64,000 nucleotides of DNA from an uncultured Bacteroidales bacterium (GTDB taxonomy: Bacteria; Bacteroidota; Bacteroidia; Bacteroidales; VadinHA17): NCBI GenBank assembly GCA_963823065.1, contig CAWGJX010000001.1:1437642-1501641 (forward strand). The letters are read 5' to 3'. A program made the position numbers and the translations under genes. The notes beneath the pieces are model-generated. The model was not told the DNA's origin. It did no database searches and saw only the letters and a list, made by a program, of their open reading frames with translations. Below, in pieces: positions 1 through 64,000 of the stretch (positions within the stretch are counted from its first letter, which is position 1; each line of letters begins with the position of its first letter).

Positions 1-2
1 CT

Positions 3-1400
3 GTTCTTAACCGTAATTCTTCAAAAATTTATATTGAAGTGGCTTACGGGCTTACCCAGGAACAAAAAGTCAGAGGTGAGTATAAAATTGGAGAAGGTAT
101 AGTCGGGGAAGTTGTCAAAACAGGTGAGCCTGTGATAATCAGGCACATATCTGATGAACCGCGTTATCTGAATAAAACACGATCAACGAGTAAACCCGAT
201 GATGAAGATTCCTTTATCTGTGTACCTATTAAGGCAAAAAACCAGATAATAGGAACTCTGAGTGTAAAGCTGAAGTATTATTCAAACCGTTCCTTTCAGA
301 ATGAGCTGCAATTCCTTACAATAATGGCATCAATGTTCGCCAGGCTGGTAAGATCGAGGCAGGATAAGATTGAGGAACTTGAAAAGCTTCATTACCGTAA
401 ACTGAGGGAACAGGGTTTATACAGCTACAATGACCGTATAACATCGCTCGTAGGAGAAACAGGAAAGATGCAGGAGGTTTATGACCTGATTTCGAAAGTT
501 GCAATGACAAATGCAACCATACTCATAAGAGGTGAAAGCGGTGTTGGTAAAGAGCTGGTTGCCAGGGCTATTCATGATCAAAGCCCCCGTAATAAACAGC
601 AAATGATTAGCATCAACTGTGCGGCTATCCCTGAGAACCTGATAGAAAGTGAACTCTTCGGATATGAGAAAGGAGCTTTTACAGGAGCTGATAAATTAAA
701 TAAAGGCCGCTTCGAACTGGCTGAGAAAAGTACAATTTTCCTTGATGAAATAGGTGATCTTCCACCAAATCTGCAAGTCAAATTATTAAGAGTTTTACAG
801 GAAAAAGAATTTCAGAGACTGGGTGGACATGAGACCATCAAGGCAGATGTCAGAATCATTACTGCCACAAACAGAGATCTTGAAGAACTAATGCTAAAGA
901 ACGAGTTCCGTGAAGATTTATACTACCGGCTGAATGTTTTTCCGGTATTCATTCCACCACTGAGGGAACGAAGGGCAGACATCCCCTTGCTTGTAAATCA
1001 TTTTATCGAAAAGTATAACAACATTCATGGCCTGGAAATAAAGCGGATAAGCTCAACTGCTATTGACCTGCTTATGACTTATCACTGGCCGGGAAATATT
1101 AGGGAACTTGAGAATTGCATTGAACGGGCTGCTATTCTCAGCACCGATAAGGTCATAAGGTCGCACAACCTGCCTCCTACACTTCAGAGTGCCGCTTCAA
1201 CACATTCCCGTGTTGACGGAAGCCTCGAAGCAATTCTCGAAAATGTGGAAAAACAAATGCTTATTGATGCACTTAACATGTCTAAAGGTAATATCTCAAA
1301 AGCAGCTGACCAGTTAAAACTCACTGAGCGGATGATGGGCCTGAGAATAAAAAAATATGAGATAGATCCTGCAATATTCAAGAAGTTCAAAAGAACTTAA
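3..1400 (+). CDS. sigma-54-dependent transcriptional activator with GAF, AAA+ and Fis-type HTH domains (NifA/NtrC-like); 5' end cut by the window edge
   Basis: The reading frame is open from base 3, with no stop upstream of the GTG at 39. It has a GAF-like N-terminus (GEGIVGEVVKTGEPVII), Walker A GESGVGKE, the sigma-54 contact motif GAFTGA (EKGAFTGADK), Walker B FLDEIGD and a C-terminal HTH (NISKAADQLKLTERMMGLRIKKY). Confidence 0.9.
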   Translation, partial: VLNRNSSKIYIEVAYGLTQEQKVRGEYKIGEGIVGEVVKTGEPVIIRHISDEPRYLNKTRSTSKPDDEDSFICVPIKAKNQIIGTLSVKLKYYSNRSFQNELQFLTIMASMFARLVRSRQDKIEELEKLHYRKLREQGLYSYNDRITSLVGETGKMQEVYDLISKVAMTNATILIRGESGVGKELVARAIHDQSPRNKQQMISINCAAIPENLIESELFGYEKGAFTGADKLNKGRFELAEKSTIFLDEIGDLPPNLQVKLLRVLQEKEFQRLGGHETIKADVRIITATNRDLEELMLKNEFREDLYYRLNVFPVFIPPLRERRADIPLLVNHFIEKYNNIHGLEIKRISSTAIDLLMTYHWPGNIRELENCIERAAILSTDKVIRSHNLPPTLQSAASTHSRVDGSLEAILENVEKQMLIDALNMSKGNISKAADQLKLTERMMGLRIKKYEIDPAIFKKFKRT

Positions 1401-1460
1401 GATTCTTATCCGAACCTTATAAATCAGTTTCTTCAGGGCAATCACTCTTTGTTTAAGATA

Positions 1461-1487
1461 AATCCTACAATTATGTAGGATTTTTTA
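1461..1487 (+). terminator. Rho-independent terminator after the sigma-54 activator gene
   Basis: Perfect 9-bp stem AATCCTACA / TGTAGGATT with loop ATTA, followed by a T-run. Confidence 0.6.
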
Positions 1488-1621
1488 TTGATTCTTACGT
1501 GAATGTAGTCTTTTCCTGATCTGATATAAAACCGTAATTTATTTTTAACTTATTCATAGGCACTGTAAATCAATACTATACACGGCTATGTTTTCTATTG
1601 TTTAATTATCAGTTTGAATTA

Positions 1622-1637
1622 TGGCACACTATTGGCC
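1622..1637 (+). promoter_or_regulatory. Candidate sigma-54 (-24/-12) promoter for glnK-amt
   Basis: The sequence TGGCACactatTGGCc places GG and GC exactly as in the consensus TGGCAC-N5-TTGC. It lies about 85 nt upstream of the glnK ATG and just downstream of a sigma-54 activator gene. Confidence 0.6.
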
Positions 1638-1723
1638 TTATAGTATGACTGATATAAAATAGTACAACTATGTATTTTTTCTAATTATTAGGTGATGTAA
1701 TCAATAACTAACAATCAGAATGT

Positions 1724-2095
1724 ATGAAAAAAATTGAAGCAATTATCAGGACCTCTAAATTTGAAACTGTCAAGGCTCAGCTAAAAGAAATTGGCATTGA
1801 CTTCTTTTCCTACTGGGACGCATCGGGGGTAGGAAATGAGCATATGCGCGGACATCATAGTTACAGGGGAACAGTTTATGACACACAATACATCCCCAGG
1901 ATCTTTATCACTCTTGTGCTACGCGACATTAACGTTCAGAAAACAATTGAATGCATTGAGAAAGCAGCCTATACCGGTGAGATCGGAGACGGAATGATCT
2001 TCAGCTACGATATTGAAGAATCGGTCAGAATCAGTAATGGTGCCAGGGGAGAAGCCTCAACAGCCGGCCCTGGTGATGAGAAATTAACTAAATAA
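1724..2095 (+). CDS. glnK: P-II nitrogen regulatory protein (GlnK/GlnB family)
   Basis: The 123-aa product has the P-II start MKKIEAIIR, a T-loop-like segment SYRGTVY and GDGMIF (compare GDGKIF). It sits immediately upstream of amt. Confidence 0.85.
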   Translation: MKKIEAIIRTSKFETVKAQLKEIGIDFFSYWDASGVGNEHMRGHHSYRGTVYDTQYIPRIFITLVLRDINVQKTIECIEKAAYTGEIGDGMIFSYDIEESVRISNGARGEASTAGPGDEKLTK

Positions 2096-2117
2096 TAATT
2101 ATTTAAAACTTATAAAG

Positions 2118-3668
2118 ATGACTAAAAAACTTATTCTGTTCGTTGCTGCGTTAATCATGACCATAGGATCTGTATGTTATGCAGACGGAACACGCAAACC
2201 TGACCCCAGTGGTGTCCGTACCGGAAATGTATCGGATATTTCTGCGGCTAAGCCCGGTGAACCGGTAATAGCCGAGATATCTGATACTGTCGGCCACAAC
2301 AAAGTAGCAATCAATATGATGTGGGTATTGGTAACCGGATTTCTTGTAATGTTTATGCAGGCAGGATTTGCCATGGTTGAAACAGGTCTTACACGTGCCA
2401 AAAATGTTGCTCATACTATTTCAATGAACTTTCTTATTTACCCGCTCGGGATGCTGGGATTTTACATGACCGGCTTTGCATTGATGTTTGGGGGAGTAGG
2501 AGCTCTCGGTACGCTTGGTGGTTTTGACGGACTTAACAGTGAATTCAGCATCAGTCTGGCCGGCCATTCTTTTGGACTGTTCGGGATGAAAGGTTTTTTT
2601 CTGAACTTCAGTGTTTACGACGTTGGTGTTCTCGCAATGTTCCTTTTCCAAATGGTATTCATGGATACAACTGCAACGATCCCTACAGGTTCAATGGCTG
2701 AAAGATGGAAATTCTCCTCATTCTTTATATATGGGATATTTGTAGGTACAATTATATATCCTATTTTTGGAAACTGGGTATGGGGCGGTGGATGGCTGGC
2801 AAGCCTTGGAAAAGAGTTTGGATTAGGTCATGGGCATGTTGACTTTGCAGGTTCCTCGGTCGTTCATATGACAGGTGGAGTATTAGCTTTTGTTGGAGCC
2901 GCAATCTTAGGACCCAGAATTGGAAAATATAACAAAGACGGATCGGCGAATGCAATTCCCGGGCACAATATTCCGATGGCTGTGATAGGAACTTTCATCC
3001 TCGCATTTGGATGGTTCGGTTTTAACCCCGGTTCCACACTTGCAGGCGGCGATCTTAGGATATCAGTAGTTGCAGTAAATACCATGATTGCTTCCGGAAC
3101 GGGTGCCATGGCTTCTGTGCTCTGGATGTGGCTTTATAAAACGAAAAAACCTGACCCGACCATGATGCTTAATGGCATGCTTGCAGGACTTGTAGCAATC
3201 ACAGCCTCTTGTGCATTTGTGAGTGTGGGAGGTGCTGCGATTATCGGACTGATATCCGGTGTACTGGTTGTTGAAGCAGCTATTTTCATTGATAAAAAGC
3301 TTCGGATTGACGATCCTGTTGGTGCAATTGCCGTTCATGGTGTGAATGGCGCATGGGGATGTCTCGCTTTGGGTCTGTTTGCTGATGGCACCTATGGTGA
3401 AGGATGGAATGGTGTTGCCGGAACAGTTAAGGGCCTGTTTTATGGAGGCGGATTCAGCCAGGAATTAGCTCAGATGATTGGTGTGACGACAAATATTGTT
3501 TATGTGGCAGGTATTGGATGGATCATGTTTAAACTGATTGATAAGCTTGTTGGAAACCGTGTGAAACCTGAAGATGAACTCGTTGGACTTGATCTTCCTG
3601 AAATGGGAGTGGAAGGCTATTCAGGTATGAAGATGGATAAAAACTCAGAGACTCCCTTATCAAGATAA
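2118..3668 (+). CDS. amt: Ammonium transporter (Amt family)
   Basis: The 516-aa polytopic protein carries Amt signatures (FAMVETGLTRAKN, DFAGSSVVHMTGG, GWFGFNPGS, DDPVGAIAVHGVNGAWG). Confidence 0.95.
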   Translation: MTKKLILFVAALIMTIGSVCYADGTRKPDPSGVRTGNVSDISAAKPGEPVIAEISDTVGHNKVAINMMWVLVTGFLVMFMQAGFAMVETGLTRAKNVAHTISMNFLIYPLGMLGFYMTGFALMFGGVGALGTLGGFDGLNSEFSISLAGHSFGLFGMKGFFLNFSVYDVGVLAMFLFQMVFMDTTATIPTGSMAERWKFSSFFIYGIFVGTIIYPIFGNWVWGGGWLASLGKEFGLGHGHVDFAGSSVVHMTGGVLAFVGAAILGPRIGKYNKDGSANAIPGHNIPMAVIGTFILAFGWFGFNPGSTLAGGDLRISVVAVNTMIASGTGAMASVLWMWLYKTKKPDPTMMLNGMLAGLVAITASCAFVSVGGAAIIGLISGVLVVEAAIFIDKKLRIDDPVGAIAVHGVNGAWGCLALGLFADGTYGEGWNGVAGTVKGLFYGGGFSQELAQMIGVTTNIVYVAGIGWIMFKLIDKLVGNRVKPEDELVGLDLPEMGVEGYSGMKMDKNSETPLSR

Positions 3669-3774
3669 AGCTTGTCAGATGACTGTAAGGAGCCGGATCC
3701 CAGATTCAGGATATCCGCTCCCGACGGTCAGAGGTCATTACTTAATAAATTTTAAATTAATTAATAGGATAATC

Positions 3775-4524
3775 ATGAAAAATAAAATAATCTCACTTCT
3801 GGCAGGCTTATTAATTTTCTGTACATCAGCTTTTAGCCGGACCCCTCCAACTGCAGATTCTACAAGTGGATCGAAGGTAAATTTCAAGGTGACAACTGAC
3901 CTTGTAAGCACTTATATCTGGCGCGGTACGGTAGGAAGCTCCAATCCTAATATACAGCCGACATTTGCGATAGTTTCAGGCGGATTTGAAGCTGGGGTAT
4001 GGGGCTCAACAGATTTCAGGGGTAGCTATAAAGAACTTGATCCTTACCTGGCCTATACCATCAAAACCTTTAAAATCGGGATCACAGATTACGACTGGAT
4101 TTTCACCAACCCTTCTTATTTTGATTATAAGAACAAAACCACCGATCATATTCTCGAGGCAAACCTCTCCTTCCTTGGAACAGAGGCGATTCCATTAAGC
4201 ATTAGCGTAAACACTATGTTTTATGGTGCTGATAAAAAGTGGGATAAAAACACTGCAAGCTTCTCAACAAAGCAGAACTATTCAACTTATATTGAACTTG
4301 GATGGGCATTTAAAAGCTTCAGTGCATTGTTGGGAGTAACTCCGTCTAACGGATATTATGGAGCGGGTTATGGAAAGGTTGACGGATTTGCAGTTTGCAA
4401 TATTGGACTTTCATCGGTACGGAACATCAAAATTTCTCAGGACTTCACTTTACCGCTTAAAGGATCGATATTCGTCAATCCTCAGGCTGAAAGTATTCAT
4501 TTTGTAATAGGTATTACTTTATAA
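3775..4524 (+). CDS. Outer-membrane beta-barrel protein, TorF/Gcw_chp-like putative porin
   Basis: I placed the start at ATG 3775, which gives the signal peptide MKNKIISLLAGLLIFCTSAFS. Alternating aromatic/Gly beta-strand patterns (STYIWRGTV..., GFEAGVWGSTDF) resemble the TorF family. It is co-oriented with amt. Confidence 0.55.
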   Translation: MKNKIISLLAGLLIFCTSAFSRTPPTADSTSGSKVNFKVTTDLVSTYIWRGTVGSSNPNIQPTFAIVSGGFEAGVWGSTDFRGSYKELDPYLAYTIKTFKIGITDYDWIFTNPSYFDYKNKTTDHILEANLSFLGTEAIPLSISVNTMFYGADKKWDKNTASFSTKQNYSTYIELGWAFKSFSALLGVTPSNGYYGAGYGKVDGFAVCNIGLSSVRNIKISQDFTLPLKGSIFVNPQAESIHFVIGITL

Positions 4525-4564
4525 TTTTTTTTGCATTTTGTTAGTTAGTTATTTAGTTAAAAGG

Positions 4565-4591
4565 GCTGTCTCAGTTGAGGCAGCTTTTTTT
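4565..4591. terminator. Bidirectional hairpin terminator between convergent genes
   Basis: GCTGTCTC-agtt-GAGGCAGC (one G-U pair) is followed by T7 on the plus strand and preceded by an A-run. It lies between the stop at 4524 (+) and the stop at 4591 (-). Confidence 0.6.
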
Positions 4592-5289
4592 CATAGCTGA
4601 AAATACAAAAGATTGAATCTGACCGATTTAATTGCCAGTGCAGCTATATGACTATCAGAAACTTTTAATGCTATTGTTCTCCACTGTTTTGATTCCACCG
4701 GATGTTTGAGTAAAGTCATCTTTTCGTAACTTCCTGATGGATCAATATCAACACAGAATGATTTTAACGGGAAATAGATACCCATGCCCACAGCCTTTAC
4801 GAATGCCTCTTTCCTTGTCCATATATTTAAAAAAGCAGTTGTTTTATCCAATTTACTGTTGAAGTATTCTAACTCCTGCTCTGAAAAGTTTTCAAGACCA
4901 ATCTGCTCAAGATTGCCTGTTTCGCGTATTTTTTCAATGTCGATGCCAATGTCGTCTTTCTTACACAGACCTATTAACATTAAGTCGCCTGAAGACGACA
5001 TATTGAATTTAAGTTCTTTGAATTCCGGGATATTAATGAACGGCTTATTATAGCTATTGTATCCGAATCTTAGTTCATGTAGCTGGCAATCACAATATTT
5101 ACAAAGAATTAATCTTAACAGGTAATGCCTGAGAAGAAAATGTTCCCTGTCATTTGGAAATTTAAATTTAGCAGCCCTCTCATGTTCAATTGGTGATAAG
5201 TAATCACGAAGATCTTTTGGAAGTCCGTTCCGGCTATTCAAATTTACCTGCCAGACATGAACCTGGTAATCATCAATTACATTACGCAT
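4591..5289 (-). CDS. Sfp-type 4'-phosphopantetheinyl transferase
   Basis: The 232-aa product has the PPTase motifs GIDIEKI and WTRKEAFVKAVG. It lies 6 bp downstream of the NRPS gene on the same strand. Confidence 0.85.
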   Translation of the reverse strand: MRNVIDDYQVHVWQVNLNSRNGLPKDLRDYLSPIEHERAAKFKFPNDREHFLLRHYLLRLILCKYCDCQLHELRFGYNSYNKPFINIPEFKELKFNMSSSGDLMLIGLCKKDDIGIDIEKIRETGNLEQIGLENFSEQELEYFNSKLDKTTAFLNIWTRKEAFVKAVGMGIYFPLKSFCVDIDPSGSYEKMTLLKHPVESKQWRTIALKVSDSHIAALAIKSVRFNLLYFQL

Positions 5290-5295
5290 TAGTAT

Positions 5296-8200
5296 TTAAT
5301 TTTGAAGCTGGCACGGTGATCCCTGCCAATGTGTATTTTCAGGTAGAGATTCACCTTTCATAATCAGGGAAAGTCCGCGTAATAGAGAGTTGTCATGCAT
5401 TGTTGTGTCGTATAAAATTACAGATAATGAGCCAATAGTGCATGCTTTACCAATAACAACATCCGACATTTTCATTACCCGGTCCTCAAACAGATGCGTT
5501 TGAATTGTGCAACCAAAATTCAAAGCAGTTTCATTACCAATTTTAACTAAATCAAATTCTGTGATCTCAGTTGTTTCCATGAATACTCTTTTCCCGATCT
5601 TGCAGCCCATCATTCTGAAATAAATCGGAGCAAAAGGTGTCCCGAGAAGCATTGATTCAAAAAAGGGATAAACAAGATTTTCCGATATGGAGTTAATAAA
5701 CTCATTTCGCCATACAAATGTGCTCCAGAGTGGTTTTGCACCGGGATGGTATCTGCCAATTAAAATAGTTTTGAAAAACCAGCCAATAAAGAATGTGGAA
5801 AAGCTCAGGATAATAAGCACAAGTGGGGCTTCGTAAATGAACTTAAGGTAATTGCCTGATTTAAACAGGACATAAGCATAATTGTAAAATAATAACATTA
5901 AGACAGATGCAATCGCAAACGGCAATGATATCTTGAAAAATTCGATGATTCCTCTGATCAGATATAATGAAAATGTGGGTTTGAAAGTATATTTTTCAGG
6001 AAACTCGGGACTTTTCTGACGATTAGGCAGAAACATGGGAGGGGAGCCAAGCCATGAAGCATCTTCCATTTGTGCATCCTCAGCAAGAGATGGGATTATC
6101 GACAGGACGCCAATCAGGCAACCGCTTGCAACCTTGCTTCCTGAAGGGAGTACCGCACTGTTCCCAAGAAACGATCTTGTCCCCAGTTCTGTGGTACGAA
6201 TGATCATATAACCATTAATTACTACCGGAGGACCCACATTTACAGAATCGGACAGGAAGCTTTCATCGCCTATTTTTAGTAAATCGGTCGAGATGTAGTT
6301 AACTGTTGAAATTTCGGCACGTCTACCTATTTTCGCTCCCGTAAGTCTCAGCCATAGAGGAAGATATAATGTTGCATATAATGATTTTGTCAGCAGAAGA
6401 CTCAAGGTTATCAAAGAATCAACAAACCATTTTCGAATGTACAAAACACTGTTAAGTGGAATATCTCCGGGTTTAAGTTTCCCTATTACGATCCATTTCA
6501 AAGCTGCAGTACAAAGACAAAATGTTGCTATGTACATTGCCGATAACGGGATTATCATAAGCACCGTCAGCCATATACCCTTAAGACTATTTAAAAAATA
6601 GAGGGCCAATGAGTAAGGAATTAACAATATCCAGGGTAACAGAAGTACAAATAAGAGAGCAAATGAATGTACAATGATCAATCCGGTTTTCTTAAGAAGG
6701 CTTGTGGAATAAGGCGCCTTCTTTTTAGCTGCAACGAGCAAATCATAATCGTATTTATATAGTTTTGCAGGGGAGCCGCGCCATACCTGACCAGTTGGAA
6801 TTGTACAATTCTCAGGGATCATAGAGAGTTCAAGAAGTGCAGAATCATCTTCCATGCCGGAGTTTTGGTGAATAAGACTGCGGGCTCCAATAAAACAATT
6901 ATTGCCGACTGAAATCCTGCCAAGTTTTAACATCCCTTCTTCAACAATGTAACCCATTAAATTCGCTTCCTTGGAAACGCTGGAATTATTCCCGAGTGAC
7001 ACAAGGTCAAATACCCTTATTCTATCGGAACCTAAATAAACATTTTTACCTGTTTTCATTCCCATCAGCCTGTAGTAGATGGCTAAAAATGGAGTCCCCG
7101 AGAGCAAAACAACCGGAGTAATATCGACACATTTCTTTACCAGCCAAAACCTGAAATAATAAAATCCCCACAGTGGATATACGCCTTCTTTGAATTTTCC
7201 TATCACAAGCCATTTAAAAAGAATTGAAATCAGCAATAACAACGGATAGCTGACGAGAACGCTTTCGAGACACATCACTGCCAGACTGTTGTAGCTTAAT
7301 TCAGGAAAAAAATGCTTAATTATAAATGGTGATACGGCAAACAGGGTCGCTATACTATAGAAAAAGAATAACGATAAAACCTGTAATAACGCAACAGAAT
7401 AATATACAACAGGCTTGACCTTATTTTTTGCAATGTTCTCTTCTTCTGTAGGAACAGCATTTAGATTTGCTGCATCTATATGACCGGCTAATTCTCTTAT
7501 TGTCGGATAATCATAAATATCACGCACCGACAACATATTCATATGCAGGTCTTTTCGCAACTCAGAAATCATTTGTGATGCAAACAGGGAATGTCCTCCA
7601 AGGTCAAAGAAGTTGTCCTCTACACCAAACTGGTCAGATGAAAATAGCTTTTGCCATAAATGAAGTATTTTCAGTTCATTGGGGGAACAATCTGTAAGGT
7701 CAATTGGATGATGTCCCTCAATTAAAGATTGAGGGTCTTTTAGTTTAGTCCTGTCGACCTTTCCGCTTGGCAACGTTGGCAGATCGGTGACAACTTCAAA
7801 GATGTTTGGGATCATGAAAGGTGCTAACTTCGATTTTAACTGGCCTTTGACAGCTTTGGAATCGAAGGTTTCAAAGCTTGCTGGAATGATATAAGCGACA
7901 AGTAACTGAATCCCGTTAAAACCATTTTTTACAGTTACTGCGGCACTCTGAACTCCTTTGCAAAGCATTAGTTGTGATTCGATTTCAGTTAACTCGATCC
8001 GGAATCCCCTCAGTTTGATTTGTGAGTCAATGCGGCCCAGAAATTCAATTTCTCCTGATTCACTAAACCGGCAACGATCACCTGTCCTATATAAACGGTG
8101 CGGAAAATCAGGATTGGTTTTGAATTCAGGAATAATAAAATGTTTGTTGGTTAATTCCGGCTGATCTATGTAGCCATCAGATAGTCCAAGACCTCCGATG

Positions 8201-9327
8201 AACAATTCGCCAGCCATGCATACTGGTACCTTCTGTAAATCCTGATCAAGAATATAGGCTGAATAGTTAGGTATAGGCTTTCCGATGTTAACATTTTTTC
8301 CCTGGGTGCATTCGCTGTAAGTTGCAATAACCGTTGTTTCCGTAGGTCCGTAAGTATTAACCATTCGTCTGCCCGGGATTGCCCATCGTTTTGCGAGTTC
8401 GGTGGTGCAAACCTCTCCTCCAAGAATCAGAAGACGGAGAAGTGGCATCTCTTCATTAAGCATCGATAAAAGAGTAGGAACCGTTGAAAAAACAGTAATT
8501 CTGTTTTCACTGAGGATTTTTGAGAGGTTCGGACCACTTTGCATCATACTTTCGGTGCCGACAAAAAGAGTTGCACCTGAATAAAATGCCAGCCAAATTT
8601 CTTCAACAGATGCATCGAATGCAATTGAGAAGCCCTGAAATACTTTATCATCCTGTGTTACACCAAATATTTTTCCTTCGGACCTTACAAGATTGCAAAC
8701 AGCCCGATGGGAAATTCTGACGCCTTTCGGAGTTCCGGTTGTTCCGGAAGTGTATATGGCGTAAGCAGTATCACCTGAATCTGGCTCGATCTGATATTCT
8801 GCACTCTTTAACGAAGCAAGAAGATCGATTTTACCCTGATCCTTATCTAACTGAATTTTTAAACAGGTCAGATCTCCGATCGTCTCTAAAATAGCCGAGG
8901 TTGAAATTATTGCTTTTGCCCTGCAGTTCGAAAGTATAAAAAGTACTCTTTCTGCAGGATATTTCGTGTCAATTGGTATATATGCCGCTCCGGCTTTCAA
9001 TATTCCGAGCATAGCAATGTACATGTCAGGAGTGCGGGGCAAACAAATTCCGGCAAAATCATTTGCTCCGACACCCTGGGACTTTAAATAACCGGCAAGG
9101 TTGTTTGCCCTGTTGTTTAAATCTGCGTAGGTTATTTTTTCATCATAATACTGAACTGCTATGCGTTCGGGATATTTTTTTACAGTGTTTTCGAATATTT
9201 GATGCAAATAGCCACCGGCAGCTAATAAGTGATCATAATCTCCGTCATAACAAAAAGATAAATCGTTCTTGTTTTTTTTTGAAGAGAATTCAACAGATTG
9301 ATAATTTTCGGCGATATTATTTTTCAT
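5296..9327 (-). CDS. Pls/PosA-architecture single-module NRPS: A domain, PCP, then six TM segments interleaved with three hexapeptide-repeat soluble domains; predicted homopoly(amino acid) synthetase
   Basis: 1343 aa. Adenylation core motifs are present (YTSGTTGTPKG, FDASV, NTYGPTE, GELFIGG, YRTGD, GRIDSQIKLRGFRIE, LPSGKVDR), as is the PCP motif FFDLGGHS. The C-terminal about 700 aa has three repeats of [two hydrophobic helices + G.KIGK/GKNV...IG.. left-handed-helix-like domain ending W.GSP]. I recognise no condensation or thioesterase domain. Confidence 0.85.
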   Translation of the reverse strand: MKNNIAENYQSVEFSSKKNKNDLSFCYDGDYDHLLAAGGYLHQIFENTVKKYPERIAVQYYDEKITYADLNNRANNLAGYLKSQGVGANDFAGICLPRTPDMYIAMLGILKAGAAYIPIDTKYPAERVLFILSNCRAKAIISTSAILETIGDLTCLKIQLDKDQGKIDLLASLKSAEYQIEPDSGDTAYAIYTSGTTGTPKGVRISHRAVCNLVRSEGKIFGVTQDDKVFQGFSIAFDASVEEIWLAFYSGATLFVGTESMMQSGPNLSKILSENRITVFSTVPTLLSMLNEEMPLLRLLILGGEVCTTELAKRWAIPGRRMVNTYGPTETTVIATYSECTQGKNVNIGKPIPNYSAYILDQDLQKVPVCMAGELFIGGLGLSDGYIDQPELTNKHFIIPEFKTNPDFPHRLYRTGDRCRFSESGEIEFLGRIDSQIKLRGFRIELTEIESQLMLCKGVQSAAVTVKNGFNGIQLLVAYIIPASFETFDSKAVKGQLKSKLAPFMIPNIFEVVTDLPTLPSGKVDRTKLKDPQSLIEGHHPIDLTDCSPNELKILHLWQKLFSSDQFGVEDNFFDLGGHSLFASQMISELRKDLHMNMLSVRDIYDYPTIRELAGHIDAANLNAVPTEEENIAKNKVKPVVYYSVALLQVLSLFFFYSIATLFAVSPFIIKHFFPELSYNSLAVMCLESVLVSYPLLLLISILFKWLVIGKFKEGVYPLWGFYYFRFWLVKKCVDITPVVLLSGTPFLAIYYRLMGMKTGKNVYLGSDRIRVFDLVSLGNNSSVSKEANLMGYIVEEGMLKLGRISVGNNCFIGARSLIHQNSGMEDDSALLELSMIPENCTIPTGQVWRGSPAKLYKYDYDLLVAAKKKAPYSTSLLKKTGLIIVHSFALLFVLLLPWILLIPYSLALYFLNSLKGIWLTVLMIIPLSAMYIATFCLCTAALKWIVIGKLKPGDIPLNSVLYIRKWFVDSLITLSLLLTKSLYATLYLPLWLRLTGAKIGRRAEISTVNYISTDLLKIGDESFLSDSVNVGPPVVINGYMIIRTTELGTRSFLGNSAVLPSGSKVASGCLIGVLSIIPSLAEDAQMEDASWLGSPPMFLPNRQKSPEFPEKYTFKPTFSLYLIRGIIEFFKISLPFAIASVLMLLFYNYAYVLFKSGNYLKFIYEAPLVLIILSFSTFFIGWFFKTILIGRYHPGAKPLWSTFVWRNEFINSISENLVYPFFESMLLGTPFAPIYFRMMGCKIGKRVFMETTEITEFDLVKIGNETALNFGCTIQTHLFEDRVMKMSDVVIGKACTIGSLSVILYDTTMHDNSLLRGLSLIMKGESLPENTHWQGSPCQLQN
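5299..7422 (-). other. Membrane-embedded polymerisation region: TM1-TM2-C1-TM3-TM4-C2-TM5-TM6-C3
   Basis: Three soluble hexapeptide-like domains lie at about nt 6757-7095, 6034-6375 and 5308-5655. Each is preceded by a pair of long hydrophobic segments. This is the same order described for epsilon-poly-L-lysine synthetase. Confidence 0.65.
7474..7686 (-). other. Peptidyl carrier (thiolation) domain; the phosphopantetheine Ser codon is at 7588..7590
   Basis: GVEDNFFDLGGHSLFASQMISEL. The Ser of GGHS is residue 580. Confidence 0.8.
7738..9210 (-). other. Adenylation domain of the NRPS (about aa 40-530)
   Basis: Motifs A3 to A10 are listed above. The hand-extracted specificity residues are D-A-E-S-I-G-T-V(-I-K). 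Confidence 0.75.
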
Positions 9328-9540
9328 TGAGTTTTTACATGATAGCTTTATTGTCCAAAGTCATAATCACTTTGATCTTTACTATGCAACAGACAAAATC
9401 AGGAGCACTTTTATTCCTGAATAAATAAAGCATTCAAGTCGAAAAAAATTGACTATGAGTTTTGTGCTCATTTTAACATCCTCTTTTATTATACTTCCGG
9501 AAAACAGCTTTTTGTCATGATTCATTTTGAGTTAAATATA

Positions 9541-9548
9541 TATTTTTG
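9541..9548 (+). promoter_or_regulatory. Candidate Bacteroidota -7 box (TAnnTTTG) for glnA
   Basis: TATTTTTG lies 25 nt upstream of ATG 9573. This argues against the TTG 9546 start in the ORF track. Confidence 0.35.
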
Positions 9549-9572
9549 ACCTCTCATTTAAACTTTCAACAG

Positions 9573-11081
9573 ATGGCGAAAAACAATGATATTCTCATGA
9601 ACCAGAATGAACTGGTACAGTTTCTTAAGAAACCCGCAAAGGATTTTACACACGATGATATAATAAAGTTTATCGAAGCTAAGGGTATAACGATGCTGAA
9701 TTTCAGATATGTGGCAGATGACGGGAAACTTAAATCCCTCAATTTTGTACCTTTTAACAGGGATCATCTTGAATCAATCCTTATTGCCGGAGAAAGAGTT
9801 GATGGATCCAGCTTATTTTCATGCATAGAATCAGGATCAAGCGATTTATATATAATTCCCAGATACAGAACTGCTTTCGTCAATCCTTTTACAGAAATAC
9901 CCACACTCGAAATACTTTGTTCGTTCTATAATAATGAAGGAAAGCCATTTGAGAGTGCTCCTGAGCAAATTCTCAGAAAAGCGTATACCAGGTTTAAGAA
10001 AAATACGGGTTACATAATGAAAGTATTTGGCGAGCTGGAATATTATATTAAATCGTTCCACGACGACCTGTATCCTCTTGTTGATCAGAAAGGATACCAC
10101 CAGGCGAGACCTTTTGCCAAATTTGAAGAATTGAGGATTGAAGCTCTCGAACTCTGTGCAAAGGCTGGATGCAGGATCAAATATGGTCATTCCGAAGTGG
10201 GAAGTTTTTCAAAAGATGGTGAAGATTTTGAACAGCATGAGATAGAATTTATGCCCGTGGAAATTGATGAAGCAGTCGATCAGCTTCTGATTGCAAAATG
10301 GATAATACGGATTCTTGGTTATGAATATGGTGTTGAGGTCAGTTTTGCACCAAAGATAACTGTAGGCAAAGCCGGATCGGGTATGCATATTCATATGATG
10401 CTTGAAAAGAATGGTGTGAATATGATGGTTGAGAATGGAAAACTGAGTAATGCTGCAAAAAGAATGATTGCAGGAATACTTGAACTTTCTAAATCTCTCA
10501 CCGCGTTTGGCAATACTATTCCGACCTCATATCTGCGTCTTGTGCCTCATCAGGAAGCGCCAACAAATATTTGCTGGGGAGACAGAAACCGGTCTGTTCT
10601 GATGCGTGTTCCCCTTGGATGGAATGGTGCAACTGATATGATCAGAGATGCAAATCCTGCCGACATCACTGACTTCGCCGGTCTGCCGTCGAAGCAAACA
10701 GTTGAATTAAGATCACCTGATGGTTCCGCTGATATATATAAACTTTTTGCAGGTCTGGTAGTGGCTACTGAACATGGTCTTGAGATGAAAAATGCTCTGT
10801 CAAAGGCCCAGAACCTTTATGTTGATTACAATATCTTTCATGATAAGAACAGTGGCAAAAAGAAAAATCTGGAATCTTTGCCATCATCTTGCTGGGAATC
10901 AGCCGAATGCCTTCTGGCACAACGAGGTTTTTACGAAAAAGACGAAATATTTCCCGCCTATGTTATTGATAATGTAGTATCTAAGCTCCAGTCATTTGAT
11001 GACAAGGGACTCAGCGAAAAACTTTATAATAAAAATGAGGAAATAAGTAAGCTTGTCAGGAAGTACCTTCATTGCGGTTAA
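9573..11081 (+). CDS. glnA: Glutamine synthetase family protein (about 500-aa form)
   Basis: It has the beta-grasp motif VDGSS, the ATP-site motif KAGSGMHIHMML, plus RVPLG and ELRSPDGSADIY. I chose ATG 9573 as the start. Confidence 0.8.
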   Translation: MAKNNDILMNQNELVQFLKKPAKDFTHDDIIKFIEAKGITMLNFRYVADDGKLKSLNFVPFNRDHLESILIAGERVDGSSLFSCIESGSSDLYIIPRYRTAFVNPFTEIPTLEILCSFYNNEGKPFESAPEQILRKAYTRFKKNTGYIMKVFGELEYYIKSFHDDLYPLVDQKGYHQARPFAKFEELRIEALELCAKAGCRIKYGHSEVGSFSKDGEDFEQHEIEFMPVEIDEAVDQLLIAKWIIRILGYEYGVEVSFAPKITVGKAGSGMHIHMMLEKNGVNMMVENGKLSNAAKRMIAGILELSKSLTAFGNTIPTSYLRLVPHQEAPTNICWGDRNRSVLMRVPLGWNGATDMIRDANPADITDFAGLPSKQTVELRSPDGSADIYKLFAGLVVATEHGLEMKNALSKAQNLYVDYNIFHDKNSGKKKNLESLPSSCWESAECLLAQRGFYEKDEIFPAYVIDNVVSKLQSFDDKGLSEKLYNKNEEISKLVRKYLHCG

Positions 11082-12000
11082 TGGCTTGATTTCCTTCCGG
11101 ATTTTCAGCTCTTGCTTCAATAATACTGACATTGAGTTCAAAGCCGATCAGTATAGCTATTGAATTCAGATACAACCAAAGAAGGATTACCATTAATGTT
11201 CCTATTGAACCATACAGTTTATTATACTGTCCAAAATTATTTACATATGCCGAAAATCCCAGGGACGTAATAATGAACAGCATTGTTGCAAGAGTTGATC
11301 CCGGAGAGAAGAATTTAAAACCGGTTTTTTTAGCAGGAGCAAAATAATACAGGAACGATATAGCCAGAAAAAGCAGTACAATAACAACTGCCCACTTAAG
11401 AAAAATCAGGGTATAAATTACAAAGTGCCTTTTAATAATGTGCATGGCTACGAGCCTGTTGAGAGTTGTCTTTCCGAATATTACAAGGAATCCGGCTGTA
11501 GCGATCATAAAGATAATTATCAGAAGTAAAACGACAGATATTTTCCTCTGGTTAACCCATGACCTTGATTTAAAAGAATGAGCTGAAACGACAAAGGCAT
11601 GAATTACAGCATGTATGCCATTTGTAGAGAAGATCACTGTGGCAATAAACATAAATAGCAGAAGACCTCCGCTTTTGTGTGTCACAATATCTATGATGGT
11701 TGTCTCTAAAAAATTAAAGGCGTTAGAGGGCATGATATTCTCAAATAGCCTGAGCAATTCCTGCTGGAAATTTGGGATGGGAATAAACGGTATAAGGGTA
11801 AATAGAAAAATTGAAGCCGGAAGTAAGGCCATAAGCAGGTTAAAGGCGATAGATGAGGCCCTTGTAACAAGGACACCTTTACGAAAGCCTTTGATTACGA
11901 ATGTTATAACATGATTAATTGGAATCCCGTCAAACCCTGGCAGGACCAGTTTTTTAATTCTCTCACTGTTCCCAATATACTGGATTGCCCTGAGGTTCAT
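11056..12000 (-). CDS. YihY/BrkB family inner-membrane protein
   Basis: The 314-aa polytopic protein contains RASSIAFNLLMALLPASIFLFTLIPFIP, typical of the YihY family. Its 3' end overlaps the glnA 3' end by 26 nt. Confidence 0.75.
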   Translation of the reverse strand: MNLRAIQYIGNSERIKKLVLPGFDGIPINHVITFVIKGFRKGVLVTRASSIAFNLLMALLPASIFLFTLIPFIPIPNFQQELLRLFENIMPSNAFNFLETTIIDIVTHKSGGLLLFMFIATVIFSTNGIHAVIHAFVVSAHSFKSRSWVNQRKISVVLLLIIIFMIATAGFLVIFGKTTLNRLVAMHIIKRHFVIYTLIFLKWAVVIVLLFLAISFLYYFAPAKKTGFKFFSPGSTLATMLFIITSLGFSAYVNNFGQYNKLYGSIGTLMVILLWLYLNSIAILIGFELNVSIIEARAENPEGNQAINRNEGTS

Positions 12001-12857
12001 TGCTGGACGGCTTTAAGACTCATATCCAGACTTTTAACATGATGTGTCAAAGCACCTGCCGAGATGAAATCAACTCCGCATTCTGCATATGCTCTGATGT
12101 TTGTCATATCAATTCCGCCGGAAGATTCGGTTTCAAATCTCCCTGATATTTCCTTAACAGCCTTAATCGTATCCTCGATGCTAAAATTGTCAAGCATTAT
12201 ACGATTAACTCCACCTGTAGAAATTATAGTCCTCACATCCTGAATTGACCTTGCTTCAATTTCCACTTCCAGATTAAGTTTATTTATCCTGAGATATTCC
12301 CTGGTTTTAAGGATTGAGTTCTCTATTCCGCCGGCATAGTCGATATGATTGTCTTTTATAAGAATCATGTCGTACAAACCCATCCTGTGGTTTATCCCGC
12401 CACCTATTCTCACAGCTTCTTTTTCGAGAAACCTGAAACCGGGAGTCGTTTTTCTTGTGTCGAGGATCCGTGTCTTTAGTCCCCTGAGCAGTTTAACATA
12501 TTCATGAGTGCTGGTGGCTATTCCGCTCATTCTTTGCATGATATTAAGAACCAGCCGTTCGGCTTTAAGGATTGACTGCTGTTTGCCGGAAACATAAAAA
12601 GCGATCTCTCCGGGGGTTACCAGTGTCCCGTCTTCAATTATGAGCTCAAACTGTAAATCCTGGTCAACTGTTGAGAAAAGCTTAGATGCTACCCTTATGC
12701 CCGCGAGTATTCCTTTTTCTTTTATAAGAAGTTTTGCTTTGCCCTTTGCTTCAGCTGGTATACAAGCCTGAGAAGTGTGATCTCCATCACCTAAATCCTC
12801 AGCAAGGCTTTTTAAAATGAATTCACGCAGAATTCTATCTTCCGTTGTCAGATTCAA
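11997..12857 (-). CDS. nadC: Nicotinate-nucleotide diphosphorylase (quinolinate phosphoribosyltransferase)
   Basis: 286 aa with LDTRKTTPGFRFLEKEAVRIGGG.NHR, IMLDNF and SSGGI motifs. Confidence 0.9.
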   Translation of the reverse strand: MNLTTEDRILREFILKSLAEDLGDGDHTSQACIPAEAKGKAKLLIKEKGILAGIRVASKLFSTVDQDLQFELIIEDGTLVTPGEIAFYVSGKQQSILKAERLVLNIMQRMSGIATSTHEYVKLLRGLKTRILDTRKTTPGFRFLEKEAVRIGGGINHRMGLYDMILIKDNHIDYAGGIENSILKTREYLRINKLNLEVEIEARSIQDVRTIISTGGVNRIMLDNFSIEDTIKAVKEISGRFETESSGGIDMTNIRAYAECGVDFISAGALTHHVKSLDMSLKAVQQ

Positions 12858-13239
12858 TCCGTATCTGATGTATTAATAACTCCTGATCAACTTTCTTTAA
12901 CAGAAAATAAACACGAAAATCTCCTTTTTCTGTCTTAAGGTTTCCGATAGCATATTGAGCATCATTTTTTGCTCCCTCATGACGAATTGTAAAATCTTTA
13001 GTCTGGTATTCTGTAAAAAAATCCTTTAGTATTGTCTCAGCAACATTTTTCTTGTAAAAATCCTCTTTATCAAGGAGAAGTAGTTCAATTGTAGAATTCA
13101 TATACTTCGATAATTCAGTCGCATTTCCGGCTTTAAATGCAATTGATATCCCTGCAGGTATTTTCGTCTGATCCTGAGCGCCAGCAGGTAGAACACTAAA
13201 GGCAATTAATACTAACAGAATAATATTCGTCGGTTTCAT
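12835..13239 (-). CDS. Small secreted protein, DUF4783-like
   Basis: 134 aa with a signal peptide (MKPTNIILLVLIAFSVLPAGAQ). The pattern ...AETILKDFF...F.IRHEG...AIGNLKT..G.FRVYFLLKK resembles DUF4783 proteins that I recall as often lying next to nadC. Confidence 0.5.
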   Translation of the reverse strand: MKPTNIILLVLIAFSVLPAGAQDQTKIPAGISIAFKAGNATELSKYMNSTIELLLLDKEDFYKKNVAETILKDFFTEYQTKDFTIRHEGAKNDAQYAIGNLKTEKGDFRVYFLLKKVDQELLIHQIRIESDNGR

Positions 13240-13372
13240 ATCAATTCAGTTTAATCATTGCGGACAAAAAATCACTGCTTTACAAATTTAACAATATTTT
13301 GATTACTACAGCGATTAAGGAGGACCATTAAAATTATCAACCAAAGCAACCAGCATGAACTCATTCGTCGGT

Positions 13373-13409
13373 TTTATACCCCACACCGCGAAGCGGGAGG
13401 GGGTATAAA
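13373..13409. repeat. GC-rich nested hairpin element
   Basis: TTTATACCCC-aca-CCGC-gaa-GCGG-gag-GGGGTATAAA has a 10-bp outer stem and a 4-bp inner stem, in an AT-rich intergenic region. Confidence 0.7.
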
Positions 13410-13455
13410 GGAAGTTTAAACTAAATTCTTCTGTAATTATCATTCTATTAAATAC

Positions 13456-13463
13456 TATTTTTG
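13456..13463 (+). promoter_or_regulatory. Candidate -7 box (TAnnTTTG) for rlmH
   Basis: TATTTTTG lies 21 nt upstream of ATG 13484. Confidence 0.3.
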
Positions 13464-13483
13464 TAAAAACAGAGGTCCTAAGT

Positions 13484-13957
13484 ATGAAGATTGCATTATT
13501 GCAAACCGGGAAAACAACAGACAGAAATATTTCAGAGCTGGTTGATCTTTATTCCAAACGGATAAAAAAATATATTTCTTTTGAAGTAATCACTATTCCG
13601 GAGCTAAAGAATACCAAAAACATGCCGGTTCCGGAACAACAGATGAAAGAGGCAATCAAAATTATTCAGTCGGTTTCAGATGATGATTATATTGTTTTGC
13701 TGGATGAGAAGGGGAAAGAATACAGAACAATTGAATTTTCATCTTTTTTGGAAAAAGCGTTTCTTCTGCCTAAAAAACGTATCATTTTCATAATTGGAGG
13801 TCCATGGGGATTCTCTGACGCAGTTTATGCAAAGGCAAATCAAAAAATTTCCTTGTCAAAAATGACCTTTTCTCATCAGATGGTACGATTGTTGTTTCTT
13901 GAACAGCTTTACAGGGTATTTACAATTATTAAGGGAGAGCCCTATCATCATGAATAA
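13484..13957 (+). CDS. rlmH: 23S rRNA (pseudouridine1915-N3)-methyltransferase RlmH
   Basis: 157-aa SPOUT protein with IIGGPWGFS and LSKMTFSHQMVRLLFLEQLYR. Confidence 0.9.
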   Translation: MKIALLQTGKTTDRNISELVDLYSKRIKKYISFEVITIPELKNTKNMPVPEQQMKEAIKIIQSVSDDDYIVLLDEKGKEYRTIEFSSFLEKAFLLPKKRIIFIIGGPWGFSDAVYAKANQKISLSKMTFSHQMVRLLFLEQLYRVFTIIKGEPYHHE

Positions 13958-13975
13958 GACATAATCTTTTGAATA

Positions 13976-16900
13976 ATGAAAGTTCATAGATATCCCATTT
14001 TCCTTACATGTCTGACAGGAGTGTTTATCTTACTGGCAATTGCAGCAGAATCAGTCTATTTCAGTGATTTTGAATACCATTTCAGGACAAAGATGTTCAA
14101 CAAAACGCTGATTGAGGAAGAGGCATCTATGGAGAATTGTCTTGATTCAATTAAACCTATTCTTGCCAATGTAAATCACGCCGGTAAAATTTCAGAAGAT
14201 AATTTTATTAAAGCTGAACAGAATAATATCAGCCTGCTTGAGTATGTTGATAATAAACTTGTCTATTGGTCAGATAATGAATTCGATGTACCCTCTGATT
14301 ATGTTGATTCGCTTTTTAATAAACCTCTTATATTTTTACAGAATGGATGGTTTCTTACTAAATCTATTCAAGCCAGGAACGAGAAAATTATTGCCTTGCT
14401 TAGATTACGGACAGATTATAGCTTTGAAAATAGTTTTATTAAAAGTGGGTTTGAAAAAGAGTTCAGAATACCGGATAATGTTGGTTTGAGTTTAGATAAA
14501 AAAGCTTCGGAGTATCACATTTTCAATAAAGAAGGCACTTTTCTGTTTTCACTTTCTTTTCCGGAAGTAAAAGGTAGTACCTATTTTATTCTTTTACCAT
14601 TATGTTTGTGGACAGGAGCATTTTTCCTGATCATTTTGCTTGTCTTCAGGCTGGTTAAGTTGCTTGATAACAGAGATAAAAGCCTGCTTGGAATTGGTAT
14701 TTCATTCATAGTCTTTAGTTTTATTTACTCTTTCATTGTTGTAACAGGGAAACCTCCTGTTATTTTTCAGACAGAGCTTTTTTCACCTTACAGGTTTACA
14801 CTTAATGGCGTCATTCCATCCCTCGGGCATCTGCTGATTTTAAGTGTCCTTAGCGCCGCTTTCTTTTATATACTTTATCGTTATCTCCCGCTTAAAGAGA
14901 TTAAAGAAGGACCATCCGGTAGAAATTACCTGATCCTTTCAATTATGCTAATGATTGGAACTTTAATACTTTTCTTTTATCAATGGATTTTCGGACAACT
15001 GATTTCAACATCCAATATAAATTTTGAAACCTACAAAGTATTGGAAATGAGCAAGTATACTCTTGCAGGTTATGTTGCCTTATTTGTGCTTATCCTGATT
15101 CCGGTGTTCTATTTTTTAAAAATATTTAAGATTGCCAGGTTACTAAGTACCAAAATAGTTATCCTATCAATAATATCTTCTGTTATTGCATTGGTTCTCC
15201 TTTTCTATAATTCACACGGTATCCTTGGTCCTGTTATAGTTGTTTATCTGGTAATGACCATAGGATTGTGGAATTTGTCAGGCAGAAACATCAGACTGTT
15301 CAATCTTACAGTAATATTTTCTCTAATTTGTGGAATCTACTTCCTTTATTTCATCACGATTCTGTCAGAGAAGAAAATTACTGAAAACCTTAAGGTCCAG
15401 GCAGTATCTTTATCTACTGAGCATGACCCGGAAGCTGAACATCTTCTTCTTGATCTATGGCCTGTAATTGAGAAAGACTCCTTGTTGAGCGAGATGATGA
15501 AAGCCGATTATTTTGATAAAGATAATTTTGACAGAATATCGAACTACCTGCAGGAAACTTATTTTACAGGTTTCTGGAAGGATTATCATTTCAGTCTTGT
15601 TTTGTGTCAGAAAGATCAGCCATTGATTATTGAAACTGAAAAGTATCAGAATTGTTTCAGTTTCTTTAATGAACGAATAATGAGAAATGGGCGTAAATTG
15701 ACAGGCACTAATTTTTATTTTATTGATAATCAGGGCGGAAGGTCTGATTACCTGGGAGTTGTATATTATACTTCCTTGAATTTTAAAACAAATGGCCTTT
15801 TCATTGAACTGTACAACGATGTAAATATATTCCAGCCTGGTTATTCTGAATTGCTTGTTGATAAAAAATACCATGGGTACACTGAATTAAAGGACTATTC
15901 CTTTGCCAAGTATATAAACGGGGAACTTGTGCTGATTGCTGGTGATTTTCCGTTTGACAAAACTGATGTTGAATATGTTGACAAATTTTCAGATTTCAGG
16001 ATTTTCAGAACGGATGGGTTTAAACATGTGCTTTTTAAAAACGGGAATACAACTGTTATAATTACCAGGCCGGATCTTACAATCGGCGATATTATTATAT
16101 CTTTTGCCTATATTTTTGCCTTCATTCTGATCGCTTCCAATATTGTTGTTCTGTTGATCAGAAGACCGGTTATGAGAAGAGGGAATCTTTTCAACCTTCG
16201 TCAAAAACTTCAATTTTCTTATATTGGAATCCTATTATTTTCATTTATACTCATTGGCATTGTTGTCGCATATATAACAATCTCACAATACAGAGCAAAG
16301 CACTATGAAAATATTAAGGAAAAGCTTAGTTCAGTTTACATCGATCTGGACAATAAGCTTTCAATGGAAAAGTACCTTTCGAATGATTGGAAAGGTGCCG
16401 GATATTCATCGCTAAATGATCTGCTGATAAAACTTTCAAATGTTTTTAATACTGATATCAACCTCTATAATGTCAATGGATTTCTTATTGCAACATCACG
16501 CCAGGAAATTTTTGACCGGGATCTTATGAGTCCACGTATTAACAATAATGCTCTTACGCATCTTAAATTGTCAAAAACTGAATATTATCAAAAGGAAAAA
16601 ATAGGCACACTTGAATACTTATCAGCGTATGTCCCTTTTTATAATATTGATAATAAAGTAATAGCTTATCTGAATCTGCCTTATTTCAGGATGCAGAGTG
16701 TTCTGGCAAAAGAGATTTCAAATCTGATCGTTGCAGTTACTAATTTTACCTTACTTCTGATCCTTATTACAATGAGTCTTGCTGTATTCATCAGCGGACG
16801 GCTCACATCACCTCTCGCAATGCTGGGTAAGGGTCTTGCCACCGTCGGTGTTGGCAAGAAAAGCGAGCATCTTACTTATAAAGGAAACGATGAGATAGGG

Positions 16901-17662
16901 GAATTGGTGAAGCAATATAACAGGATGGTGGATGAAATAGAGGAGAGCAGTCATAAGCTTGCTGACTCTGAAAGAGAATATGCCTGGCGGGAAATGGCCA
17001 AACAAATTGCACATGAGATAAAGAATCCGCTTACTCCTATGAAACTCAATGTTCAACAGTTACTTAAATCGTGGAATGATAAAGTTCCGGGGTTCGAAAA
17101 GACAATTGAACGCTTTACAAAGAATCAGATTGAGTATATTGATAATCTCTCCTCAATTGCTTCAGCTTTCTCATCATTTGCAAAGATGCCGGTCACAAAC
17201 CCTGTAGAAGTTGATATCCTCGACCAGATCAGAATAACTCTTGAACTGTTTAAAAATACAGTTAATGTAGCTTTCCGGGTTCACTGGCCTCATGAAACCA
17301 AAATTGTTATCTATGCTGATAAAGAGCAGCTTAATGGTGTATTCTCAAATCTGATCAAAAACGGAATTCAATCTATACCTCAGGAACGTGAAGGGATCAT
17401 TACCTTAAGCCTTGAAGTAAAGGGTGATAAAGTGCTGATCTCGATATCTGATAACGGTTCAGGAATACCGTCTGCTCTAAGGAAGAATCTGTTTACCCCT
17501 AATTTTACAACCAAGAGCTCGGGAATGGGATTAGGATTATCAATTGCCAGGAAATATATTGAGAGTGCCAATGGCAGAATATGGTTTGAATCGGAGGTTG
17601 ATAAAGGATCAGTGTTTTATTTTGAACTACCTGTGAAATATACTGTTGAAAAACCCGGCTGA
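13976..17662 (+). CDS. Large polytopic sensor histidine kinase (NtrY-like H-box) with no adjacent response regulator
   Basis: 1228 aa with many N-terminal TM segments and a HAMP-like linker. It has the H-box REMAKQIAHEIKNPLTPM, an N-box SNLIKNGIQS, G1 DNGSGIP and G2 GMGLGLSI. Confidence 0.85.
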   Translation: MKVHRYPIFLTCLTGVFILLAIAAESVYFSDFEYHFRTKMFNKTLIEEEASMENCLDSIKPILANVNHAGKISEDNFIKAEQNNISLLEYVDNKLVYWSDNEFDVPSDYVDSLFNKPLIFLQNGWFLTKSIQARNEKIIALLRLRTDYSFENSFIKSGFEKEFRIPDNVGLSLDKKASEYHIFNKEGTFLFSLSFPEVKGSTYFILLPLCLWTGAFFLIILLVFRLVKLLDNRDKSLLGIGISFIVFSFIYSFIVVTGKPPVIFQTELFSPYRFTLNGVIPSLGHLLILSVLSAAFFYILYRYLPLKEIKEGPSGRNYLILSIMLMIGTLILFFYQWIFGQLISTSNINFETYKVLEMSKYTLAGYVALFVLILIPVFYFLKIFKIARLLSTKIVILSIISSVIALVLLFYNSHGILGPVIVVYLVMTIGLWNLSGRNIRLFNLTVIFSLICGIYFLYFITILSEKKITENLKVQAVSLSTEHDPEAEHLLLDLWPVIEKDSLLSEMMKADYFDKDNFDRISNYLQETYFTGFWKDYHFSLVLCQKDQPLIIETEKYQNCFSFFNERIMRNGRKLTGTNFYFIDNQGGRSDYLGVVYYTSLNFKTNGLFIELYNDVNIFQPGYSELLVDKKYHGYTELKDYSFAKYINGELVLIAGDFPFDKTDVEYVDKFSDFRIFRTDGFKHVLFKNGNTTVIITRPDLTIGDIIISFAYIFAFILIASNIVVLLIRRPVMRRGNLFNLRQKLQFSYIGILLFSFILIGIVVAYITISQYRAKHYENIKEKLSSVYIDLDNKLSMEKYLSNDWKGAGYSSLNDLLIKLSNVFNTDINLYNVNGFLIATSRQEIFDRDLMSPRINNNALTHLKLSKTEYYQKEKIGTLEYLSAYVPFYNIDNKVIAYLNLPYFRMQSVLAKEISNLIVAVTNFTLLLILITMSLAVFISGRLTSPLAMLGKGLATVGVGKKSEHLTYKGNDEIGELVKQYNRMVDEIEESSHKLADSEREYAWREMAKQIAHEIKNPLTPMKLNVQQLLKSWNDKVPGFEKTIERFTKNQIEYIDNLSSIASAFSSFAKMPVTNPVEVDILDQIRITLELFKNTVNVAFRVHWPHETKIVIYADKEQLNGVFSNLIKNGIQSIPQEREGIITLSLEVKGDKVLISISDNGSGIPSALRKNLFTPNFTTKSSGMGLGLSIARKYIESANGRIWFESEVDKGSVFYFELPVKYTVEKPG

Positions 17663-17819
17663 TTCAGAGAATTTTAACCCTTGTATCTTTATAAATCAGA
17701 TTGTTTTGAGACCGCGATTATAATTGACTTTCAGTTGATTCTGCCGGTTTAATTCATTTTAACCGGATCTCTGCAGAAATGTACAAGATAATAGTTATAT
17801 TAGCAGACCTGATATTTGA

Positions 17820-20800
17820 ATGATGACTGGCAATTTTTTGCAACATTGCAAGAGACTTATTATCATTTTGCTGTTACTTTTTTTTAGCAGTAGCTTGTCA
17901 TTTTCCCAAACTATACTTTCAGGTAATCTTAACCAGCCAAGTTCACATGTAAGCGCGATAGGTACCGGTACTGTTACAGTAGATGATGTGTCAGGATTTG
18001 CCGCAAACGATTTTGTCCTCCTGATTCAGATGCAAGGGGTTGAAATATATACGAATTTAGCCAATTATGGTGTTTTGGTTAGGAAGAAAGGGGAACCCGG
18101 TCTGCATGAATTTATGAAGGTTCTGGCAGTAGATACAGATCTAAAAACGATAACATTTTGGAGTGACTTCAAGAACACTTACAATATCCTTGGAAATTTG
18201 CAGGTAGTAAGAGTACCTTATTACAACAGTGCCACAGTTACAGGAACTCTTACTTCCAATCCATGGAATCCGGTTTCAAAATCAGGAGGTGTGCTCTCAA
18301 TGATTGTTGGACGCTCCATAAAGCTCCTGGCAAATATAGATATGTCAGGGAAAGGTTTTTCAGGTGGAAGCAATTCAACAGGAACCGGAATCTGCCAATC
18401 AACAGATCCCGTTGCCTATAAAAAGGATTTCTATGATATGAGCGATGCAAATTCGGGTTACAAAGGAGAGGGAGCTTCAAATTATGCGTTATCCATAGTT
18501 TCATTAGATGATCCTGTTTCTCCTGGTTATATGAAAGGACAGGGACCAAGTTTCAACGGCGGCGGAGGAGGCAATGGAAGGTATTCCGGAGGAGGAGGTG
18601 GAGCTAATATAGGTATTGGGGGAAAGGGGGGCAAAGAAGATCTGTCATGTTCTTCTCAAGGATTTGGAGGCTCGGGCGGGCAAACTATTGATCCCTTAAG
18701 CTTGCCAAACACGATTTTTCCGGGAGGGGGTGGCGGTTCATCTACCTCTGCTCTTGCTGGTGGCTCAGGCTCAGGGGGAAACGGAGGCGGAATAGTAATT
18801 ATTGTAACTGACACAATAATCGGCAAAGGCGGAAATATTATATCAAATGGAAGCAATGGGGGCAATGCTACAGGATTAGCTGGAGCAGGTGGCGGCGGGG
18901 GAGGTGGAACTATCGCTTTATCTACGAACAGTTATGGTCCCGTTTCCGATCCAATAAAATTTTACGTAAAAGGAGGTAACGGAGGAAACAGTGATGCAGC
19001 AACCGGAGGTGAAGGTGGTGGAGGCGGCGGTGGCCTTGTATGGGTAAGCACAGCTTTTACCTCAAATGCTGTAGCTGTTTCTACCGAAGGTTTAAGAGGT
19101 ACCCCTGGGTCACCGCTTAATAATCCGGCTTTCCCGGGCAATAATAAACCCGGGTTCATAGCGGTTCTAAATGGATTTTTGTATAATTCGATATGGTCTT
19201 CAGTGACAGGTGAATCTATTGATTCAATATGCTCTAACATTACAGCACCAAAATTAACCGGAACAAATCCGTTTGGAGGGACACCTGATTATACCATTAA
19301 ATGGCAGCATAGCACAACCTCTGAGTCTACTGGGTTTACCGATATTTTGGGTGAAACTTCTCTTGATTATAATCCCGGGTTATTAGTACAAACCACATGG
19401 TTCAAAAGAATTGTTACTGACAATAGCACCACACCAATAGTTGATCAGAGTAAACCTGTCAAAATTATTGTGCATACTAAAATTTCAGGTAATCTTTTTG
19501 GTTCAGACCCAAACCAGATAATCTGCTGGAATCAGAATCCGGCTATTTTGATTCCTGATTTGGGCCTTTTGAATGGTAGTTATATGTCAGATGGCATCAC
19601 CCATTACTACTTATATAAATGGCATCAGAATACTACTGATGCTGGTTGGGATTCTTCACCTGTTGCAGATGGAAATGCTACACAGCCAACTTATGATCCT
19701 CCGGCTCTTACAAGTCCAACATTTTATAAACGTGTTGTCACGTCTGGCAGATGTATCGATTACGGTCCTACTGTTAAAATTACAGTTCTTGATACTATAG
19801 AAAATAACAAAATACTCAATTCACCACCCGATATCTGCTTTGGATCAACTTTTGATGATCTGACAGCAACAACTGCACCGGCTCTTGCAGGAGGTGATAA
19901 CATCTATCTTTTCAGATGGGAACAAAAAATAAATGATGCCATAGACTGGACTTTAGCAACCGGGGTAAACGATGGGCCAGATTATACCCCAACAATGTTA
20001 CCTCAACGGATTCCATCTAACCAATATATTTTCAGACGTATCGTTTATTCGGGTTCTAACAACGTCTGTCAATCTGTAAGTAATTCAGTGCTTCTGAAAG
20101 ATTTTCCTGTTATCACTAACAACACCATTTCACCTGTTCCGGCTATCTGTTCCGGTTCTAAACCGGCAGATATAATCGGATCCCCCGGTCTTTCAGGAGG
20201 AGATACAAATTATACATATAGCTGGGAAGATAGCACGAAATTTCATCAATGGACACCTATTCCGGGTGTATCATCTGCTGAATTTCCCGGTATAAATCTG
20301 ACAGATACAACAAGTTACAGACGCATTGTATATGCTGTTTGTTCAAACAAGAGTAAGTCGATACAAGTGATTGTTCATGAGCCAATTCTGAATAATATCA
20401 TTGCGCTGCCTACCGGTGGGGTAACACAAACTATTTGCAATAACCAGGTGCCGATCTCATTTCTGGGAACCCCCGCGACAGGCGGAACAAATATACCCGG
20501 AGATTATGCGTATATGTGGAAATATTCAACTGATAATTCAGTGTTTACTTCTATCCCATCGGGAGGTACCGGGATAAATTATTCTCCTCCCGCACTTACA
20601 TCAACAACATACTATAAACGGGAAGTTACTTCCGGGAAATGCACTGTCATCAGTGATCCGTTAACAGTTACTGTTCTTCCCGATATAACAAACAATACAA
20701 TATCGGGCATTCCGATGGTTTGCTATAGCCTGATTCCCGGCAGCATAACAGGTGCCACATTGTCCGGAGGTTCAGGAGTATATAAGTATTTATGGGAACA

Positions 20801-21536
20801 GAGCACTGACAGGGGCGTTAACTGGTCACCTGCTGCATCGACAAATAATTCATCTGATTATCAACCTCCTGCCTTGACAATTGCGACTACATACAGGAGA
20901 AATGTGTCATCCGGTTTGAGTGACTGTTGTAAGAGTGTTTCGAATAATTTTGATATTGGCATAAACCCTTTACCCGTGAGCCCTATAAATGCGGGTCGCG
21001 ATACTACTATCTATTCTGTAGAGAAATTGTATCACATGAAAGCAATTGATCCTGCACTTTCAGGTACCGGAGAAACAGGAACCTGGGCGCTGATTGATGG
21101 CAATACCAGCACAGTTGACGACACAAGTAAATTTAACACTGTTGTCAGGAATCTTTCAGTAGGGCCAAATTCTTTTTTATGGACAGTACACCGTGGTCCA
21201 TGTAAACTTCAGGATTCTGTAGATATTTACCTCAATCAAGATTTCATTCCCCAGGGTTTCTCTCCCAATGGTGATAAAAAGAATGATACATTTGTTATCG
21301 AGGGTTTAAGTCCCGATGATCAGCATGTTGATGTAAGATTTGTCAATGGAGCAGGCTCTGAAGTATATTCCTTCAGCGGCGAAGGGGAAAACCTCAGAGA
21401 ATGGAAAGGATGGGACGGTAAGAATTCTGCCGGCCTTGATCTGCCTGAGGGGACATATTATTATATGCTTAAAATAACCGGAAAATCGGGTCAGGTATTC
21501 AAGAGAAGCGGATTTGTTGTTCTTAAAAGATATTGA
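17820..21536 (+). CDS. T9SS cargo adhesin with a type-B (gliding-motility-associated) C-terminal domain
   Basis: 1238 aa with a signal peptide and a Gly-rich region (GGGGGNG..., GGGGGGG). Six Cys-bracketed modules of about 85-95 aa lie at about nt 19227-20850. The C-terminus is FSPNGDKKNDTFVIEGL...GTYYYMLKI...GFVVLKRY. Confidence 0.85.
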   Translation: MMTGNFLQHCKRLIIILLLLFFSSSLSFSQTILSGNLNQPSSHVSAIGTGTVTVDDVSGFAANDFVLLIQMQGVEIYTNLANYGVLVRKKGEPGLHEFMKVLAVDTDLKTITFWSDFKNTYNILGNLQVVRVPYYNSATVTGTLTSNPWNPVSKSGGVLSMIVGRSIKLLANIDMSGKGFSGGSNSTGTGICQSTDPVAYKKDFYDMSDANSGYKGEGASNYALSIVSLDDPVSPGYMKGQGPSFNGGGGGNGRYSGGGGGANIGIGGKGGKEDLSCSSQGFGGSGGQTIDPLSLPNTIFPGGGGGSSTSALAGGSGSGGNGGGIVIIVTDTIIGKGGNIISNGSNGGNATGLAGAGGGGGGGTIALSTNSYGPVSDPIKFYVKGGNGGNSDAATGGEGGGGGGGLVWVSTAFTSNAVAVSTEGLRGTPGSPLNNPAFPGNNKPGFIAVLNGFLYNSIWSSVTGESIDSICSNITAPKLTGTNPFGGTPDYTIKWQHSTTSESTGFTDILGETSLDYNPGLLVQTTWFKRIVTDNSTTPIVDQSKPVKIIVHTKISGNLFGSDPNQIICWNQNPAILIPDLGLLNGSYMSDGITHYYLYKWHQNTTDAGWDSSPVADGNATQPTYDPPALTSPTFYKRVVTSGRCIDYGPTVKITVLDTIENNKILNSPPDICFGSTFDDLTATTAPALAGGDNIYLFRWEQKINDAIDWTLATGVNDGPDYTPTMLPQRIPSNQYIFRRIVYSGSNNVCQSVSNSVLLKDFPVITNNTISPVPAICSGSKPADIIGSPGLSGGDTNYTYSWEDSTKFHQWTPIPGVSSAEFPGINLTDTTSYRRIVYAVCSNKSKSIQVIVHEPILNNIIALPTGGVTQTICNNQVPISFLGTPATGGTNIPGDYAYMWKYSTDNSVFTSIPSGGTGINYSPPALTSTTYYKREVTSGKCTVISDPLTVTVLPDITNNTISGIPMVCYSLIPGSITGATLSGGSGVYKYLWEQSTDRGVNWSPAASTNNSSDYQPPALTIATTYRRNVSSGLSDCCKSVSNNFDIGINPLPVSPINAGRDTTIYSVEKLYHMKAIDPALSGTGETGTWALIDGNTSTVDDTSKFNTVVRNLSVGPNSFLWTVHRGPCKLQDSVDIYLNQDFIPQGFSPNGDKKNDTFVIEGLSPDDQHVDVRFVNGAGSEVYSFSGEGENLREWKGWDGKNSAGLDLPEGTYYYMLKITGKSGQVFKRSGFVVLKRY

Positions 21537-21574
21537 TGTCAGGGTTATTAAACTTTATTGGTGATCTTCAGCGC

Positions 21575-22555
21575 ATGAATAAAAGCAGAATAATATTCTT
21601 CTTTTGCTTTTTATGTCTAATAAAAAGTGCTCCCGTGCGGGCAATTCCAGATTCTACCAGGATTGGGTCTACGGCTATTAGTTTGGGATATCCCGTTTAC
21701 AGTCAATATCTTCAGAATGGTCTTCTGATAAATCCTGCCTATGCAGGTTCACGTGGCTCTTTGAGTACTTTTTTATCATACAGGATGCAATGGATGGGAA
21801 TATCAGGCGCTCCTGTATTTCAGACGGTTTCACTTAATGCTCCGATGAAAAACGATAAAGTAGGATTAGGACTGATGGCTCAGTTCATGCAGTTCGGATT
21901 TACAAAGTCACAAAGTGTTTATGCAAGCTATGCCTATCGCATAAAACTTGGAAAAGGAAAACTTTCATTTGGGCTGAAAGGAGGATTTGACAGATCCAAT
22001 ACTGATTACTCCGGGATACTTACCACTGTCAGTGGAGATCAGGTATTTATGTCGTCTGACAAACCTTATTTTCTTCCAAATGTCGGAGCAGGAATATATT
22101 ACTTCAGAGAAAAATTGTTTGCAGGAGTATCTGTACCTTCTTTTCTCAGCTATAGGAAAAATACTTCAACAGGTTCTGTTGAAGCCTATCACAGTTTTAG
22201 TAATTATGATCTGATTTTTTCCGGAGGAGGTCTTATTACTATTTCAGAAGGTTTCAAATTTAAACCCTCTGTTCTTATTGATTACTCACTTGAAAAGACC
22301 AAGAAGCTTACACAGCTCGACATAAATGGGAATTTTATAATTGAAGATCTGATATGGGTTGGTGGGTCATGGAGGACATCTGAGCAGGTAGCGGTCGGTA
22401 TTCTTCAGGTTCAGCTTAACCCGCAGTTAATGTTCGGATTTTCTTACGACTATCCTGTAGGGAAGATGAATTCCTATTCCAAAGGGTCGAGTGAATTTAT
22501 TTTGCGTTATGAATTCGGATATAAGGTAAGTGCTGCTAATCCGAGATACTTCTGA
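21575..22555 (+). CDS. PorP/SprF family type IX secretion system membrane protein
   Basis: I placed the start at ATG 21575, giving the signal peptide MNKSRIIFFFCFLCLIKSAPVRA. It has the hallmark LLINPAYAGSRGSL..SYRMQWMGISGAP and ends RYF. Confidence 0.85.
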   Translation: MNKSRIIFFFCFLCLIKSAPVRAIPDSTRIGSTAISLGYPVYSQYLQNGLLINPAYAGSRGSLSTFLSYRMQWMGISGAPVFQTVSLNAPMKNDKVGLGLMAQFMQFGFTKSQSVYASYAYRIKLGKGKLSFGLKGGFDRSNTDYSGILTTVSGDQVFMSSDKPYFLPNVGAGIYYFREKLFAGVSVPSFLSYRKNTSTGSVEAYHSFSNYDLIFSGGGLITISEGFKFKPSVLIDYSLEKTKKLTQLDINGNFIIEDLIWVGGSWRTSEQVAVGILQVQLNPQLMFGFSYDYPVGKMNSYSKGSSEFILRYEFGYKVSAANPRYF

Positions 22556-22557
22556 CA

Positions 22558-23982
22558 ATGTTAAAACGGACTTTATATATTATCATATTATTGCTTGCAG
22601 GCGTCGTTACTGAAAGGGCAAAGGCACAACAACCTTCCGTTTATAAAGTCGAGAAAATGACTTTTAATACTGGCGGTTTCAGCAATATATCCCCTGTTAT
22701 TGTCAGAGACGGAATATTGTTTTGCTCTGACAGGCGGTTCAGCGCATTTAAGGATCGTACATCCTTTGATGGCAGACGGTTATATAATATTTATTTGGCC
22801 GAAAGAAAAGATACGTCATTCGAGAAACCAGTGGAAATAACGAGTGAAAGGAGTAATAAATTTAATAATGGCCCGTTTTGTATTGCTCCTGACGGAAAAA
22901 CAATCTATTTAACCAGCGAGACCGAAACAGGCAAAATAGCCTCCAACAGAAAGTTCAAAAATCATAGTGGTATTTTTATTGGTGAACTTTCTGGTTCTGA
23001 AGTGGGGTCATTGAACCCTTTTAAATACAATGATCCTGATTATGACGTTGGTCAGCCGTCAATAAGCAAAGACGGCAAGTATCTGTTTTTCGCCTCAGAT
23101 AAACCAGGTGGAAATGGTGGATCCGACTTGTACTACTGTGAGTTTATAAACGGGGATTGGTCTGAACCTGTAAATCTCGGACCAAAAGTTAACTCTTCAG
23201 GATCTGAGAATTATCCATTTATGCATCAATCGGGTAAATTATATTTTACTTCTGACAGACCCGGAGGATTTGGCAAACTGGATCTTTATTTTACCACTTT
23301 GAGTAATGGGGCATGGAGTGTTCCGGTTCATTTGCCTGAACCTATCAATTCCCGGTGGGATGATTTTGCTTTTGTTGCGTCAAGTGATCTTCAGACAGGT
23401 TACTTTACTTCAAACCGGGGAAATGAAGATGATATATACAAATTCACCTCAACAATAATCAGAAAAGCAGTTTGTGATACGCTTGAAGAAAATAATTACT
23501 GCTACCGTTTCTTTGAAGAGAATGCGGTTAAATATGATACGGTACCTTTCCGGTATGAATGGAAGTTCGGCGACGGAGATATAGCTACCGGTGCTGTTGT
23601 GGAACATTGTTTTAAGATCCCGGGAACATATACTGTTTCGCTTGATGTTGTGAATCTTGTTACAAAGGAGGTGACTTACAATGAAAAAACCGAAACTGTT
23701 GTTGTGACAGAAATTGAGCAACCATATATTTCTGTTCCTGACAAGGTTGAAGTCAATAAAAATATATCGCTGAGTGCTGACAGCACAAACCTTCCGGGCT
23801 GGAAGATATCACGTTATTACTGGAATTTTGGAGATGAAACTATTGCGGTCGGGAAGGATGTAACAAAGAGTTACGATAAACCAGGAATATATAATATTCA
23901 ACTCATTGTAACAGATGAACCTCAACCAGGTTTAAGTTCAAAAGAGGAATGTATATCGAAAAATATAATTGTTTTACATTAA
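22558..23982 (+). CDS. Secreted protein with PD40 (TolB-like beta-propeller) repeats and two PKD domains
   Basis: PD40-like repeats are present (SISKDGKYLFFASDKPGGNGGSDLY, LYFTSDRPGGFGKLDLY). Two PKD signatures are present (WKFGDGD...GTYTVSLDV, WNFGDET...GIYNIQLIV). Confidence 0.75.
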   Translation: MLKRTLYIIILLLAGVVTERAKAQQPSVYKVEKMTFNTGGFSNISPVIVRDGILFCSDRRFSAFKDRTSFDGRRLYNIYLAERKDTSFEKPVEITSERSNKFNNGPFCIAPDGKTIYLTSETETGKIASNRKFKNHSGIFIGELSGSEVGSLNPFKYNDPDYDVGQPSISKDGKYLFFASDKPGGNGGSDLYYCEFINGDWSEPVNLGPKVNSSGSENYPFMHQSGKLYFTSDRPGGFGKLDLYFTTLSNGAWSVPVHLPEPINSRWDDFAFVASSDLQTGYFTSNRGNEDDIYKFTSTIIRKAVCDTLEENNYCYRFFEENAVKYDTVPFRYEWKFGDGDIATGAVVEHCFKIPGTYTVSLDVVNLVTKEVTYNEKTETVVVTEIEQPYISVPDKVEVNKNISLSADSTNLPGWKISRYYWNFGDETIAVGKDVTKSYDKPGIYNIQLIVTDEPQPGLSSKEECISKNIIVLH

Positions 23983-24015
23983 CCTTGATGTTGAAAATAA
24001 CTAATTTTAGCATTA

Positions 24016-25017
24016 ATGAAATTTAAAAAATCAAAATATAAAATTCTCTTTATACTTTTTTTCGGGTTGTCTTTTTTTGCAGGATTATCCGGACAGCCTG
24101 TTCCAGGGAAGGATGAAAATATTCCGTTCCTTGTAACTTTCGGGAAAGAAGGCTTAACTTCATGGGGGGATGCTGATTTTTTCCAGATATTTTTCTTTAG
24201 CGTGCCAAAAGATTATACAAAAGCCTTTTATATAAGAGTGTTTGACCCCGATTGTGGTGGAGAGAATGATGAGATACAGGGTGATTTTAATACCAAAACC
24301 AAATTCACTGTTTATGGAGGCAATGGAGTCGATCCCGAAAAAAATGAAGAATCAAGGGGAATTTCTAAAGGAGAAAATTTTAAGAAAGGCAATCTGCTGG
24401 CATCTAAAATATTCGGAAATGATGCGAAGTATGATAACAAGTACTTTTCCTTTGGACCCTTCAATCCTTCAGAAGGAGATTTTAATGCAAAATGGAATAG
24501 TAATATGTTCAAAATCATCTGCGAGGGAATAAGTGGAGATGATGGTAACCTTTACAGGTATTTTCTGAGCAGTGATCCTGACAATAATGTTCCTATTGAA
24601 GGAGCCAATGCTTTTACATATTCTTATCATTTCAGGATGTGGAATGATTTTAAGAGTGTATCTCATATCTATCCTTATATTGATACTGGCGTTGTTTCTA
24701 TAAAACAAGGTAACTTTGACTGGGATAATGATGGCAGCATTTTAGTGGTCTCAAAATATAAACAGGGAATATCGGTACCCATTTCAGGTGAAAATAACTG
24801 GGTCTACTTTACAATTCCCATTGAACCTGATGAAGTGGGGTCTTCTCTTGACTTTCAGTTTCATAAGAGACAAGGCGAACTGGTTAAAAATAATAATGTC
24901 GTTATTACTCTGCAAAACCAAAGAGGCGACGCAATGAAATTCTTCAGTTCTCCAATTGGAGGGGTGCCAATTTATCAGCCTAAAATGGTAATAGAGAAAG
25001 TGAAGCCCAAGAAATAA
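24016..25017 (+). CDS. Hypothetical secreted protein
   Basis: 333 aa with an N-terminal signal-like segment and no motif I recognise. It lies 11 nt upstream of the sensor phosphatase gene. Confidence 0.5.
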   Translation: MKFKKSKYKILFILFFGLSFFAGLSGQPVPGKDENIPFLVTFGKEGLTSWGDADFFQIFFFSVPKDYTKAFYIRVFDPDCGGENDEIQGDFNTKTKFTVYGGNGVDPEKNEESRGISKGENFKKGNLLASKIFGNDAKYDNKYFSFGPFNPSEGDFNAKWNSNMFKIICEGISGDDGNLYRYFLSSDPDNNVPIEGANAFTYSYHFRMWNDFKSVSHIYPYIDTGVVSIKQGNFDWDNDGSILVVSKYKQGISVPISGENNWVYFTIPIEPDEVGSSLDFQFHKRQGELVKNNNVVITLQNQRGDAMKFFSSPIGGVPIYQPKMVIEKVKPKK

Positions 25018-25028
25018 CTGAACCTGAT

Positions 25029-28000
25029 ATGAGATTTTGTAACAAGTGTAAAATATTAATCTGTACAATTGGGTTCATATTTGTATATTGTTCATTATCA
25101 GTAGGTCAGACATTCAGTTTCGTAAACTATGGGTCTGAAAAGAATAATATTAATGGTTTCGTCTATACAATTGTTCAATCAAATGATGGCTTTTTGTGGG
25201 TGGGGACCGCTAATGGATTAAGCCGGTTCGATGGGTATGATTTTTTCCCGGTGCAATATCCCGATTCAGCATCCGGAAGATATCCCACCAAAAGTCTTAA
25301 AGATAAAAACGGAGTTCTCTGGTTTGGCTGCAGCGATGGATCAGTCTGGTATGCAAAGGAAAATAAACTAATCGCGGTACCACTCTCAAATACAAAGAGT
25401 ATAAGTGAACTATTAGAAGGACCTGACGGTCTGATCTATGTAATTCCTCAAGCCAAAGGTATCTATTCAATTAATCCACAAAAACCTGAAGATATTCATA
25501 AATATCCTATCTCATCAGATCCTGCCTTGTATTCCGGTTGTTTCACAAGTATAGGTAATTTGCTTATTGGCACCCAGGAGAATCTTCTTGTTTGTAAGAT
25601 CGAGAAAGATTCAGTAGCGATAATTAAAGTGATAAATGGATCTGACTCTTACGGGATTACCTCAATACACTCCACCGGCGACAAATCACGATTCATCGTG
25701 GGAACTGACGGGAATGGATTTTTTCAATTGAAAATTTCCGGTAATAGCGAGGAATTGATTCGTCTACCCGATTCTGAGAGATTCAATTCACTTAATATTC
25801 AATCTATCACTGAAGACTCCGAAAAGTCATTCTGGGTTTCAACAACCGGAGCGGGAGTCGTCCAGTTTGAGCTGACCGGGAATTTTGAAAAAATGAAATC
25901 AGCAAGATTGTACGATGTAAACTCAGGCTTAAATGGCAATAATGTAAAAACTGTTTACCAGGATTTCGAGGGTAATTATTGGTTTGGTTTATTTGGTGAA
26001 GGTATCTCTATGCTGACCTCTTATGCAATCGCTTATTATTTGCCGGGTAAAAGTTCGCAGGAGAATAATATATTATTTGTTAAGGATTTCGGGGATAATT
26101 ATATTCTTGGTACGCCAACAGGTTTCCATTTATTTAATTCTCTTACAGGAAAATCAATCTCATTCACTGATCTCAGCAATCAGGTTGGCCATTCAGAAAT
26201 TAAATCATATTTCCTCGATCATGATGATAATCTGTGGATCGGAACAAACGGGAATGGACTTTTTATCAGGAATAGTAAAGGATCCGTCAGGAGATTTTAC
26301 AGGTCAGGAGATACAGGAACGGATGACATTCGGGATATACAGATAGATAATAACAATATCTGGCTCGCTACAACGAATGGTGTTATCGTTCTTGATAAAG
26401 AGGGGAAAGTCAGGAAAAGATTTGATATCAACAATGGATTGCCCCACAATAGCATTAATAAAATTCTGCTGACAGATGATGGAGCGGCCTATATCGGCAC
26501 CGAAACCGATAAGTTATATAAAATTGATTCTGATTTTCACATATCAACCAGCAAACCGGTAATGGCAGGAAGCACACGGAACAGGATACTTTCCTTATCC
26601 CTATCCGGAGATGGCGCAATATGGGCAGCAACTGAAGGGAATGGGATATTCAAATTTCTTGGTGATTCTATTTCTTCAATTTCACGTTCAAATGATTTGA
26701 TGTCAAATTATTGTTACAGTATTCTGTCAGATGCTGATAACGATATCTGGGTGGGTCATAATAAGGGGATTTCCAATTTTAATTCCGCTACAGGGACTGT
26801 TAAAATTTTAGGAAGTGATTTTGCAAAAATAGGCATTTGTAATGCAGAAGGTATGTTCGAGTCTGCTGACAAGAAAATCTTTATAGGGACAACCGAAGGT
26901 TTAATAATTTATGACAAGATGAAAGAACGGAAGAATGAAATACCTCCGTTTAATAATATTAATACAATAGAGATTAACGATGTACCATATCCTTATCAGC
27001 CATCATTTGTGCTTCCATATATGAAGTATAAAATCAAAATCTATTATTCAGGCATAAATTTCAGTTCCCCTGATAAGGTTTATTATAGTTCTTACCTCGA
27101 GAACTTTGATCTTGACTGGAGTAAAATGACTACCTCTCGTGAGGCATTATATAGTCTTAGCGATGGCAAGTACCAATTTAGTCTTATCTCTTTAAATCAG
27201 GATGGATTATCACAAGGAGTTCCGGTCTCATTCTCCATTTTAATTAAAAAGCCTTTTTACAGAACATGGTGGTTCATTCTCTGCTGTATTGCAGCTTTGA
27301 CAGGTATTATTATGCTGATAATCAGGGAAAGGGATAAATCGCAGAAGAAAATACAGGAATATCTTGAAAATGAACTTGATGCGAGGACAAGTGTTGTGAT
27401 GAAGCAAAAAGGAGAAATCGAGCTTCAGAACATCGAAATCACCGACAGTATAAACTATGCCAAGCGGATTCAATCATCTATCCTGCCTGATATCAGCAAG
27501 CTGAAGGATTCATTTAAGGATGCATTTATCCTTTTTCATCCGCGTGATATTGTCAGCGGTGATTTTTACTGGTTTGATAAACTTGAAGAAGATAAGTTCA
27601 TCCTGGTGTGTGCTGATTCAACGGGACATGGAGTACCAGGAGCGTTTATGTCGATGATTGGCTCCACTCTTTTACAGGATATTGTTACCAGGAAACGTAT
27701 TTCAAAGCCATCAGAAATCCTGAGCCTGCTTGATAAGCAAATTTTTTCTACACTAAATCAAAATGTGGAATTGGGAGTTTCAAATGATGGCATGGATATG
27801 GTTGTCTGTGAATTCAGCATCTCAACCCGTCATATCAGATTCGCATCCGCCATGCGTCCGGTTATTCTTGTTCTCGATGGGGAACCGTTCTATATAAAAG
27901 GTAACCGCTCATCAGTTGGAGGTGAATCTGTGGTGGAAAAGTACTTCGATGATCAGGAATATTATCTTAAAGAGGGAGATACAATCTATCTTTTTTCTGA

Positions 28001-28190
28001 CGGTTTGCCTGACCAGTTTGGGGGAGCGGATGGTAAAAAACTAAAGATTGCCAGATTGAAGCGATTTATCGAACAGATATCAAAACTTTCCATGGAAGAA
28101 CAAAAGGAAGCAATGACGAAATTCTACTTCGACTGGAAAGGTGATTATGACCAGGTTGACGATGTTCTGCTTATGGGAGTTAGGGTCTGA
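25029..28190 (+). CDS. Sensor protein phosphatase: periplasmic two-component-regulator propeller/Y_Y_Y domain, one TM segment, then a SpoIIE (PP2C) phosphatase
   Basis: 1053 aa with repeated propeller motifs (DG.LW.GT..GL..F). Y_Y_Y-like region YKIKIYY...YYSSYLENFDLDWS is followed by the TM segment WWFILCCIAALTGIIMLII. The PP2C/SpoIIE motifs are AKRIQSSILP, SGDFYWF, ADSTGHGVPGAFMS and DGLPDQFGG. Confidence 0.8.
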   Translation: MRFCNKCKILICTIGFIFVYCSLSVGQTFSFVNYGSEKNNINGFVYTIVQSNDGFLWVGTANGLSRFDGYDFFPVQYPDSASGRYPTKSLKDKNGVLWFGCSDGSVWYAKENKLIAVPLSNTKSISELLEGPDGLIYVIPQAKGIYSINPQKPEDIHKYPISSDPALYSGCFTSIGNLLIGTQENLLVCKIEKDSVAIIKVINGSDSYGITSIHSTGDKSRFIVGTDGNGFFQLKISGNSEELIRLPDSERFNSLNIQSITEDSEKSFWVSTTGAGVVQFELTGNFEKMKSARLYDVNSGLNGNNVKTVYQDFEGNYWFGLFGEGISMLTSYAIAYYLPGKSSQENNILFVKDFGDNYILGTPTGFHLFNSLTGKSISFTDLSNQVGHSEIKSYFLDHDDNLWIGTNGNGLFIRNSKGSVRRFYRSGDTGTDDIRDIQIDNNNIWLATTNGVIVLDKEGKVRKRFDINNGLPHNSINKILLTDDGAAYIGTETDKLYKIDSDFHISTSKPVMAGSTRNRILSLSLSGDGAIWAATEGNGIFKFLGDSISSISRSNDLMSNYCYSILSDADNDIWVGHNKGISNFNSATGTVKILGSDFAKIGICNAEGMFESADKKIFIGTTEGLIIYDKMKERKNEIPPFNNINTIEINDVPYPYQPSFVLPYMKYKIKIYYSGINFSSPDKVYYSSYLENFDLDWSKMTTSREALYSLSDGKYQFSLISLNQDGLSQGVPVSFSILIKKPFYRTWWFILCCIAALTGIIMLIIRERDKSQKKIQEYLENELDARTSVVMKQKGEIELQNIEITDSINYAKRIQSSILPDISKLKDSFKDAFILFHPRDIVSGDFYWFDKLEEDKFILVCADSTGHGVPGAFMSMIGSTLLQDIVTRKRISKPSEILSLLDKQIFSTLNQNVELGVSNDGMDMVVCEFSISTRHIRFASAMRPVILVLDGEPFYIKGNRSSVGGESVVEKYFDDQEYYLKEGDTIYLFSDGLPDQFGGADGKKLKIARLKRFIEQISKLSMEEQKEAMTKFYFDWKGDYDQVDDVLLMGVRV

Positions 28191-28195
28191 GAGAA

Positions 28196-28711
28196 CTAAT
28201 TATAAATCTTATTTTGCGAGAGTACAATATCCGTAGTGGATGCCATATTGCTTTGGTTAAGAGCTCTGTCGGTAATATAAAAATCATAAGCTATTGTATC
28301 TCCGGGAGAATAAAATAAATAAAGGAAAGTCACGGAGATAGTTCCCTTAAGTATTTTGTTTCTTCCTAATCTTTCCATATACGGAATTCTGTATGAGGAT
28401 GGGTAAAGAGGATCATTTGAGGGTGCCGGAACAAGAACACCTCCTTTTCTCCTGTAAAGAGTTAAGAACAGATTTGTGGAATCAGTCTGACCGGCAGTGG
28501 GAGAATTCAATCCTACATCGCCATCACCATCTTCAAAATAGAACCTCAACCTTCCTCCCTTGGAGTGGTTTCCAAGAATATCGGTAGTGTCAAAAATTGC
28601 AAAATTCGTAAATTCAATATGAGGAACATTTGACAATTGTTCAATTTTTTTACATGAACCAAAGACAGTGATTATAATAAATAAGAGGAGGAGATATTTA
28701 ATTTTTTTCAT
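28196..28711 (-). CDS. Hypothetical lipoprotein
   Basis: 171 aa with a lipobox-like sequence, VFGSC, after the signal peptide. Confidence 0.5.
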   Translation of the reverse strand: MKKIKYLLLLFIIITVFGSCKKIEQLSNVPHIEFTNFAIFDTTDILGNHSKGGRLRFYFEDGDGDVGLNSPTAGQTDSTNLFLTLYRRKGGVLVPAPSNDPLYPSSYRIPYMERLGRNKILKGTISVTFLYLFYSPGDTIAYDFYITDRALNQSNMASTTDIVLSQNKIYN

Positions 28712-28759
28712 GGTTTTAAATTAAATATACATTTCAAACAAAATCTACTCCAAATGTGA

Positions 28760-30064
28760 TCATTTTTTTCGGAAAAATATCCTAATTGGCACTCCGGTGA
28801 ATTCGAATTTCTCTCTCATCCTGTTCTCAAGATATCTTTTATACGGATCTTTCACATATTGAGGCAGGTTACAAAAGAACGCAAAAGCAGGAGTATATAT
28901 CGGAAGCTGGGTCACGTACTTAATTTTAACATACTTTCCCTTCAATGCCGGGGGTGGATTGTTTTTTACGACCTGTAACATTACCTCATTTAATTCAGAG
29001 GTACTTATCTTTCTGTTCCTGTTCTCATTTACCTTTTCTACCAGTTCAAGTACTTTGTGTATCCTTTGCTTATTTATAGCTGATATAAAAAGGATTGGAT
29101 AATCTGTGAAAGGTGCAGTTTTCTCCCTGATATCATTTTCAAAAATAACTGTAGTGTTATTTTCTTTTTCAATAAGGTCCCATTTATTGACGAGCACTAT
29201 CATGCCCTTATTGTTTTTTTGAATGAGCGACATTATATTAAGGTCCTGTGCTTCGATTCCCCTCGTTGCATCAATTAACAAAAGACATATATCTGAGTTT
29301 TCAATTGTCTTAACCGCCCTCATTACAGAATAAAACTCTATATCTTCGCTAACCTTTCCTTTTTTACGTAATCCGGCAGTATCAACGAGCAAAAAGTCGT
29401 GCTGAAATTTATTGTATCGGGTATATATTGAATCACGGGTTGTACCGGCAACCGGCGTAACGATGTTTCTTTCTTCTCCGAGTAATGAATTTACCAGAGA
29501 TGACTTGCCAACATTTGGCCTCCCTACTATAGCAATTCTTGGTAATTCCGGGATGAGAGCTGGTTCTTCTTCCGGAAGATTTTTTACTACTTCATCAAGA
29601 AGTTCCCCTGTTCCGCTGCCATTCATAGAGCTTAAAGGAAAATAATCACCAAGACCAAGATTGTAGAATTCACTGGCATCCAGAAGTCTTTGGCCATTAT
29701 CTACCTTATTTACAACAAGTAAAACTTTTTTGTCAACCCTGCGCAGAAACGATGCTACTGAACTATCCAGTTCATGTATGCCGCATGTAACATCAACCAT
29801 AAATAGTATCAGATCTGACTCTTCAATTGCAAGCAGAACCTGTTTATTTATTTCTTCCTCAAAAATGTCATCCGAATTCTGAACATATCCGCCGGTATCT
29901 ATAACTGAGAAATCCATACCATTCCAGTGCGATACTCCATAGTTGCGATCGCGGGTAACTCCGCTTACTTCATCAACTATAGCTTCCCTCGAATCGGTAA
30001 GCCTGTTGAAAAGTGTCGATTTCCCAACATTTGGTCTTCCTACTATTGCAACTATTCTGCTCAT
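28760..30064 (-). CDS. der: Ribosome-associated GTPase Der (EngA)
   Basis: 434 aa with two GTPase domains (GRPNVGKST twice, DTGG/DTAG, NKVD/NKWD) and a KH-like C-terminus. Confidence 0.95.
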
Positions 30065-30085
30065 AAAATGTGAAATATTATTAAT

Positions 30086-30964
30086 CTATTGATAACCAAA
30101 ACGTTTAAGGATCACTGATTTGTCTCTCCAGTCCTTTGTCACTTTTACGTATAATTCAAGGAAGACTTTTTTTCTGAAAAAATCCTCCATATCATGTCGG
30201 GCTTCAGTTCCAACCCTTTTCAGCATTGATCCTTTATGACCTATTATTATTCCTTTCTGGCTGTCGCGCACGACATGTATCAATGCCCTTATTTTAATTA
30301 TAGCCTTCTCATCTTTAAATTCTTCGATCTCAACTTCAACAGAATAAGGGATCTCTTTTTTATAATTCACCAGGATTTTTTCCCGAATGATCTCCGATGC
30401 AAAAAAGCGTTCATACTTATCTGTAAGCTGATCTTTAGGGAAATAAGGAGGGCCTTCAGGAAGCTTCGCGAGAATTGCATTCAGAAGCGAATCCAGATTA
30501 AATTTTTTAAGACCTGATACAGGTATTATGGGTGAATCAGGAAATGCTGAATGCCAGGGTTCAACAATTTTTTCAAGATCTTCCTGGGTTGTCAGATCCA
30601 CTTTGTTCAGGGCAATAATAACAGGAATGCCCGATTCTTTAATCTTGTCAATATACTCTCCTTCATTTGCTGAACGTTCACCAACATCAGTAACATACAG
30701 AATCATATCTGCATCGGTTAAAGCTGAATTTACAGAATTCATCATGGTCTCCTGTAGCTTGTACTGTGGTCTTAGTATCCCGGGTGTGTCTGAATAAACA
30801 ATCTGAAAATCTTCTCCGTTTACTATTCCCATTATCCTATGGCGCGTTGTTTGCGCTTTTGCAGTAATAATGGAAAGTTTTTCCCCCACAAGAGCATTCA
30901 TGATAGTCGACTTCCCGACATTAGGATTTCCCAATATATTAACAAAACCGGATCTGTGATTCAT
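30086..30964 (-). CDS. era: GTPase Era
   Basis: 292 aa with GNPNVGKST, DTPG, NKVD and a C-terminal KH domain (VRDSQKGIIIGHKGSMLKRVG). Confidence 0.95.
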   Translation of the reverse strand: MNHRSGFVNILGNPNVGKSTIMNALVGEKLSIITAKAQTTRHRIMGIVNGEDFQIVYSDTPGILRPQYKLQETMMNSVNSALTDADMILYVTDVGERSANEGEYIDKIKESGIPVIIALNKVDLTTQEDLEKIVEPWHSAFPDSPIIPVSGLKKFNLDSLLNAILAKLPEGPPYFPKDQLTDKYERFFASEIIREKILVNYKKEIPYSVEVEIEEFKDEKAIIKIRALIHVVRDSQKGIIIGHKGSMLKRVGTEARHDMEDFFRKKVFLELYVKVTKDWRDKSVILKRFGYQ

Positions 30965-30973
30965 TTGAAAAGA

Positions 30974-31822
30974 TTAAAAGATTCCACGCTTGAGCATGCT
31001 TATTTCTTTATCATTAAGGTAACGCCACTTTCCGCGTTGAACATTCTTTTTTGTTAGTCCTGCAAAATATACGCGATCGAGTTTCTTAACTTTATAGCCT
31101 AAGGACTCAAACATACGTCTTACGACCCTGTTCTGTCCCGAATGAAGTTCTATTCCTATCTGGCTCTTATCATCGGGATCAGCATAGGATACAGCGTCAG
31201 CAATAATTGTCATTCCATCAAGCTCTATGCCTTCGGTCAGTTTGAAAAGATCATTCCTGGTAACAGGGTTATCGAGAAAGACATGATATATTTTTCTTCT
31301 TTTATACTTAGGATGTGTAAGCTTTCCTGCCAGATCTCCATCATTTGTGAGCAGAAGCACTCCGGTAGTCGCCTTATCAAGACGTCCGACAGGGTAAACT
31401 CTTTCAGGACAACTGTCACCGATAAGCTCAAGGACTGTATGTTCGGCATGCGGGTCCTCAACTGTGGTGACATAATCTTTCGGTTTATTCATTAATATAT
31501 ACACCTTTTTTTCAGCTGAGAGCTTTTTATTTTTAAACCTGACATCATCATCATAGCTGACTTTGGTTCCCATGTCTGTCACAACATTTCCGTTAACAGA
31601 GATAAATCCGTTCTTTATATGTTCATCAGCATCCCTTCTCGAACAGACGCCGCTGTTGGCAATGAATCTGTTCAGTCTGATCAGCGTGATCTGGCTCTCA
31701 CCAGTCTTTCGATCAGAATTTCCTTTTCTCACCGGTTTTCCGGTAGCTTTACGGCTTCTTGAATCATTTGCTTCAGGTTTTACATATTTCCCCGACCTTC
31801 CTGCAGCCTTTTGGTTCTCCAT
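30974..31822 (-). CDS. rluB: Pseudouridine synthase (RsuA/RluB family) with an S4 domain
   Basis: It has a basic N-terminal tail, the S4 motif RLNRFIANSGVCSRRDADEHI, and the catalytic motif VGRLDKATTGVLLLTNDG. Confidence 0.85.
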   Translation of the reverse strand: MENQKAAGRSGKYVKPEANDSRSRKATGKPVRKGNSDRKTGESQITLIRLNRFIANSGVCSRRDADEHIKNGFISVNGNVVTDMGTKVSYDDDVRFKNKKLSAEKKVYILMNKPKDYVTTVEDPHAEHTVLELIGDSCPERVYPVGRLDKATTGVLLLTNDGDLAGKLTHPKYKRRKIYHVFLDNPVTRNDLFKLTEGIELDGMTIIADAVSYADPDDKSQIGIELHSGQNRVVRRMFESLGYKVKKLDRVYFAGLTKKNVQRGKWRYLNDKEISMLKRGIF

Positions 31823-31916
31823 ATCAATAATTTATCAGGGTGCAAAGGTACAATTATTTGCTGATATTAATCTGATGATTTTTTTGCACCTTTGCAGAGA
31901 AGAAAACCTTATAAAA

Positions 31917-33300
31917 ATGGCCTTAATAAAATCAATTTCAGGTATTCGCGGAACAATTGGTGGAAAGCCCGGAGAAAGCTTGTCGCCCTTAGATATAGTG
32001 AAATTTTCTGCTTCTTTCGGAACATGGTTGCAACTGCGACATAAGAAGATCAGTTTAAAAGTAATCGTTGGCCGTGATGCCCGCAAATCGGGAAGCATGG
32101 TAAATAGCCTGGTTATTACTACATTACGAAGTCTCGGGATAAATGTGATCGATCTGGGGCTGGCAACTACGCCAACTGTGGAAATTGCAGTAACAGGGAA
32201 CAAAGCTGACGGAGGAATCATTATTACGGCAAGTCATAATCCTGCAGAATGGAATGCCCTGAAGCTTCTTAACGAGAAGGGTGAGTTTCTTAATGGTCCT
32301 GAGGGGTTGAAAGTTCTTGAAATAGCTGACAAAGAAGATTTTAATTTTATATCGAATGATCTTTCCGGTACCATTATAATCGATGAATCGTGGGGAGAAA
32401 GACATATTGAGCAGATTCTGGGGCTAAAGCTTGTTGATATAAAAGCGATAAAAAAAGCAGATTTTACGGTCGCAATAGATTGCGTAAACTCTGTAGGAGG
32501 AATTATATTACCCAAACTACTTACTGCTCTGGGAGTGAATAAAATACATGAACTCAACACTGTTCCTGACGGTAATTTCGCACATAATCCGGAACCAATT
32601 CCTGAAAATCTTAAAGATATTTCAGCTTTTGTTGTAAAATCAAAAGCTGATATCGGATTCGTAGTTGATCCCGATGTAGACCGACTGGCAATCGTATGTG
32701 AAGACGGATCAATGTTTGGAGAAGAATATACTCTTGTTTCGGTCTCAGATTATGTTTTGAAAAACACTCCCGGAAATACTGTATCGAATCTATCTTCGAC
32801 GAAAGCACTTAAAGATATAACCTCAGGATATGGATGCCATCACTTCTCAGCATCTGTTGGTGAAGTAAATGTGGTAGAGGAAATGAAAAAAAGTAATGCT
32901 GTAATAGGAGGCGAAGGTAATGGCGGGGTAATATATCCCGAATTGCACTATGGACGGGATGCTCTCGTAGGAATAGCACTTTTCCTTTCACATATTGCAA
33001 AATCCGGAATGAAATGTTCTTCATTACGGAAAATATATCCGCAATACATTATTGCCAAGAAGAAACTTACCCTCGATCCTGGTGTAGAATTCAGTAAGAT
33101 AACAGGAAGAGTGAAAGAAACATTTTCATAATCATTTAACTGATGAGCGGGATGGATTATGGATTGATGATAAAAATGGCTGGGTTCAGATAAGAAAATC
33201 CAATACCGAACCGATAATGCGTATTTATGCCGAAGGAAGAACAAATCAGGAGGCAGAAGAACTGGCAAATACCGTTATTGAGATTGTTAAAAAAGTCTGA
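31917..33300 (+). pseudogene. glmM: Phosphoglucosamine mutase glmM, interrupted by a single-base frameshift in a T4 run (33123-33126)
   Basis: From ATG 31917 the product starts MALIKSISGIRGTIGG and includes TASHNP and the GGEGNGG loop, then stops at 33131. The conserved C-terminus (DGLWIDDKNGWVQIRKSNTEPIMRIYAEG...) continues in the +1 frame to the TGA at 33298-33300. Deleting one T restores a protein of about 460 aa. Confidence 0.85.
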
Positions 33301-33567
33301 TTCATTATATTATCTGGTATTTCTGCAGGAAATAGTCTGACAGGGTGGTCTTAATCTTATAATCTGCAAAGTATTCTTGTTAAAAATTGTTAATGAATGA
33401 AAAGGGAGAACCCTTTTTAATACTTTTGTCGCAGAGTGCTGATTTTTGAATCTAAAAATATTAAAAACTTCAGATGAACCTGACACGTTTTGCGTCGAAT
33501 AGCTTTTATGTAATATATTTCTAAACATGAGAGTTTACTACAAACTGTTAATATTAATTATTTTATA

Positions 33568-35107
33568 ATGAAAAGAACCGGAATTATTGCAGGCATTATT
33601 GTTATTGTTGCAATCATTATTTTGATTGTGATCAGCAAAGTGACCTCTAAAAAAGATATTGCCAAATCTCTATGCTGAATCTGAAAAAGGGCAGTTCGAT
33701 ATTGTAGTTACCACTACCGGCGAATTTCAGGCAAAAAAATCTACCGACATAACGGGTCCTGAATTTTCCCAGAGCAGAAATATAAGGGCAATGGATATTA
33801 AAATTACTGATTTAATACCGGAAGGTTCCGAGGTAAAAAGATGGAGACTATGTAGCTACTCTCGACAGGACAGCATTTGACAACAGTCTGAAGGATGAAC
33901 TTGAGAGGCTAACTACTTATGAAACAAATCTCGAGATGAAAATCCTGGATACTGCTGTTACTCTTAGCAATTTAAGGGACAATATAAAAAATCTAAGATT
34001 TACAGTTGAAGAGGCTGCAATAACTCTTCAGCAGTCAAAATATGAGCCACCAACAACTATCCGTCAGGCAGAGATTTCTCTCGATAAAGCAAACCGTTCT
34101 TAGATCAGAATATCAGAGGCTATTCGTTAAGGGTCGAACAGGCAAAATCGGATATGCGTACCAACAAAAACCAATCTCTCAGAACAAAAAGTCAGAGTCG
34201 GCGATTTGCAGACAGTCCTGTCAAAATTTATTATTAATGCTCCATCATCAGGTATGATCATTTATAAACGAGACAGGATGGGAATCAAGGGAAAGTAGGT
34301 TCCTCAATCAGTCCATGGGATAATGTGGTTGCTACTCTTCCTGATATGTCATCGATGATATCAAAGACTTATGTCAATGAAATTGATGTAAGCAAAGTAA
34401 AGCCGGAACAGCATGTTGAAATTATGGTAGATGCATTTCCTGAAAAATCCTATACCGGAACTGTAACAAGTGTTGCAAACATAGGGGAACAGCTTCCCAA
34501 CGCCGATGCAAAAGTTTTTGAAGTCCTCATTGAAGTGGACGGATCTGATCCTATATTGAGACCCTCAATGACAACAGGGAACAAGATTATAACAAAAACT
34601 ATTAGTGACGTAACTTTCATTCCTCTTGAAAGCGTCCAGACAGGTCCTGATAGCATACCTTTTGTCTATCTGAAAAACGGAACAAGACAGGTCGTTGTTC
34701 TGGGCGAATCAAATGAAAACAATGTTGTTGTTGAAAAAGGACTGACACCAGGAGTTCAGATATATCTGAGCACTCCTGAAAAACCTGAAAAGTACAAACT
34801 TGTTGGTCAGGAACTGATATCGGTAATACATGAACGTGAAAACATTAAAAAGGCTGAAGAACTTAAGGCAAGACAGGATGCAGAAAAAGCCAAATTAATG
34901 GAAGGGGAGATGGGAGGAACTGGAATGGGGCGCCCGGGAATGAATATCACACCTGAGATGATGCAACGATTTCAGAAGACGCGGTCAGAAAATAGCCGGC
35001 AAAGCTCTGTAAAGGATACAATTACGCGAAGGAGAACAAACAGGCAATCTGCAGAAGGTCAGGGTCAGAACGGGCAGGTATCTTCACAGACAACTATCCA
35101 GAAATAA
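33568..35107 (+). pseudogene. Efflux periplasmic adaptor (HlyD/MacA-type membrane fusion protein) broken by five single-base frameshifts
   Basis: The fragments read MKRTGIIAGIIV..., LYAESEKGQFDIVVTTTGEFQA..., DGDYVATLDRTAFDN...QAEISLDKANRS, LDQNIRGYSLRVEQAKSDMRT, NLSEQKVRVGDLQTVLSKFIINAPSSGMIIYKRDRMGIKGK and VGSSISPWDNVVATLPDMS... through to the stop. They join across homopolymer runs at 33664-66, 33835-39, 34097-101, 34166-70 and 34289-94. The net shift is +1, consistent with the observed frames. Confidence 0.8.
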
Positions 35108-35128
35108 TTAATTTAATAGGAGATTAAA

Positions 35129-36505
35129 ATGTTCAAATTTATACTTCGGTATTTCCACGATATTGAAATTGCAGTCGAATCTATTGTGTCGAATAAGCTG
35201 AAATCAATGTTGACTGCCCTCGGGATAATTTTTGGCGTAGCCGCTGTCATAGCAATGCTGGCAATTGGGAAAGGTGCCAAACAGGAAATAATGGAACAAA
35301 TGAAAATGGTAGGAGTCAATAATATAGTTATTAATCCTGTTATCCCCGATAAAACTTCATCGACAACCGAAGGAGAAAAACAGCAAAAGAAATTCTCAAG
35401 AGGATTAAACCTTCTTGATGTTGATGCAATTAAGAGTGTACTCCCTTCTGTAAAAAGAATAAGTCCTGAAATTTCATTTAACTCAACAGCAATGCTTAAC
35501 GGTGTTAAGTATACGGCCAAGCTGGTTGGGGTGTCAAATGATTATTTTCATTTGTATAACCTGCCACTGGTAGGCGGTGCCTTCTTTAATTCTTTTCAGG
35601 AAGCTAATGGTATCCAGGTTTGCATTATCGGTGCAAATATCAGGGCAAAGTTTTTCAGTAAGATTGATCCGCTAAACCAGTACATCAAATTTAATGGTAT
35701 ATGGCTTAAGGTAATTGGTGTCCTGCAGAAAACAAACGTGAGTCTGACAGGATTTGAAGAAAAAGGTGTAAACGTTTATAATGACAATATTTATATCCCG
35801 ATCCAAACTATGCTATTGAGGTACCAGAACAGGGCTCTTCTCAATACAAAACTCGTTTCTGAGGCATCTTCAATGCAGTTTTTTGGGGGAGGCCCCGGAA
35901 TGTCTCGTGTTGTAGTTAATAGTTCGGACGCATCAAGTGACGCAGAAACCAATTATAATCAACTCGACAGAATTGTTGTTCAGGTAAATGAAACAGAACA
36001 GCTTAAGCCTACAACTGAAATTCTCAGCCGTATGCTTACAAGACGTCATACCGGAGTTAAGGACTTTGAGATAACTGTCCCGGAATTACTTCTTAAACAG
36101 CAACAAAGGACAAAGGACATCTTTAATATCGTCCTTGGAGCTATTGCCAGTATTTCTCTTATTGTCGGGGGGATCGGTATTATGAATATAATGTTTGCCT
36201 CGGTTATGGAAAGGATAAAAGAAATTGGTACCAGGATGGCCATTGGAGCAAAGAAAATGGATATTGTGGTTCAGTTTCTGTCTGAAGCCGTATTGATAAG
36301 TGTATCAGGTGGTTTTATTGGTGTATTCTTTGGAGTAATCATGGCTAAACTCATTGAGCAGGTGGCAGGGATCATGACTATCGTTTCGTTCTTTTCGGTA
36401 TTTATTGCCTTTGGGGTATCAGCGGCCGTTGGAGTAATCTTTGGCTACTCACCTGCAAAAAGAGCATCAGAAAAAGATCCTATTGAATCATTGAGACATG
36501 AATAA
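35129..36505 (+). CDS. ABC transporter permease (MacB/FtsX type with a periplasmic domain)
   Basis: 458 aa with an N-terminal TM segment, a large periplasmic domain and a C-terminal FtsX-type 3-TM bundle (GGIGIMNIM...ERIKEIGTRMAIGAKK). Confidence 0.85.
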   Translation: MFKFILRYFHDIEIAVESIVSNKLKSMLTALGIIFGVAAVIAMLAIGKGAKQEIMEQMKMVGVNNIVINPVIPDKTSSTTEGEKQQKKFSRGLNLLDVDAIKSVLPSVKRISPEISFNSTAMLNGVKYTAKLVGVSNDYFHLYNLPLVGGAFFNSFQEANGIQVCIIGANIRAKFFSKIDPLNQYIKFNGIWLKVIGVLQKTNVSLTGFEEKGVNVYNDNIYIPIQTMLLRYQNRALLNTKLVSEASSMQFFGGGPGMSRVVVNSSDASSDAETNYNQLDRIVVQVNETEQLKPTTEILSRMLTRRHTGVKDFEITVPELLLKQQQRTKDIFNIVLGAIASISLIVGGIGIMNIMFASVMERIKEIGTRMAIGAKKMDIVVQFLSEAVLISVSGGFIGVFFGVIMAKLIEQVAGIMTIVSFFSVFIAFGVSAAVGVIFGYSPAKRASEKDPIESLRHE

Positions 36506-36575
36506 CCGCTTCTGCCTCACAAGCCCGGCTTCCCGCCTGACGGGGGGATATCATATTAATTTTTATAAAATAATA

Positions 36576-38060
36576 ATGAAGAAATTATTTGCATTCTCCA
36601 TAATTGCGTCATTTCTGTTTTCAGCTTTGAAAATTGATGCACAGGATATTAAAAAACTTACTTTCGATGAAGTAATAAAGCTTGCTGAAGAACAGTCTCC
36701 AAACGCGCTTATGGCCAAGCATCGTTTTCGTGCAAGTTACTGGGAATTCAGATCATACCAGGCTCAATACCTTCCGTCACTTACCCTTTCAGGCACAACA
36801 CCTGCATTTAGCAATGGTCTTGAAAAAGTCTATGATTATGCCACTAACACGTATTCCTATCAACGTACCAATACAATCAGCAATATGGGGATCTTATCGC
36901 TTGCTCAGAATATCGGCCCGACTGGTACTGTCATTTCACTTCAGTCTGATATGACCCTTTTCAGGGATATCGAAAAAAATTCGTCCATAAACTATATTAC
37001 CGATCCTATAAGTATCAATGTCACTCAACCCATAAGAAAATACAATACTCTTAAATGGCAGAAGAAGATTGAACCGGTAAAATTTAATGCAGCGAGGAAA
37101 ACATATCTTGCAAATATTGAAGGTGTGCATTCCAGTGCTGTTCAGTACTTTTTTTCACTCGCCCTGGCTCAGATTAATAAGCAGATATCCGAGATGAACT
37201 ATTCAAATGCTGATACTTTATATAGAATTGCCAGAGGAAGATATCAGCTCGGGACAATTGCAGAAGATGAACTTTTACAGATGCAACTGTCATGGCTAAA
37301 TGCCGAAACAGCCAGGAAGCAGGCAGATATGAATTTACGCGACAGGGAGATCAGGCTCAGATCATTCCTGGGATATAATGAAAATATCAGGCTTGAACTG
37401 GTAATACCGAATGAAATACCTGATTTACAGGTTGATATGAAGGAAGTGCTTGACCTGGCCCTTCAGAATAATCCGGATCTGATACAGCAAGAGATTAATG
37501 TCCTGAATGCTCAGAGTAATGAGGCACAGGCCAGGGCTTCAAAAGGGCTGAATGCGAGTCTTAATGCATCTCTTGGATTATCCCAGCAGTCGACTGTTCT
37601 TAAGTCAGCTTATGAAAACCTGAGTAATTCACAAATGGTGCAGGTTGGATTTGTTTTACCCATATTAGACTGGGGGCTTAGCAAAGGGAAATACCAGATG
37701 GCAAAATCGAGTCTGGAGCTTGCACAGGTTACGGCGAAACAGGCTATTACTGACTTTCAGCAGAATTTGTTCCTCGATGTTGAACAGTTTAATTTACAAA
37801 AGAGCCAGGTGGCAATTGCTGCAAAATCTGATACAGTTGCCATGAAAAGATACGAAGTGACAAAACAGCGTTTCCTGATCGGTAAGATTGCAGTCCTCGA
37901 CCTCAATGATGCCGACAGCAGGAAAGACCAGAATAAGAGAGCGTATATACAGTCATTACAGGATTACTGGAACTTCTTCTATAATATCCGAGCTCTAACA
38001 CTTTTTGACTTTATAAACAGAAAACCGCTTGATACTGATTATGATAAGCTGATAAAGTAA
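36576..38060 (+). CDS. TolC family outer-membrane efflux protein
   Basis: I placed the start at ATG 36576, giving the signal peptide MKKLFAFSIIASFLFSALKIDAQ. It has a two-repeat TolC-like coiled-coil pattern and follows the permease gene. Confidence 0.8.
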   Translation: MKKLFAFSIIASFLFSALKIDAQDIKKLTFDEVIKLAEEQSPNALMAKHRFRASYWEFRSYQAQYLPSLTLSGTTPAFSNGLEKVYDYATNTYSYQRTNTISNMGILSLAQNIGPTGTVISLQSDMTLFRDIEKNSSINYITDPISINVTQPIRKYNTLKWQKKIEPVKFNAARKTYLANIEGVHSSAVQYFFSLALAQINKQISEMNYSNADTLYRIARGRYQLGTIAEDELLQMQLSWLNAETARKQADMNLRDREIRLRSFLGYNENIRLELVIPNEIPDLQVDMKEVLDLALQNNPDLIQQEINVLNAQSNEAQARASKGLNASLNASLGLSQQSTVLKSAYENLSNSQMVQVGFVLPILDWGLSKGKYQMAKSSLELAQVTAKQAITDFQQNLFLDVEQFNLQKSQVAIAAKSDTVAMKRYEVTKQRFLIGKIAVLDLNDADSRKDQNKRAYIQSLQDYWNFFYNIRALTLFDFINRKPLDTDYDKLIK

Positions 38061-38061
38061 G

Positions 38062-38100
38062 ACCCCCTCACCCTTCGGGCACTCCCCCAAAAAGGGGGGT
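38062..38100. repeat. GC-rich hairpin element immediately after the tolC stop
   Basis: In ACCCCCTCACCCTTCGGGCACTCCCCCAAAAAGGGGGGT the outer ACCCCC and GGGGGT are complementary. Inner hairpins are CCC-ttc-GGG and CCCCC-aaaaa-GGGGG. Confidence 0.65.
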
Positions 38101-38254
38101 AGAAATTTCTGGATTAAAGATAATTCTTCTAAAAAGACGAGTATTTTCGCCCATTCAGGGGATATGTCGCAAAGCGACAGAGGGGTTTATTACTCATAGC
38201 GGAAAGACTTTTAATTGATATCTTATTAATTTGAATGTTTTTATAAAATTTTAA

Positions 38255-38262
38255 TATCTTTG
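38255..38262 (+). promoter_or_regulatory. Candidate Bacteroidota promoter for secDF (-7 box plus -33 TTTG)
   Basis: TATCTTTG at 38255-38262 has a TTTG at 38230-38233 (21-nt spacer). It lies 57 nt upstream of ATG 38319. Confidence 0.45.
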
Positions 38263-38318
38263 CGCCTCATTGTAGAAGAATAAAGAAAAACTCATAATAA
38301 TCCCAAAAGAAAAGACAA

Positions 38319-41318
38319 ATGCAGAATAAAGCAGCTATTATCTTTCTGGCAATTGCCCTGGCGTTGGTATCAATATACCAGCTTTCGTTTACAGGCGCAA
38401 CTTATATGGTTAAGAAGCAAGCAAAGGCATATGCAAAAGGAAGCCTTGAGAAAGAGACACAATATCTTGATTCAATCTCCACCTTGCCTAAAGATAAATG
38501 GAGCTTCCTTGGAAACACTTTCAAAGAGTGTCAAAGGAAAGAACTTAATCTTGGTCTCGACCTTAAAGGTGGAATGAACGTTATACTGGAAGTATCCGTT
38601 GAAGATATTTTAAAAGCTCTTTCCAATTATAATCCAGACAAAACATTCAATGCAGCTCTGGCACGTGCAAAAGAACTTCAAAAGCAAAGTCAGTCTGATT
38701 ATCTTACTCTTTTCGGAAGAGCGTTCCAGGAAGTTGATCCCAATGCTAAGCTCGCATCTATTTTCGGAACGGTTGAGCTTAAAGACAAGATCAATTTCAA
38801 TTCAACAAATGAAGATGTATTAAAAGTTCTTGATACTGAAGTTGATGGTGCAATTAATAATGCATTCAATATTCTTAGTACAAGGATCGACCGATTTGGC
38901 GTTGTTCAGCCACAAATTTCGAAAATGTCTACAAAAGGACGGATACTGATTAATCTTCCGGGTCAGACTAATCCAAAACGTGTACGTGAACTGCTTCAGG
39001 GAACAGCAAATCTCGAGTTTTGGGAAACATATGAGAACAGCGAAATACTGCCTTATTTGTCTCAGGCCAATAATCTTTTGAAGGTAATTGAGGCTAGTAC
39101 TGAAAAAACTATTACTTCAACAGAATCAGGCAAAAAAAATGAAGCAGCTGATACAACAAAAAAAGATCAGTCACTTCTTGATATTATAAATAAAGATACT
39201 TCCAAAGTTGAAGCTGGAGCAAATACAAGGGAAGACTTTACCCAGCAGAATCCATTATTTGGGATACTTATACCAAGAGTGACACAGCAGGGACAACCAT
39301 TGCCATCTTCGATGATCGGAATTTCAAGTTCAAAGGATACAGCTAAGGTTGACTCTTATCTGAAAATGCCACGGATTAAAGCTCTGTTTCCACGTGATCT
39401 TAAGCTTGCCTGGAGCCAGAACCCTTATCCGGAAGATCCTACCAAAACAATGTATGAGCTTCATGCAATAAAAATTACGACACGTGACGGCCGGCCACCT
39501 CTTGGAGGAGATGCTATTACTTCAGCCAGAACATCAACTGATGCGTCAGGAAATGTTAAAGTTGATATGACAATGAACTCAGAAGGCTCAAAAATATGGG
39601 CCCGCATGACTCGCGAAAACATTGGTCGCTGTATTGCCGTTGTGCTTGACGGATATGTACGTTCTTATCCCAGGGTTCAGAATGAAATCACAGGTGGAAG
39701 CACTGAAATAACAGGGAGTTTCACAATTGAAGAAGCTGATGACCTTGCTAATATTTTGAAATCCGGTAAACTCCCCGCACCAACACATATCATTTCTGAT
39801 ACCATTGTTGGGCCTACACTTGGAGCAGAAGCAATAAATTCCGGATTTGTTTCATTTGTAATAGCATTCGCCTTTGTATTGGTGTTTATGGTTTTCTATT
39901 ACAGCAAGAGTGCCGGAACAATCGCAAATATTGCCCTGATTGCCAACGTATTCCTTCTCTTTGGAGTGCTTGCCTCGCTTAATGCGGTTCTTACCTTGCC
40001 AGGTATTGCGGGTATAGTTCTTACGATGGGTATGGCCGTTGATGCCAACGTACTTATATATGAACGAATAAGAGAGGAATTAAGAGCCGGAAAGGGGATG
40101 AAACTTGCCATTGCTGATGGATACCGGCATGCCTATTCAGCTATTATAGACTCGAACGTTACTACAATTCTTACAGGTATAGTACTGTATATATTTGGAA
40201 CCGGTCCCATAAAAGGATTTGCTACAACACTTGTGATCGGTATTCTTACTTCATTATTCACAGCAATATTTATTACAAGAATAATCTATGAAGGGCTTCT
40301 GAAGAGAGACAAACATCTTACATTCTCAATAAAGATTACTGCAAACGTGTTCAAAAACACCAAGATCGACTTTATCGGAATGAGGAAATACTTTTATTTT
40401 GTTTCAGGAGGCATCCTGCTCGCTGGTGTTGTTTCTTTATTTGTAAAGGGACTTAATCCGGGTATCGACTTTACAGGAGGAAGAACATTTGTTATAAGAT
40501 TTGATAAACCGGTTAGAACAGAAGACATTGCTTCTAAACTGAGCGTCGAATTCGGTTCACTTCCACAGGTAGTTACCTTCGGAAATACAAAAAATGTTAA
40601 GATAACAACGAGTTACAGGATAAATGAAACAGGAGTTGATGATGCGGTTGATACAAAGTTATATGAAGGATTAAAAAGTTATTTACCCGCAAATGTCACC
40701 AAAGATGAATTTCTGAGTAAGTACAGAGTAAGTTCAGAAACAGTAGGACCAGTTGTCGCAGCAGACCTTAAGATAAATGCTATCTACGCAGTAGGTATTG
40801 CTCTTGTTCTGATATTCTTCTATATTTTCATGAGATTTAAATACTGGCAATATGGTTTCGGTGCTGTAATGTCGTTGTTCCATGATGTACTTCTTGTAAT
40901 AGGTGTATACTCAATATTCTGGGGAATAATGCCATTTTCTATGGAGATTGACCAATCATTTATAGCGGCTATCCTTACTGTTATAGGATTCTCTGTAAAC
41001 GACACTGTTATCGTTTTTGACCGACTGCGGGAATACATCCCAATGTATCGTAAACGTCCGATGAAAGAGGTTCTTAACATGGCAATAAATTCAACTCTTA
41101 GCCGGACAATAAATACTACTCTTACTGTTATACTCACTATAGTAGCTATGTTCATCTTTGGAGGAGCAGTAATACGCGGATTTATGTTCGCTTTGTTAGT
41201 TGGTATAGGTACAGGTGTTTACTCCTCGGTTTTTGTGGCAACAGCACTTATGTATGATACCACTCCAAAGACAAAAGAGGGAGTGACCGAAGAACCTAAA
41301 GCTAAAATTAAAGCTTGA
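38319..41318 (+). CDS. secDF: Protein translocase subunit SecDF (fused)
   Basis: 999 aa with SecD motifs (LGLDLKGGMNV, periplasmic domain, LPGIAGIVLTMGMAVDANVLIYERIREE) followed by the SecF half (IDFTGGR..., SVNDTVIVFDRLRE). Confidence 0.95.
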   Translation: MQNKAAIIFLAIALALVSIYQLSFTGATYMVKKQAKAYAKGSLEKETQYLDSISTLPKDKWSFLGNTFKECQRKELNLGLDLKGGMNVILEVSVEDILKALSNYNPDKTFNAALARAKELQKQSQSDYLTLFGRAFQEVDPNAKLASIFGTVELKDKINFNSTNEDVLKVLDTEVDGAINNAFNILSTRIDRFGVVQPQISKMSTKGRILINLPGQTNPKRVRELLQGTANLEFWETYENSEILPYLSQANNLLKVIEASTEKTITSTESGKKNEAADTTKKDQSLLDIINKDTSKVEAGANTREDFTQQNPLFGILIPRVTQQGQPLPSSMIGISSSKDTAKVDSYLKMPRIKALFPRDLKLAWSQNPYPEDPTKTMYELHAIKITTRDGRPPLGGDAITSARTSTDASGNVKVDMTMNSEGSKIWARMTRENIGRCIAVVLDGYVRSYPRVQNEITGGSTEITGSFTIEEADDLANILKSGKLPAPTHIISDTIVGPTLGAEAINSGFVSFVIAFAFVLVFMVFYYSKSAGTIANIALIANVFLLFGVLASLNAVLTLPGIAGIVLTMGMAVDANVLIYERIREELRAGKGMKLAIADGYRHAYSAIIDSNVTTILTGIVLYIFGTGPIKGFATTLVIGILTSLFTAIFITRIIYEGLLKRDKHLTFSIKITANVFKNTKIDFIGMRKYFYFVSGGILLAGVVSLFVKGLNPGIDFTGGRTFVIRFDKPVRTEDIASKLSVEFGSLPQVVTFGNTKNVKITTSYRINETGVDDAVDTKLYEGLKSYLPANVTKDEFLSKYRVSSETVGPVVAADLKINAIYAVGIALVLIFFYIFMRFKYWQYGFGAVMSLFHDVLLVIGVYSIFWGIMPFSMEIDQSFIAAILTVIGFSVNDTVIVFDRLREYIPMYRKRPMKEVLNMAINSTLSRTINTTLTVILTIVAMFIFGGAVIRGFMFALLVGIGTGVYSSVFVATALMYDTTPKTKEGVTEEPKAKIKA

Positions 41319-41342
41319 TCTGAAAATTTAAAATATATTAAA

Positions 41343-41370
41343 GGGTGTCAGAAGTGACACCCTTTTTTTT
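41343..41370 (+). terminator. Rho-independent terminator after secDF
   Basis: GGGTGTCA-gaag-TGACACCC followed by T8. Confidence 0.8.
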
Positions 41371-41452
41371 GTTTCAAGTATAGTTCAGAGTATTTCATCA
41401 CTGTTGTATTAATTACCTTACCCTAAGGGGCTGTTGAAAAAGTTGAAATCCA

Positions 41453-41557
41453 TTAACCGCAGAGTTCGCAAAGATTTTTCGCAAAGAACGCAAAGGATTG
41501 ATTTATAATATTTTGCCTTTGCGCACTTTGCGCCTTCTTAGCGTGCTTTGCGGTTAA
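41453..41557. repeat. Imperfect palindrome of about 105 bp built from CGCAAAG-type units (MITE/REP-like)
   Basis: The left arm TTAACCGCAGAGTTCGCAAAGATTTTTCGCAAAGAACGCAAAGG mirrors the right arm CCTTTGCGCACTTTGCGCCTTCTTAGCGTGCTTTGCGGTTAA around an AT-rich centre. Confidence 0.75.
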
Positions 41558-41607
41558 AAAGGACTTATTCAACACTTCCATAGTAATCTGATTACCAAGG
41601 TGATAAC

Positions 41608-41647
41608 TCTCCCCTTCTCCTCAAGGAGAAGGGGATGGGGATGAGGT
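41608..41647. repeat. Palindromic GC-rich repeat, family CCCCTTCTCCT-nn-AGGAGAAGGGG plus a GGGGATGAGGT tail
   Basis: Perfect 11-bp arms lie at 41611-41621 and 41624-41634. The tail GGGGATGAGGT is at 41637-41647. Related copies are at 44481-44521 (inverted) and 44548-44581. Confidence 0.8.
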
Positions 41648-41768
41648 AAAGTGAAGTGTCATTAGTTGCGGAGCGAAGGATCTCCTATGTTAAAACTGAG
41701 TTACAGTTTCATATTTCACTTTAACATTTATTGAGATTTTAATGTTTATGAATATCATTAAACTTTCC

Positions 41769-41776
41769 TAACTTTG
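41769..41776 (+). promoter_or_regulatory. Candidate -7 box (TAnnTTTG) for tatA
   Basis: TAACTTTG lies 40 nt upstream of ATG 41816. Confidence 0.35.
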
Positions 41777-41815
41777 CCAATTCATTTGGGAGAAAACATT
41801 TTATCAGAAATTGTT

Positions 41816-42283
41816 ATGAGCGGACCGGAAATATTTGTTATCATCATTGTTGCACTTCTTCTGTTTGGCGCCGAGAAACTACCCGAGATAGCAAAAACTA
41901 TCGGCAAGGGGATGCGCGATTTTAAGAAAGCAACAGATGATATAAGACAGGAAATTGAAACAAGCACAAGCGATTTTCGTAAAGATCTTACTGACGTATC
42001 CGATACTATAAAAAAAGATGTTACTACCTATTCTGAAAAACTTAAAAACGACATGAATGACGTTTCCTCATCAATCAAAAATGATATGAATGACGTCACA
42101 TCAGATGTTCGTCAGAGCATGAATGATATGAATACCCAGATTCATAATGACGCCACTGAAATAAAAGAGAATATCCAGAATATGGGAGAACAAACAAACA
42201 CAACTAAAGAGGAACAAAAAGATACTGTAAAAGAAGTAACTCCTGATTTATCGAATGAATATTATAAAGAGGTAAAAGATTAA
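41816..42283 (+). CDS. tatA: Twin-arginine translocase TatA/E family protein with a long repetitive C-terminal tail
   Basis: From ATG 41816 the product reads MSGPEIFVIIIVALLLFGAEKLPEIAKTIGKGMRDFKKA, the canonical TatA TM segment plus amphipathic helix. About 100 aa of Asp/Asn/Lys-rich tail follows, with repeated NDMNDV units. Confidence 0.8.
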   Translation: MSGPEIFVIIIVALLLFGAEKLPEIAKTIGKGMRDFKKATDDIRQEIETSTSDFRKDLTDVSDTIKKDVTTYSEKLKNDMNDVSSSIKNDMNDVTSDVRQSMNDMNTQIHNDATEIKENIQNMGEQTNTTKEEQKDTVKEVTPDLSNEYYKEVKD

Positions 42284-42316
42284 TTAAGGAAAAATTTTCG
42301 ATTCCTTCCTGATACT

Positions 42317-42976
42317 ATGATCACAACTACCGGAATCACCAAAGCTTATGGAAACCTGAAGGTTCTTAAAGGGATAGATATCCGGATATCTGACAGGGAA
42401 GTAGTATCTATAGTAGGTGCCAGCGGTGCCGGAAAGACAACTCTTTTACAGATTATTGGAACACTTGACCGTCCTGATGGAGGTACTGTTTGCTATAATG
42501 ATTCAGACATAAGCCGTCTTAAGGGTAAATCTCTGGCGGCATTCAGAAACAGTAATATTGGATTTGTTTTTCAGTTTCATCAGCTCCTTCCTGAGTTCAC
42601 TGCTCTCGAAAATGTCTGTATACCTGCATATATAGCTGGCAAAAGTAAAAGTGAGGCAGAGAAACGGGCTTCCGAATTACTCGGATTTCTTAATCTGGAA
42701 GACAGGCTCGATCACAAACCTTCTGAGTTGAGCGGTGGCGAACAGCAAAGAGTAGCTGTGGCACGTGCCCTCGTAAATAATCCATCTGTTATCCTGGCGG
42801 ACGAACCATCAGGAAATCTCGATACCGAGAATAAAAATGAACTGCATAAACTTTTCTTTAAGCTCAGGGATACATTCGGCCAGACAATCATAATAGTGAC
42901 ACACGACCGACAATTAGCCTCTATGTCGGACAGAATTCTTCAGATTAAAGACGGACTTATTGTAAATGAGTCTTAA
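42317..42976 (+). CDS. ABC transporter ATP-binding protein (LolD/MacB-ATPase-like)
   Basis: 219 aa with Walker [10 protein letters not shown], signature LSGGEQQR, Walker [12 protein letters not shown] and an H-loop VTHD. Confidence 0.9.
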
Positions 42977-43760
42977 TAAGTCATATAACGGTATTCCTGC
43001 ATCTGAAATTAAGGCATTCCTGGAAGAAAAATATCTTCAATATAATAAACCCTCTTTCATTGAATGTGACCCAATATCCATTCCTCATAACTTTACTGAG
43101 CTGCATGACCGGGAAATTTCAGGTTTTCTTACAGCTGCAATTGCCTGGGGCAGAAGAGATCTTATCCTTAGAAGCAGCAGATTAATGCTGGAACTTATGG
43201 ACAATTCCCCATATGAATTTATTGTGTCGGCAAGTGAGAATGACCTTCAGAGATTTTCCAGATTTGTGCACAGAACCTTTAATGAATCAGATATAACTTA
43301 TTTCATAAAGGGACTCAGGAATATCTATTCAAACTTTCAAAGCATGGAAGATGTAATATTGAAGGGAATGGAAAACAACGGTTCATTGCGAGACGGAATA
43401 GCTAATTTACGCTTAATCTTTTTCTCTCTTCCCCATGCGGTAAGAAATGAAAAACATTTTGCTGACATCAACGGAGGGGCAGCAGGCAAAAGGCTGAATA
43501 TGTTCCTAAGATGGATGGTACGCAAGGATAATTTTGGAGTAGATTTTGGTATCTGGAAAAGAATCGACCCTTCGAAACTATACATCCCACTTGATCTTCA
43601 TTCGGGTAATACTGCACGAAGACTTGGCCTTCTGACAAGGAAGATGAATGACTGGAAAGCCGTTGAAGAACTTACCACTATATTGAGAGATTTTGATCCG
43701 GCCGATCCGGTGAAATATGATTTTGCTCTGTTTGGTCTTGGCGTGAATGAAAAATTCTGA
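42966..43760 (+). CDS. TIGR02757/DUF2400-like protein
   Basis: 264 aa. The pattern ...[32 protein letters not shown] matches my recollection of this family, which I recall as often lying downstream of lolD-like genes in Bacteroidota. Confidence 0.5.
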
Positions 43761-43762
43761 AA

Positions 43763-44470
43763 ATGGCCAATAATTATTTCAGCTTTAAACATTTTACAAT
43801 TTACCAGGATAAATCAGCTTTTAAAGTTGGAACCGACGGGGTTTTGCTTGGCGCTTATGCCGATATTACAGGAGTCACAAATATCCTCGATATTGGTTCA
43901 GGCACAGGTCTTTTATCCATTATGCTGGCCCAGAGATGTGAGGCAATGATAACAGCTATTGAACCTGATCATGATTCATTCACTCAGAGTTGTGAGAATG
44001 TCAACCTTGTTGAATGGCAGAAAAGGATAAAAATTGTAAATTCTGATCTGCAGAATTTCAATTCAGACAACGAAAAATTCGATTTGATTGTAACGAATCC
44101 TCCATATTTCTGTGATTCACTTAAAAGTCCTGATCCGAGGAAATCAGCCGCACGTCATAACGATTCACTGACCTCTGTGGAAATACTGACAGGAGTTAAT
44201 AGATTATTGAAAGATGATGGCCGTCTTCAGTTAATTCTGCCTTATGTTGAGGGTAACGTGTTTATTGCTGATGCCAGCAGATATGGGTTTTATTGTAGTA
44301 ATATACTGAAGATAAGACCTTTGCCGGAAAGCGAAATAAGAAGGTTAATACTGACCTTCACCAGGACAAAGAAAATTCCTGTCGAAAAATTTCTCACAAT
44401 CGAGCATGGCAGGCATCAGTTTACTGATGATTATATAAATTTGACAAAGGATTTCTATCTGAAGTTCTGA
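43763..44470 (+). CDS. tRNA1(Val) (adenine37-N6)-methyltransferase-like SAM methyltransferase (YfiC/TrmN6)
   Basis: 235 aa with FKVGTDGVLLGAYA, the SAM motif LDIGSGTGLLSIMLAQR and the catalytic motif NPPYF. Confidence 0.8.
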   Translation: MANNYFSFKHFTIYQDKSAFKVGTDGVLLGAYADITGVTNILDIGSGTGLLSIMLAQRCEAMITAIEPDHDSFTQSCENVNLVEWQKRIKIVNSDLQNFNSDNEKFDLIVTNPPYFCDSLKSPDPRKSAARHNDSLTSVEILTGVNRLLKDDGRLQLILPYVEGNVFIADASRYGFYCSNILKIRPLPESEIRRLILTFTRTKKIPVEKFLTIEHGRHQFTDDYINLTKDFYLKF

Positions 44471-44480
44471 AATTTTTTAT

Positions 44481-44581
44481 ACCTCATCCCCCTTACCCCT
44501 TCTCCTTAAGGAGAAGGGGAGTATGTAGCAGATTATGTGATTAATAACCCCTCTCCTTAAGGAGAGGGGCTGGGGTGAGGT
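44481..44581. repeat. Two inverted copies of the CCCCT(T)CTCCTTAAGGAGA(A)GGGG repeat between convergent genes
   Basis: Copy 1 (44481-44521) is ACCTCATCCCCCTTA-CCCCTTCTCCTTAAGGAGAAGGGG. Copy 2 (44548-44581) is CCCCTCTCCTTAAGGAGAGGGG-CTGGGGTGAGGT. The outer ends ACCTCATCCCC and GGGGTGAGGT are near-complementary. Confidence 0.8.
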
Positions 44582-44585
44582 AATC

Positions 44586-45917
44586 TTATATCATTTCACT
44601 CTCCGGCAGCCCATATTCTTCCTTCATTTCAATTCCCATTGATTTCAGTTCATCCAGAACAGGATTGTAAATCTCAGGAATAACAGGTCTGCATACGCCT
44701 TTTGCCTTTATCCTGTTATCAAGAATCATCCTGACGGCGATTGCTGCGGGCAGGGCAACTGTACGTGAAATTGATGTGTTTGTTGAAGGAGATCCGTAAT
44801 CAAGCATTGATGATTTTATGACTTCTCTTTTTCCATCAGGATAAGACGCCAGAACAATATGCTGTAAAATTACCATGTCGCGTTCGTTATCAGCAAGAGG
44901 CATCTTTTTAATCATTCTGTCAGAGGTTATATCAAAAGGTGATGTGTTGCGATAGTTAAGTTTTTCATCACTGAAAAAGCCAAGAAATTCGAGTGATTTG
45001 ATCGCAGTTGTTTTTTCAGTTGTCCCCAGTAATTTTGCTAAATTGGGTTTGAGATCAGTAATTTCCAATCCGGCCCTTTCTCCCATGAATTCCGCGTAAC
45101 TTTTGTTCTGATAGTTTTTTATAGTATCGTCCAGCATCCTCAGACTCTTCATCGTATCCAGTGTTTCGCACCAGCCTTTGTACCTGAAAGTACCACGATA
45201 CATAGTTTTTGTTTCAGCTATCCCATAAATATCAATATAACTTACAGAATCCCGGTTAGGATAGACCTCAAGATCGCCAATTCCGGGAAAGTTATAGATA
45301 AATGTGTCCTTAAAGAGATTGGAAGTTTCAATATTGACTTTCCTGCCTTTCTTAAGATATAGTGCATTGTTCCTGCTTGCCAGTATGACGCCTTTGGGAC
45401 TCCAGGTAAACTTATATTTTAACGGATTATCAGCTGTCTCAGGAGCGGGAAGCGCTCCGCACATAGAATAGAATTCTTCTACCTTTCCACCCTTGCTGTG
45501 AATATGATCTATAATTCTCATAGCAGTCATATGATCTACACCCGGATCAAGACCAATCTCATTCAAGAACAGTAAGCCTGATTTTTCAACAGCTGTGCTA
45601 AGTTCCTTCATTTCTGGCTGAATATATGAAGTTGTAACCAGTGGTTTCCCGTGGATGAGGCATAATTTTGCAACTTCAGAATGATATTTATAAGGAAGCA
45701 GGCTCACCGTGATATCATAATCAATGATCAGCTTTTCAAGCATGCCAGGGTCATCCATCGACCAATCGATGGAAGTTCCGAGCGGATTCCCCTTTATCAT
45801 TTCATCGGCACGGTCTTTCATCGGGGATGCAATCATTAACCCAATTTTGTTGCCAAGCAGGTATTCAACCATCGGTTTGACTACAAGTCCTGCTCCAAGA
45901 ATTAAAACTTTTTTCAT
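44586..45917 (-). CDS. Saccharopine dehydrogenase family oxidoreductase (LYS9-like)
   Basis: I placed the start at the ATG that gives MKKVLILGAGLVVKP (Rossmann GxGxxG). Downstream motifs include GLDPGVDHM and a saccharopine-DH C-terminal-like region. Confidence 0.8.
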   Translation of the reverse strand: MKKVLILGAGLVVKPMVEYLLGNKIGLMIASPMKDRADEMIKGNPLGTSIDWSMDDPGMLEKLIIDYDITVSLLPYKYHSEVAKLCLIHGKPLVTTSYIQPEMKELSTAVEKSGLLFLNEIGLDPGVDHMTAMRIIDHIHSKGGKVEEFYSMCGALPAPETADNPLKYKFTWSPKGVILASRNNALYLKKGRKVNIETSNLFKDTFIYNFPGIGDLEVYPNRDSVSYIDIYGIAETKTMYRGTFRYKGWCETLDTMKSLRMLDDTIKNYQNKSYAEFMGERAGLEITDLKPNLAKLLGTTEKTTAIKSLEFLGFFSDEKLNYRNTSPFDITSDRMIKKMPLADNERDMVILQHIVLASYPDGKREVIKSSMLDYGSPSTNTSISRTVALPAAIAVRMILDNRIKAKGVCRPVIPEIYNPVLDELKSMGIEMKEEYGLPESEMI

Positions 45918-46010
45918 ATCTACTGATTTATCAATCATCAGCAAGTTATATAAACACTCCGAATGTTTTTATGAGATTTGTTATTATCTCCGATTGTTTA
46001 TTTTTTGCTA

Positions 46011-46199
46011 GCCCGGATTTGTAATCCGGGCTGAAAAAAGACATGGTTGCAACCTGAAAATAGGCGCTGATTACAAATCCGCGCCATCTTCTTGCGAGCT
46101 CGACGAAGTCAAATCCGCGCCAGCTAAGGCGCAAAGGCACAAAGATACACCAAGCTCAAACCTCTCTGGTGTTTCTTAGTGTCTGGGTGTCTTTGTGGC
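46011..46199. repeat. Cluster of GC-rich hairpin repeats (GGATTTGTAATCC family and CACAAAGA family)
   Basis: The cluster contains GCCCGGATT-tgt-AATCCGGGC (46011-46031) and GGCGCTGATTACAAATCCGCGCC (46063-46085). It also contains AAATCCGCGCCagctaaGGCGC (46111-46132) and the inverted pair GGCACAAAGATACACC (46136-46151) with GGGTGTCTTTGTGGCG (46185-46200, running 1 nt past this feature's listed end). Confidence 0.75.
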
Positions 46200-46308
46200 G
46201 ATTCTTTTCATTATTTTATTTACATAAATCAGGATATGTCCGAAAAAATTTGCGCTGTGGAAGGCTTATAATTAATTTGGGTCGTTGCTTCTTTGCCCCG
46301 GAAAAAAT

Positions 46309-46316
46309 TATCTTTG
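46309..46316 (+). promoter_or_regulatory. Candidate -7 box (TAnnTTTG) for mutS
   Basis: TATCTTTG lies 49 nt upstream of ATG 46365. Confidence 0.3.
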
Positions 46317-46364
46317 TCAGTAATAAAAATACCCTTAGAAAACCATATTAATCCGCTACCTGGA

Positions 46365-48974
46365 ATGTCTGATTTTCCGAAGTATGCAGAAACACCGCTG
46401 ATGAAGCAGTATGATAATATCAAGACCAAACATCCTGATGCCATTTTGCTATTCAGAGTAGGAGATTTTTATGAGACCTTTGGTGAAGATGCGATCAGGA
46501 CTTCTGAAATACTTGGTATCACATTAACACGACGGGCTAACGGTTCAAAAACTTTTATTGAACTCGCCGGATTTCCATATCATGCTCTGGATACATATCT
46601 GCCCCGACTTGTAAGAGCCGGACAGCGGGTTGCAATCTGCGAACAACTTGAAGATCCAAAGCTTACAAAAAAAATAGTAAAGAGGGGTATCATCGAACTT
46701 GTGACACCTGGTGTTTCACTTAATGAAAACGTATTAAATCATAAAGAGAACAACTTCCTGGCATCAGTTCATATCGATAAAAAAATAGCCGGAGTGGCAT
46801 TTTTAGATATATCGACCGGAGAATTCCTTACTTCGGAAGGTACTATAGAATATGTGGATCAGATGCTTAATAATTTCCAGCCGAAAGAGGTTTTATTTGA
46901 AAAGGGCAAGAAGGAATTGTTTCTTGAATATTTTGGCCCTAAATTCTATACTTTTAAATTAGATGACTGGATTTTTACTCAGGAAGCAGCAAATGACAGG
47001 TTGCTTAAGCAATTTGAAACCAGTTCTTTAAAGGGGTTTGGAGTCCAGAATCTGAATTTTGGCATTATAGCAGCGGGGGCAATATTATACTATCTCGATA
47101 TAACGCAGCATGATCAGCTTGGACATATTACAAATCTTACAAGAATTGAAGAGAACAGGTATGTGTGGCTCGATAAGTTTACAATAAAAAACCTTGAGTT
47201 ATTTCACTCGCCTTATGAAGGAGCAAGAACTCTCATTGATGTAATGGACCGTACTATATCTCCTATGGGAGGTAGATTACTTAAAAGATGGATTTCACTT
47301 CCGCTTAAAGATATTCAGCCCGTGAATGAGCGGCTCGATGTGGTACAGTATTTTGTTGAAAATAGTGCGATAAGAGATGAAATTGCCGGATTAACCCGTC
47401 AGATCGGTGACCTTGAACGACTTATCTCCAAGGTTGCCGTAAACAGGATTAATCCACGGGAGGTTGTTCAGCTAAAAAGAGCATTGAAAGCAATTGAACC
47501 ACTTAAGGAAATATGCAATCAAAGCGGCTGCATACCTCTTGTTAAAATTGCTGAGCAACTGAACCCATGCAAATTGATTGCTGACAAAATCGAAAATGAG
47601 CTGAATAATGATCCTCCTGTTCAGCTGAACAAAGGAAATGCGATTGCTTCAGGGATATCTGCTGAACTCGATGAACTCCGCAGGATACTATATAATGGGA
47701 AAGACTATCTTTCTGAACTTCAGACTCGCGAAAGTGAACGTACAGGTATAACATCACTAAAGGTTAGCTTTAATAATGTGTTTGGATACTATATTGAAGT
47801 CCGGAATACTCATAAAGATAAAGTTCCCGCCGGGTGGATAAGAAAACAAACCCTGGTGAGCGCAGAGCGTTATATAACGGAGGAACTTAAGGAATATGAA
47901 AGTAAGATACTGGGGGCAGAAGAAAAGATCATTTCACTTGAAAATAAGCTTTTTTCAGATCTGGTACTGGCCATCCTGGAGTATATACCTCCTATACAGT
48001 TAAACTCAACACTTATAGCAAAACTTGATTGCATGCAGTCATTCGCTGTTATTTCAACTGAAAATAATTACACCAGACCTGAACTTAATGAATCGATGGT
48101 ACTCGATATAACTGAAGGCAGGCATCCGGTTATCGAAAAACAATTACCCACAGGTGAGTCATATGTCCCCAATGATATAATTCTTGATGATGAGGATCAA
48201 CAGATCATTATACTTACCGGACCTAACATGTCAGGAAAATCAGCCCTTTTACGCCAGACAGCTCTTATTGTTCTAATGGCTCAGACTGGTTGCTTTGTTC
48301 CGGCAAAGTCAGCAAAAATAGGCATGGTCGACAAGATATTTACAAGAGTTGGTGCATCGGATAACATCAGCCTTGGCGAATCTACCTTTATGGTTGAAAT
48401 GAATGAGACGGCAAGTATCCTGAATAATTTATCTGACCGGAGTCTGGTATTGCTCGATGAAATCGGGAGAGGTACAAGCACGTATGATGGCATTTCAATT
48501 GCATGGGCTATGGTTGAATATCTTCATGAGAATAAGTTTAAAGCTAAAACATTGTTTGCAACTCATTATCATGAACTTAACGAAATGGAAAATTCATTCT
48601 CGAGAGTAAAAAACTATAACGTATCAATAAAGGAACTGAATAATAAAGTAATATTTCTCAGAAAGCTGAAACGGGGAGGGAGCGAGCATAGTTTTGGTAT
48701 ACATGTTGCCAGGATGGCTGGTATGCCAAAGAGTGTTGTAACCCGTGCAGATGAAATACTCAAGGAACTTGAACAGAGTCACGATAAAAAGGAGTTATCA
48801 AAACCAATTGCCGGCCTGGCAGATCACAGGGAAGGAATGCAACTTAGCATCTTCCAGCTCGATGATCCGGTTTTGAAACAAATACGTGATGAAATTCTTG
48901 AAATTGATATAGATAATCTTACTCCTGTTGAAGCGCTGAACAAACTATATAATATTAAGAAAGTGCTTAAATGA
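46365..48974 (+). CDS. mutS: DNA mismatch repair protein MutS
   Basis: From ATG 46365 the product reads [43 protein letters not shown]. It has Walker [21 protein letters not shown] and FATHYHEL. Confidence 0.95.
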
Positions 48975-49027
48975 GTGACTGTCATCTATATTAAATTCAC
49001 ATTTACAATTAATAATAAAACATATCT

Positions 49028-50335
49028 ATGATTTTTAGATTGATTGGAAACGTATACTTAATACTTAACTTTTTTGTCATTTATTTCCTTTCGGTTGGGG
49101 TTGCATCGGGCCAGGAATATAATGCTGAAGGTTTAAACTTGTTACCAAAGATTTTCTCTCTTAAACAGGATACAGCAAAAGAAAAAAAAGTGTTTACTGC
49201 TGCTCCTGATACCAATTTTACCTGGCAGAAATACGAGTCCTTCCTGAAGAAAATTTCAGATACCAGCAAATATATTGTACTTCCTCTCAACGAATTCAGA
49301 CAGACCTTCAATAGCAAAAAGATAGTGATCGGATTACGGCATGATGTTGATATTGACCTGAATGTGGCTTACGAATTTTCTAAAATTGAGTCAAATCTTG
49401 GTTTCCGATCGACCTACTTCATATTGCATACTGCTCCATATTATCTTGCAGATCAAAATAATATGGCTGTTCATTCCGAGAAGATCATCCCCATTCTGAA
49501 GAAAATGCAGGATGAAAAGCACTTTGAAATCGGATGGCATAATGATTTAGTAACACTACAGGTGATCTACAATATTGATCCCGTAGTTTTTTTGCATAAT
49601 GAACTTAGCTGGTTGCGTGCAAATGGATTGAAGATATATGGGACAGCTGCTCACGGATCGGGTTACTGCAAGACATACCATTACATGAATTTCTATTTCT
49701 TCCAGGAATGCAGTTATCCTATACTTGTCGGAAGGGAAAATAATGTTACAGTACCAAAAGATGGAAAGCTGATCACAATAAAGAAAGGTCATCTCAGTGA
49801 TTTTAAACTTGAATATGAAGCATATTTTCTTAATAATAACAAGGCATATTCAGATGCCGTAATAAATGATGGAGTCCGATGGAATATTGGAATGCTTGAC
49901 CTCAGTCTTCTCAAACCAGGAGACAGGATTATCATTCTCCTTCATCCTATTCACTGGCACAAAGGTTCTGAGAATGCAAAAATTGAAAAATTCAGTATAA
50001 TTGGACAAAAGTTGAGTTATATTGACAGCACCAACTGCCGGATTTCGGTAGAAATGCCTGCAGGAACAGATTTAAGTTCACTTAAATCCTCATTTCAACT
50101 CTCTTTGGGTGCGTATGCGAAAGTTTCAGGTAAACATCAGACAAGTGATATTTCAATAAATAACTTTAATAATCCGATAATATACACGGTTTTTGCTGAA
50201 AACAGGGACATAAAGAAGGAATGGACTGTTGAAGTATTTAATGGAAAACCTTATCCGGATATTGTCTCAAGCGACTTACCAGGTCTGATAGAACGGGCGA
50301 AGCCTCAGACACCTGACAAAGTAACATTAAAGTAA
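49028..50335 (+). CDS. Hypothetical secreted protein; possible deacetylase/glycosidase-fold domain plus a C-terminal Ig-like domain
   Basis: 435 aa with a signal peptide. GLRHDVDIDLN...STYFILH...GWHND is reminiscent of polysaccharide-deacetylase-like (beta/alpha)7 proteins. The assignment is weak. Confidence 0.35.
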   Translation: MIFRLIGNVYLILNFFVIYFLSVGVASGQEYNAEGLNLLPKIFSLKQDTAKEKKVFTAAPDTNFTWQKYESFLKKISDTSKYIVLPLNEFRQTFNSKKIVIGLRHDVDIDLNVAYEFSKIESNLGFRSTYFILHTAPYYLADQNNMAVHSEKIIPILKKMQDEKHFEIGWHNDLVTLQVIYNIDPVVFLHNELSWLRANGLKIYGTAAHGSGYCKTYHYMNFYFFQECSYPILVGRENNVTVPKDGKLITIKKGHLSDFKLEYEAYFLNNNKAYSDAVINDGVRWNIGMLDLSLLKPGDRIIILLHPIHWHKGSENAKIEKFSIIGQKLSYIDSTNCRISVEMPAGTDLSSLKSSFQLSLGAYAKVSGKHQTSDISINNFNNPIIYTVFAENRDIKKEWTVEVFNGKPYPDIVSSDLPGLIERAKPQTPDKVTLK

Positions 50336-50418
50336 ATGTAGCCATCGATTAACATTCTTTATTAGCATTTTTCAACATTATTATAATTTATTTGTCATAT
50401 TATTTTAATCTTCCTCTC

Positions 50419-53202
50419 ATGAAAAAATATTGTTATTCGCATTTTTCTTTTTTATTATGCTTACTTTCTTTTTCCATGCCGGTAAGTTCTCAGACTGGTA
50501 CAGTAAAACAGGAAAAGCTGACGAAATTTGAATTGCAATCCTCTGTATTAATTAATTCATCAGGAGCTGAAATCTCAACCGCCGCTTATAAATCGAAGGT
50601 CTATTGGTTTCCTGTAAGCGTTCCATCTACAGTTCTTACAGGGCTGGTCGCTAATAAAATCTATCCTGATCCTTACGCCGGGTTAAACAATATGTTGATT
50701 CCCGATGCTTCAGATGAATTCAACAAAAAATACAATCTTGAGCAATATAGTTTTCTGCCGGATAATCCCAATCCATGGAAAAAGCCATACTGGTATCGTT
50801 CCGCTTTTAATGTTCCCGAAAAAGATAAAGGAAGATGCTTTCAGTTAATATTCAAGGGTATCAATTATCGTGCTGCAGTATGGCTGAATGGCAAACAGAT
50901 AACTGACTCAACAGAGATGGCGGGAATGTTTGCTGAGTACAGTCTCGATGTAAGTAACCAGATAAAGCCAGGTGAAGAAAATGTACTTGCTGTAAAAATT
51001 TATCCTCTTGATTTTCCCGGATTACCTGCGACAGAACAACTGAAGGCATTGGGTGATTTTTTTGAAAATGGAGGCCCTACAGGGGATATAGGAAAGAATG
51101 TCACAATGCTTTGCTCTGTGGGCTGGGATTGGATACCCCCGGTCAGAGATCGTAATATGGGAATCTGGCTTCCTGTATATCTGCGTACTTCCGGTGGTGT
51201 AACTATTACTGATCCGAAAATTGTAACGTCTTTGCCAAAACTTCCTGATACAACAATCGCCTCAATATCAGTGAATCTTAAATTAAAAAACCATTTTAAA
51301 ACAGAAGAAAAAGGAAAATTAACGATATCAATTTCACCTGAAAACTTTAAGGGAAAACTTATTCAGTTCTCGAAAAATGTATCAATTACAAAAAATGGTC
51401 CGGCTGTTATTGATCTGAATGGTGATAATACAAAAGAATTAAATATCAGCAACCCGATGTTATGGTGGCCTAATGGTTATGGCAGACCTAATCTTTACAG
51501 GATCAGATTTCAGTATGCTAACAGCTCGGGAATTTCAGATGATACTACCTTCATTTTTGGTATCCGTACGGTAAGTACAAAAGCAACAGATGTTAAGGGT
51601 TCGTACCGGCGTGATTTCTACGTTAATGATAAACGTATTCATATTACAGGAGGAGCCTGGGTTCCTGACATGATGCTTAACCGCGATTCTGTCAGATATG
51701 ATTATGAATTACATCTATGCAGGAATTCAAATATTAATCTGGTAAGAATCTGGGGAGGTGGCGTTACTCCCTGTGATGAGTTTTTTGAAGCCGCCGACAG
51801 ATACGGATTGCTGGTATGGTCGGATTTCTGGATTACAGGAGATACTCAGGGTGAATTCAAAGGTTCATCTGACTGGCCTCTGGAAGCAAATGTTTTTACT
51901 AAAAATGTTATAAGTACAATCCTCAGGATCAGGAATCATCCCAGTCTTCTGGTCTGGACAGGTGGAAATGAAGGTCATGCCCGTAAGGAATTATATGATG
52001 TTATGAGAGAAAGTATTATAACTCTTGACGGTACAAGGCCTTTTATTCCCAGCTCATCGGGTTTTGCTAAGCTTCCTGCAGGATGGGATGGGGCATGGCC
52101 CGATAATCTGCCATCCGGAGTTTATAGTGGCGGTCCTTATAGCTGGCAGGATCCAAAAGTCTACTTTTCAAAGGCAATTGCCGGCGGGGATTGGGTTTTT
52201 AAAGACGAAACAGGTATTCCTTCCCAGCCGCCATATAATATTATGCCGAAAATAATCCCTGATCTGGTGTGGGACAAAAAATTACCTTTCCCTCTCAATA
52301 ATACATGGGGTTATCACGACGCTGCAACAGGAAATGGCAGATATGATCTTTATTACAAAGAGATGATAAAAAGATACGGCGAACCTTCGAGCATGGAAGA
52401 TTTTTGCAATAAGATGCAATTGATGAATGCGATTGGTTATCAGGGTATTTTCGAAGCAGCAGGTTCCAAACTGAATGATATTGGTGGCGTAATGTTATGG
52501 AAGGTCAATGCAGCATTCCCGAGTGTGATATGGCAGGTTTATGATTGGTTCCTGATGCCAAACGCTGGTTATTATTCAATGCAAAATGCCTGCGAGCCTG
52601 TTCATATACAATTGAATCCGATTGATCTCAAAGTTTCGGCAATTAACAGATCCTACAAGAAATCCTTAGGGTTGACAGCAACTGTAGATATCTTTGGAAT
52701 AGATTCAAAATCTATATTTCATGAAGAAAAAAATATAGATCTGGCTGAAACCGATGTAAAAGAGACAAATTCATTAGCAGCTGTTTTATCAACTGCTAAT
52801 GGTGTGAACTTTGTAGTTTTAAATCTTAAAAACAGCTCGGGTAAAATAATCTCTCATAATGTCTACTGGTTATCTAAAGGCGATTACAAATCTTTAAATG
52901 ACATGCCTGCAACCAGCGTAGTTGCAAAAGTACTTTCGACAAACAAGGGGAAAAGCGAAACCAGCTGGACTATTCAGATCGAGAATAAAACCGGCAAATT
53001 GGCATTTTTTATCCGTCCTCAGCTTATAAGCGGGGAGGATGAAGTATTGCCCAGTTACTGGACTGCAAATTACATATCGCTGGCACCTTCTGAATCAGCT
53101 ACAATTATGGTTAGCTGCCCGAATGCCAGGTTGAATGGCAAAGAAATCAGTATAAAGATATCCGGATGGAACGTCACTCTTCAAAACCTTAAAATTAATT
53201 AG
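50419..53202 (+). CDS. Glycoside hydrolase family 2 protein (beta-mannosidase / exo-beta-glucosaminidase-like)
   Basis: I placed the start at ATG 50419, giving the signal peptide MKKYCYSHFSFLLCLLSFSMPVSSQ. It has a GH2 sugar-binding region (FKGINYRAAVWLNGKQI), an Ig-like region, and a TIM barrel with NLVRIWGGG and the acid/base motif WTGGNEG. Confidence 0.8.
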   Translation: MKKYCYSHFSFLLCLLSFSMPVSSQTGTVKQEKLTKFELQSSVLINSSGAEISTAAYKSKVYWFPVSVPSTVLTGLVANKIYPDPYAGLNNMLIPDASDEFNKKYNLEQYSFLPDNPNPWKKPYWYRSAFNVPEKDKGRCFQLIFKGINYRAAVWLNGKQITDSTEMAGMFAEYSLDVSNQIKPGEENVLAVKIYPLDFPGLPATEQLKALGDFFENGGPTGDIGKNVTMLCSVGWDWIPPVRDRNMGIWLPVYLRTSGGVTITDPKIVTSLPKLPDTTIASISVNLKLKNHFKTEEKGKLTISISPENFKGKLIQFSKNVSITKNGPAVIDLNGDNTKELNISNPMLWWPNGYGRPNLYRIRFQYANSSGISDDTTFIFGIRTVSTKATDVKGSYRRDFYVNDKRIHITGGAWVPDMMLNRDSVRYDYELHLCRNSNINLVRIWGGGVTPCDEFFEAADRYGLLVWSDFWITGDTQGEFKGSSDWPLEANVFTKNVISTILRIRNHPSLLVWTGGNEGHARKELYDVMRESIITLDGTRPFIPSSSGFAKLPAGWDGAWPDNLPSGVYSGGPYSWQDPKVYFSKAIAGGDWVFKDETGIPSQPPYNIMPKIIPDLVWDKKLPFPLNNTWGYHDAATGNGRYDLYYKEMIKRYGEPSSMEDFCNKMQLMNAIGYQGIFEAAGSKLNDIGGVMLWKVNAAFPSVIWQVYDWFLMPNAGYYSMQNACEPVHIQLNPIDLKVSAINRSYKKSLGLTATVDIFGIDSKSIFHEEKNIDLAETDVKETNSLAAVLSTANGVNFVVLNLKNSSGKIISHNVYWLSKGDYKSLNDMPATSVVAKVLSTNKGKSETSWTIQIENKTGKLAFFIRPQLISGEDEVLPSYWTANYISLAPSESATIMVSCPNARLNGKEISIKISGWNVTLQNLKIN

Positions 53203-53296
53203 CTAGTTCTATACTTTACCGGGTTCCCTCATCTTTGCGACATCTTTAGCTGTCACTGGCGGAGCTTTATTTACCCAGGATCAGCGGATCAAAACA

Positions 53297-53791
53297 TTAG
53301 TTTACCTTATCGTAAAAGTATGATCCGGTAGTTTCATTACCCGACATCTTGTTAGTGAATTCAAGTGTCAGAAATTTACCTTCATTATCTAATTTCCAGG
53401 TTTCCCTGGCAACCATATCTTCCATGCCATTATTGCCGTTGAAGGTAGTGGTAGATGCTATCAATATAGAACCATCTGAATCGGAATGAGTTGCAGTTGA
53501 TGTTCTGGGCATGTCATAAATAACAATTTTATTGTCCTTTCCATCCAAAGATATTTTTTCATCAAAAGGGTATTCCTGACCATCACCATTTTCGTAAACA
53601 CGTGTAGTAATTATACTATCTGATTTAAGCTGAATCGTTATTTTAGAAAGCAATAATTGATTATCTGCAATTACACTTTTCTCCCTGTTTATTTTCCATT
53701 CTCCAGTAATATCGGCTTTCTGTGCAGAAGCGTTAAAAATAGAAACCAGTAACAGAAATAAAATGGTTGTAAAAATTGTTTGTTTTTTCAT
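53297..53791 (-). CDS. Hypothetical secreted small beta-rich protein
   Basis: I placed the start at the ATG that gives the signal peptide MKKQTIFTTILFLLLVSIFNASAQ. No motif recognised. Confidence 0.5.
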   Translation of the reverse strand: MKKQTIFTTILFLLLVSIFNASAQKADITGEWKINREKSVIADNQLLLSKITIQLKSDSIITTRVYENGDGQEYPFDEKISLDGKDNKIVIYDMPRTSTATHSDSDGSILIASTTTFNGNNGMEDMVARETWKLDNEGKFLTLEFTNKMSGNETTGSYFYDKVN

Positions 53792-53850
53792 AATTACAGT
53801 TTTAAGTAAGTAATTCACAATTCCCAAAATTACTTCTTAAAATATGATTA

Positions 53851-54255
53851 TCAAAAATACTTCCTGAATTTATCCCCGATTTTGAAATAGGTATATCTCC
53901 CGGCATCCTCTCCTTCAATATGCAATGAGTCACCATCAGTTTCAAAAGTGCTGTGTTCCCCTACAATGCGTGAAAAAAAAACGTTATGAAACTGTTCTTT
54001 TTCATCCTGAAGAATAACATGTACAAGATTTTTATCAATATCCGATATAAGCGAAGCGTTGCATAAAGGACAGTAAAACTCGAGCAATTCTCCAGTCTTG
54101 ATTTCGAAAGAACGATGCTTATGACTTGTATAATTTCCTATCTGAGGGCTGAGAAGCATCAGGCAAGACTGTTTTTTACTGTTCTTCACTTTGAAAATAA
54201 CATTCTCACCTACCCTTAGATATTCATTGCATTCCGGACATAAAAAATCATTCAT
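53851..54255 (-). CDS. Hypothetical zinc-ribbon protein
   Basis: 134 aa with two CxxC pairs (CPEC near the N-terminus, CPLC at about residue 62). Confidence 0.5.
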   Translation of the reverse strand: MNDFLCPECNEYLRVGENVIFKVKNSKKQSCLMLLSPQIGNYTSHKHRSFEIKTGELLEFYCPLCNASLISDIDKNLVHVILQDEKEQFHNVFFSRIVGEHSTFETDGDSLHIEGEDAGRYTYFKIGDKFRKYF

Positions 54256-54503
54256 TTTTGCTTCCTTTTAGCGCAATATGTAAACAAAAAAAATACGGGT
54301 TTTGTTGCAATAAAATAACATTGATCCAGCGATTTTCAGAATTTCGTCATTAAATACTCAAGGACATGCATAACTATTATATTAAGATAAAATTTCAAAT
54401 ATTGTAACTATTAGTGTAACAAAAAACTCCATTGGTCGTTTAAAAAAACATATTGGTCACCGAAAACCTGTCATTCGTCAAAAATAGCTAAATACACGAG
54501 ATT

Positions 54504-57500
54504 ATGAGGAATTTGCTTATACTGCTATTTCTATGCCCATATCTTGCCTTGTCTGGAGCTACACATTACGTAGCGCCAAACGGGAGTGATTCAAACCCGG
54601 GCACACTCACTCAGCCGTTTTTCACTCTGAATAAAGCATGGACCGTTGTCGCAGCAGGCGATATTATATATATGCGTGGCGGAACTTATAATTATGGTAC
54701 TGTTATGAACTCTCTTTCGGGTAAAAGCGGTACTTCGGGAAATACAATCAAAGTGTGGGCTTATCCAGGGGAATTTCCTGTCATTGATTACGCCGGGGTA
54801 AATTTAACCGGGCAAAAAATAGCACTGAGGCTTAATAGTATCAGCTATGTACATTTTAAAGGTTTTCGTATAGCCAATATGGCCCAGGAAAACACCAGTA
54901 ACGCGTGGCCTCATTATGGAATAATACTCTTCGATGATGTCAGCAATTGTATTTTTGAACAAATAGAAGTCGACCACATCGGGGGAACAGGTTTCACTAT
55001 TGCTGACAGATGCAATAATAATCTCTTTCTCAACTGCGATAGTCATCATCACGCCGATCCTTATTCAGCAGAACCCTATGGTATGTCTGATGGATTTGAA
55101 TCAGGAAGCCATGGAGCCAATACAAGCACAAACAATACATTCAGGGGCTGCAGGGCCTGGTCAAATTCGGATGATGGATGGGATTTCAGACAGGCAGATG
55201 GTGTATATACTATAGATGGTTGCTGGTCATTCCGCAACGGTTTTATTCCGGGAACTTCCACAACAGCTGGCAATGGTGACGGATATAAACTTGGAGGGAA
55301 AACTTCTCCACCCACGAATAATATACTGAGGACAATTAAAAACTCACTGGCTTTTGAAAACAGGGCAACAGGTATAACTCCTGAACCCGATGCGACAGAT
55401 AATATATTTGGTCTGGATGTAATGAATTGCACCTCTTATAAAAATGCAAGAGATTTAGGCGAAGGTATAAATACAGGTAATTACAATAATTATGTCAGAT
55501 TACGGAATTGTATTGCATATGGTAATTACAGGACAAATGCATGGATGCAGGGCGGCGCTGTAAATGATCATAACAGCTGGGATATACCAAAAACCGTAAC
55601 AGACGCTGATTTTCAAAGTGTAAATTCATCAGGTACTGATGGACCCAGACAGGCAGACGGCAGCTTACCTATAACAACTTTCTTACATCTGGCAGCCGGG
55701 TCTTCATTAATTGACGTTGGTGTAAATGTTGGTCTTGCATACGCAGGTAACGCACCTGATCTTGGAGCATTTGAATATCTGACAGGATCACCGCCTCCAA
55801 ATCCTGTTTATGTCATTTCAGCAGTTCAGAATGCAACGCCATCCCTTTTGGAAATGACATACAATTTGTCTCTGGCAAATATTGTTCCGGCGGCCTCTGC
55901 CTTTTCCGTTCTGGTAAATTCAACCGCCAGAACAGTTAGCACAGTATTCATTTCAGGTACGAAGGTCCAGCTGTCACTGGCAAGTTCTGTGGTATATGGA
56001 GATGTGGTAACAGTCGCTTACATGAAACCATCATCCAATCCGATTCAGACAGCTGCAGGTGGTCAGGCAATAAGCATAGGAGCTCAGACGGTTACAAATA
56101 ATGTGAATGCTGTAAATACAGGTTATATTTACGTTTCACCTGATGGAAGTGATTCTAATCCAGGGACTATCACTCAACCGTTCTTCACTTTAAATAAAGC
56201 ATGGAGTGTTGTCACCGCCGGAAACACAATTTATATGCGTGGCGGATCTTATCACTATGGTACCACAATGAGTGTGCTTTCAGATAAAAGCGGAACTTCT
56301 TCAAATACAATTAAAATATGGGCTTATCCGGGTGAATATCCGGTAATAGATTATACCGGAGTAAATTTAACGGGACAAAAAATAGGATTAAGGCTGAATA
56401 ATATTAATTATGTACATATCAAAGGAATCCGTATTTGTAATATGGCACAGGAAAATATCAGTAACGCCTGGACTCATTACGGAATAATACTCTACGATGA
56501 TGTAAGTAATTGTATATTTGAACAATTGGAAGTAGATCATATAGGTGGTGCCGGATTCACAATTGCTGACAGATGCAATAATAATTTATTTCTTAATTGC
56601 GACAGTCATAACCATCAGGATCCTTACACATCTACGCCTTTTGGAATGTCAGACGGATATGAATCAGGAAGTCATGGTTCCAATGCGAGTACTAATAATA
56701 CTTTCAGAAATTGCAGGGCATGGGCAAACTCTAATAATGGCTGGAATTTAAACCAGGCAGATGGCGTATATATAATTGATAATTGCTGGTCATTCAGGAA
56801 TGGTTTTATTCCCGGTACGACCAATTCTGCCGGTAGTGGTGCAGGATATAAACTTGGAGGTAAAACAACTCCAGGGACAAATTCTATTTTGAGGACTATT
56901 AAAAACTCTTTGGCATTTGAAAACCGTGGAACTGGTATTACGCCGGAACCTGATGGAATTGATAATATTCTTGGTCTCGATATAATTAACTGTACCTCAT
57001 ATAAGAATGCCAGAAATATGGGTGAAGGAATTAATACAGGTAATTATAATAATTATACAAGGGTCAGAAATTGTATTTCGTATGCCAACATACATAGCAA
57101 TGTATGGATGCAAGGCGGTGCTATAAATGATCACAACAACTGGGATATTCCCAAAACTGTAACTGATGGTGATTTTGTAAGTGTCAGTTCAACAGGTGTT
57201 GATGGTCCAAGACAGGCAGATGGGAGCTTACCAGTCACAAGTTTCTTACATCTTGCAGCCGGATCGGGTTTAATTGACGCAGGAGTAGATGTGGGTCAGC
57301 CTTATATTGGAACTGCTCCTGATCTTGGTGCATTTGAGGTTCCGACAAGCACTCCGACGATTCCGGTACTTGTCTCTGCTTCTGTTGAAAATGCAGCACC
57401 AGCAATTCTGGTATTAACTTATAATCTGACTCTTGCCAATATAGTTCCAATATCCTCTACTTTTTCAGTTTTTGTAAATTCAGTTGCAAGGTCGGTCAAT

Positions 57501-58508
57501 ACTGTAGTCATTTCAGGGGTAAAAGTCCAGTTAACTCTTGCGAGTCGTATTAATGCGGCTGATATTGTTATTTTATCGTACAATATACCTTCAAACAATC
57601 CGCTTCAAACTCCAGTGGTTGGAATAGCTGCAGGTATTACCAATCAACCTGTCAAAAATAACTGTCTGAATCTTGCTCCGGTTGCATCAATAACCTCACC
57701 TTCTGCAAATGCCACATTTACAGCTCCTTCTAATATAACAATCAAAGCTGATGCAACTGATTCTGATGGTTCGGTAAGACTGGTGGAGTTTTATAACGGG
57801 AGTATAAAACTTGGCTCAACTTCTGTGGCTCCTTATTCATTTACCTGGAATAATGTTGCTGCCGGAAACTACTATTTAACTGTTATTGCTACTGACAATC
57901 TTAGTGCGAAGACCACTTCTGCTTCAATTTATATTTCTGTAAGGAATCGATCTAACAAGCGCCCTTTTGTACAGATTTTAAATCCTGTAAAAGGGAAAAG
58001 TTATGAAAGCCTCTCTTCAATTCCGATTGAAGCTCTTGTCACTGATAGTTCAGGTATAGTGACCAAGGTTGAATTTTTCAATGGTTCAGAGAAACTTATC
58101 GAATTAACCTCAGCTCCTTATATATACACATGGAAAGACGTGCCTTCAGGAAATTATTCAATAACTGCAGTTGCCACTGATAATTCAAATGATACCACGG
58201 CATCAGTTCCGGTTGAATTTGAGGTTGCTGCTTCATTAAATAACAATCCAAATTCAAGATCTGATCTCATAACCTTGTTTCCAAATCCTAATAACGGAAA
58301 GTTTTCAATTGAATTTAATAGCCTTTTGCAGGATGACAGAAGTGAGATAATAATTACGGATCTAACTGGTAAACAAGTGTATAATGCTTTTATATCAAAA
58401 GAAGAAATTGTGAAACAATTTGATCTGTCATCAATAAACAAAGGGATGTATGTTTTGATGGTAAGAGATAAACAAATATTAGTCACTAAAAAATTTATTA
58501 AGAAATAA
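54504..58508 (+). CDS. T9SS-secreted protein with two tandem right-handed beta-helix (pectate-lyase-fold) modules with SWM-type repeats, two Ig-like domains and a type-A C-terminal sorting domain
   Basis: 1334 aa with a signal peptide. The beta-helix N-cap motif occurs twice (PNGSDSNPGT.TQPFFTLNKAW....AG..IYMRGG.Y). Repeats of the type SAFSVLVNSTARTVSTVFISGTKVQLSLAS are present. Two Ig-like domains lie at about nt 57675-58230. The C-terminus is LFPNPNNGKFSIEF...MYVLMVRD. Confidence 0.85.
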   Translation: MRNLLILLFLCPYLALSGATHYVAPNGSDSNPGTLTQPFFTLNKAWTVVAAGDIIYMRGGTYNYGTVMNSLSGKSGTSGNTIKVWAYPGEFPVIDYAGVNLTGQKIALRLNSISYVHFKGFRIANMAQENTSNAWPHYGIILFDDVSNCIFEQIEVDHIGGTGFTIADRCNNNLFLNCDSHHHADPYSAEPYGMSDGFESGSHGANTSTNNTFRGCRAWSNSDDGWDFRQADGVYTIDGCWSFRNGFIPGTSTTAGNGDGYKLGGKTSPPTNNILRTIKNSLAFENRATGITPEPDATDNIFGLDVMNCTSYKNARDLGEGINTGNYNNYVRLRNCIAYGNYRTNAWMQGGAVNDHNSWDIPKTVTDADFQSVNSSGTDGPRQADGSLPITTFLHLAAGSSLIDVGVNVGLAYAGNAPDLGAFEYLTGSPPPNPVYVISAVQNATPSLLEMTYNLSLANIVPAASAFSVLVNSTARTVSTVFISGTKVQLSLASSVVYGDVVTVAYMKPSSNPIQTAAGGQAISIGAQTVTNNVNAVNTGYIYVSPDGSDSNPGTITQPFFTLNKAWSVVTAGNTIYMRGGSYHYGTTMSVLSDKSGTSSNTIKIWAYPGEYPVIDYTGVNLTGQKIGLRLNNINYVHIKGIRICNMAQENISNAWTHYGIILYDDVSNCIFEQLEVDHIGGAGFTIADRCNNNLFLNCDSHNHQDPYTSTPFGMSDGYESGSHGSNASTNNTFRNCRAWANSNNGWNLNQADGVYIIDNCWSFRNGFIPGTTNSAGSGAGYKLGGKTTPGTNSILRTIKNSLAFENRGTGITPEPDGIDNILGLDIINCTSYKNARNMGEGINTGNYNNYTRVRNCISYANIHSNVWMQGGAINDHNNWDIPKTVTDGDFVSVSSTGVDGPRQADGSLPVTSFLHLAAGSGLIDAGVDVGQPYIGTAPDLGAFEVPTSTPTIPVLVSASVENAAPAILVLTYNLTLANIVPISSTFSVFVNSVARSVNTVVISGVKVQLTLASRINAADIVILSYNIPSNNPLQTPVVGIAAGITNQPVKNNCLNLAPVASITSPSANATFTAPSNITIKADATDSDGSVRLVEFYNGSIKLGSTSVAPYSFTWNNVAAGNYYLTVIATDNLSAKTTSASIYISVRNRSNKRPFVQILNPVKGKSYESLSSIPIEALVTDSSGIVTKVEFFNGSEKLIELTSAPYIYTWKDVPSGNYSITAVATDNSNDTTASVPVEFEVAASLNNNPNSRSDLITLFPNPNNGKFSIEFNSLLQDDRSEIIITDLTGKQVYNAFISKEEIVKQFDLSSINKGMYVLMVRDKQILVTKKFIKK
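54561..57686 (+). repeat. Intragenic tandem duplication of two units of about 1.56 kb (54561-56123 and 56124-57686)
   Basis: The two units align residue for residue with a 521-aa offset and no gaps that I could see. By eye, roughly three quarters of positions are identical (not computed). Confidence 0.85.
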
Positions 58509-58561
58509 CCAAAACCCTTCACTTATAACCTATTTTCTGAAATCTCTCCACTCAATTCACG

Positions 58562-58601
58562 AGTCCCTTGCATTACCAGCATGCAGGGGACTTTCCTTTT
58601 T
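58562..58601 (+). terminator. Rho-independent terminator after the beta-helix gene
   Basis: AGTCCCTTGCATt-acc-aGCATGCAGGGGACT (one G-T wobble plus a T-A closing pair) followed by TTTCCTTTTT. Confidence 0.6.
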
Positions 58602-58736
58602 CGTTCGGAAGGTTAGGGGAGCATATAAACCCGGGAGCATTTTTATGCAATAAAAATGCTCATTCTCTTAAAATACTTAATAAAAAATTCTGGTAATATC
58701 CCCGCAAATAGTATCTTCCGGCGGTATAATAATGAT

Positions 58737-59477
58737 ATGAACCTCAGAATTACACAGGAATGCAGGATAAATTTTAAGCTGATCATCCTTATCATGATTT
58801 TCGGATCTTTTCTGTTTCCGGGGTTTTCACAGGGTCCGAAGATAAACATAGATGATATTCCGCAGCGAAAAATCCGAAACTACATTGTATCGAATTCGAT
58901 TGATAAAATGGATAATTTTTCTTCAATACGTGCAAGCTGGAAGAAGGATATCCGTGAATCTGATTTTAACGTTATTGAAAAGACGTTTTTCCTGAATTAT
59001 AGCCTTTCCGATTCATGGGAATTCTACAGACATGCCAATACTCTTAATATGTGGAATGGCAAAACGGTACGCTTCGGCTTACTGTTATCAAAGTGTACTA
59101 ACTCAGCAATAAATGTTATTAATTCTTCATTTCATGAAATTGATACAGGCGATGTATATTTTCTAAATTTAAAACTGTTTAAAGGATTATTCAATGTCGA
59201 GGTTGCCTTCGAAATTACCAGAATAGACTCAAAACAAAGAATAATGGAGTTTAGTTACATTGATAATAATAAATCACTTGGAAAACAAACCATAGAGTTT
59301 TTTGAAAATGGACCGGGAAAGACAAAAATTGTTCATAGAAGTTATTTTAAAAGTGATTCCAATATACGCGATAAATTATTTTACCCCTATTTCCACAAAA
59401 AATTCTTAAATGAATTCCATCGGAATATGTGCAAGCTTATAAAAAGCAGGAATCTTCCTTTTACGATTATTAATTAA
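58737..59477 (+). CDS. Hypothetical exported protein
   Basis: I placed the start at ATG 58737, giving a hydrophobic signal-like segment (FKLIILIMIFGSFLFPGFSQ). No motif recognised. Confidence 0.45.
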   Translation: MNLRITQECRINFKLIILIMIFGSFLFPGFSQGPKINIDDIPQRKIRNYIVSNSIDKMDNFSSIRASWKKDIRESDFNVIEKTFFLNYSLSDSWEFYRHANTLNMWNGKTVRFGLLLSKCTNSAINVINSSFHEIDTGDVYFLNLKLFKGLFNVEVAFEITRIDSKQRIMEFSYIDNNKSLGKQTIEFFENGPGKTKIVHRSYFKSDSNIRDKLFYPYFHKKFLNEFHRNMCKLIKSRNLPFTIIN

Positions 59478-59483
59478 TTCTTA

Positions 59484-60878
59484 ATGGGAAAACAAGGAAA
59501 TCTGGTCAGGGTTCTGGGAATGGGGTATGTGGTTATTTTTGTTGTAGCTAATATCATCGGATCAGGAGTATATAAAAAAATTGCTCCGATGGCAGCAGAA
59601 CTCCATTCCTCTGTATGGATTCTTGTCGCATGGATTGTCGGTGGGATTATCACTCTTTTCGGTGCGCTGAGTAATGCTGAAGTAGCTGGACTGCTTGCTG
59701 ACACCGGAGGTGATTTTATTTATTTGAAAAAAATTTACAACCGGTTTTTTGCATTTATGTACGGGTGGTCACTTTTCACAGTCATTCAAACAGCTACAAT
59801 TTCCTCCCTGGCTTATGTATTTGCCCAATCACTGAATAGTATTATTCATATTCCTGGTGTATTTAGCTCTCTTCAGCATTTTACCATTGGTGGTGTTTTC
59901 TTTCCATTCGAGGATTTTGGAATAAAACTAACAGCAATCTTTCTGATTTTAATTTTAACAGGACTGAATATCTCAGGTCTGAAAAGCGGTGCAGGAGTCA
60001 GCAGAGTAATAATGATGCTTGTATTCACCGGCCTTCTTACAATTGTTATTTTTGGATTAAGCAGTGTCAAAACCAGACCTGCCGATTTTATGAATCTTAA
60101 AGAATTAACTGCCGGAACTATTACAATATCTGCCTTTTATACTTCAATGCTCGCCGCATTCTGGGCTTACCAGGGATGGGTTTCCGTTGGATTTATAGGG
60201 GGAGAGGTTAAAGATCCGACAAGAAATATACCGAGGGGAATCGTTACAGGTGTTTTTATTGTTATATTCATTTACCTGCTTGTTAATGTGACCTACCTTA
60301 CTCTTTTATCCATTCCGCAACTTGTACAAATTAATGAATCGGGAAATCAGATAGCAGCTGTTGAAGCTGTAAGAACATTCTGGGGAAGAGGAGGTGTGAT
60401 GTTTATTTCGGTCTTGATACTTGTCACTACCATGGGATGTACAAACGCCAGCATTCTTACAGGTGCCAGGCCCTACTATGCAATGGCCAGAGACGGACTC
60501 TTTTTCAGGAATATCGCTAAGATCAGCAAAGCAAATGTACCATCAAACTCTCTTTTATGGCAGGGAATATGGGCATCGATATTGGTTCTTTCAGGAACCT
60601 TCGATCAGCTGACCGATATGATAATTTTTTCAGTATTTATTTTTTACGGAGCTACCACTCTTGGAGTATTTATCTTACGACGCAGGATGCCTGATGCCCA
60701 CAGACCTTACAAAGTATGGGGATATCCATATGTACCAGCGATATTTATCATTTTTTGTATTGGTCTGTTTTTTAATACTATAATAACCAGGCCACGTGAA
60801 GCTTCAATCGGTTTAATCCTGATTTTTTCCGGTATCCCTGTTTATTTTTTGCTAAAGAGATTAAACAAGGCTTCGTAA
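59484..60878 (+). CDS. APC-superfamily amino acid permease
   Basis: 464 aa with about 12 TM segments and an N-terminal motif IGSGVYKK...GGIITLFGALSNAEVA typical of amino acid/polyamine transporters. Confidence 0.85.
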   Translation: MGKQGNLVRVLGMGYVVIFVVANIIGSGVYKKIAPMAAELHSSVWILVAWIVGGIITLFGALSNAEVAGLLADTGGDFIYLKKIYNRFFAFMYGWSLFTVIQTATISSLAYVFAQSLNSIIHIPGVFSSLQHFTIGGVFFPFEDFGIKLTAIFLILILTGLNISGLKSGAGVSRVIMMLVFTGLLTIVIFGLSSVKTRPADFMNLKELTAGTITISAFYTSMLAAFWAYQGWVSVGFIGGEVKDPTRNIPRGIVTGVFIVIFIYLLVNVTYLTLLSIPQLVQINESGNQIAAVEAVRTFWGRGGVMFISVLILVTTMGCTNASILTGARPYYAMARDGLFFRNIAKISKANVPSNSLLWQGIWASILVLSGTFDQLTDMIIFSVFIFYGATTLGVFILRRRMPDAHRPYKVWGYPYVPAIFIIFCIGLFFNTIITRPREASIGLILIFSGIPVYFLLKRLNKAS

Positions 60879-60880
60879 GG

Positions 60881-62764
60881 TCATGTAGGCGGATGCAACC
60901 TCTTATTAAACCAGTTCCTAACCGATTTCATCTTTTCAAGTTGGGATGCGGGAGCATGACGGCGGCAGGAAGCCCTTTCACTGCTGTTTTCCGGTGCTCC
61001 CCAGCGGATTTCCACCCCATCGTTAGGATTATAAGCCATCTCAAAAGCATCTCTTCTTTTAAGAATTTCGTTTACTGTGAGTTTTTGTAGAGAACCGTCT
61101 GTATGTGTGTAGCTAACTGAAAGTTCTGAACCTTTTTCATTGAGAATTGACTGAAGTTTTTTCCGTATCTGCTCAGGTGATACATGTCCTGATAGACTGA
61201 AATCTTCAGGTGAGCGTGCGACCAGATCAGGGAAGTCGAGCACTGCATCCATTGCAATCAACAGCCTCAGGTCGCGGTTAGGAGTTGAAAAGTCTTCCCA
61301 CTGACCTCCTGCCAGAAATATCCCGGCAGCACTGGAAGGCATTGGGATCACTGAACCAGGATGTGATTTGAAATATGCTTCACCATTTGCTACTGAAGTT
61401 ATTCGTACAAGCAGTTGTTCATGGAGCGCCTGCATCAGGTCGATAAGCGCAGCCTCAGGATCAAGTGGTTTGGGATTGATTATTCGCTCCATCGTGTGAT
61501 AGAATACATCGGTTCCCATTTTTTTCTGCTGAATCGAAAAGGGTACAAATCCCGCAGCTTCTGTCAGATCTTTATTTTTTAAGGGAGTGAGGATTCCTTT
61601 TTTAAATGAAATGGGACGAAATGCTTTAAACCCCGGTTCCCCAATCACTCCGGATGTATTAAATAGGAAATTCCCTTTCCAAAAACGTTTTATGCCGACG
61701 GTTCCGTCGGGTTGCGCATCAACGGAGAGTAATAATCCGGGATGTCCGTTTGTTTGTGGCACTTGCCCTACGAGGATTAATGTATGTCCGTAAGGGTCAG
61801 CAAATACAATACCCGGTCGCAAGGCTTCCGCATTTAGCGGAACAGGGTAGTAATCGGAATTTTCATCCTCTAAAGCAGTCCGTGCCGTGCCTGATTGAAC
61901 TCCGTTCATAATCATCCTGAGAAATGAGTTGAATGCCATAACAGGATCTGTTTTTGACCTGGGTATTTCATTTGTGATCCACTGCCCGGTTCTGGGACTT
62001 CTTTCGAGGGTTCCCCTGTCACACACGTGATATCCAAAAGGGAGACCCAGCTTCCACGAAAAATATGCTCTCAGAAAAAAAGGATTATCGGCACAATCAG
62101 GTTGCATGATCAGCACGTTTTTACCGATTGAATCATCTTCACCAAGTGAGAGGTAATTGTAAAGGAAATTCTGATCTTTATTCCGGGTAACTTCGTGTAG
62201 TGCGGTCCACGAAACTTGTTCACTGCAGTCCTTAAACAAAGCGTTTATCCAGGCAGAATAGACCTCTTCCATGCTGCTGTCCCATCCCCTGAGAGTTTTC
62301 CATACCATACCTGTTTGGTTAATCGCATGGACAGGAGAAATTGAAAATTCCAGATTGCTGATCTCCTTTTTATCCTCAATTAAGCTGACTTTATATTTAC
62401 CTGTGGTAACTCCGGTAAAATCATCAATCCGCCAAAAAGGGAATTCGTCTCCTGCTTTACTTTTCACTGATTCTGTTGTGCCGGAGGAACCGGTAATAAT
62501 GATCTTCGATTTCAGGATCTTTTTCCCACCAGTAACCAGAATACGGAATGCTTTGCCGGGCTCAGGATTTTTAGGCAGAACTAACAAAGCAGCGACTGAC
62601 TGAGATTCTTCATGATTCCCAATTTCTTTGGTTACGTCTGATGTGCTGGCTGAAACTTTGGATGAGCGATCTCCCTGGCATGCCAGACAATTGAGCATTA
62701 TAGTAATAATAAAGCCGGTTATACCTGAATGAATCCTTCCGGCTCTGTTTTTTATAATTGACAT
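60881..62764 (-). CDS. Hypothetical lipoprotein; possible papain/transglutaminase-like fold
   Basis: 627 aa with the lipobox LNCLAC. DCADNPFFLRAYFSWKLGLPFGY followed about 95 aa later by ADPYGHTLILVG is reminiscent of a Cys...His catalytic arrangement. The support is weak. Confidence 0.4.
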   Translation of the reverse strand: MSIIKNRAGRIHSGITGFIITIMLNCLACQGDRSSKVSASTSDVTKEIGNHEESQSVAALLVLPKNPEPGKAFRILVTGGKKILKSKIIITGSSGTTESVKSKAGDEFPFWRIDDFTGVTTGKYKVSLIEDKKEISNLEFSISPVHAINQTGMVWKTLRGWDSSMEEVYSAWINALFKDCSEQVSWTALHEVTRNKDQNFLYNYLSLGEDDSIGKNVLIMQPDCADNPFFLRAYFSWKLGLPFGYHVCDRGTLERSPRTGQWITNEIPRSKTDPVMAFNSFLRMIMNGVQSGTARTALEDENSDYYPVPLNAEALRPGIVFADPYGHTLILVGQVPQTNGHPGLLLSVDAQPDGTVGIKRFWKGNFLFNTSGVIGEPGFKAFRPISFKKGILTPLKNKDLTEAAGFVPFSIQQKKMGTDVFYHTMERIINPKPLDPEAALIDLMQALHEQLLVRITSVANGEAYFKSHPGSVIPMPSSAAGIFLAGGQWEDFSTPNRDLRLLIAMDAVLDFPDLVARSPEDFSLSGHVSPEQIRKKLQSILNEKGSELSVSYTHTDGSLQKLTVNEILKRRDAFEMAYNPNDGVEIRWGAPENSSERASCRRHAPASQLEKMKSVRNWFNKRLHPPT

Positions 62765-62773
62765 TTTATATGA

Positions 62774-63538
62774 CTAATGCAGGATCAGAGCCTTCTGAAT
62801 AGCTTCTGTAACAAGAGGTTCCATTATTTTATATCCTGCCAGGGTAGGATGCACGCCATCAAGAGTGTACTCTGCTTTCAGAGCGTGCTTCTCGTCGGAC
62901 ATGGGAGAAAAGTAATCGAGGTATATGCATTTGTGAGACATTGCATAGTTTTTAATCCAGTTATTCAGCTTAACAACTTTTTCTGCAGGTTCAAGTCCGG
63001 GATGCCATGGAAAATCGTAGGCCGGCAGGACGGATGACAAAACCACCTCTACGCCATTAGCCTTTGCAATCTCTGCCATCGATGACAGATTATCCTCGAT
63101 CATTTCGAGAGTGCTGGGTCCGGTATTGCCTGCAATATCATTGATCCCGGCCAGGATGACAACTACCGATGGTTTAAGATTTATTACATCAGGTTTGAAC
63201 CTGACAAGCATCTGGGGAGTCGTCTGGCCGCTTATACCTCTGTTTATATAAGGTTTTCCTGAAAAGAATCCAGGATCTATCCTGATCCATCCTTCGGTGA
63301 TTGAGTTTCCCATGAAAACTACCCTCTTTTCTCCTTCTGCCGGCATAGTAATTAGTTTATTTTCCTCACGAAATCGTCCAAGGTTCGCCCAGTCGTTATG
63401 CAGCTGTTCTTCCTGCGCTTTTCTCAAAGCCTCTTTTTGTTCATTTGTAGGTTCCGTTGTATTTTTCTGAGCAAAGAGAACAGAACTTCCTGTAAATACC
63501 AGGAATAACAGCATTGATAAAAAATTACCTTTTTTCAT
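62774..63538 (-). CDS. SGNH/GDSL-family hydrolase (esterase)
   Basis: 254 aa with a signal peptide and blocks I to V: FMGNSITEGW, GISGQTT, GINDI, DGVHPT. Confidence 0.85.
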   Translation of the reverse strand: MKKGNFLSMLLFLVFTGSSVLFAQKNTTEPTNEQKEALRKAQEEQLHNDWANLGRFREENKLITMPAEGEKRVVFMGNSITEGWIRIDPGFFSGKPYINRGISGQTTPQMLVRFKPDVINLKPSVVVILAGINDIAGNTGPSTLEMIEDNLSSMAEIAKANGVEVVLSSVLPAYDFPWHPGLEPAEKVVKLNNWIKNYAMSHKCIYLDYFSPMSDEKHALKAEYTLDGVHPTLAGYKIMEPLVTEAIQKALILH

Positions 63539-63565
63539 ATATATAATTTTTTGTTAAACTTAGTT

Positions 63566-64000
63566 TTATTTTGCTCTGAGGTATTGTACAGGCCATTGTA
63601 TCTCGTTATTGGTCTCGCGTGCGGCAAGCAGCGGGAAATAAGGATTTCTCAATAACTCCCTTGCAAAAAACACAAGATCAGCTTTTCCTTCCTGAAGGAT
63701 TTCTTCTGCTTGTCTGGCAGTTGTTATCAACCCTACGGCTCCCGTCAAGATTCCTGTTGATCTGACTGCTTCTGAGAGTGGAACCTGGTATCCCGGGACC
63801 TGAGGAATTTTAACATTGAGGGCATTACCACCTGAGGAGCAATCTATAAGATCGACACCTTTGCCTTTTAGTAAATCAGCGAGTTTTACACTATCTTCTA
63901 TTGTCCAGCCTCCTTCAGTCCAGTCAGTTGCAGAGATGCGTACAAAAAGAGGATTTTCATCGGGCCACTCGGATTTGACAGCATCTATGACCTCCGACAG
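63566..64000 (-). CDS. NADH:flavin oxidoreductase (Old Yellow Enzyme / YqjM-like); C-terminal part only, as the gene continues past the window end
   Basis: The minus-strand frame is open from base 64000: LSEVIDAVKSEWPDENPLFVRISATDWTEGGW...GAVGLITTARQAEEILQEGKADLVFFARELLRNPYFP. Confidence 0.85.
   Translation of the reverse strand: MSEVIDAVKSEWPDENPLFVRISATDWTEGGWTIEDSVKLADLLKGKGVDLIDCSSGGNALNVKIPQVPGYQVPLSEAVRSTGILTGAVGLITTARQAEEILQEGKADLVFFARELLRNPYFPLLAARETNNEIQWPVQYLRAK

What the first reader, a model, noticed from the sequence alone, without database searches (positions are those of the whole stretch)
5296..9327. Pls/PosA-architecture NRPS: predicted membrane-bound cationic homopoly(amino acid) synthetase with a Lys-like specificity code
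**Seen in sequence.**
- One 1343-aa ORF has a complete adenylation domain and a PCP (GGHS, Ser580). There is no condensation, epimerisation or thioesterase domain.
- The C-terminal about 700 aa consists of three repeats of two long hydrophobic helices followed by a soluble domain of about 110 aa with hexapeptide/left-handed-helix character. Each soluble domain starts G(M/A/C)K(T/I)GK.. and ends W(R/L/Q)GSP.

**Established knowledge.**
- This A-T-(TM2-C)x3 layout is the published architecture of epsilon-poly-L-lysine synthetase Pls from Streptomyces albulus. Relatives make other cationic homopolymers such as delta-poly-ornithine, poly-Dap and poly-beta-lysine.

**Hand alignment to GrsA.**
- Aligning FDASVEEIW / ITVFSTVPT / LILGGEV / NTYGPTETTVI to GrsA by eye gives the specificity residues D-A-E-S-I-G-T-V. 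This differs at one position from the Lys code DAESIGSV as I recall it from the published specificity-code tables.

**Inference.**
- This AT-rich, T9SS-bearing (Bacteroidota-like) organism may make a lysine-based, or other basic amino acid, isopeptide polymer. I am not aware of a characterised product for this enzyme family in that phylum.
Basis: partly seen in the sequence, partly recalled or inferred. Interest (0 to 1): 0.85.

Follow-up and report, generated by a model that had tools for sequence, protein, structure and literature searches.

The report
Polylysine-type polymer synthetase in Bacteroidales
This gene encodes an ordinary, intact member of the known Pls/PosA family of membrane-bound enzymes that string basic amino acids into antimicrobial polymers. 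Its substrate pocket almost exactly matches the lysine pocket of the classic polylysine synthetase, so it is a sound but unsurprising prediction, and the product is untested.

Summary
Window 5296-9327 (minus strand) is one 1343-aa ORF with these parts:
[quoted passage not shown] - a 700-aa C-terminal domain that scores 625 bits on NCBIfam TIGR02353, "Pls/PosA family NRPS" (cutoff 423)

The C-terminal domain has six hydrophobic helices in three pairs. Each pair is followed by a left-handed beta-helix repeat. The repeats are 28-30% identical to each other, and the AlphaFold2 model has pLDDT 91.

The computed specificity code is DAESIGTVIK. It matches S. albulus epsilon-poly-L-lysine synthetase (DAESIGTVVK) at 9 of 10 positions, including Ala at the position proposed to set chain length. 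It is conserved in 96 of the 119 full-length sequences compared (the query and 118 homologues).

The protein aligns end to end with the characterised poly-ornithine synthetase PosA at 33% identity. An Sfp-type PPTase gene follows 6 bp downstream, here and in all ten Bacteroidales or Bacteroidota relatives examined. The neighbouring nitrogen-metabolism genes are kept only in the closest relatives.

The closest relatives are uncultured Bacteroidales MAGs, and public records already name them "Pls/PosA family". I found no characterised product from Bacteroidota in the paper library.

Verdict: a new member of a known kind, most likely a lysine isopeptide polymer synthetase. Interest is modest.

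The parts
5296..9327 (-). Whole ORF, 1343 aa: Pls/PosA-family NRPS-like cationic homopoly(amino acid) synthetase
   Evidence: ORF list and translation. TIGR02353 at 625 bits against a 423 cutoff, and TIGR01733 at 425 bits. 33% identity, collinear over aa 29-1339, with A. baumannii PosA.
7738..9195 (-). Adenylation domain (aa 45-530) with all core motifs
   Evidence: Pfam AMP-binding 5.8e-82 and AMP-binding_C. Motif positions. PDB matches to NRPS A domains, including Pls 7WEW and PosA 8G95.
8326..8616 (-). Substrate-pocket region (aa 238-334) holding nine of the ten specificity-code residues: D238 A239 E242 S281 I301 G303 T325 V333 I334. The tenth, K523, lies at 7759-7761.
   Evidence: HMMER alignments to 7WEW, 8G95 and TycA. 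Positions. Code conserved in homologues. Reference codes in PMC10522769 Supp. Table 2.
7477..7665 (-). Carrier (thiolation) domain, aa 555-617. The phosphopantetheine-attachment Ser580 in LGGHS is encoded at 7588-7590.
   Evidence: Pfam PP-binding 2.4e-10. GGHS at 577-580. Ser present in all 119 aligned sequences.
6712..7422 (-). Repeat 1 (aa 636-872): helices TM1 (about 645-663) and TM2 (about 691-709), KWLVIG motif, left-handed beta-helix, ends WRGSP
   Evidence: Hydropathy, repeat alignment, AF2 model.
5974..6711 (-). Repeat 2 (aa 873-1118): TM3 (about 883-901) and TM4 (about 920-945), KWIVIG motif, beta-helix, ends WLGSP
5299..5973 (-). Repeat 3 (aa 1119-1343): TM5 (about 1127-1150) and TM6 (about 1167-1190), KTILIG motif, beta-helix, ends WQGSP. 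This is the most conserved repeat.
   Evidence: It has 42 near-invariant positions, against 21 and 30 in repeats 1 and 2.
5479..5508 (-). Motif T-x-Q-T-H-L-F-E-D-R (aa 1274-1283, TIQTHLFEDR here), nine of its ten positions invariant. It occurs in repeat 3 only and is a candidate catalytic site (inference).
   Evidence: Invariant in 45- and 119-sequence alignments. Present in PosA as QTHLFEDR. Absent at the equivalent place in repeats 1 and 2.
4591..5289 (-). Sfp/HetI-type 4'-phosphopantetheinyl transferase, 232 aa, 6 bp downstream of the synthetase. It probably forms an operon with it and primes Ser580.
   Evidence: Pfam ACPS and AASDHPPT_N. NCBIfam match to HetI at 118.5 bits, below its 370-bit cutoff. 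Found directly downstream in relatives L001-L011 and L015.

Best explanation
The gene encodes a membrane-bound, single-module NRPS-like polymerase of the Pls/PosA family (cationic homopoly(amino acid) synthetases). Steps 1, 2 and 5 are shown at the sequence level. Steps 3 and 4 are inferred from characterised homologues.

1. The co-transcribed Sfp-type PPTase converts Ser580 of the carrier domain to the holo form.
2. The adenylation domain activates a diamino acid as the aminoacyl-AMP and loads it as a thioester. The substrate is most probably L-lysine, because the pocket DAESIGTVIK is nearly that of S. albulus Pls.
3. The C-terminal domain is a single-chain pseudo-trimer of left-handed beta-helix acyltransferase-like repeats. 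It is held on the cytoplasmic face by three helical hairpins.
4. That domain transfers the thioester-bound residue to the side-chain amine of a free monomer or growing chain. Repeated transfer builds an isopeptide-linked polymer, expected to be epsilon-poly-L-lysine, with no template and no condensation or thioesterase domain.
5. The motif QTHLFEDR, invariant and found only in repeat 3, is the best candidate for the catalytic His and acid.

By analogy with epsilon-PL and delta-poly-ornithine, the likely role of the product is as an antimicrobial or competition polymer.
For: - **Family:** TIGR02353 scores 625 bits against a 423 cutoff over aa 648-1338.
- **Domains:** A and T domains are present, and no C, E or TE domain is found.
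- **Characterised homologue:** the protein is 33% identical and collinear with PosA over aa 29-1339. PosA makes delta-poly-L-ornithine in vitro (PMC10522769).
- **Pocket:** the code DAESIGTVIK comes from alignments to 7WEW and 8G95. Pls is DAESIGTVVK with Lys confirmed experimentally. The exact code DAESIGTVIK is listed as predicted Lys.
- **Key positions:** Asp1 and Glu3 are conserved in all such synthetases (CHPAs). Position 2 is proposed to set chain length: Ala for Lys, Met for Orn, Phe for Dap or Dab.
- **Pocket match is not just kinship:** the pocket region is about equally distant from Pls (47% identity) and PosA (50%) overall, yet the pocket residues follow Pls.
- **Conservation:** the code is conserved down to 44% identity. 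It is DAESIGTVIK in 96 of the 119 full-length sequences compared and DAESIGTVVK in 10.
- **Topology:** there are six helices in three pairs. The flanks on the beta-helix side carry 3-5 K+R, and the hairpin loops carry 1-2.
- **Structure:** the AF2 model has pLDDT 91 and pTM 0.90, with three units of helix pair plus beta-helix. The only similar solved folds are hexapeptide acyltransferases and gamma-carbonic anhydrases. This matches the published PosA model.
- **PPTase:** it lies immediately downstream in all ten relatives at 64-84% identity that were examined.
Against: - No biochemical data exist for this protein or for any Bacteroidota homologue.
- Code-based prediction has failed in this family before. 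The closest Stachelhaus match for PosA was a Lys domain, yet PosA prefers Orn about 160-fold.
- Position 9 is Ile here and Val in Pls. No enzyme with exactly DAESIGTVIK has been characterised.
- No epsilon-PL-degrading peptidase (pldII) or exporter is adjacent, unlike the Streptomyces and Corynebacterium loci.
- How a polycation would cross the outer membrane of a diderm is unknown.
- I could not obtain full-length S. albulus Pls, so similarity of the C-terminal domain to Pls itself was not measured.
Confidence: 0.7

Rival explanations
1. The enzyme belongs to the same class and uses the same mechanism, but makes a different product. It could be a polymer of another basic monomer (ornithine, beta-lysine, D-lysine, Dab, an arginine-like substrate), or a short oligomer or a differently linked chain rather than epsilon-poly-L-lysine.
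For: - PosA was mispredicted as Lys by nearest-code matching and is really Orn-specific.
- A Bdellovibrionales homologue activates Arg, and several pockets remain uncharacterised.
- Position 9 differs from Pls.
- Overall the pocket region is no closer to Pls than to PosA.
Against: - Nine of ten code residues equal those of Pls, including Ala at the chain-length position. Orn enzymes have Met there, Dap and Dab enzymes have Phe, and beta-Lys enzymes have Gly with a different second half of the code.
- No lysine 2,3-aminomutase, Dab or Dap biosynthesis gene or racemase lies next to the gene.
- Such neighbour genes mark the beta-Lys and Dab loci.
Confidence: 0.2
2. The C-terminal acyltransferase-like domain does not polymerise. 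Instead it transfers the carrier-bound lysine to another acceptor, such as a membrane lipid or an envelope polymer, and so modifies surface charge.
For: - The C-terminal repeats resemble hexapeptide acyltransferases that act on varied acceptors.
- No polymer has been shown for any Bacteroidota member.
- No exporter or degrading peptidase is linked to the gene.
Against: - The whole 700-aa domain matches TIGR02353 end to end.
- It aligns collinearly with PosA.
- All seven characterised members of the family named in the literature make homopolymers.
Confidence: 0.05
3. The polymer serves as a nitrogen reserve or is under nitrogen control, in the way cyanophycin is. The basis is that the cassette sits between glutamine synthetase and a sigma-54 activator, P-II and ammonium-transporter block.
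For: - Neighbours in the window are GS at 9546-11081, then on the other side Amt at 2118-3668, P-II at 1724-2095 and a sigma-54 activator at 39-1400.
- The GS side is kept in L005, L009 and L010. The Amt, P-II and activator side is kept in L009.
Against: - The neighbourhood is lost in every relative at 76% identity or below, while the synthetase-PPTase pair persists.
- No sigma-54 promoter match lies in the synthetase-GS intergenic region, and window-wide matches equal the chance expectation.
- No degrading peptidase is linked to the gene.
Confidence: 0.05

Closest known systems
Epsilon-poly-L-lysine synthetase Pls, Streptomyces albulus (BAG68864; A-domain structure PDB 7WEW)
   Same: - The architecture is the same: A, T, then six TM helices with three tandem C1-C3 repeats, and no C or TE domain.
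- The specificity code matches at 9 of 10 positions (DAESIGTVIK against DAESIGTVVK). This includes Asp1, Ala2 and Glu3.
   Different: - Identity is only about 47% in the pocket region.
- Position 9 is Ile rather than Val.
- The host is a Gram-negative Bacteroidales, not an actinomycete.
- A dedicated PPTase is linked here, and no pldII peptidase is adjacent.
- The full-length comparison could not be done.
Delta-poly-L-ornithine synthetase PosA, Acinetobacter baumannii (ATY43264; PDB 8G95-8G98)
   Same: - The two proteins align over their full length at 33% identity, including all three TM and beta-helix repeats and the QTHLFEDR motif.
- Both hosts are diderms.
- Both loci are essentially a single synthetase gene.
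- The predicted pseudo-threefold fold of the C-terminal domain is the same.
   Different: - The PosA code is DMEHNGTVSK. Met at position 2 and His and Asn at positions 4 and 5 differ, so the expected substrate differs.
- PosA has no adjacent PPTase reported.
Predicted Lys-type homologues in other phyla (for example Acidobacteria bacterium PYV28785.1, code DAESIGTVIK) and Orn-type homologues in Bacteroidota (Chitinophaga vietnamensis, Pedobacter caeni) listed by Patel & Gulick 2023
   Same: - The code is identical to the Acidobacteria entry.
- The phylum is the same as the Chitinophaga and Pedobacter entries.
   Different: - All of these are predictions only.
- The Bacteroidota entries in that table carry the Orn code DMEHNGSV(S/T)K, not a Lys code.
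- Lys-type codes in Bacteroidota, including Pedobacter, are seen here.
Trimeric hexapeptide-repeat (left-handed beta-helix) acyltransferases, such as maltose or galactoside O-acetyltransferase and serine acetyltransferase
   Same: Each C-terminal repeat has this fold, and three copies are expected to pack like a trimer.
   Different: - Here the three copies are fused in one chain, have diverged, and are anchored by TM hairpins.
- The acyl donor is a carrier-domain thioester rather than acyl-CoA.
- Foldseek similarity is weak: E about 1e-3, and each hit covers one repeat only.

Membership tests
Pls/PosA family (cationic homopoly(amino acid) synthetases, NCBIfam TIGR02353) | C-terminal domain of about 700 aa matching TIGR02353 above the curated cutoff | tested here: met
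   625.1 bits against a cutoff of 423.1. Protein aa 648-1338 match profile positions 2-694 of 695.
Pls/PosA family | N-terminal NRPS adenylation domain followed by a carrier domain with the phosphopantetheine serine | tested here: met
   AMP-binding 5.8e-82, TIGR01733 at 425 bits, PP-binding 2.4e-10, and LGGHS with Ser580.
Pls/PosA family | No canonical condensation or thioesterase domain | tested here: met
   Neither family appears in the Pfam scan at E<=0.01.
Pls/PosA family | Six transmembrane helices arranged as three pairs that separate three tandem soluble repeats (C1-C3) | tested here: met
   Kyte-Doolittle segments. Repeats 28-30% identical with E down to 3e-32. AF2 helices in three pairs at pLDDT 91. 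No dedicated TM predictor was available.
Pls/PosA family | Asp at code position 1 and Glu at position 3, which bind the alpha-amine and the side-chain amine of a diamino acid | tested here: met
   D238 and E242. The rule is stated in PMC10522769.
Pls/PosA family | Template-independent synthesis of an isopeptide-linked homopolymer | not testable with these tools
   This needs an enzyme assay and mass spectrometry.
Epsilon-poly-L-lysine synthetase (Pls sensu stricto) | Lys-type pocket DAESIGTVVK with Ala at position 2 | tested here: met
   The code is DAESIGTVIK, 9 of 10 identical, with Ala at position 2. The only difference is the conservative change Val to Ile at position 9.
Epsilon-poly-L-lysine synthetase (Pls sensu stricto) | Preferential adenylation of L-lysine and an epsilon-linked product | not testable with these tools
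   This needs ATP-PPi exchange and linkage analysis.
Epsilon-poly-L-lysine synthetase (Pls sensu stricto) | Adjacent epsilon-PL-degrading peptidase pldII. This is typical of actinobacterial loci and is not strictly defining. | tested here: not met
   The neighbours are a PPTase, a putative outer-membrane protein, Amt, P-II and GS. No peptidase is among them. The pldII context is described in PMC8117764.

The most novel reading that the evidence does not exclude
Uncultured wetland and soil Bacteroidales make a cationic isopeptide polymer. It would be either epsilon-polylysine or, if the Ile9 pocket behaves differently, a not-yet-described polymer. Its production would be tied to nitrogen status, because in this lineage the cassette is wedged between glutamine synthetase and the P-II, AmtB and sigma-54-activator block. 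The polymer would then serve as a nitrogen sink or reserve rather than only as an antibiotic.
Probability: 0.05. Interest if true: 0.7.

Novelty: new member of a known kind. Interest (0 to 1): 0.3.

Why it matters
If confirmed by experiment, this would be the first characterised cationic homopoly(amino acid) from Bacteroidota. It would also show that epsilon-polylysine-type chemistry exists in uncultured Bacteroidales, whose closest relatives come from fen metagenomes and Microflora Danica (MFD) MAGs. Known producers named in the papers I read are actinomycetes, coryneforms and an Epichloe fungus.

The compact two-gene cassette of synthetase plus its own PPTase is a convenient unit for heterologous expression.

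The QTHLFEDR motif, invariant and confined to repeat 3, gives a concrete mutagenesis target in a polymerisation domain that has no solved structure in my PDB searches.

None of this changes how the family is understood. It extends a known family to another lineage.

Tried and rejected
1. **Full-length S. albulus Pls.** I queried the big protein database with the 138-aa Pls fragment seen in the 7WEW alignment. Only short fragments of 101-241 aa came back, so I made no full-length or C-domain comparison with Pls and built no C1-C3 phylogeny.
2. **Solved structure of the C-terminal domain.** The sequence search and Foldseek on the AF2 model found only single hexapeptide-repeat proteins. No structure of the Pls-type polymerisation domain turned up.
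3. **RNA elements.** I looked for a riboswitch or other RNA element, for example a lysine riboswitch. There were no Rfam hits and no tRNAs anywhere in the window.
4. **Nitrogen-regulon link.** The GS, Amt, P-II and sigma-54-activator neighbours are conserved only in relatives at 81% identity or above. No sigma-54 promoter lies in the synthetase-GS spacer, and window-wide matches equal the chance expectation. I treated this as lineage synteny.
5. **Extra conserved cluster genes.** I looked for an exporter, peptidase or aminomutase. None is shared. An RND pump lies upstream in L001 only.
6. **Horizontal-transfer signal.** Gene GC is 0.397, PPTase GC is 0.359 and window GC is 0.389, so there is no anomaly.
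7. **Literature.** Searches for a characterised Bacteroidota product and for structural or mutational work on the C-terminal domain found nothing beyond Patel & Gulick 2023 and reviews. The library lacks most subscription-journal papers, for example the 2013 Kito et al. mutational study of the three tandem Pls domains that the 2021 review cites.

Full report
**The observation.** Window 5296-9327 holds a single 1343-aa ORF on the minus strand. Pfam finds an AMP-binding domain at aa 45-386 (E 5.8e-82), AMP-binding_C at 448-523, a PP-binding domain at 555-617 and weak hexapeptide-repeat signals. No condensation, epimerisation or thioesterase family appears. The adenylation core motifs and the carrier-domain LGGHS motif (Ser580) are intact.

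A Kyte-Doolittle scan finds six strongly hydrophobic segments in three pairs: about 645-663/691-709, 883-901/920-945 and 1127-1150/1167-1190. The C-terminal 700 aa fall into three repeats (636-872, 873-1118, 1119-1343). These are 28-30% identical pairwise, with BLASTP E-values from 5e-16 to 3e-32.
- The finding did not state the strand; the ORF is on the minus strand.
- The second motif ends in R, not K.
- The soluble stretch per repeat is about 165-180 aa, of which the beta-helix is roughly 110.

**Family assignment.** NCBIfam TIGR02353 ("Pls/PosA family non-ribosomal peptide synthetase", an equivalog-domain model) matches aa 648-1338 end to end at 625 bits, against a curated cutoff of 423. 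A BLASTP against the PosA sequence printed in Supplementary Table 3 of Patel & Gulick 2023 gives one collinear alignment over aa 29-1339 at 33% identity and 685 bits. That copy was machine-read from a PDF and lacks 16 of the 1332 residues. PosA is experimentally shown to make delta-poly-L-ornithine (PMC10522769).

AlphaFold2 on aa 621-1343, with a 45-sequence alignment, gives a confident model (pLDDT 91, pTM 0.90). It shows three units, each made of two long helices, short helices and beta-helix strands. Foldseek and sequence searches against the PDB find only hexapeptide-repeat acyltransferases and gamma-carbonic anhydrases, and each hit covers one repeat. [quoted passage not shown]

The flanks of each helix pair that face the beta-helices carry 3-5 Lys+Arg. 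The short hairpin loops carry 1-2. By the positive-inside rule this puts the catalytic repeats in the cytoplasm, on the same side as the A and T domains.

**Substrate prediction.** HMMER alignments of the pocket region to Pls (7WEW), PosA (8G95) and TycA place the ten specificity positions at D238, A239, E242, S281, I301, G303, T325, V333, I334 and K523. The code is therefore DAESIGTVIK. Supplementary Table 2 of PMC10522769 gives these reference codes:

| Enzyme | Code | Substrate |
|---|---|---|
| S. albulus Pls | DAESIGTVVK | Lys, experimental |
| Acidobacteria homologue (PYV28785.1) | DAESIGTVIK | Lys, predicted |
| PosA | DMEHNGTVSK | Orn, experimental |
| Dap synthetase | DFEYVGTVTK | Dap, experimental |
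| Dab synthetase | DFECLSAVTK | Dab, experimental |
| beta-Lys synthetase | DGESVSVVNK | beta-Lys, experimental |

The same paper shows that Asp1 and Glu3 bind the two amines. It proposes that position 2 sets chain length: Ala for Lys, Met for Orn, Phe for Dap and Dab. The present protein has Asp, Ala and Glu at these positions.

Over the 137-aa pocket region the protein is about as far from Pls (47% identity) as from PosA (50%). The pocket match to Pls is therefore not just a by-product of close kinship. Among the 119 full-length sequences compared (the query and 118 homologues down to 44% identity), 96 have DAESIGTVIK, 10 have DAESIGTVVK and 9 have DAESIGSVIK. It is in fact identical to real Pls in the eight positions given.

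One caution applies. Nearest-code matching pointed to Lys for PosA, which actually prefers Orn about 160-fold. No enzyme with Ile at position 9 has been assayed.

**Genomic context and taxon.** A 232-aa Sfp/HetI-type phosphopantetheinyl transferase starts 6 bp after the synthetase stop codon. The closest species-level genomes are uncultured Bacteroidales MAGs from fens and from the Microflora Danica (MFD) set, at 65-84% identity. The database also holds a 95%-identical metagenome protein and MAG proteins that NCBI already names [quoted passage not shown]. The window also encodes two proteins with T9SS C-terminal sorting domains.

tblastn of the window's neighbouring genes against the relatives' loci shows that the PPTase directly follows the synthetase in all of L001-L011. 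Precomputed gene calls show the same for L015, at 64% identity. A 46%-identical Pedobacter locus lacks the PPTase.

The striking nitrogen-metabolism neighbours are these:
- glutamine synthetase at 9546-11081
- ammonium transporter at 2118-3668
- P-II at 1724-2095
- a sigma-54 activator at 39-1400

They are retained only in the three closest relatives, and completely only in L009. No sigma-54 promoter lies in the synthetase-GS spacer. I therefore treat the two-gene cassette as the functional unit and the nitrogen genes as lineage-specific synteny. There is no adjacent peptidase like pldII of the actinobacterial loci, no exporter, and no precursor-supply gene. No Rfam element or tRNA occurs in the window. 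Gene GC (0.397) equals window GC (0.389).

**Mechanism.** Four things are shown at the sequence level:
- an intact A-T di-domain with a Lys-type pocket
- a dedicated PPTase
- a full Pls-type polymerisation domain
- a predicted topology with all catalytic parts in the cytoplasm

The chemistry is inferred from characterised homologues. The A domain loads lysine on the holo-carrier. The C-terminal pseudo-trimer then transfers the lysyl thioester to the epsilon-amine of an incoming or growing chain, over and over, giving an isopeptide polymer that leaves through or along the helical hairpins.

Repeat 3 is the most conserved, with 42 near-invariant positions against 21 and 30 in repeats 1 and 2. 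It alone carries the invariant motif QTHLFEDR at aa 1276-1283, which PosA shares. Hexapeptide acyltransferases use a catalytic histidine at subunit interfaces (established knowledge). This motif is therefore my best candidate for the single active site, but that is inference only.

**Comparison with what is known, and novelty.** The protein passes every computationally testable membership criterion of the Pls/PosA family. It also meets the pocket criterion for the lysine subgroup at 9 of 10 positions. The family is large: the C-terminal domain finds 692 clusters at 50% identity with E<=1e-30, and 4174 with E<=1e-3.

A published survey already reports homologues across bacteria, archaea, fungi and some eukaryotes. 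Its table includes Chitinophaga (labelled Bacteroidetes) and Pedobacter caeni (labelled Acidobacteria there), both with Orn-type codes. I found no paper that characterises a product from Bacteroidota. The 2021 epsilon-PL review names only actinomycete, coryneform and fungal producers or Pls homologues in the passages read.

This is therefore a new, uncharacterised member of a known kind. It would be flagged routinely by NCBI's annotation pipeline and, from my own knowledge, by antiSMASH's NAPAA rule. The interest score of 0.85 is not, and I rate it 0.3.

**Limits.** I could not retrieve full-length S. albulus Pls, so no C1-C3 phylogeny was built. No dedicated TM predictor or NRPS specificity predictor was available. 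The model coordinates could not be inspected to test whether the repeat-3 motif faces the carrier domain.

Noticed in passing
window 39-4524 and 9546-11081: A nitrogen-assimilation block surrounds the cassette. It comprises a GAF/sigma-54 activator (39-1400), P-II (1724-2095), an ammonium transporter (2118-3668) and, on the other side, glutamine synthetase (9546-11081). A weak sigma-54-like site (TGGCACACTATTGGCC, 2 mismatches) lies at 1622-1637, just upstream of P-II. The synteny is kept only in the closest relatives.
   Followed up: partly
window 3679-4524 (+): This 281-aa ORF has no Pfam family. An internal Met at codon 33 is followed by a signal-peptide-like stretch (MKNKIISLLAGLLIFCTSAFS), so the real start is probably later. 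Its sequence looks like an outer-membrane beta-barrel downstream of amt. It found no match in any of the fetched relatives' loci, including L009, which keeps the rest of this neighbourhood.
   Followed up: partly
homologues P0021-P0070: Most other Bacteroidota homologues, for example Pedobacter at 1480-1550 aa, carry an extra N-terminal extension of about 130-170 aa before the adenylation domain. The Bacteroidales clade and this protein lack it. Its nature was not examined.
   Followed up: no
representative proteins P0243, P0246, P0269, P0280, P0281 and others: Many family representatives are only about 660-760 aa and consist of the C-terminal polymerisation domain alone. They may be gene fragments or genuinely split systems with separate A-T proteins.
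   Followed up: no
window 17820-21536 and 54504-58508: Two very large proteins look like T9SS cargo. One is 1238 aa with only a CHU_C sorting domain recognised. The other is 1334 aa with a Pel9A-like right-handed beta-helix, Ig domains and a Por_Secre_tail.
   Followed up: no
window 60881-62764 (-): This 627-aa ORF has no Pfam family at E<=1e-5.
   Followed up: no
L001 3708-9676: In one relative at 76% identity, an RND efflux system (OEP, MFP and ACR_tran genes) lies divergently upstream of the synthetase. It could be an exporter or self-resistance system, but it was not among the genes called in the other three loci whose gene tables were read (L002, L014, L015), and no RND gene lies next to the synthetase in the window.
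   Followed up: partly
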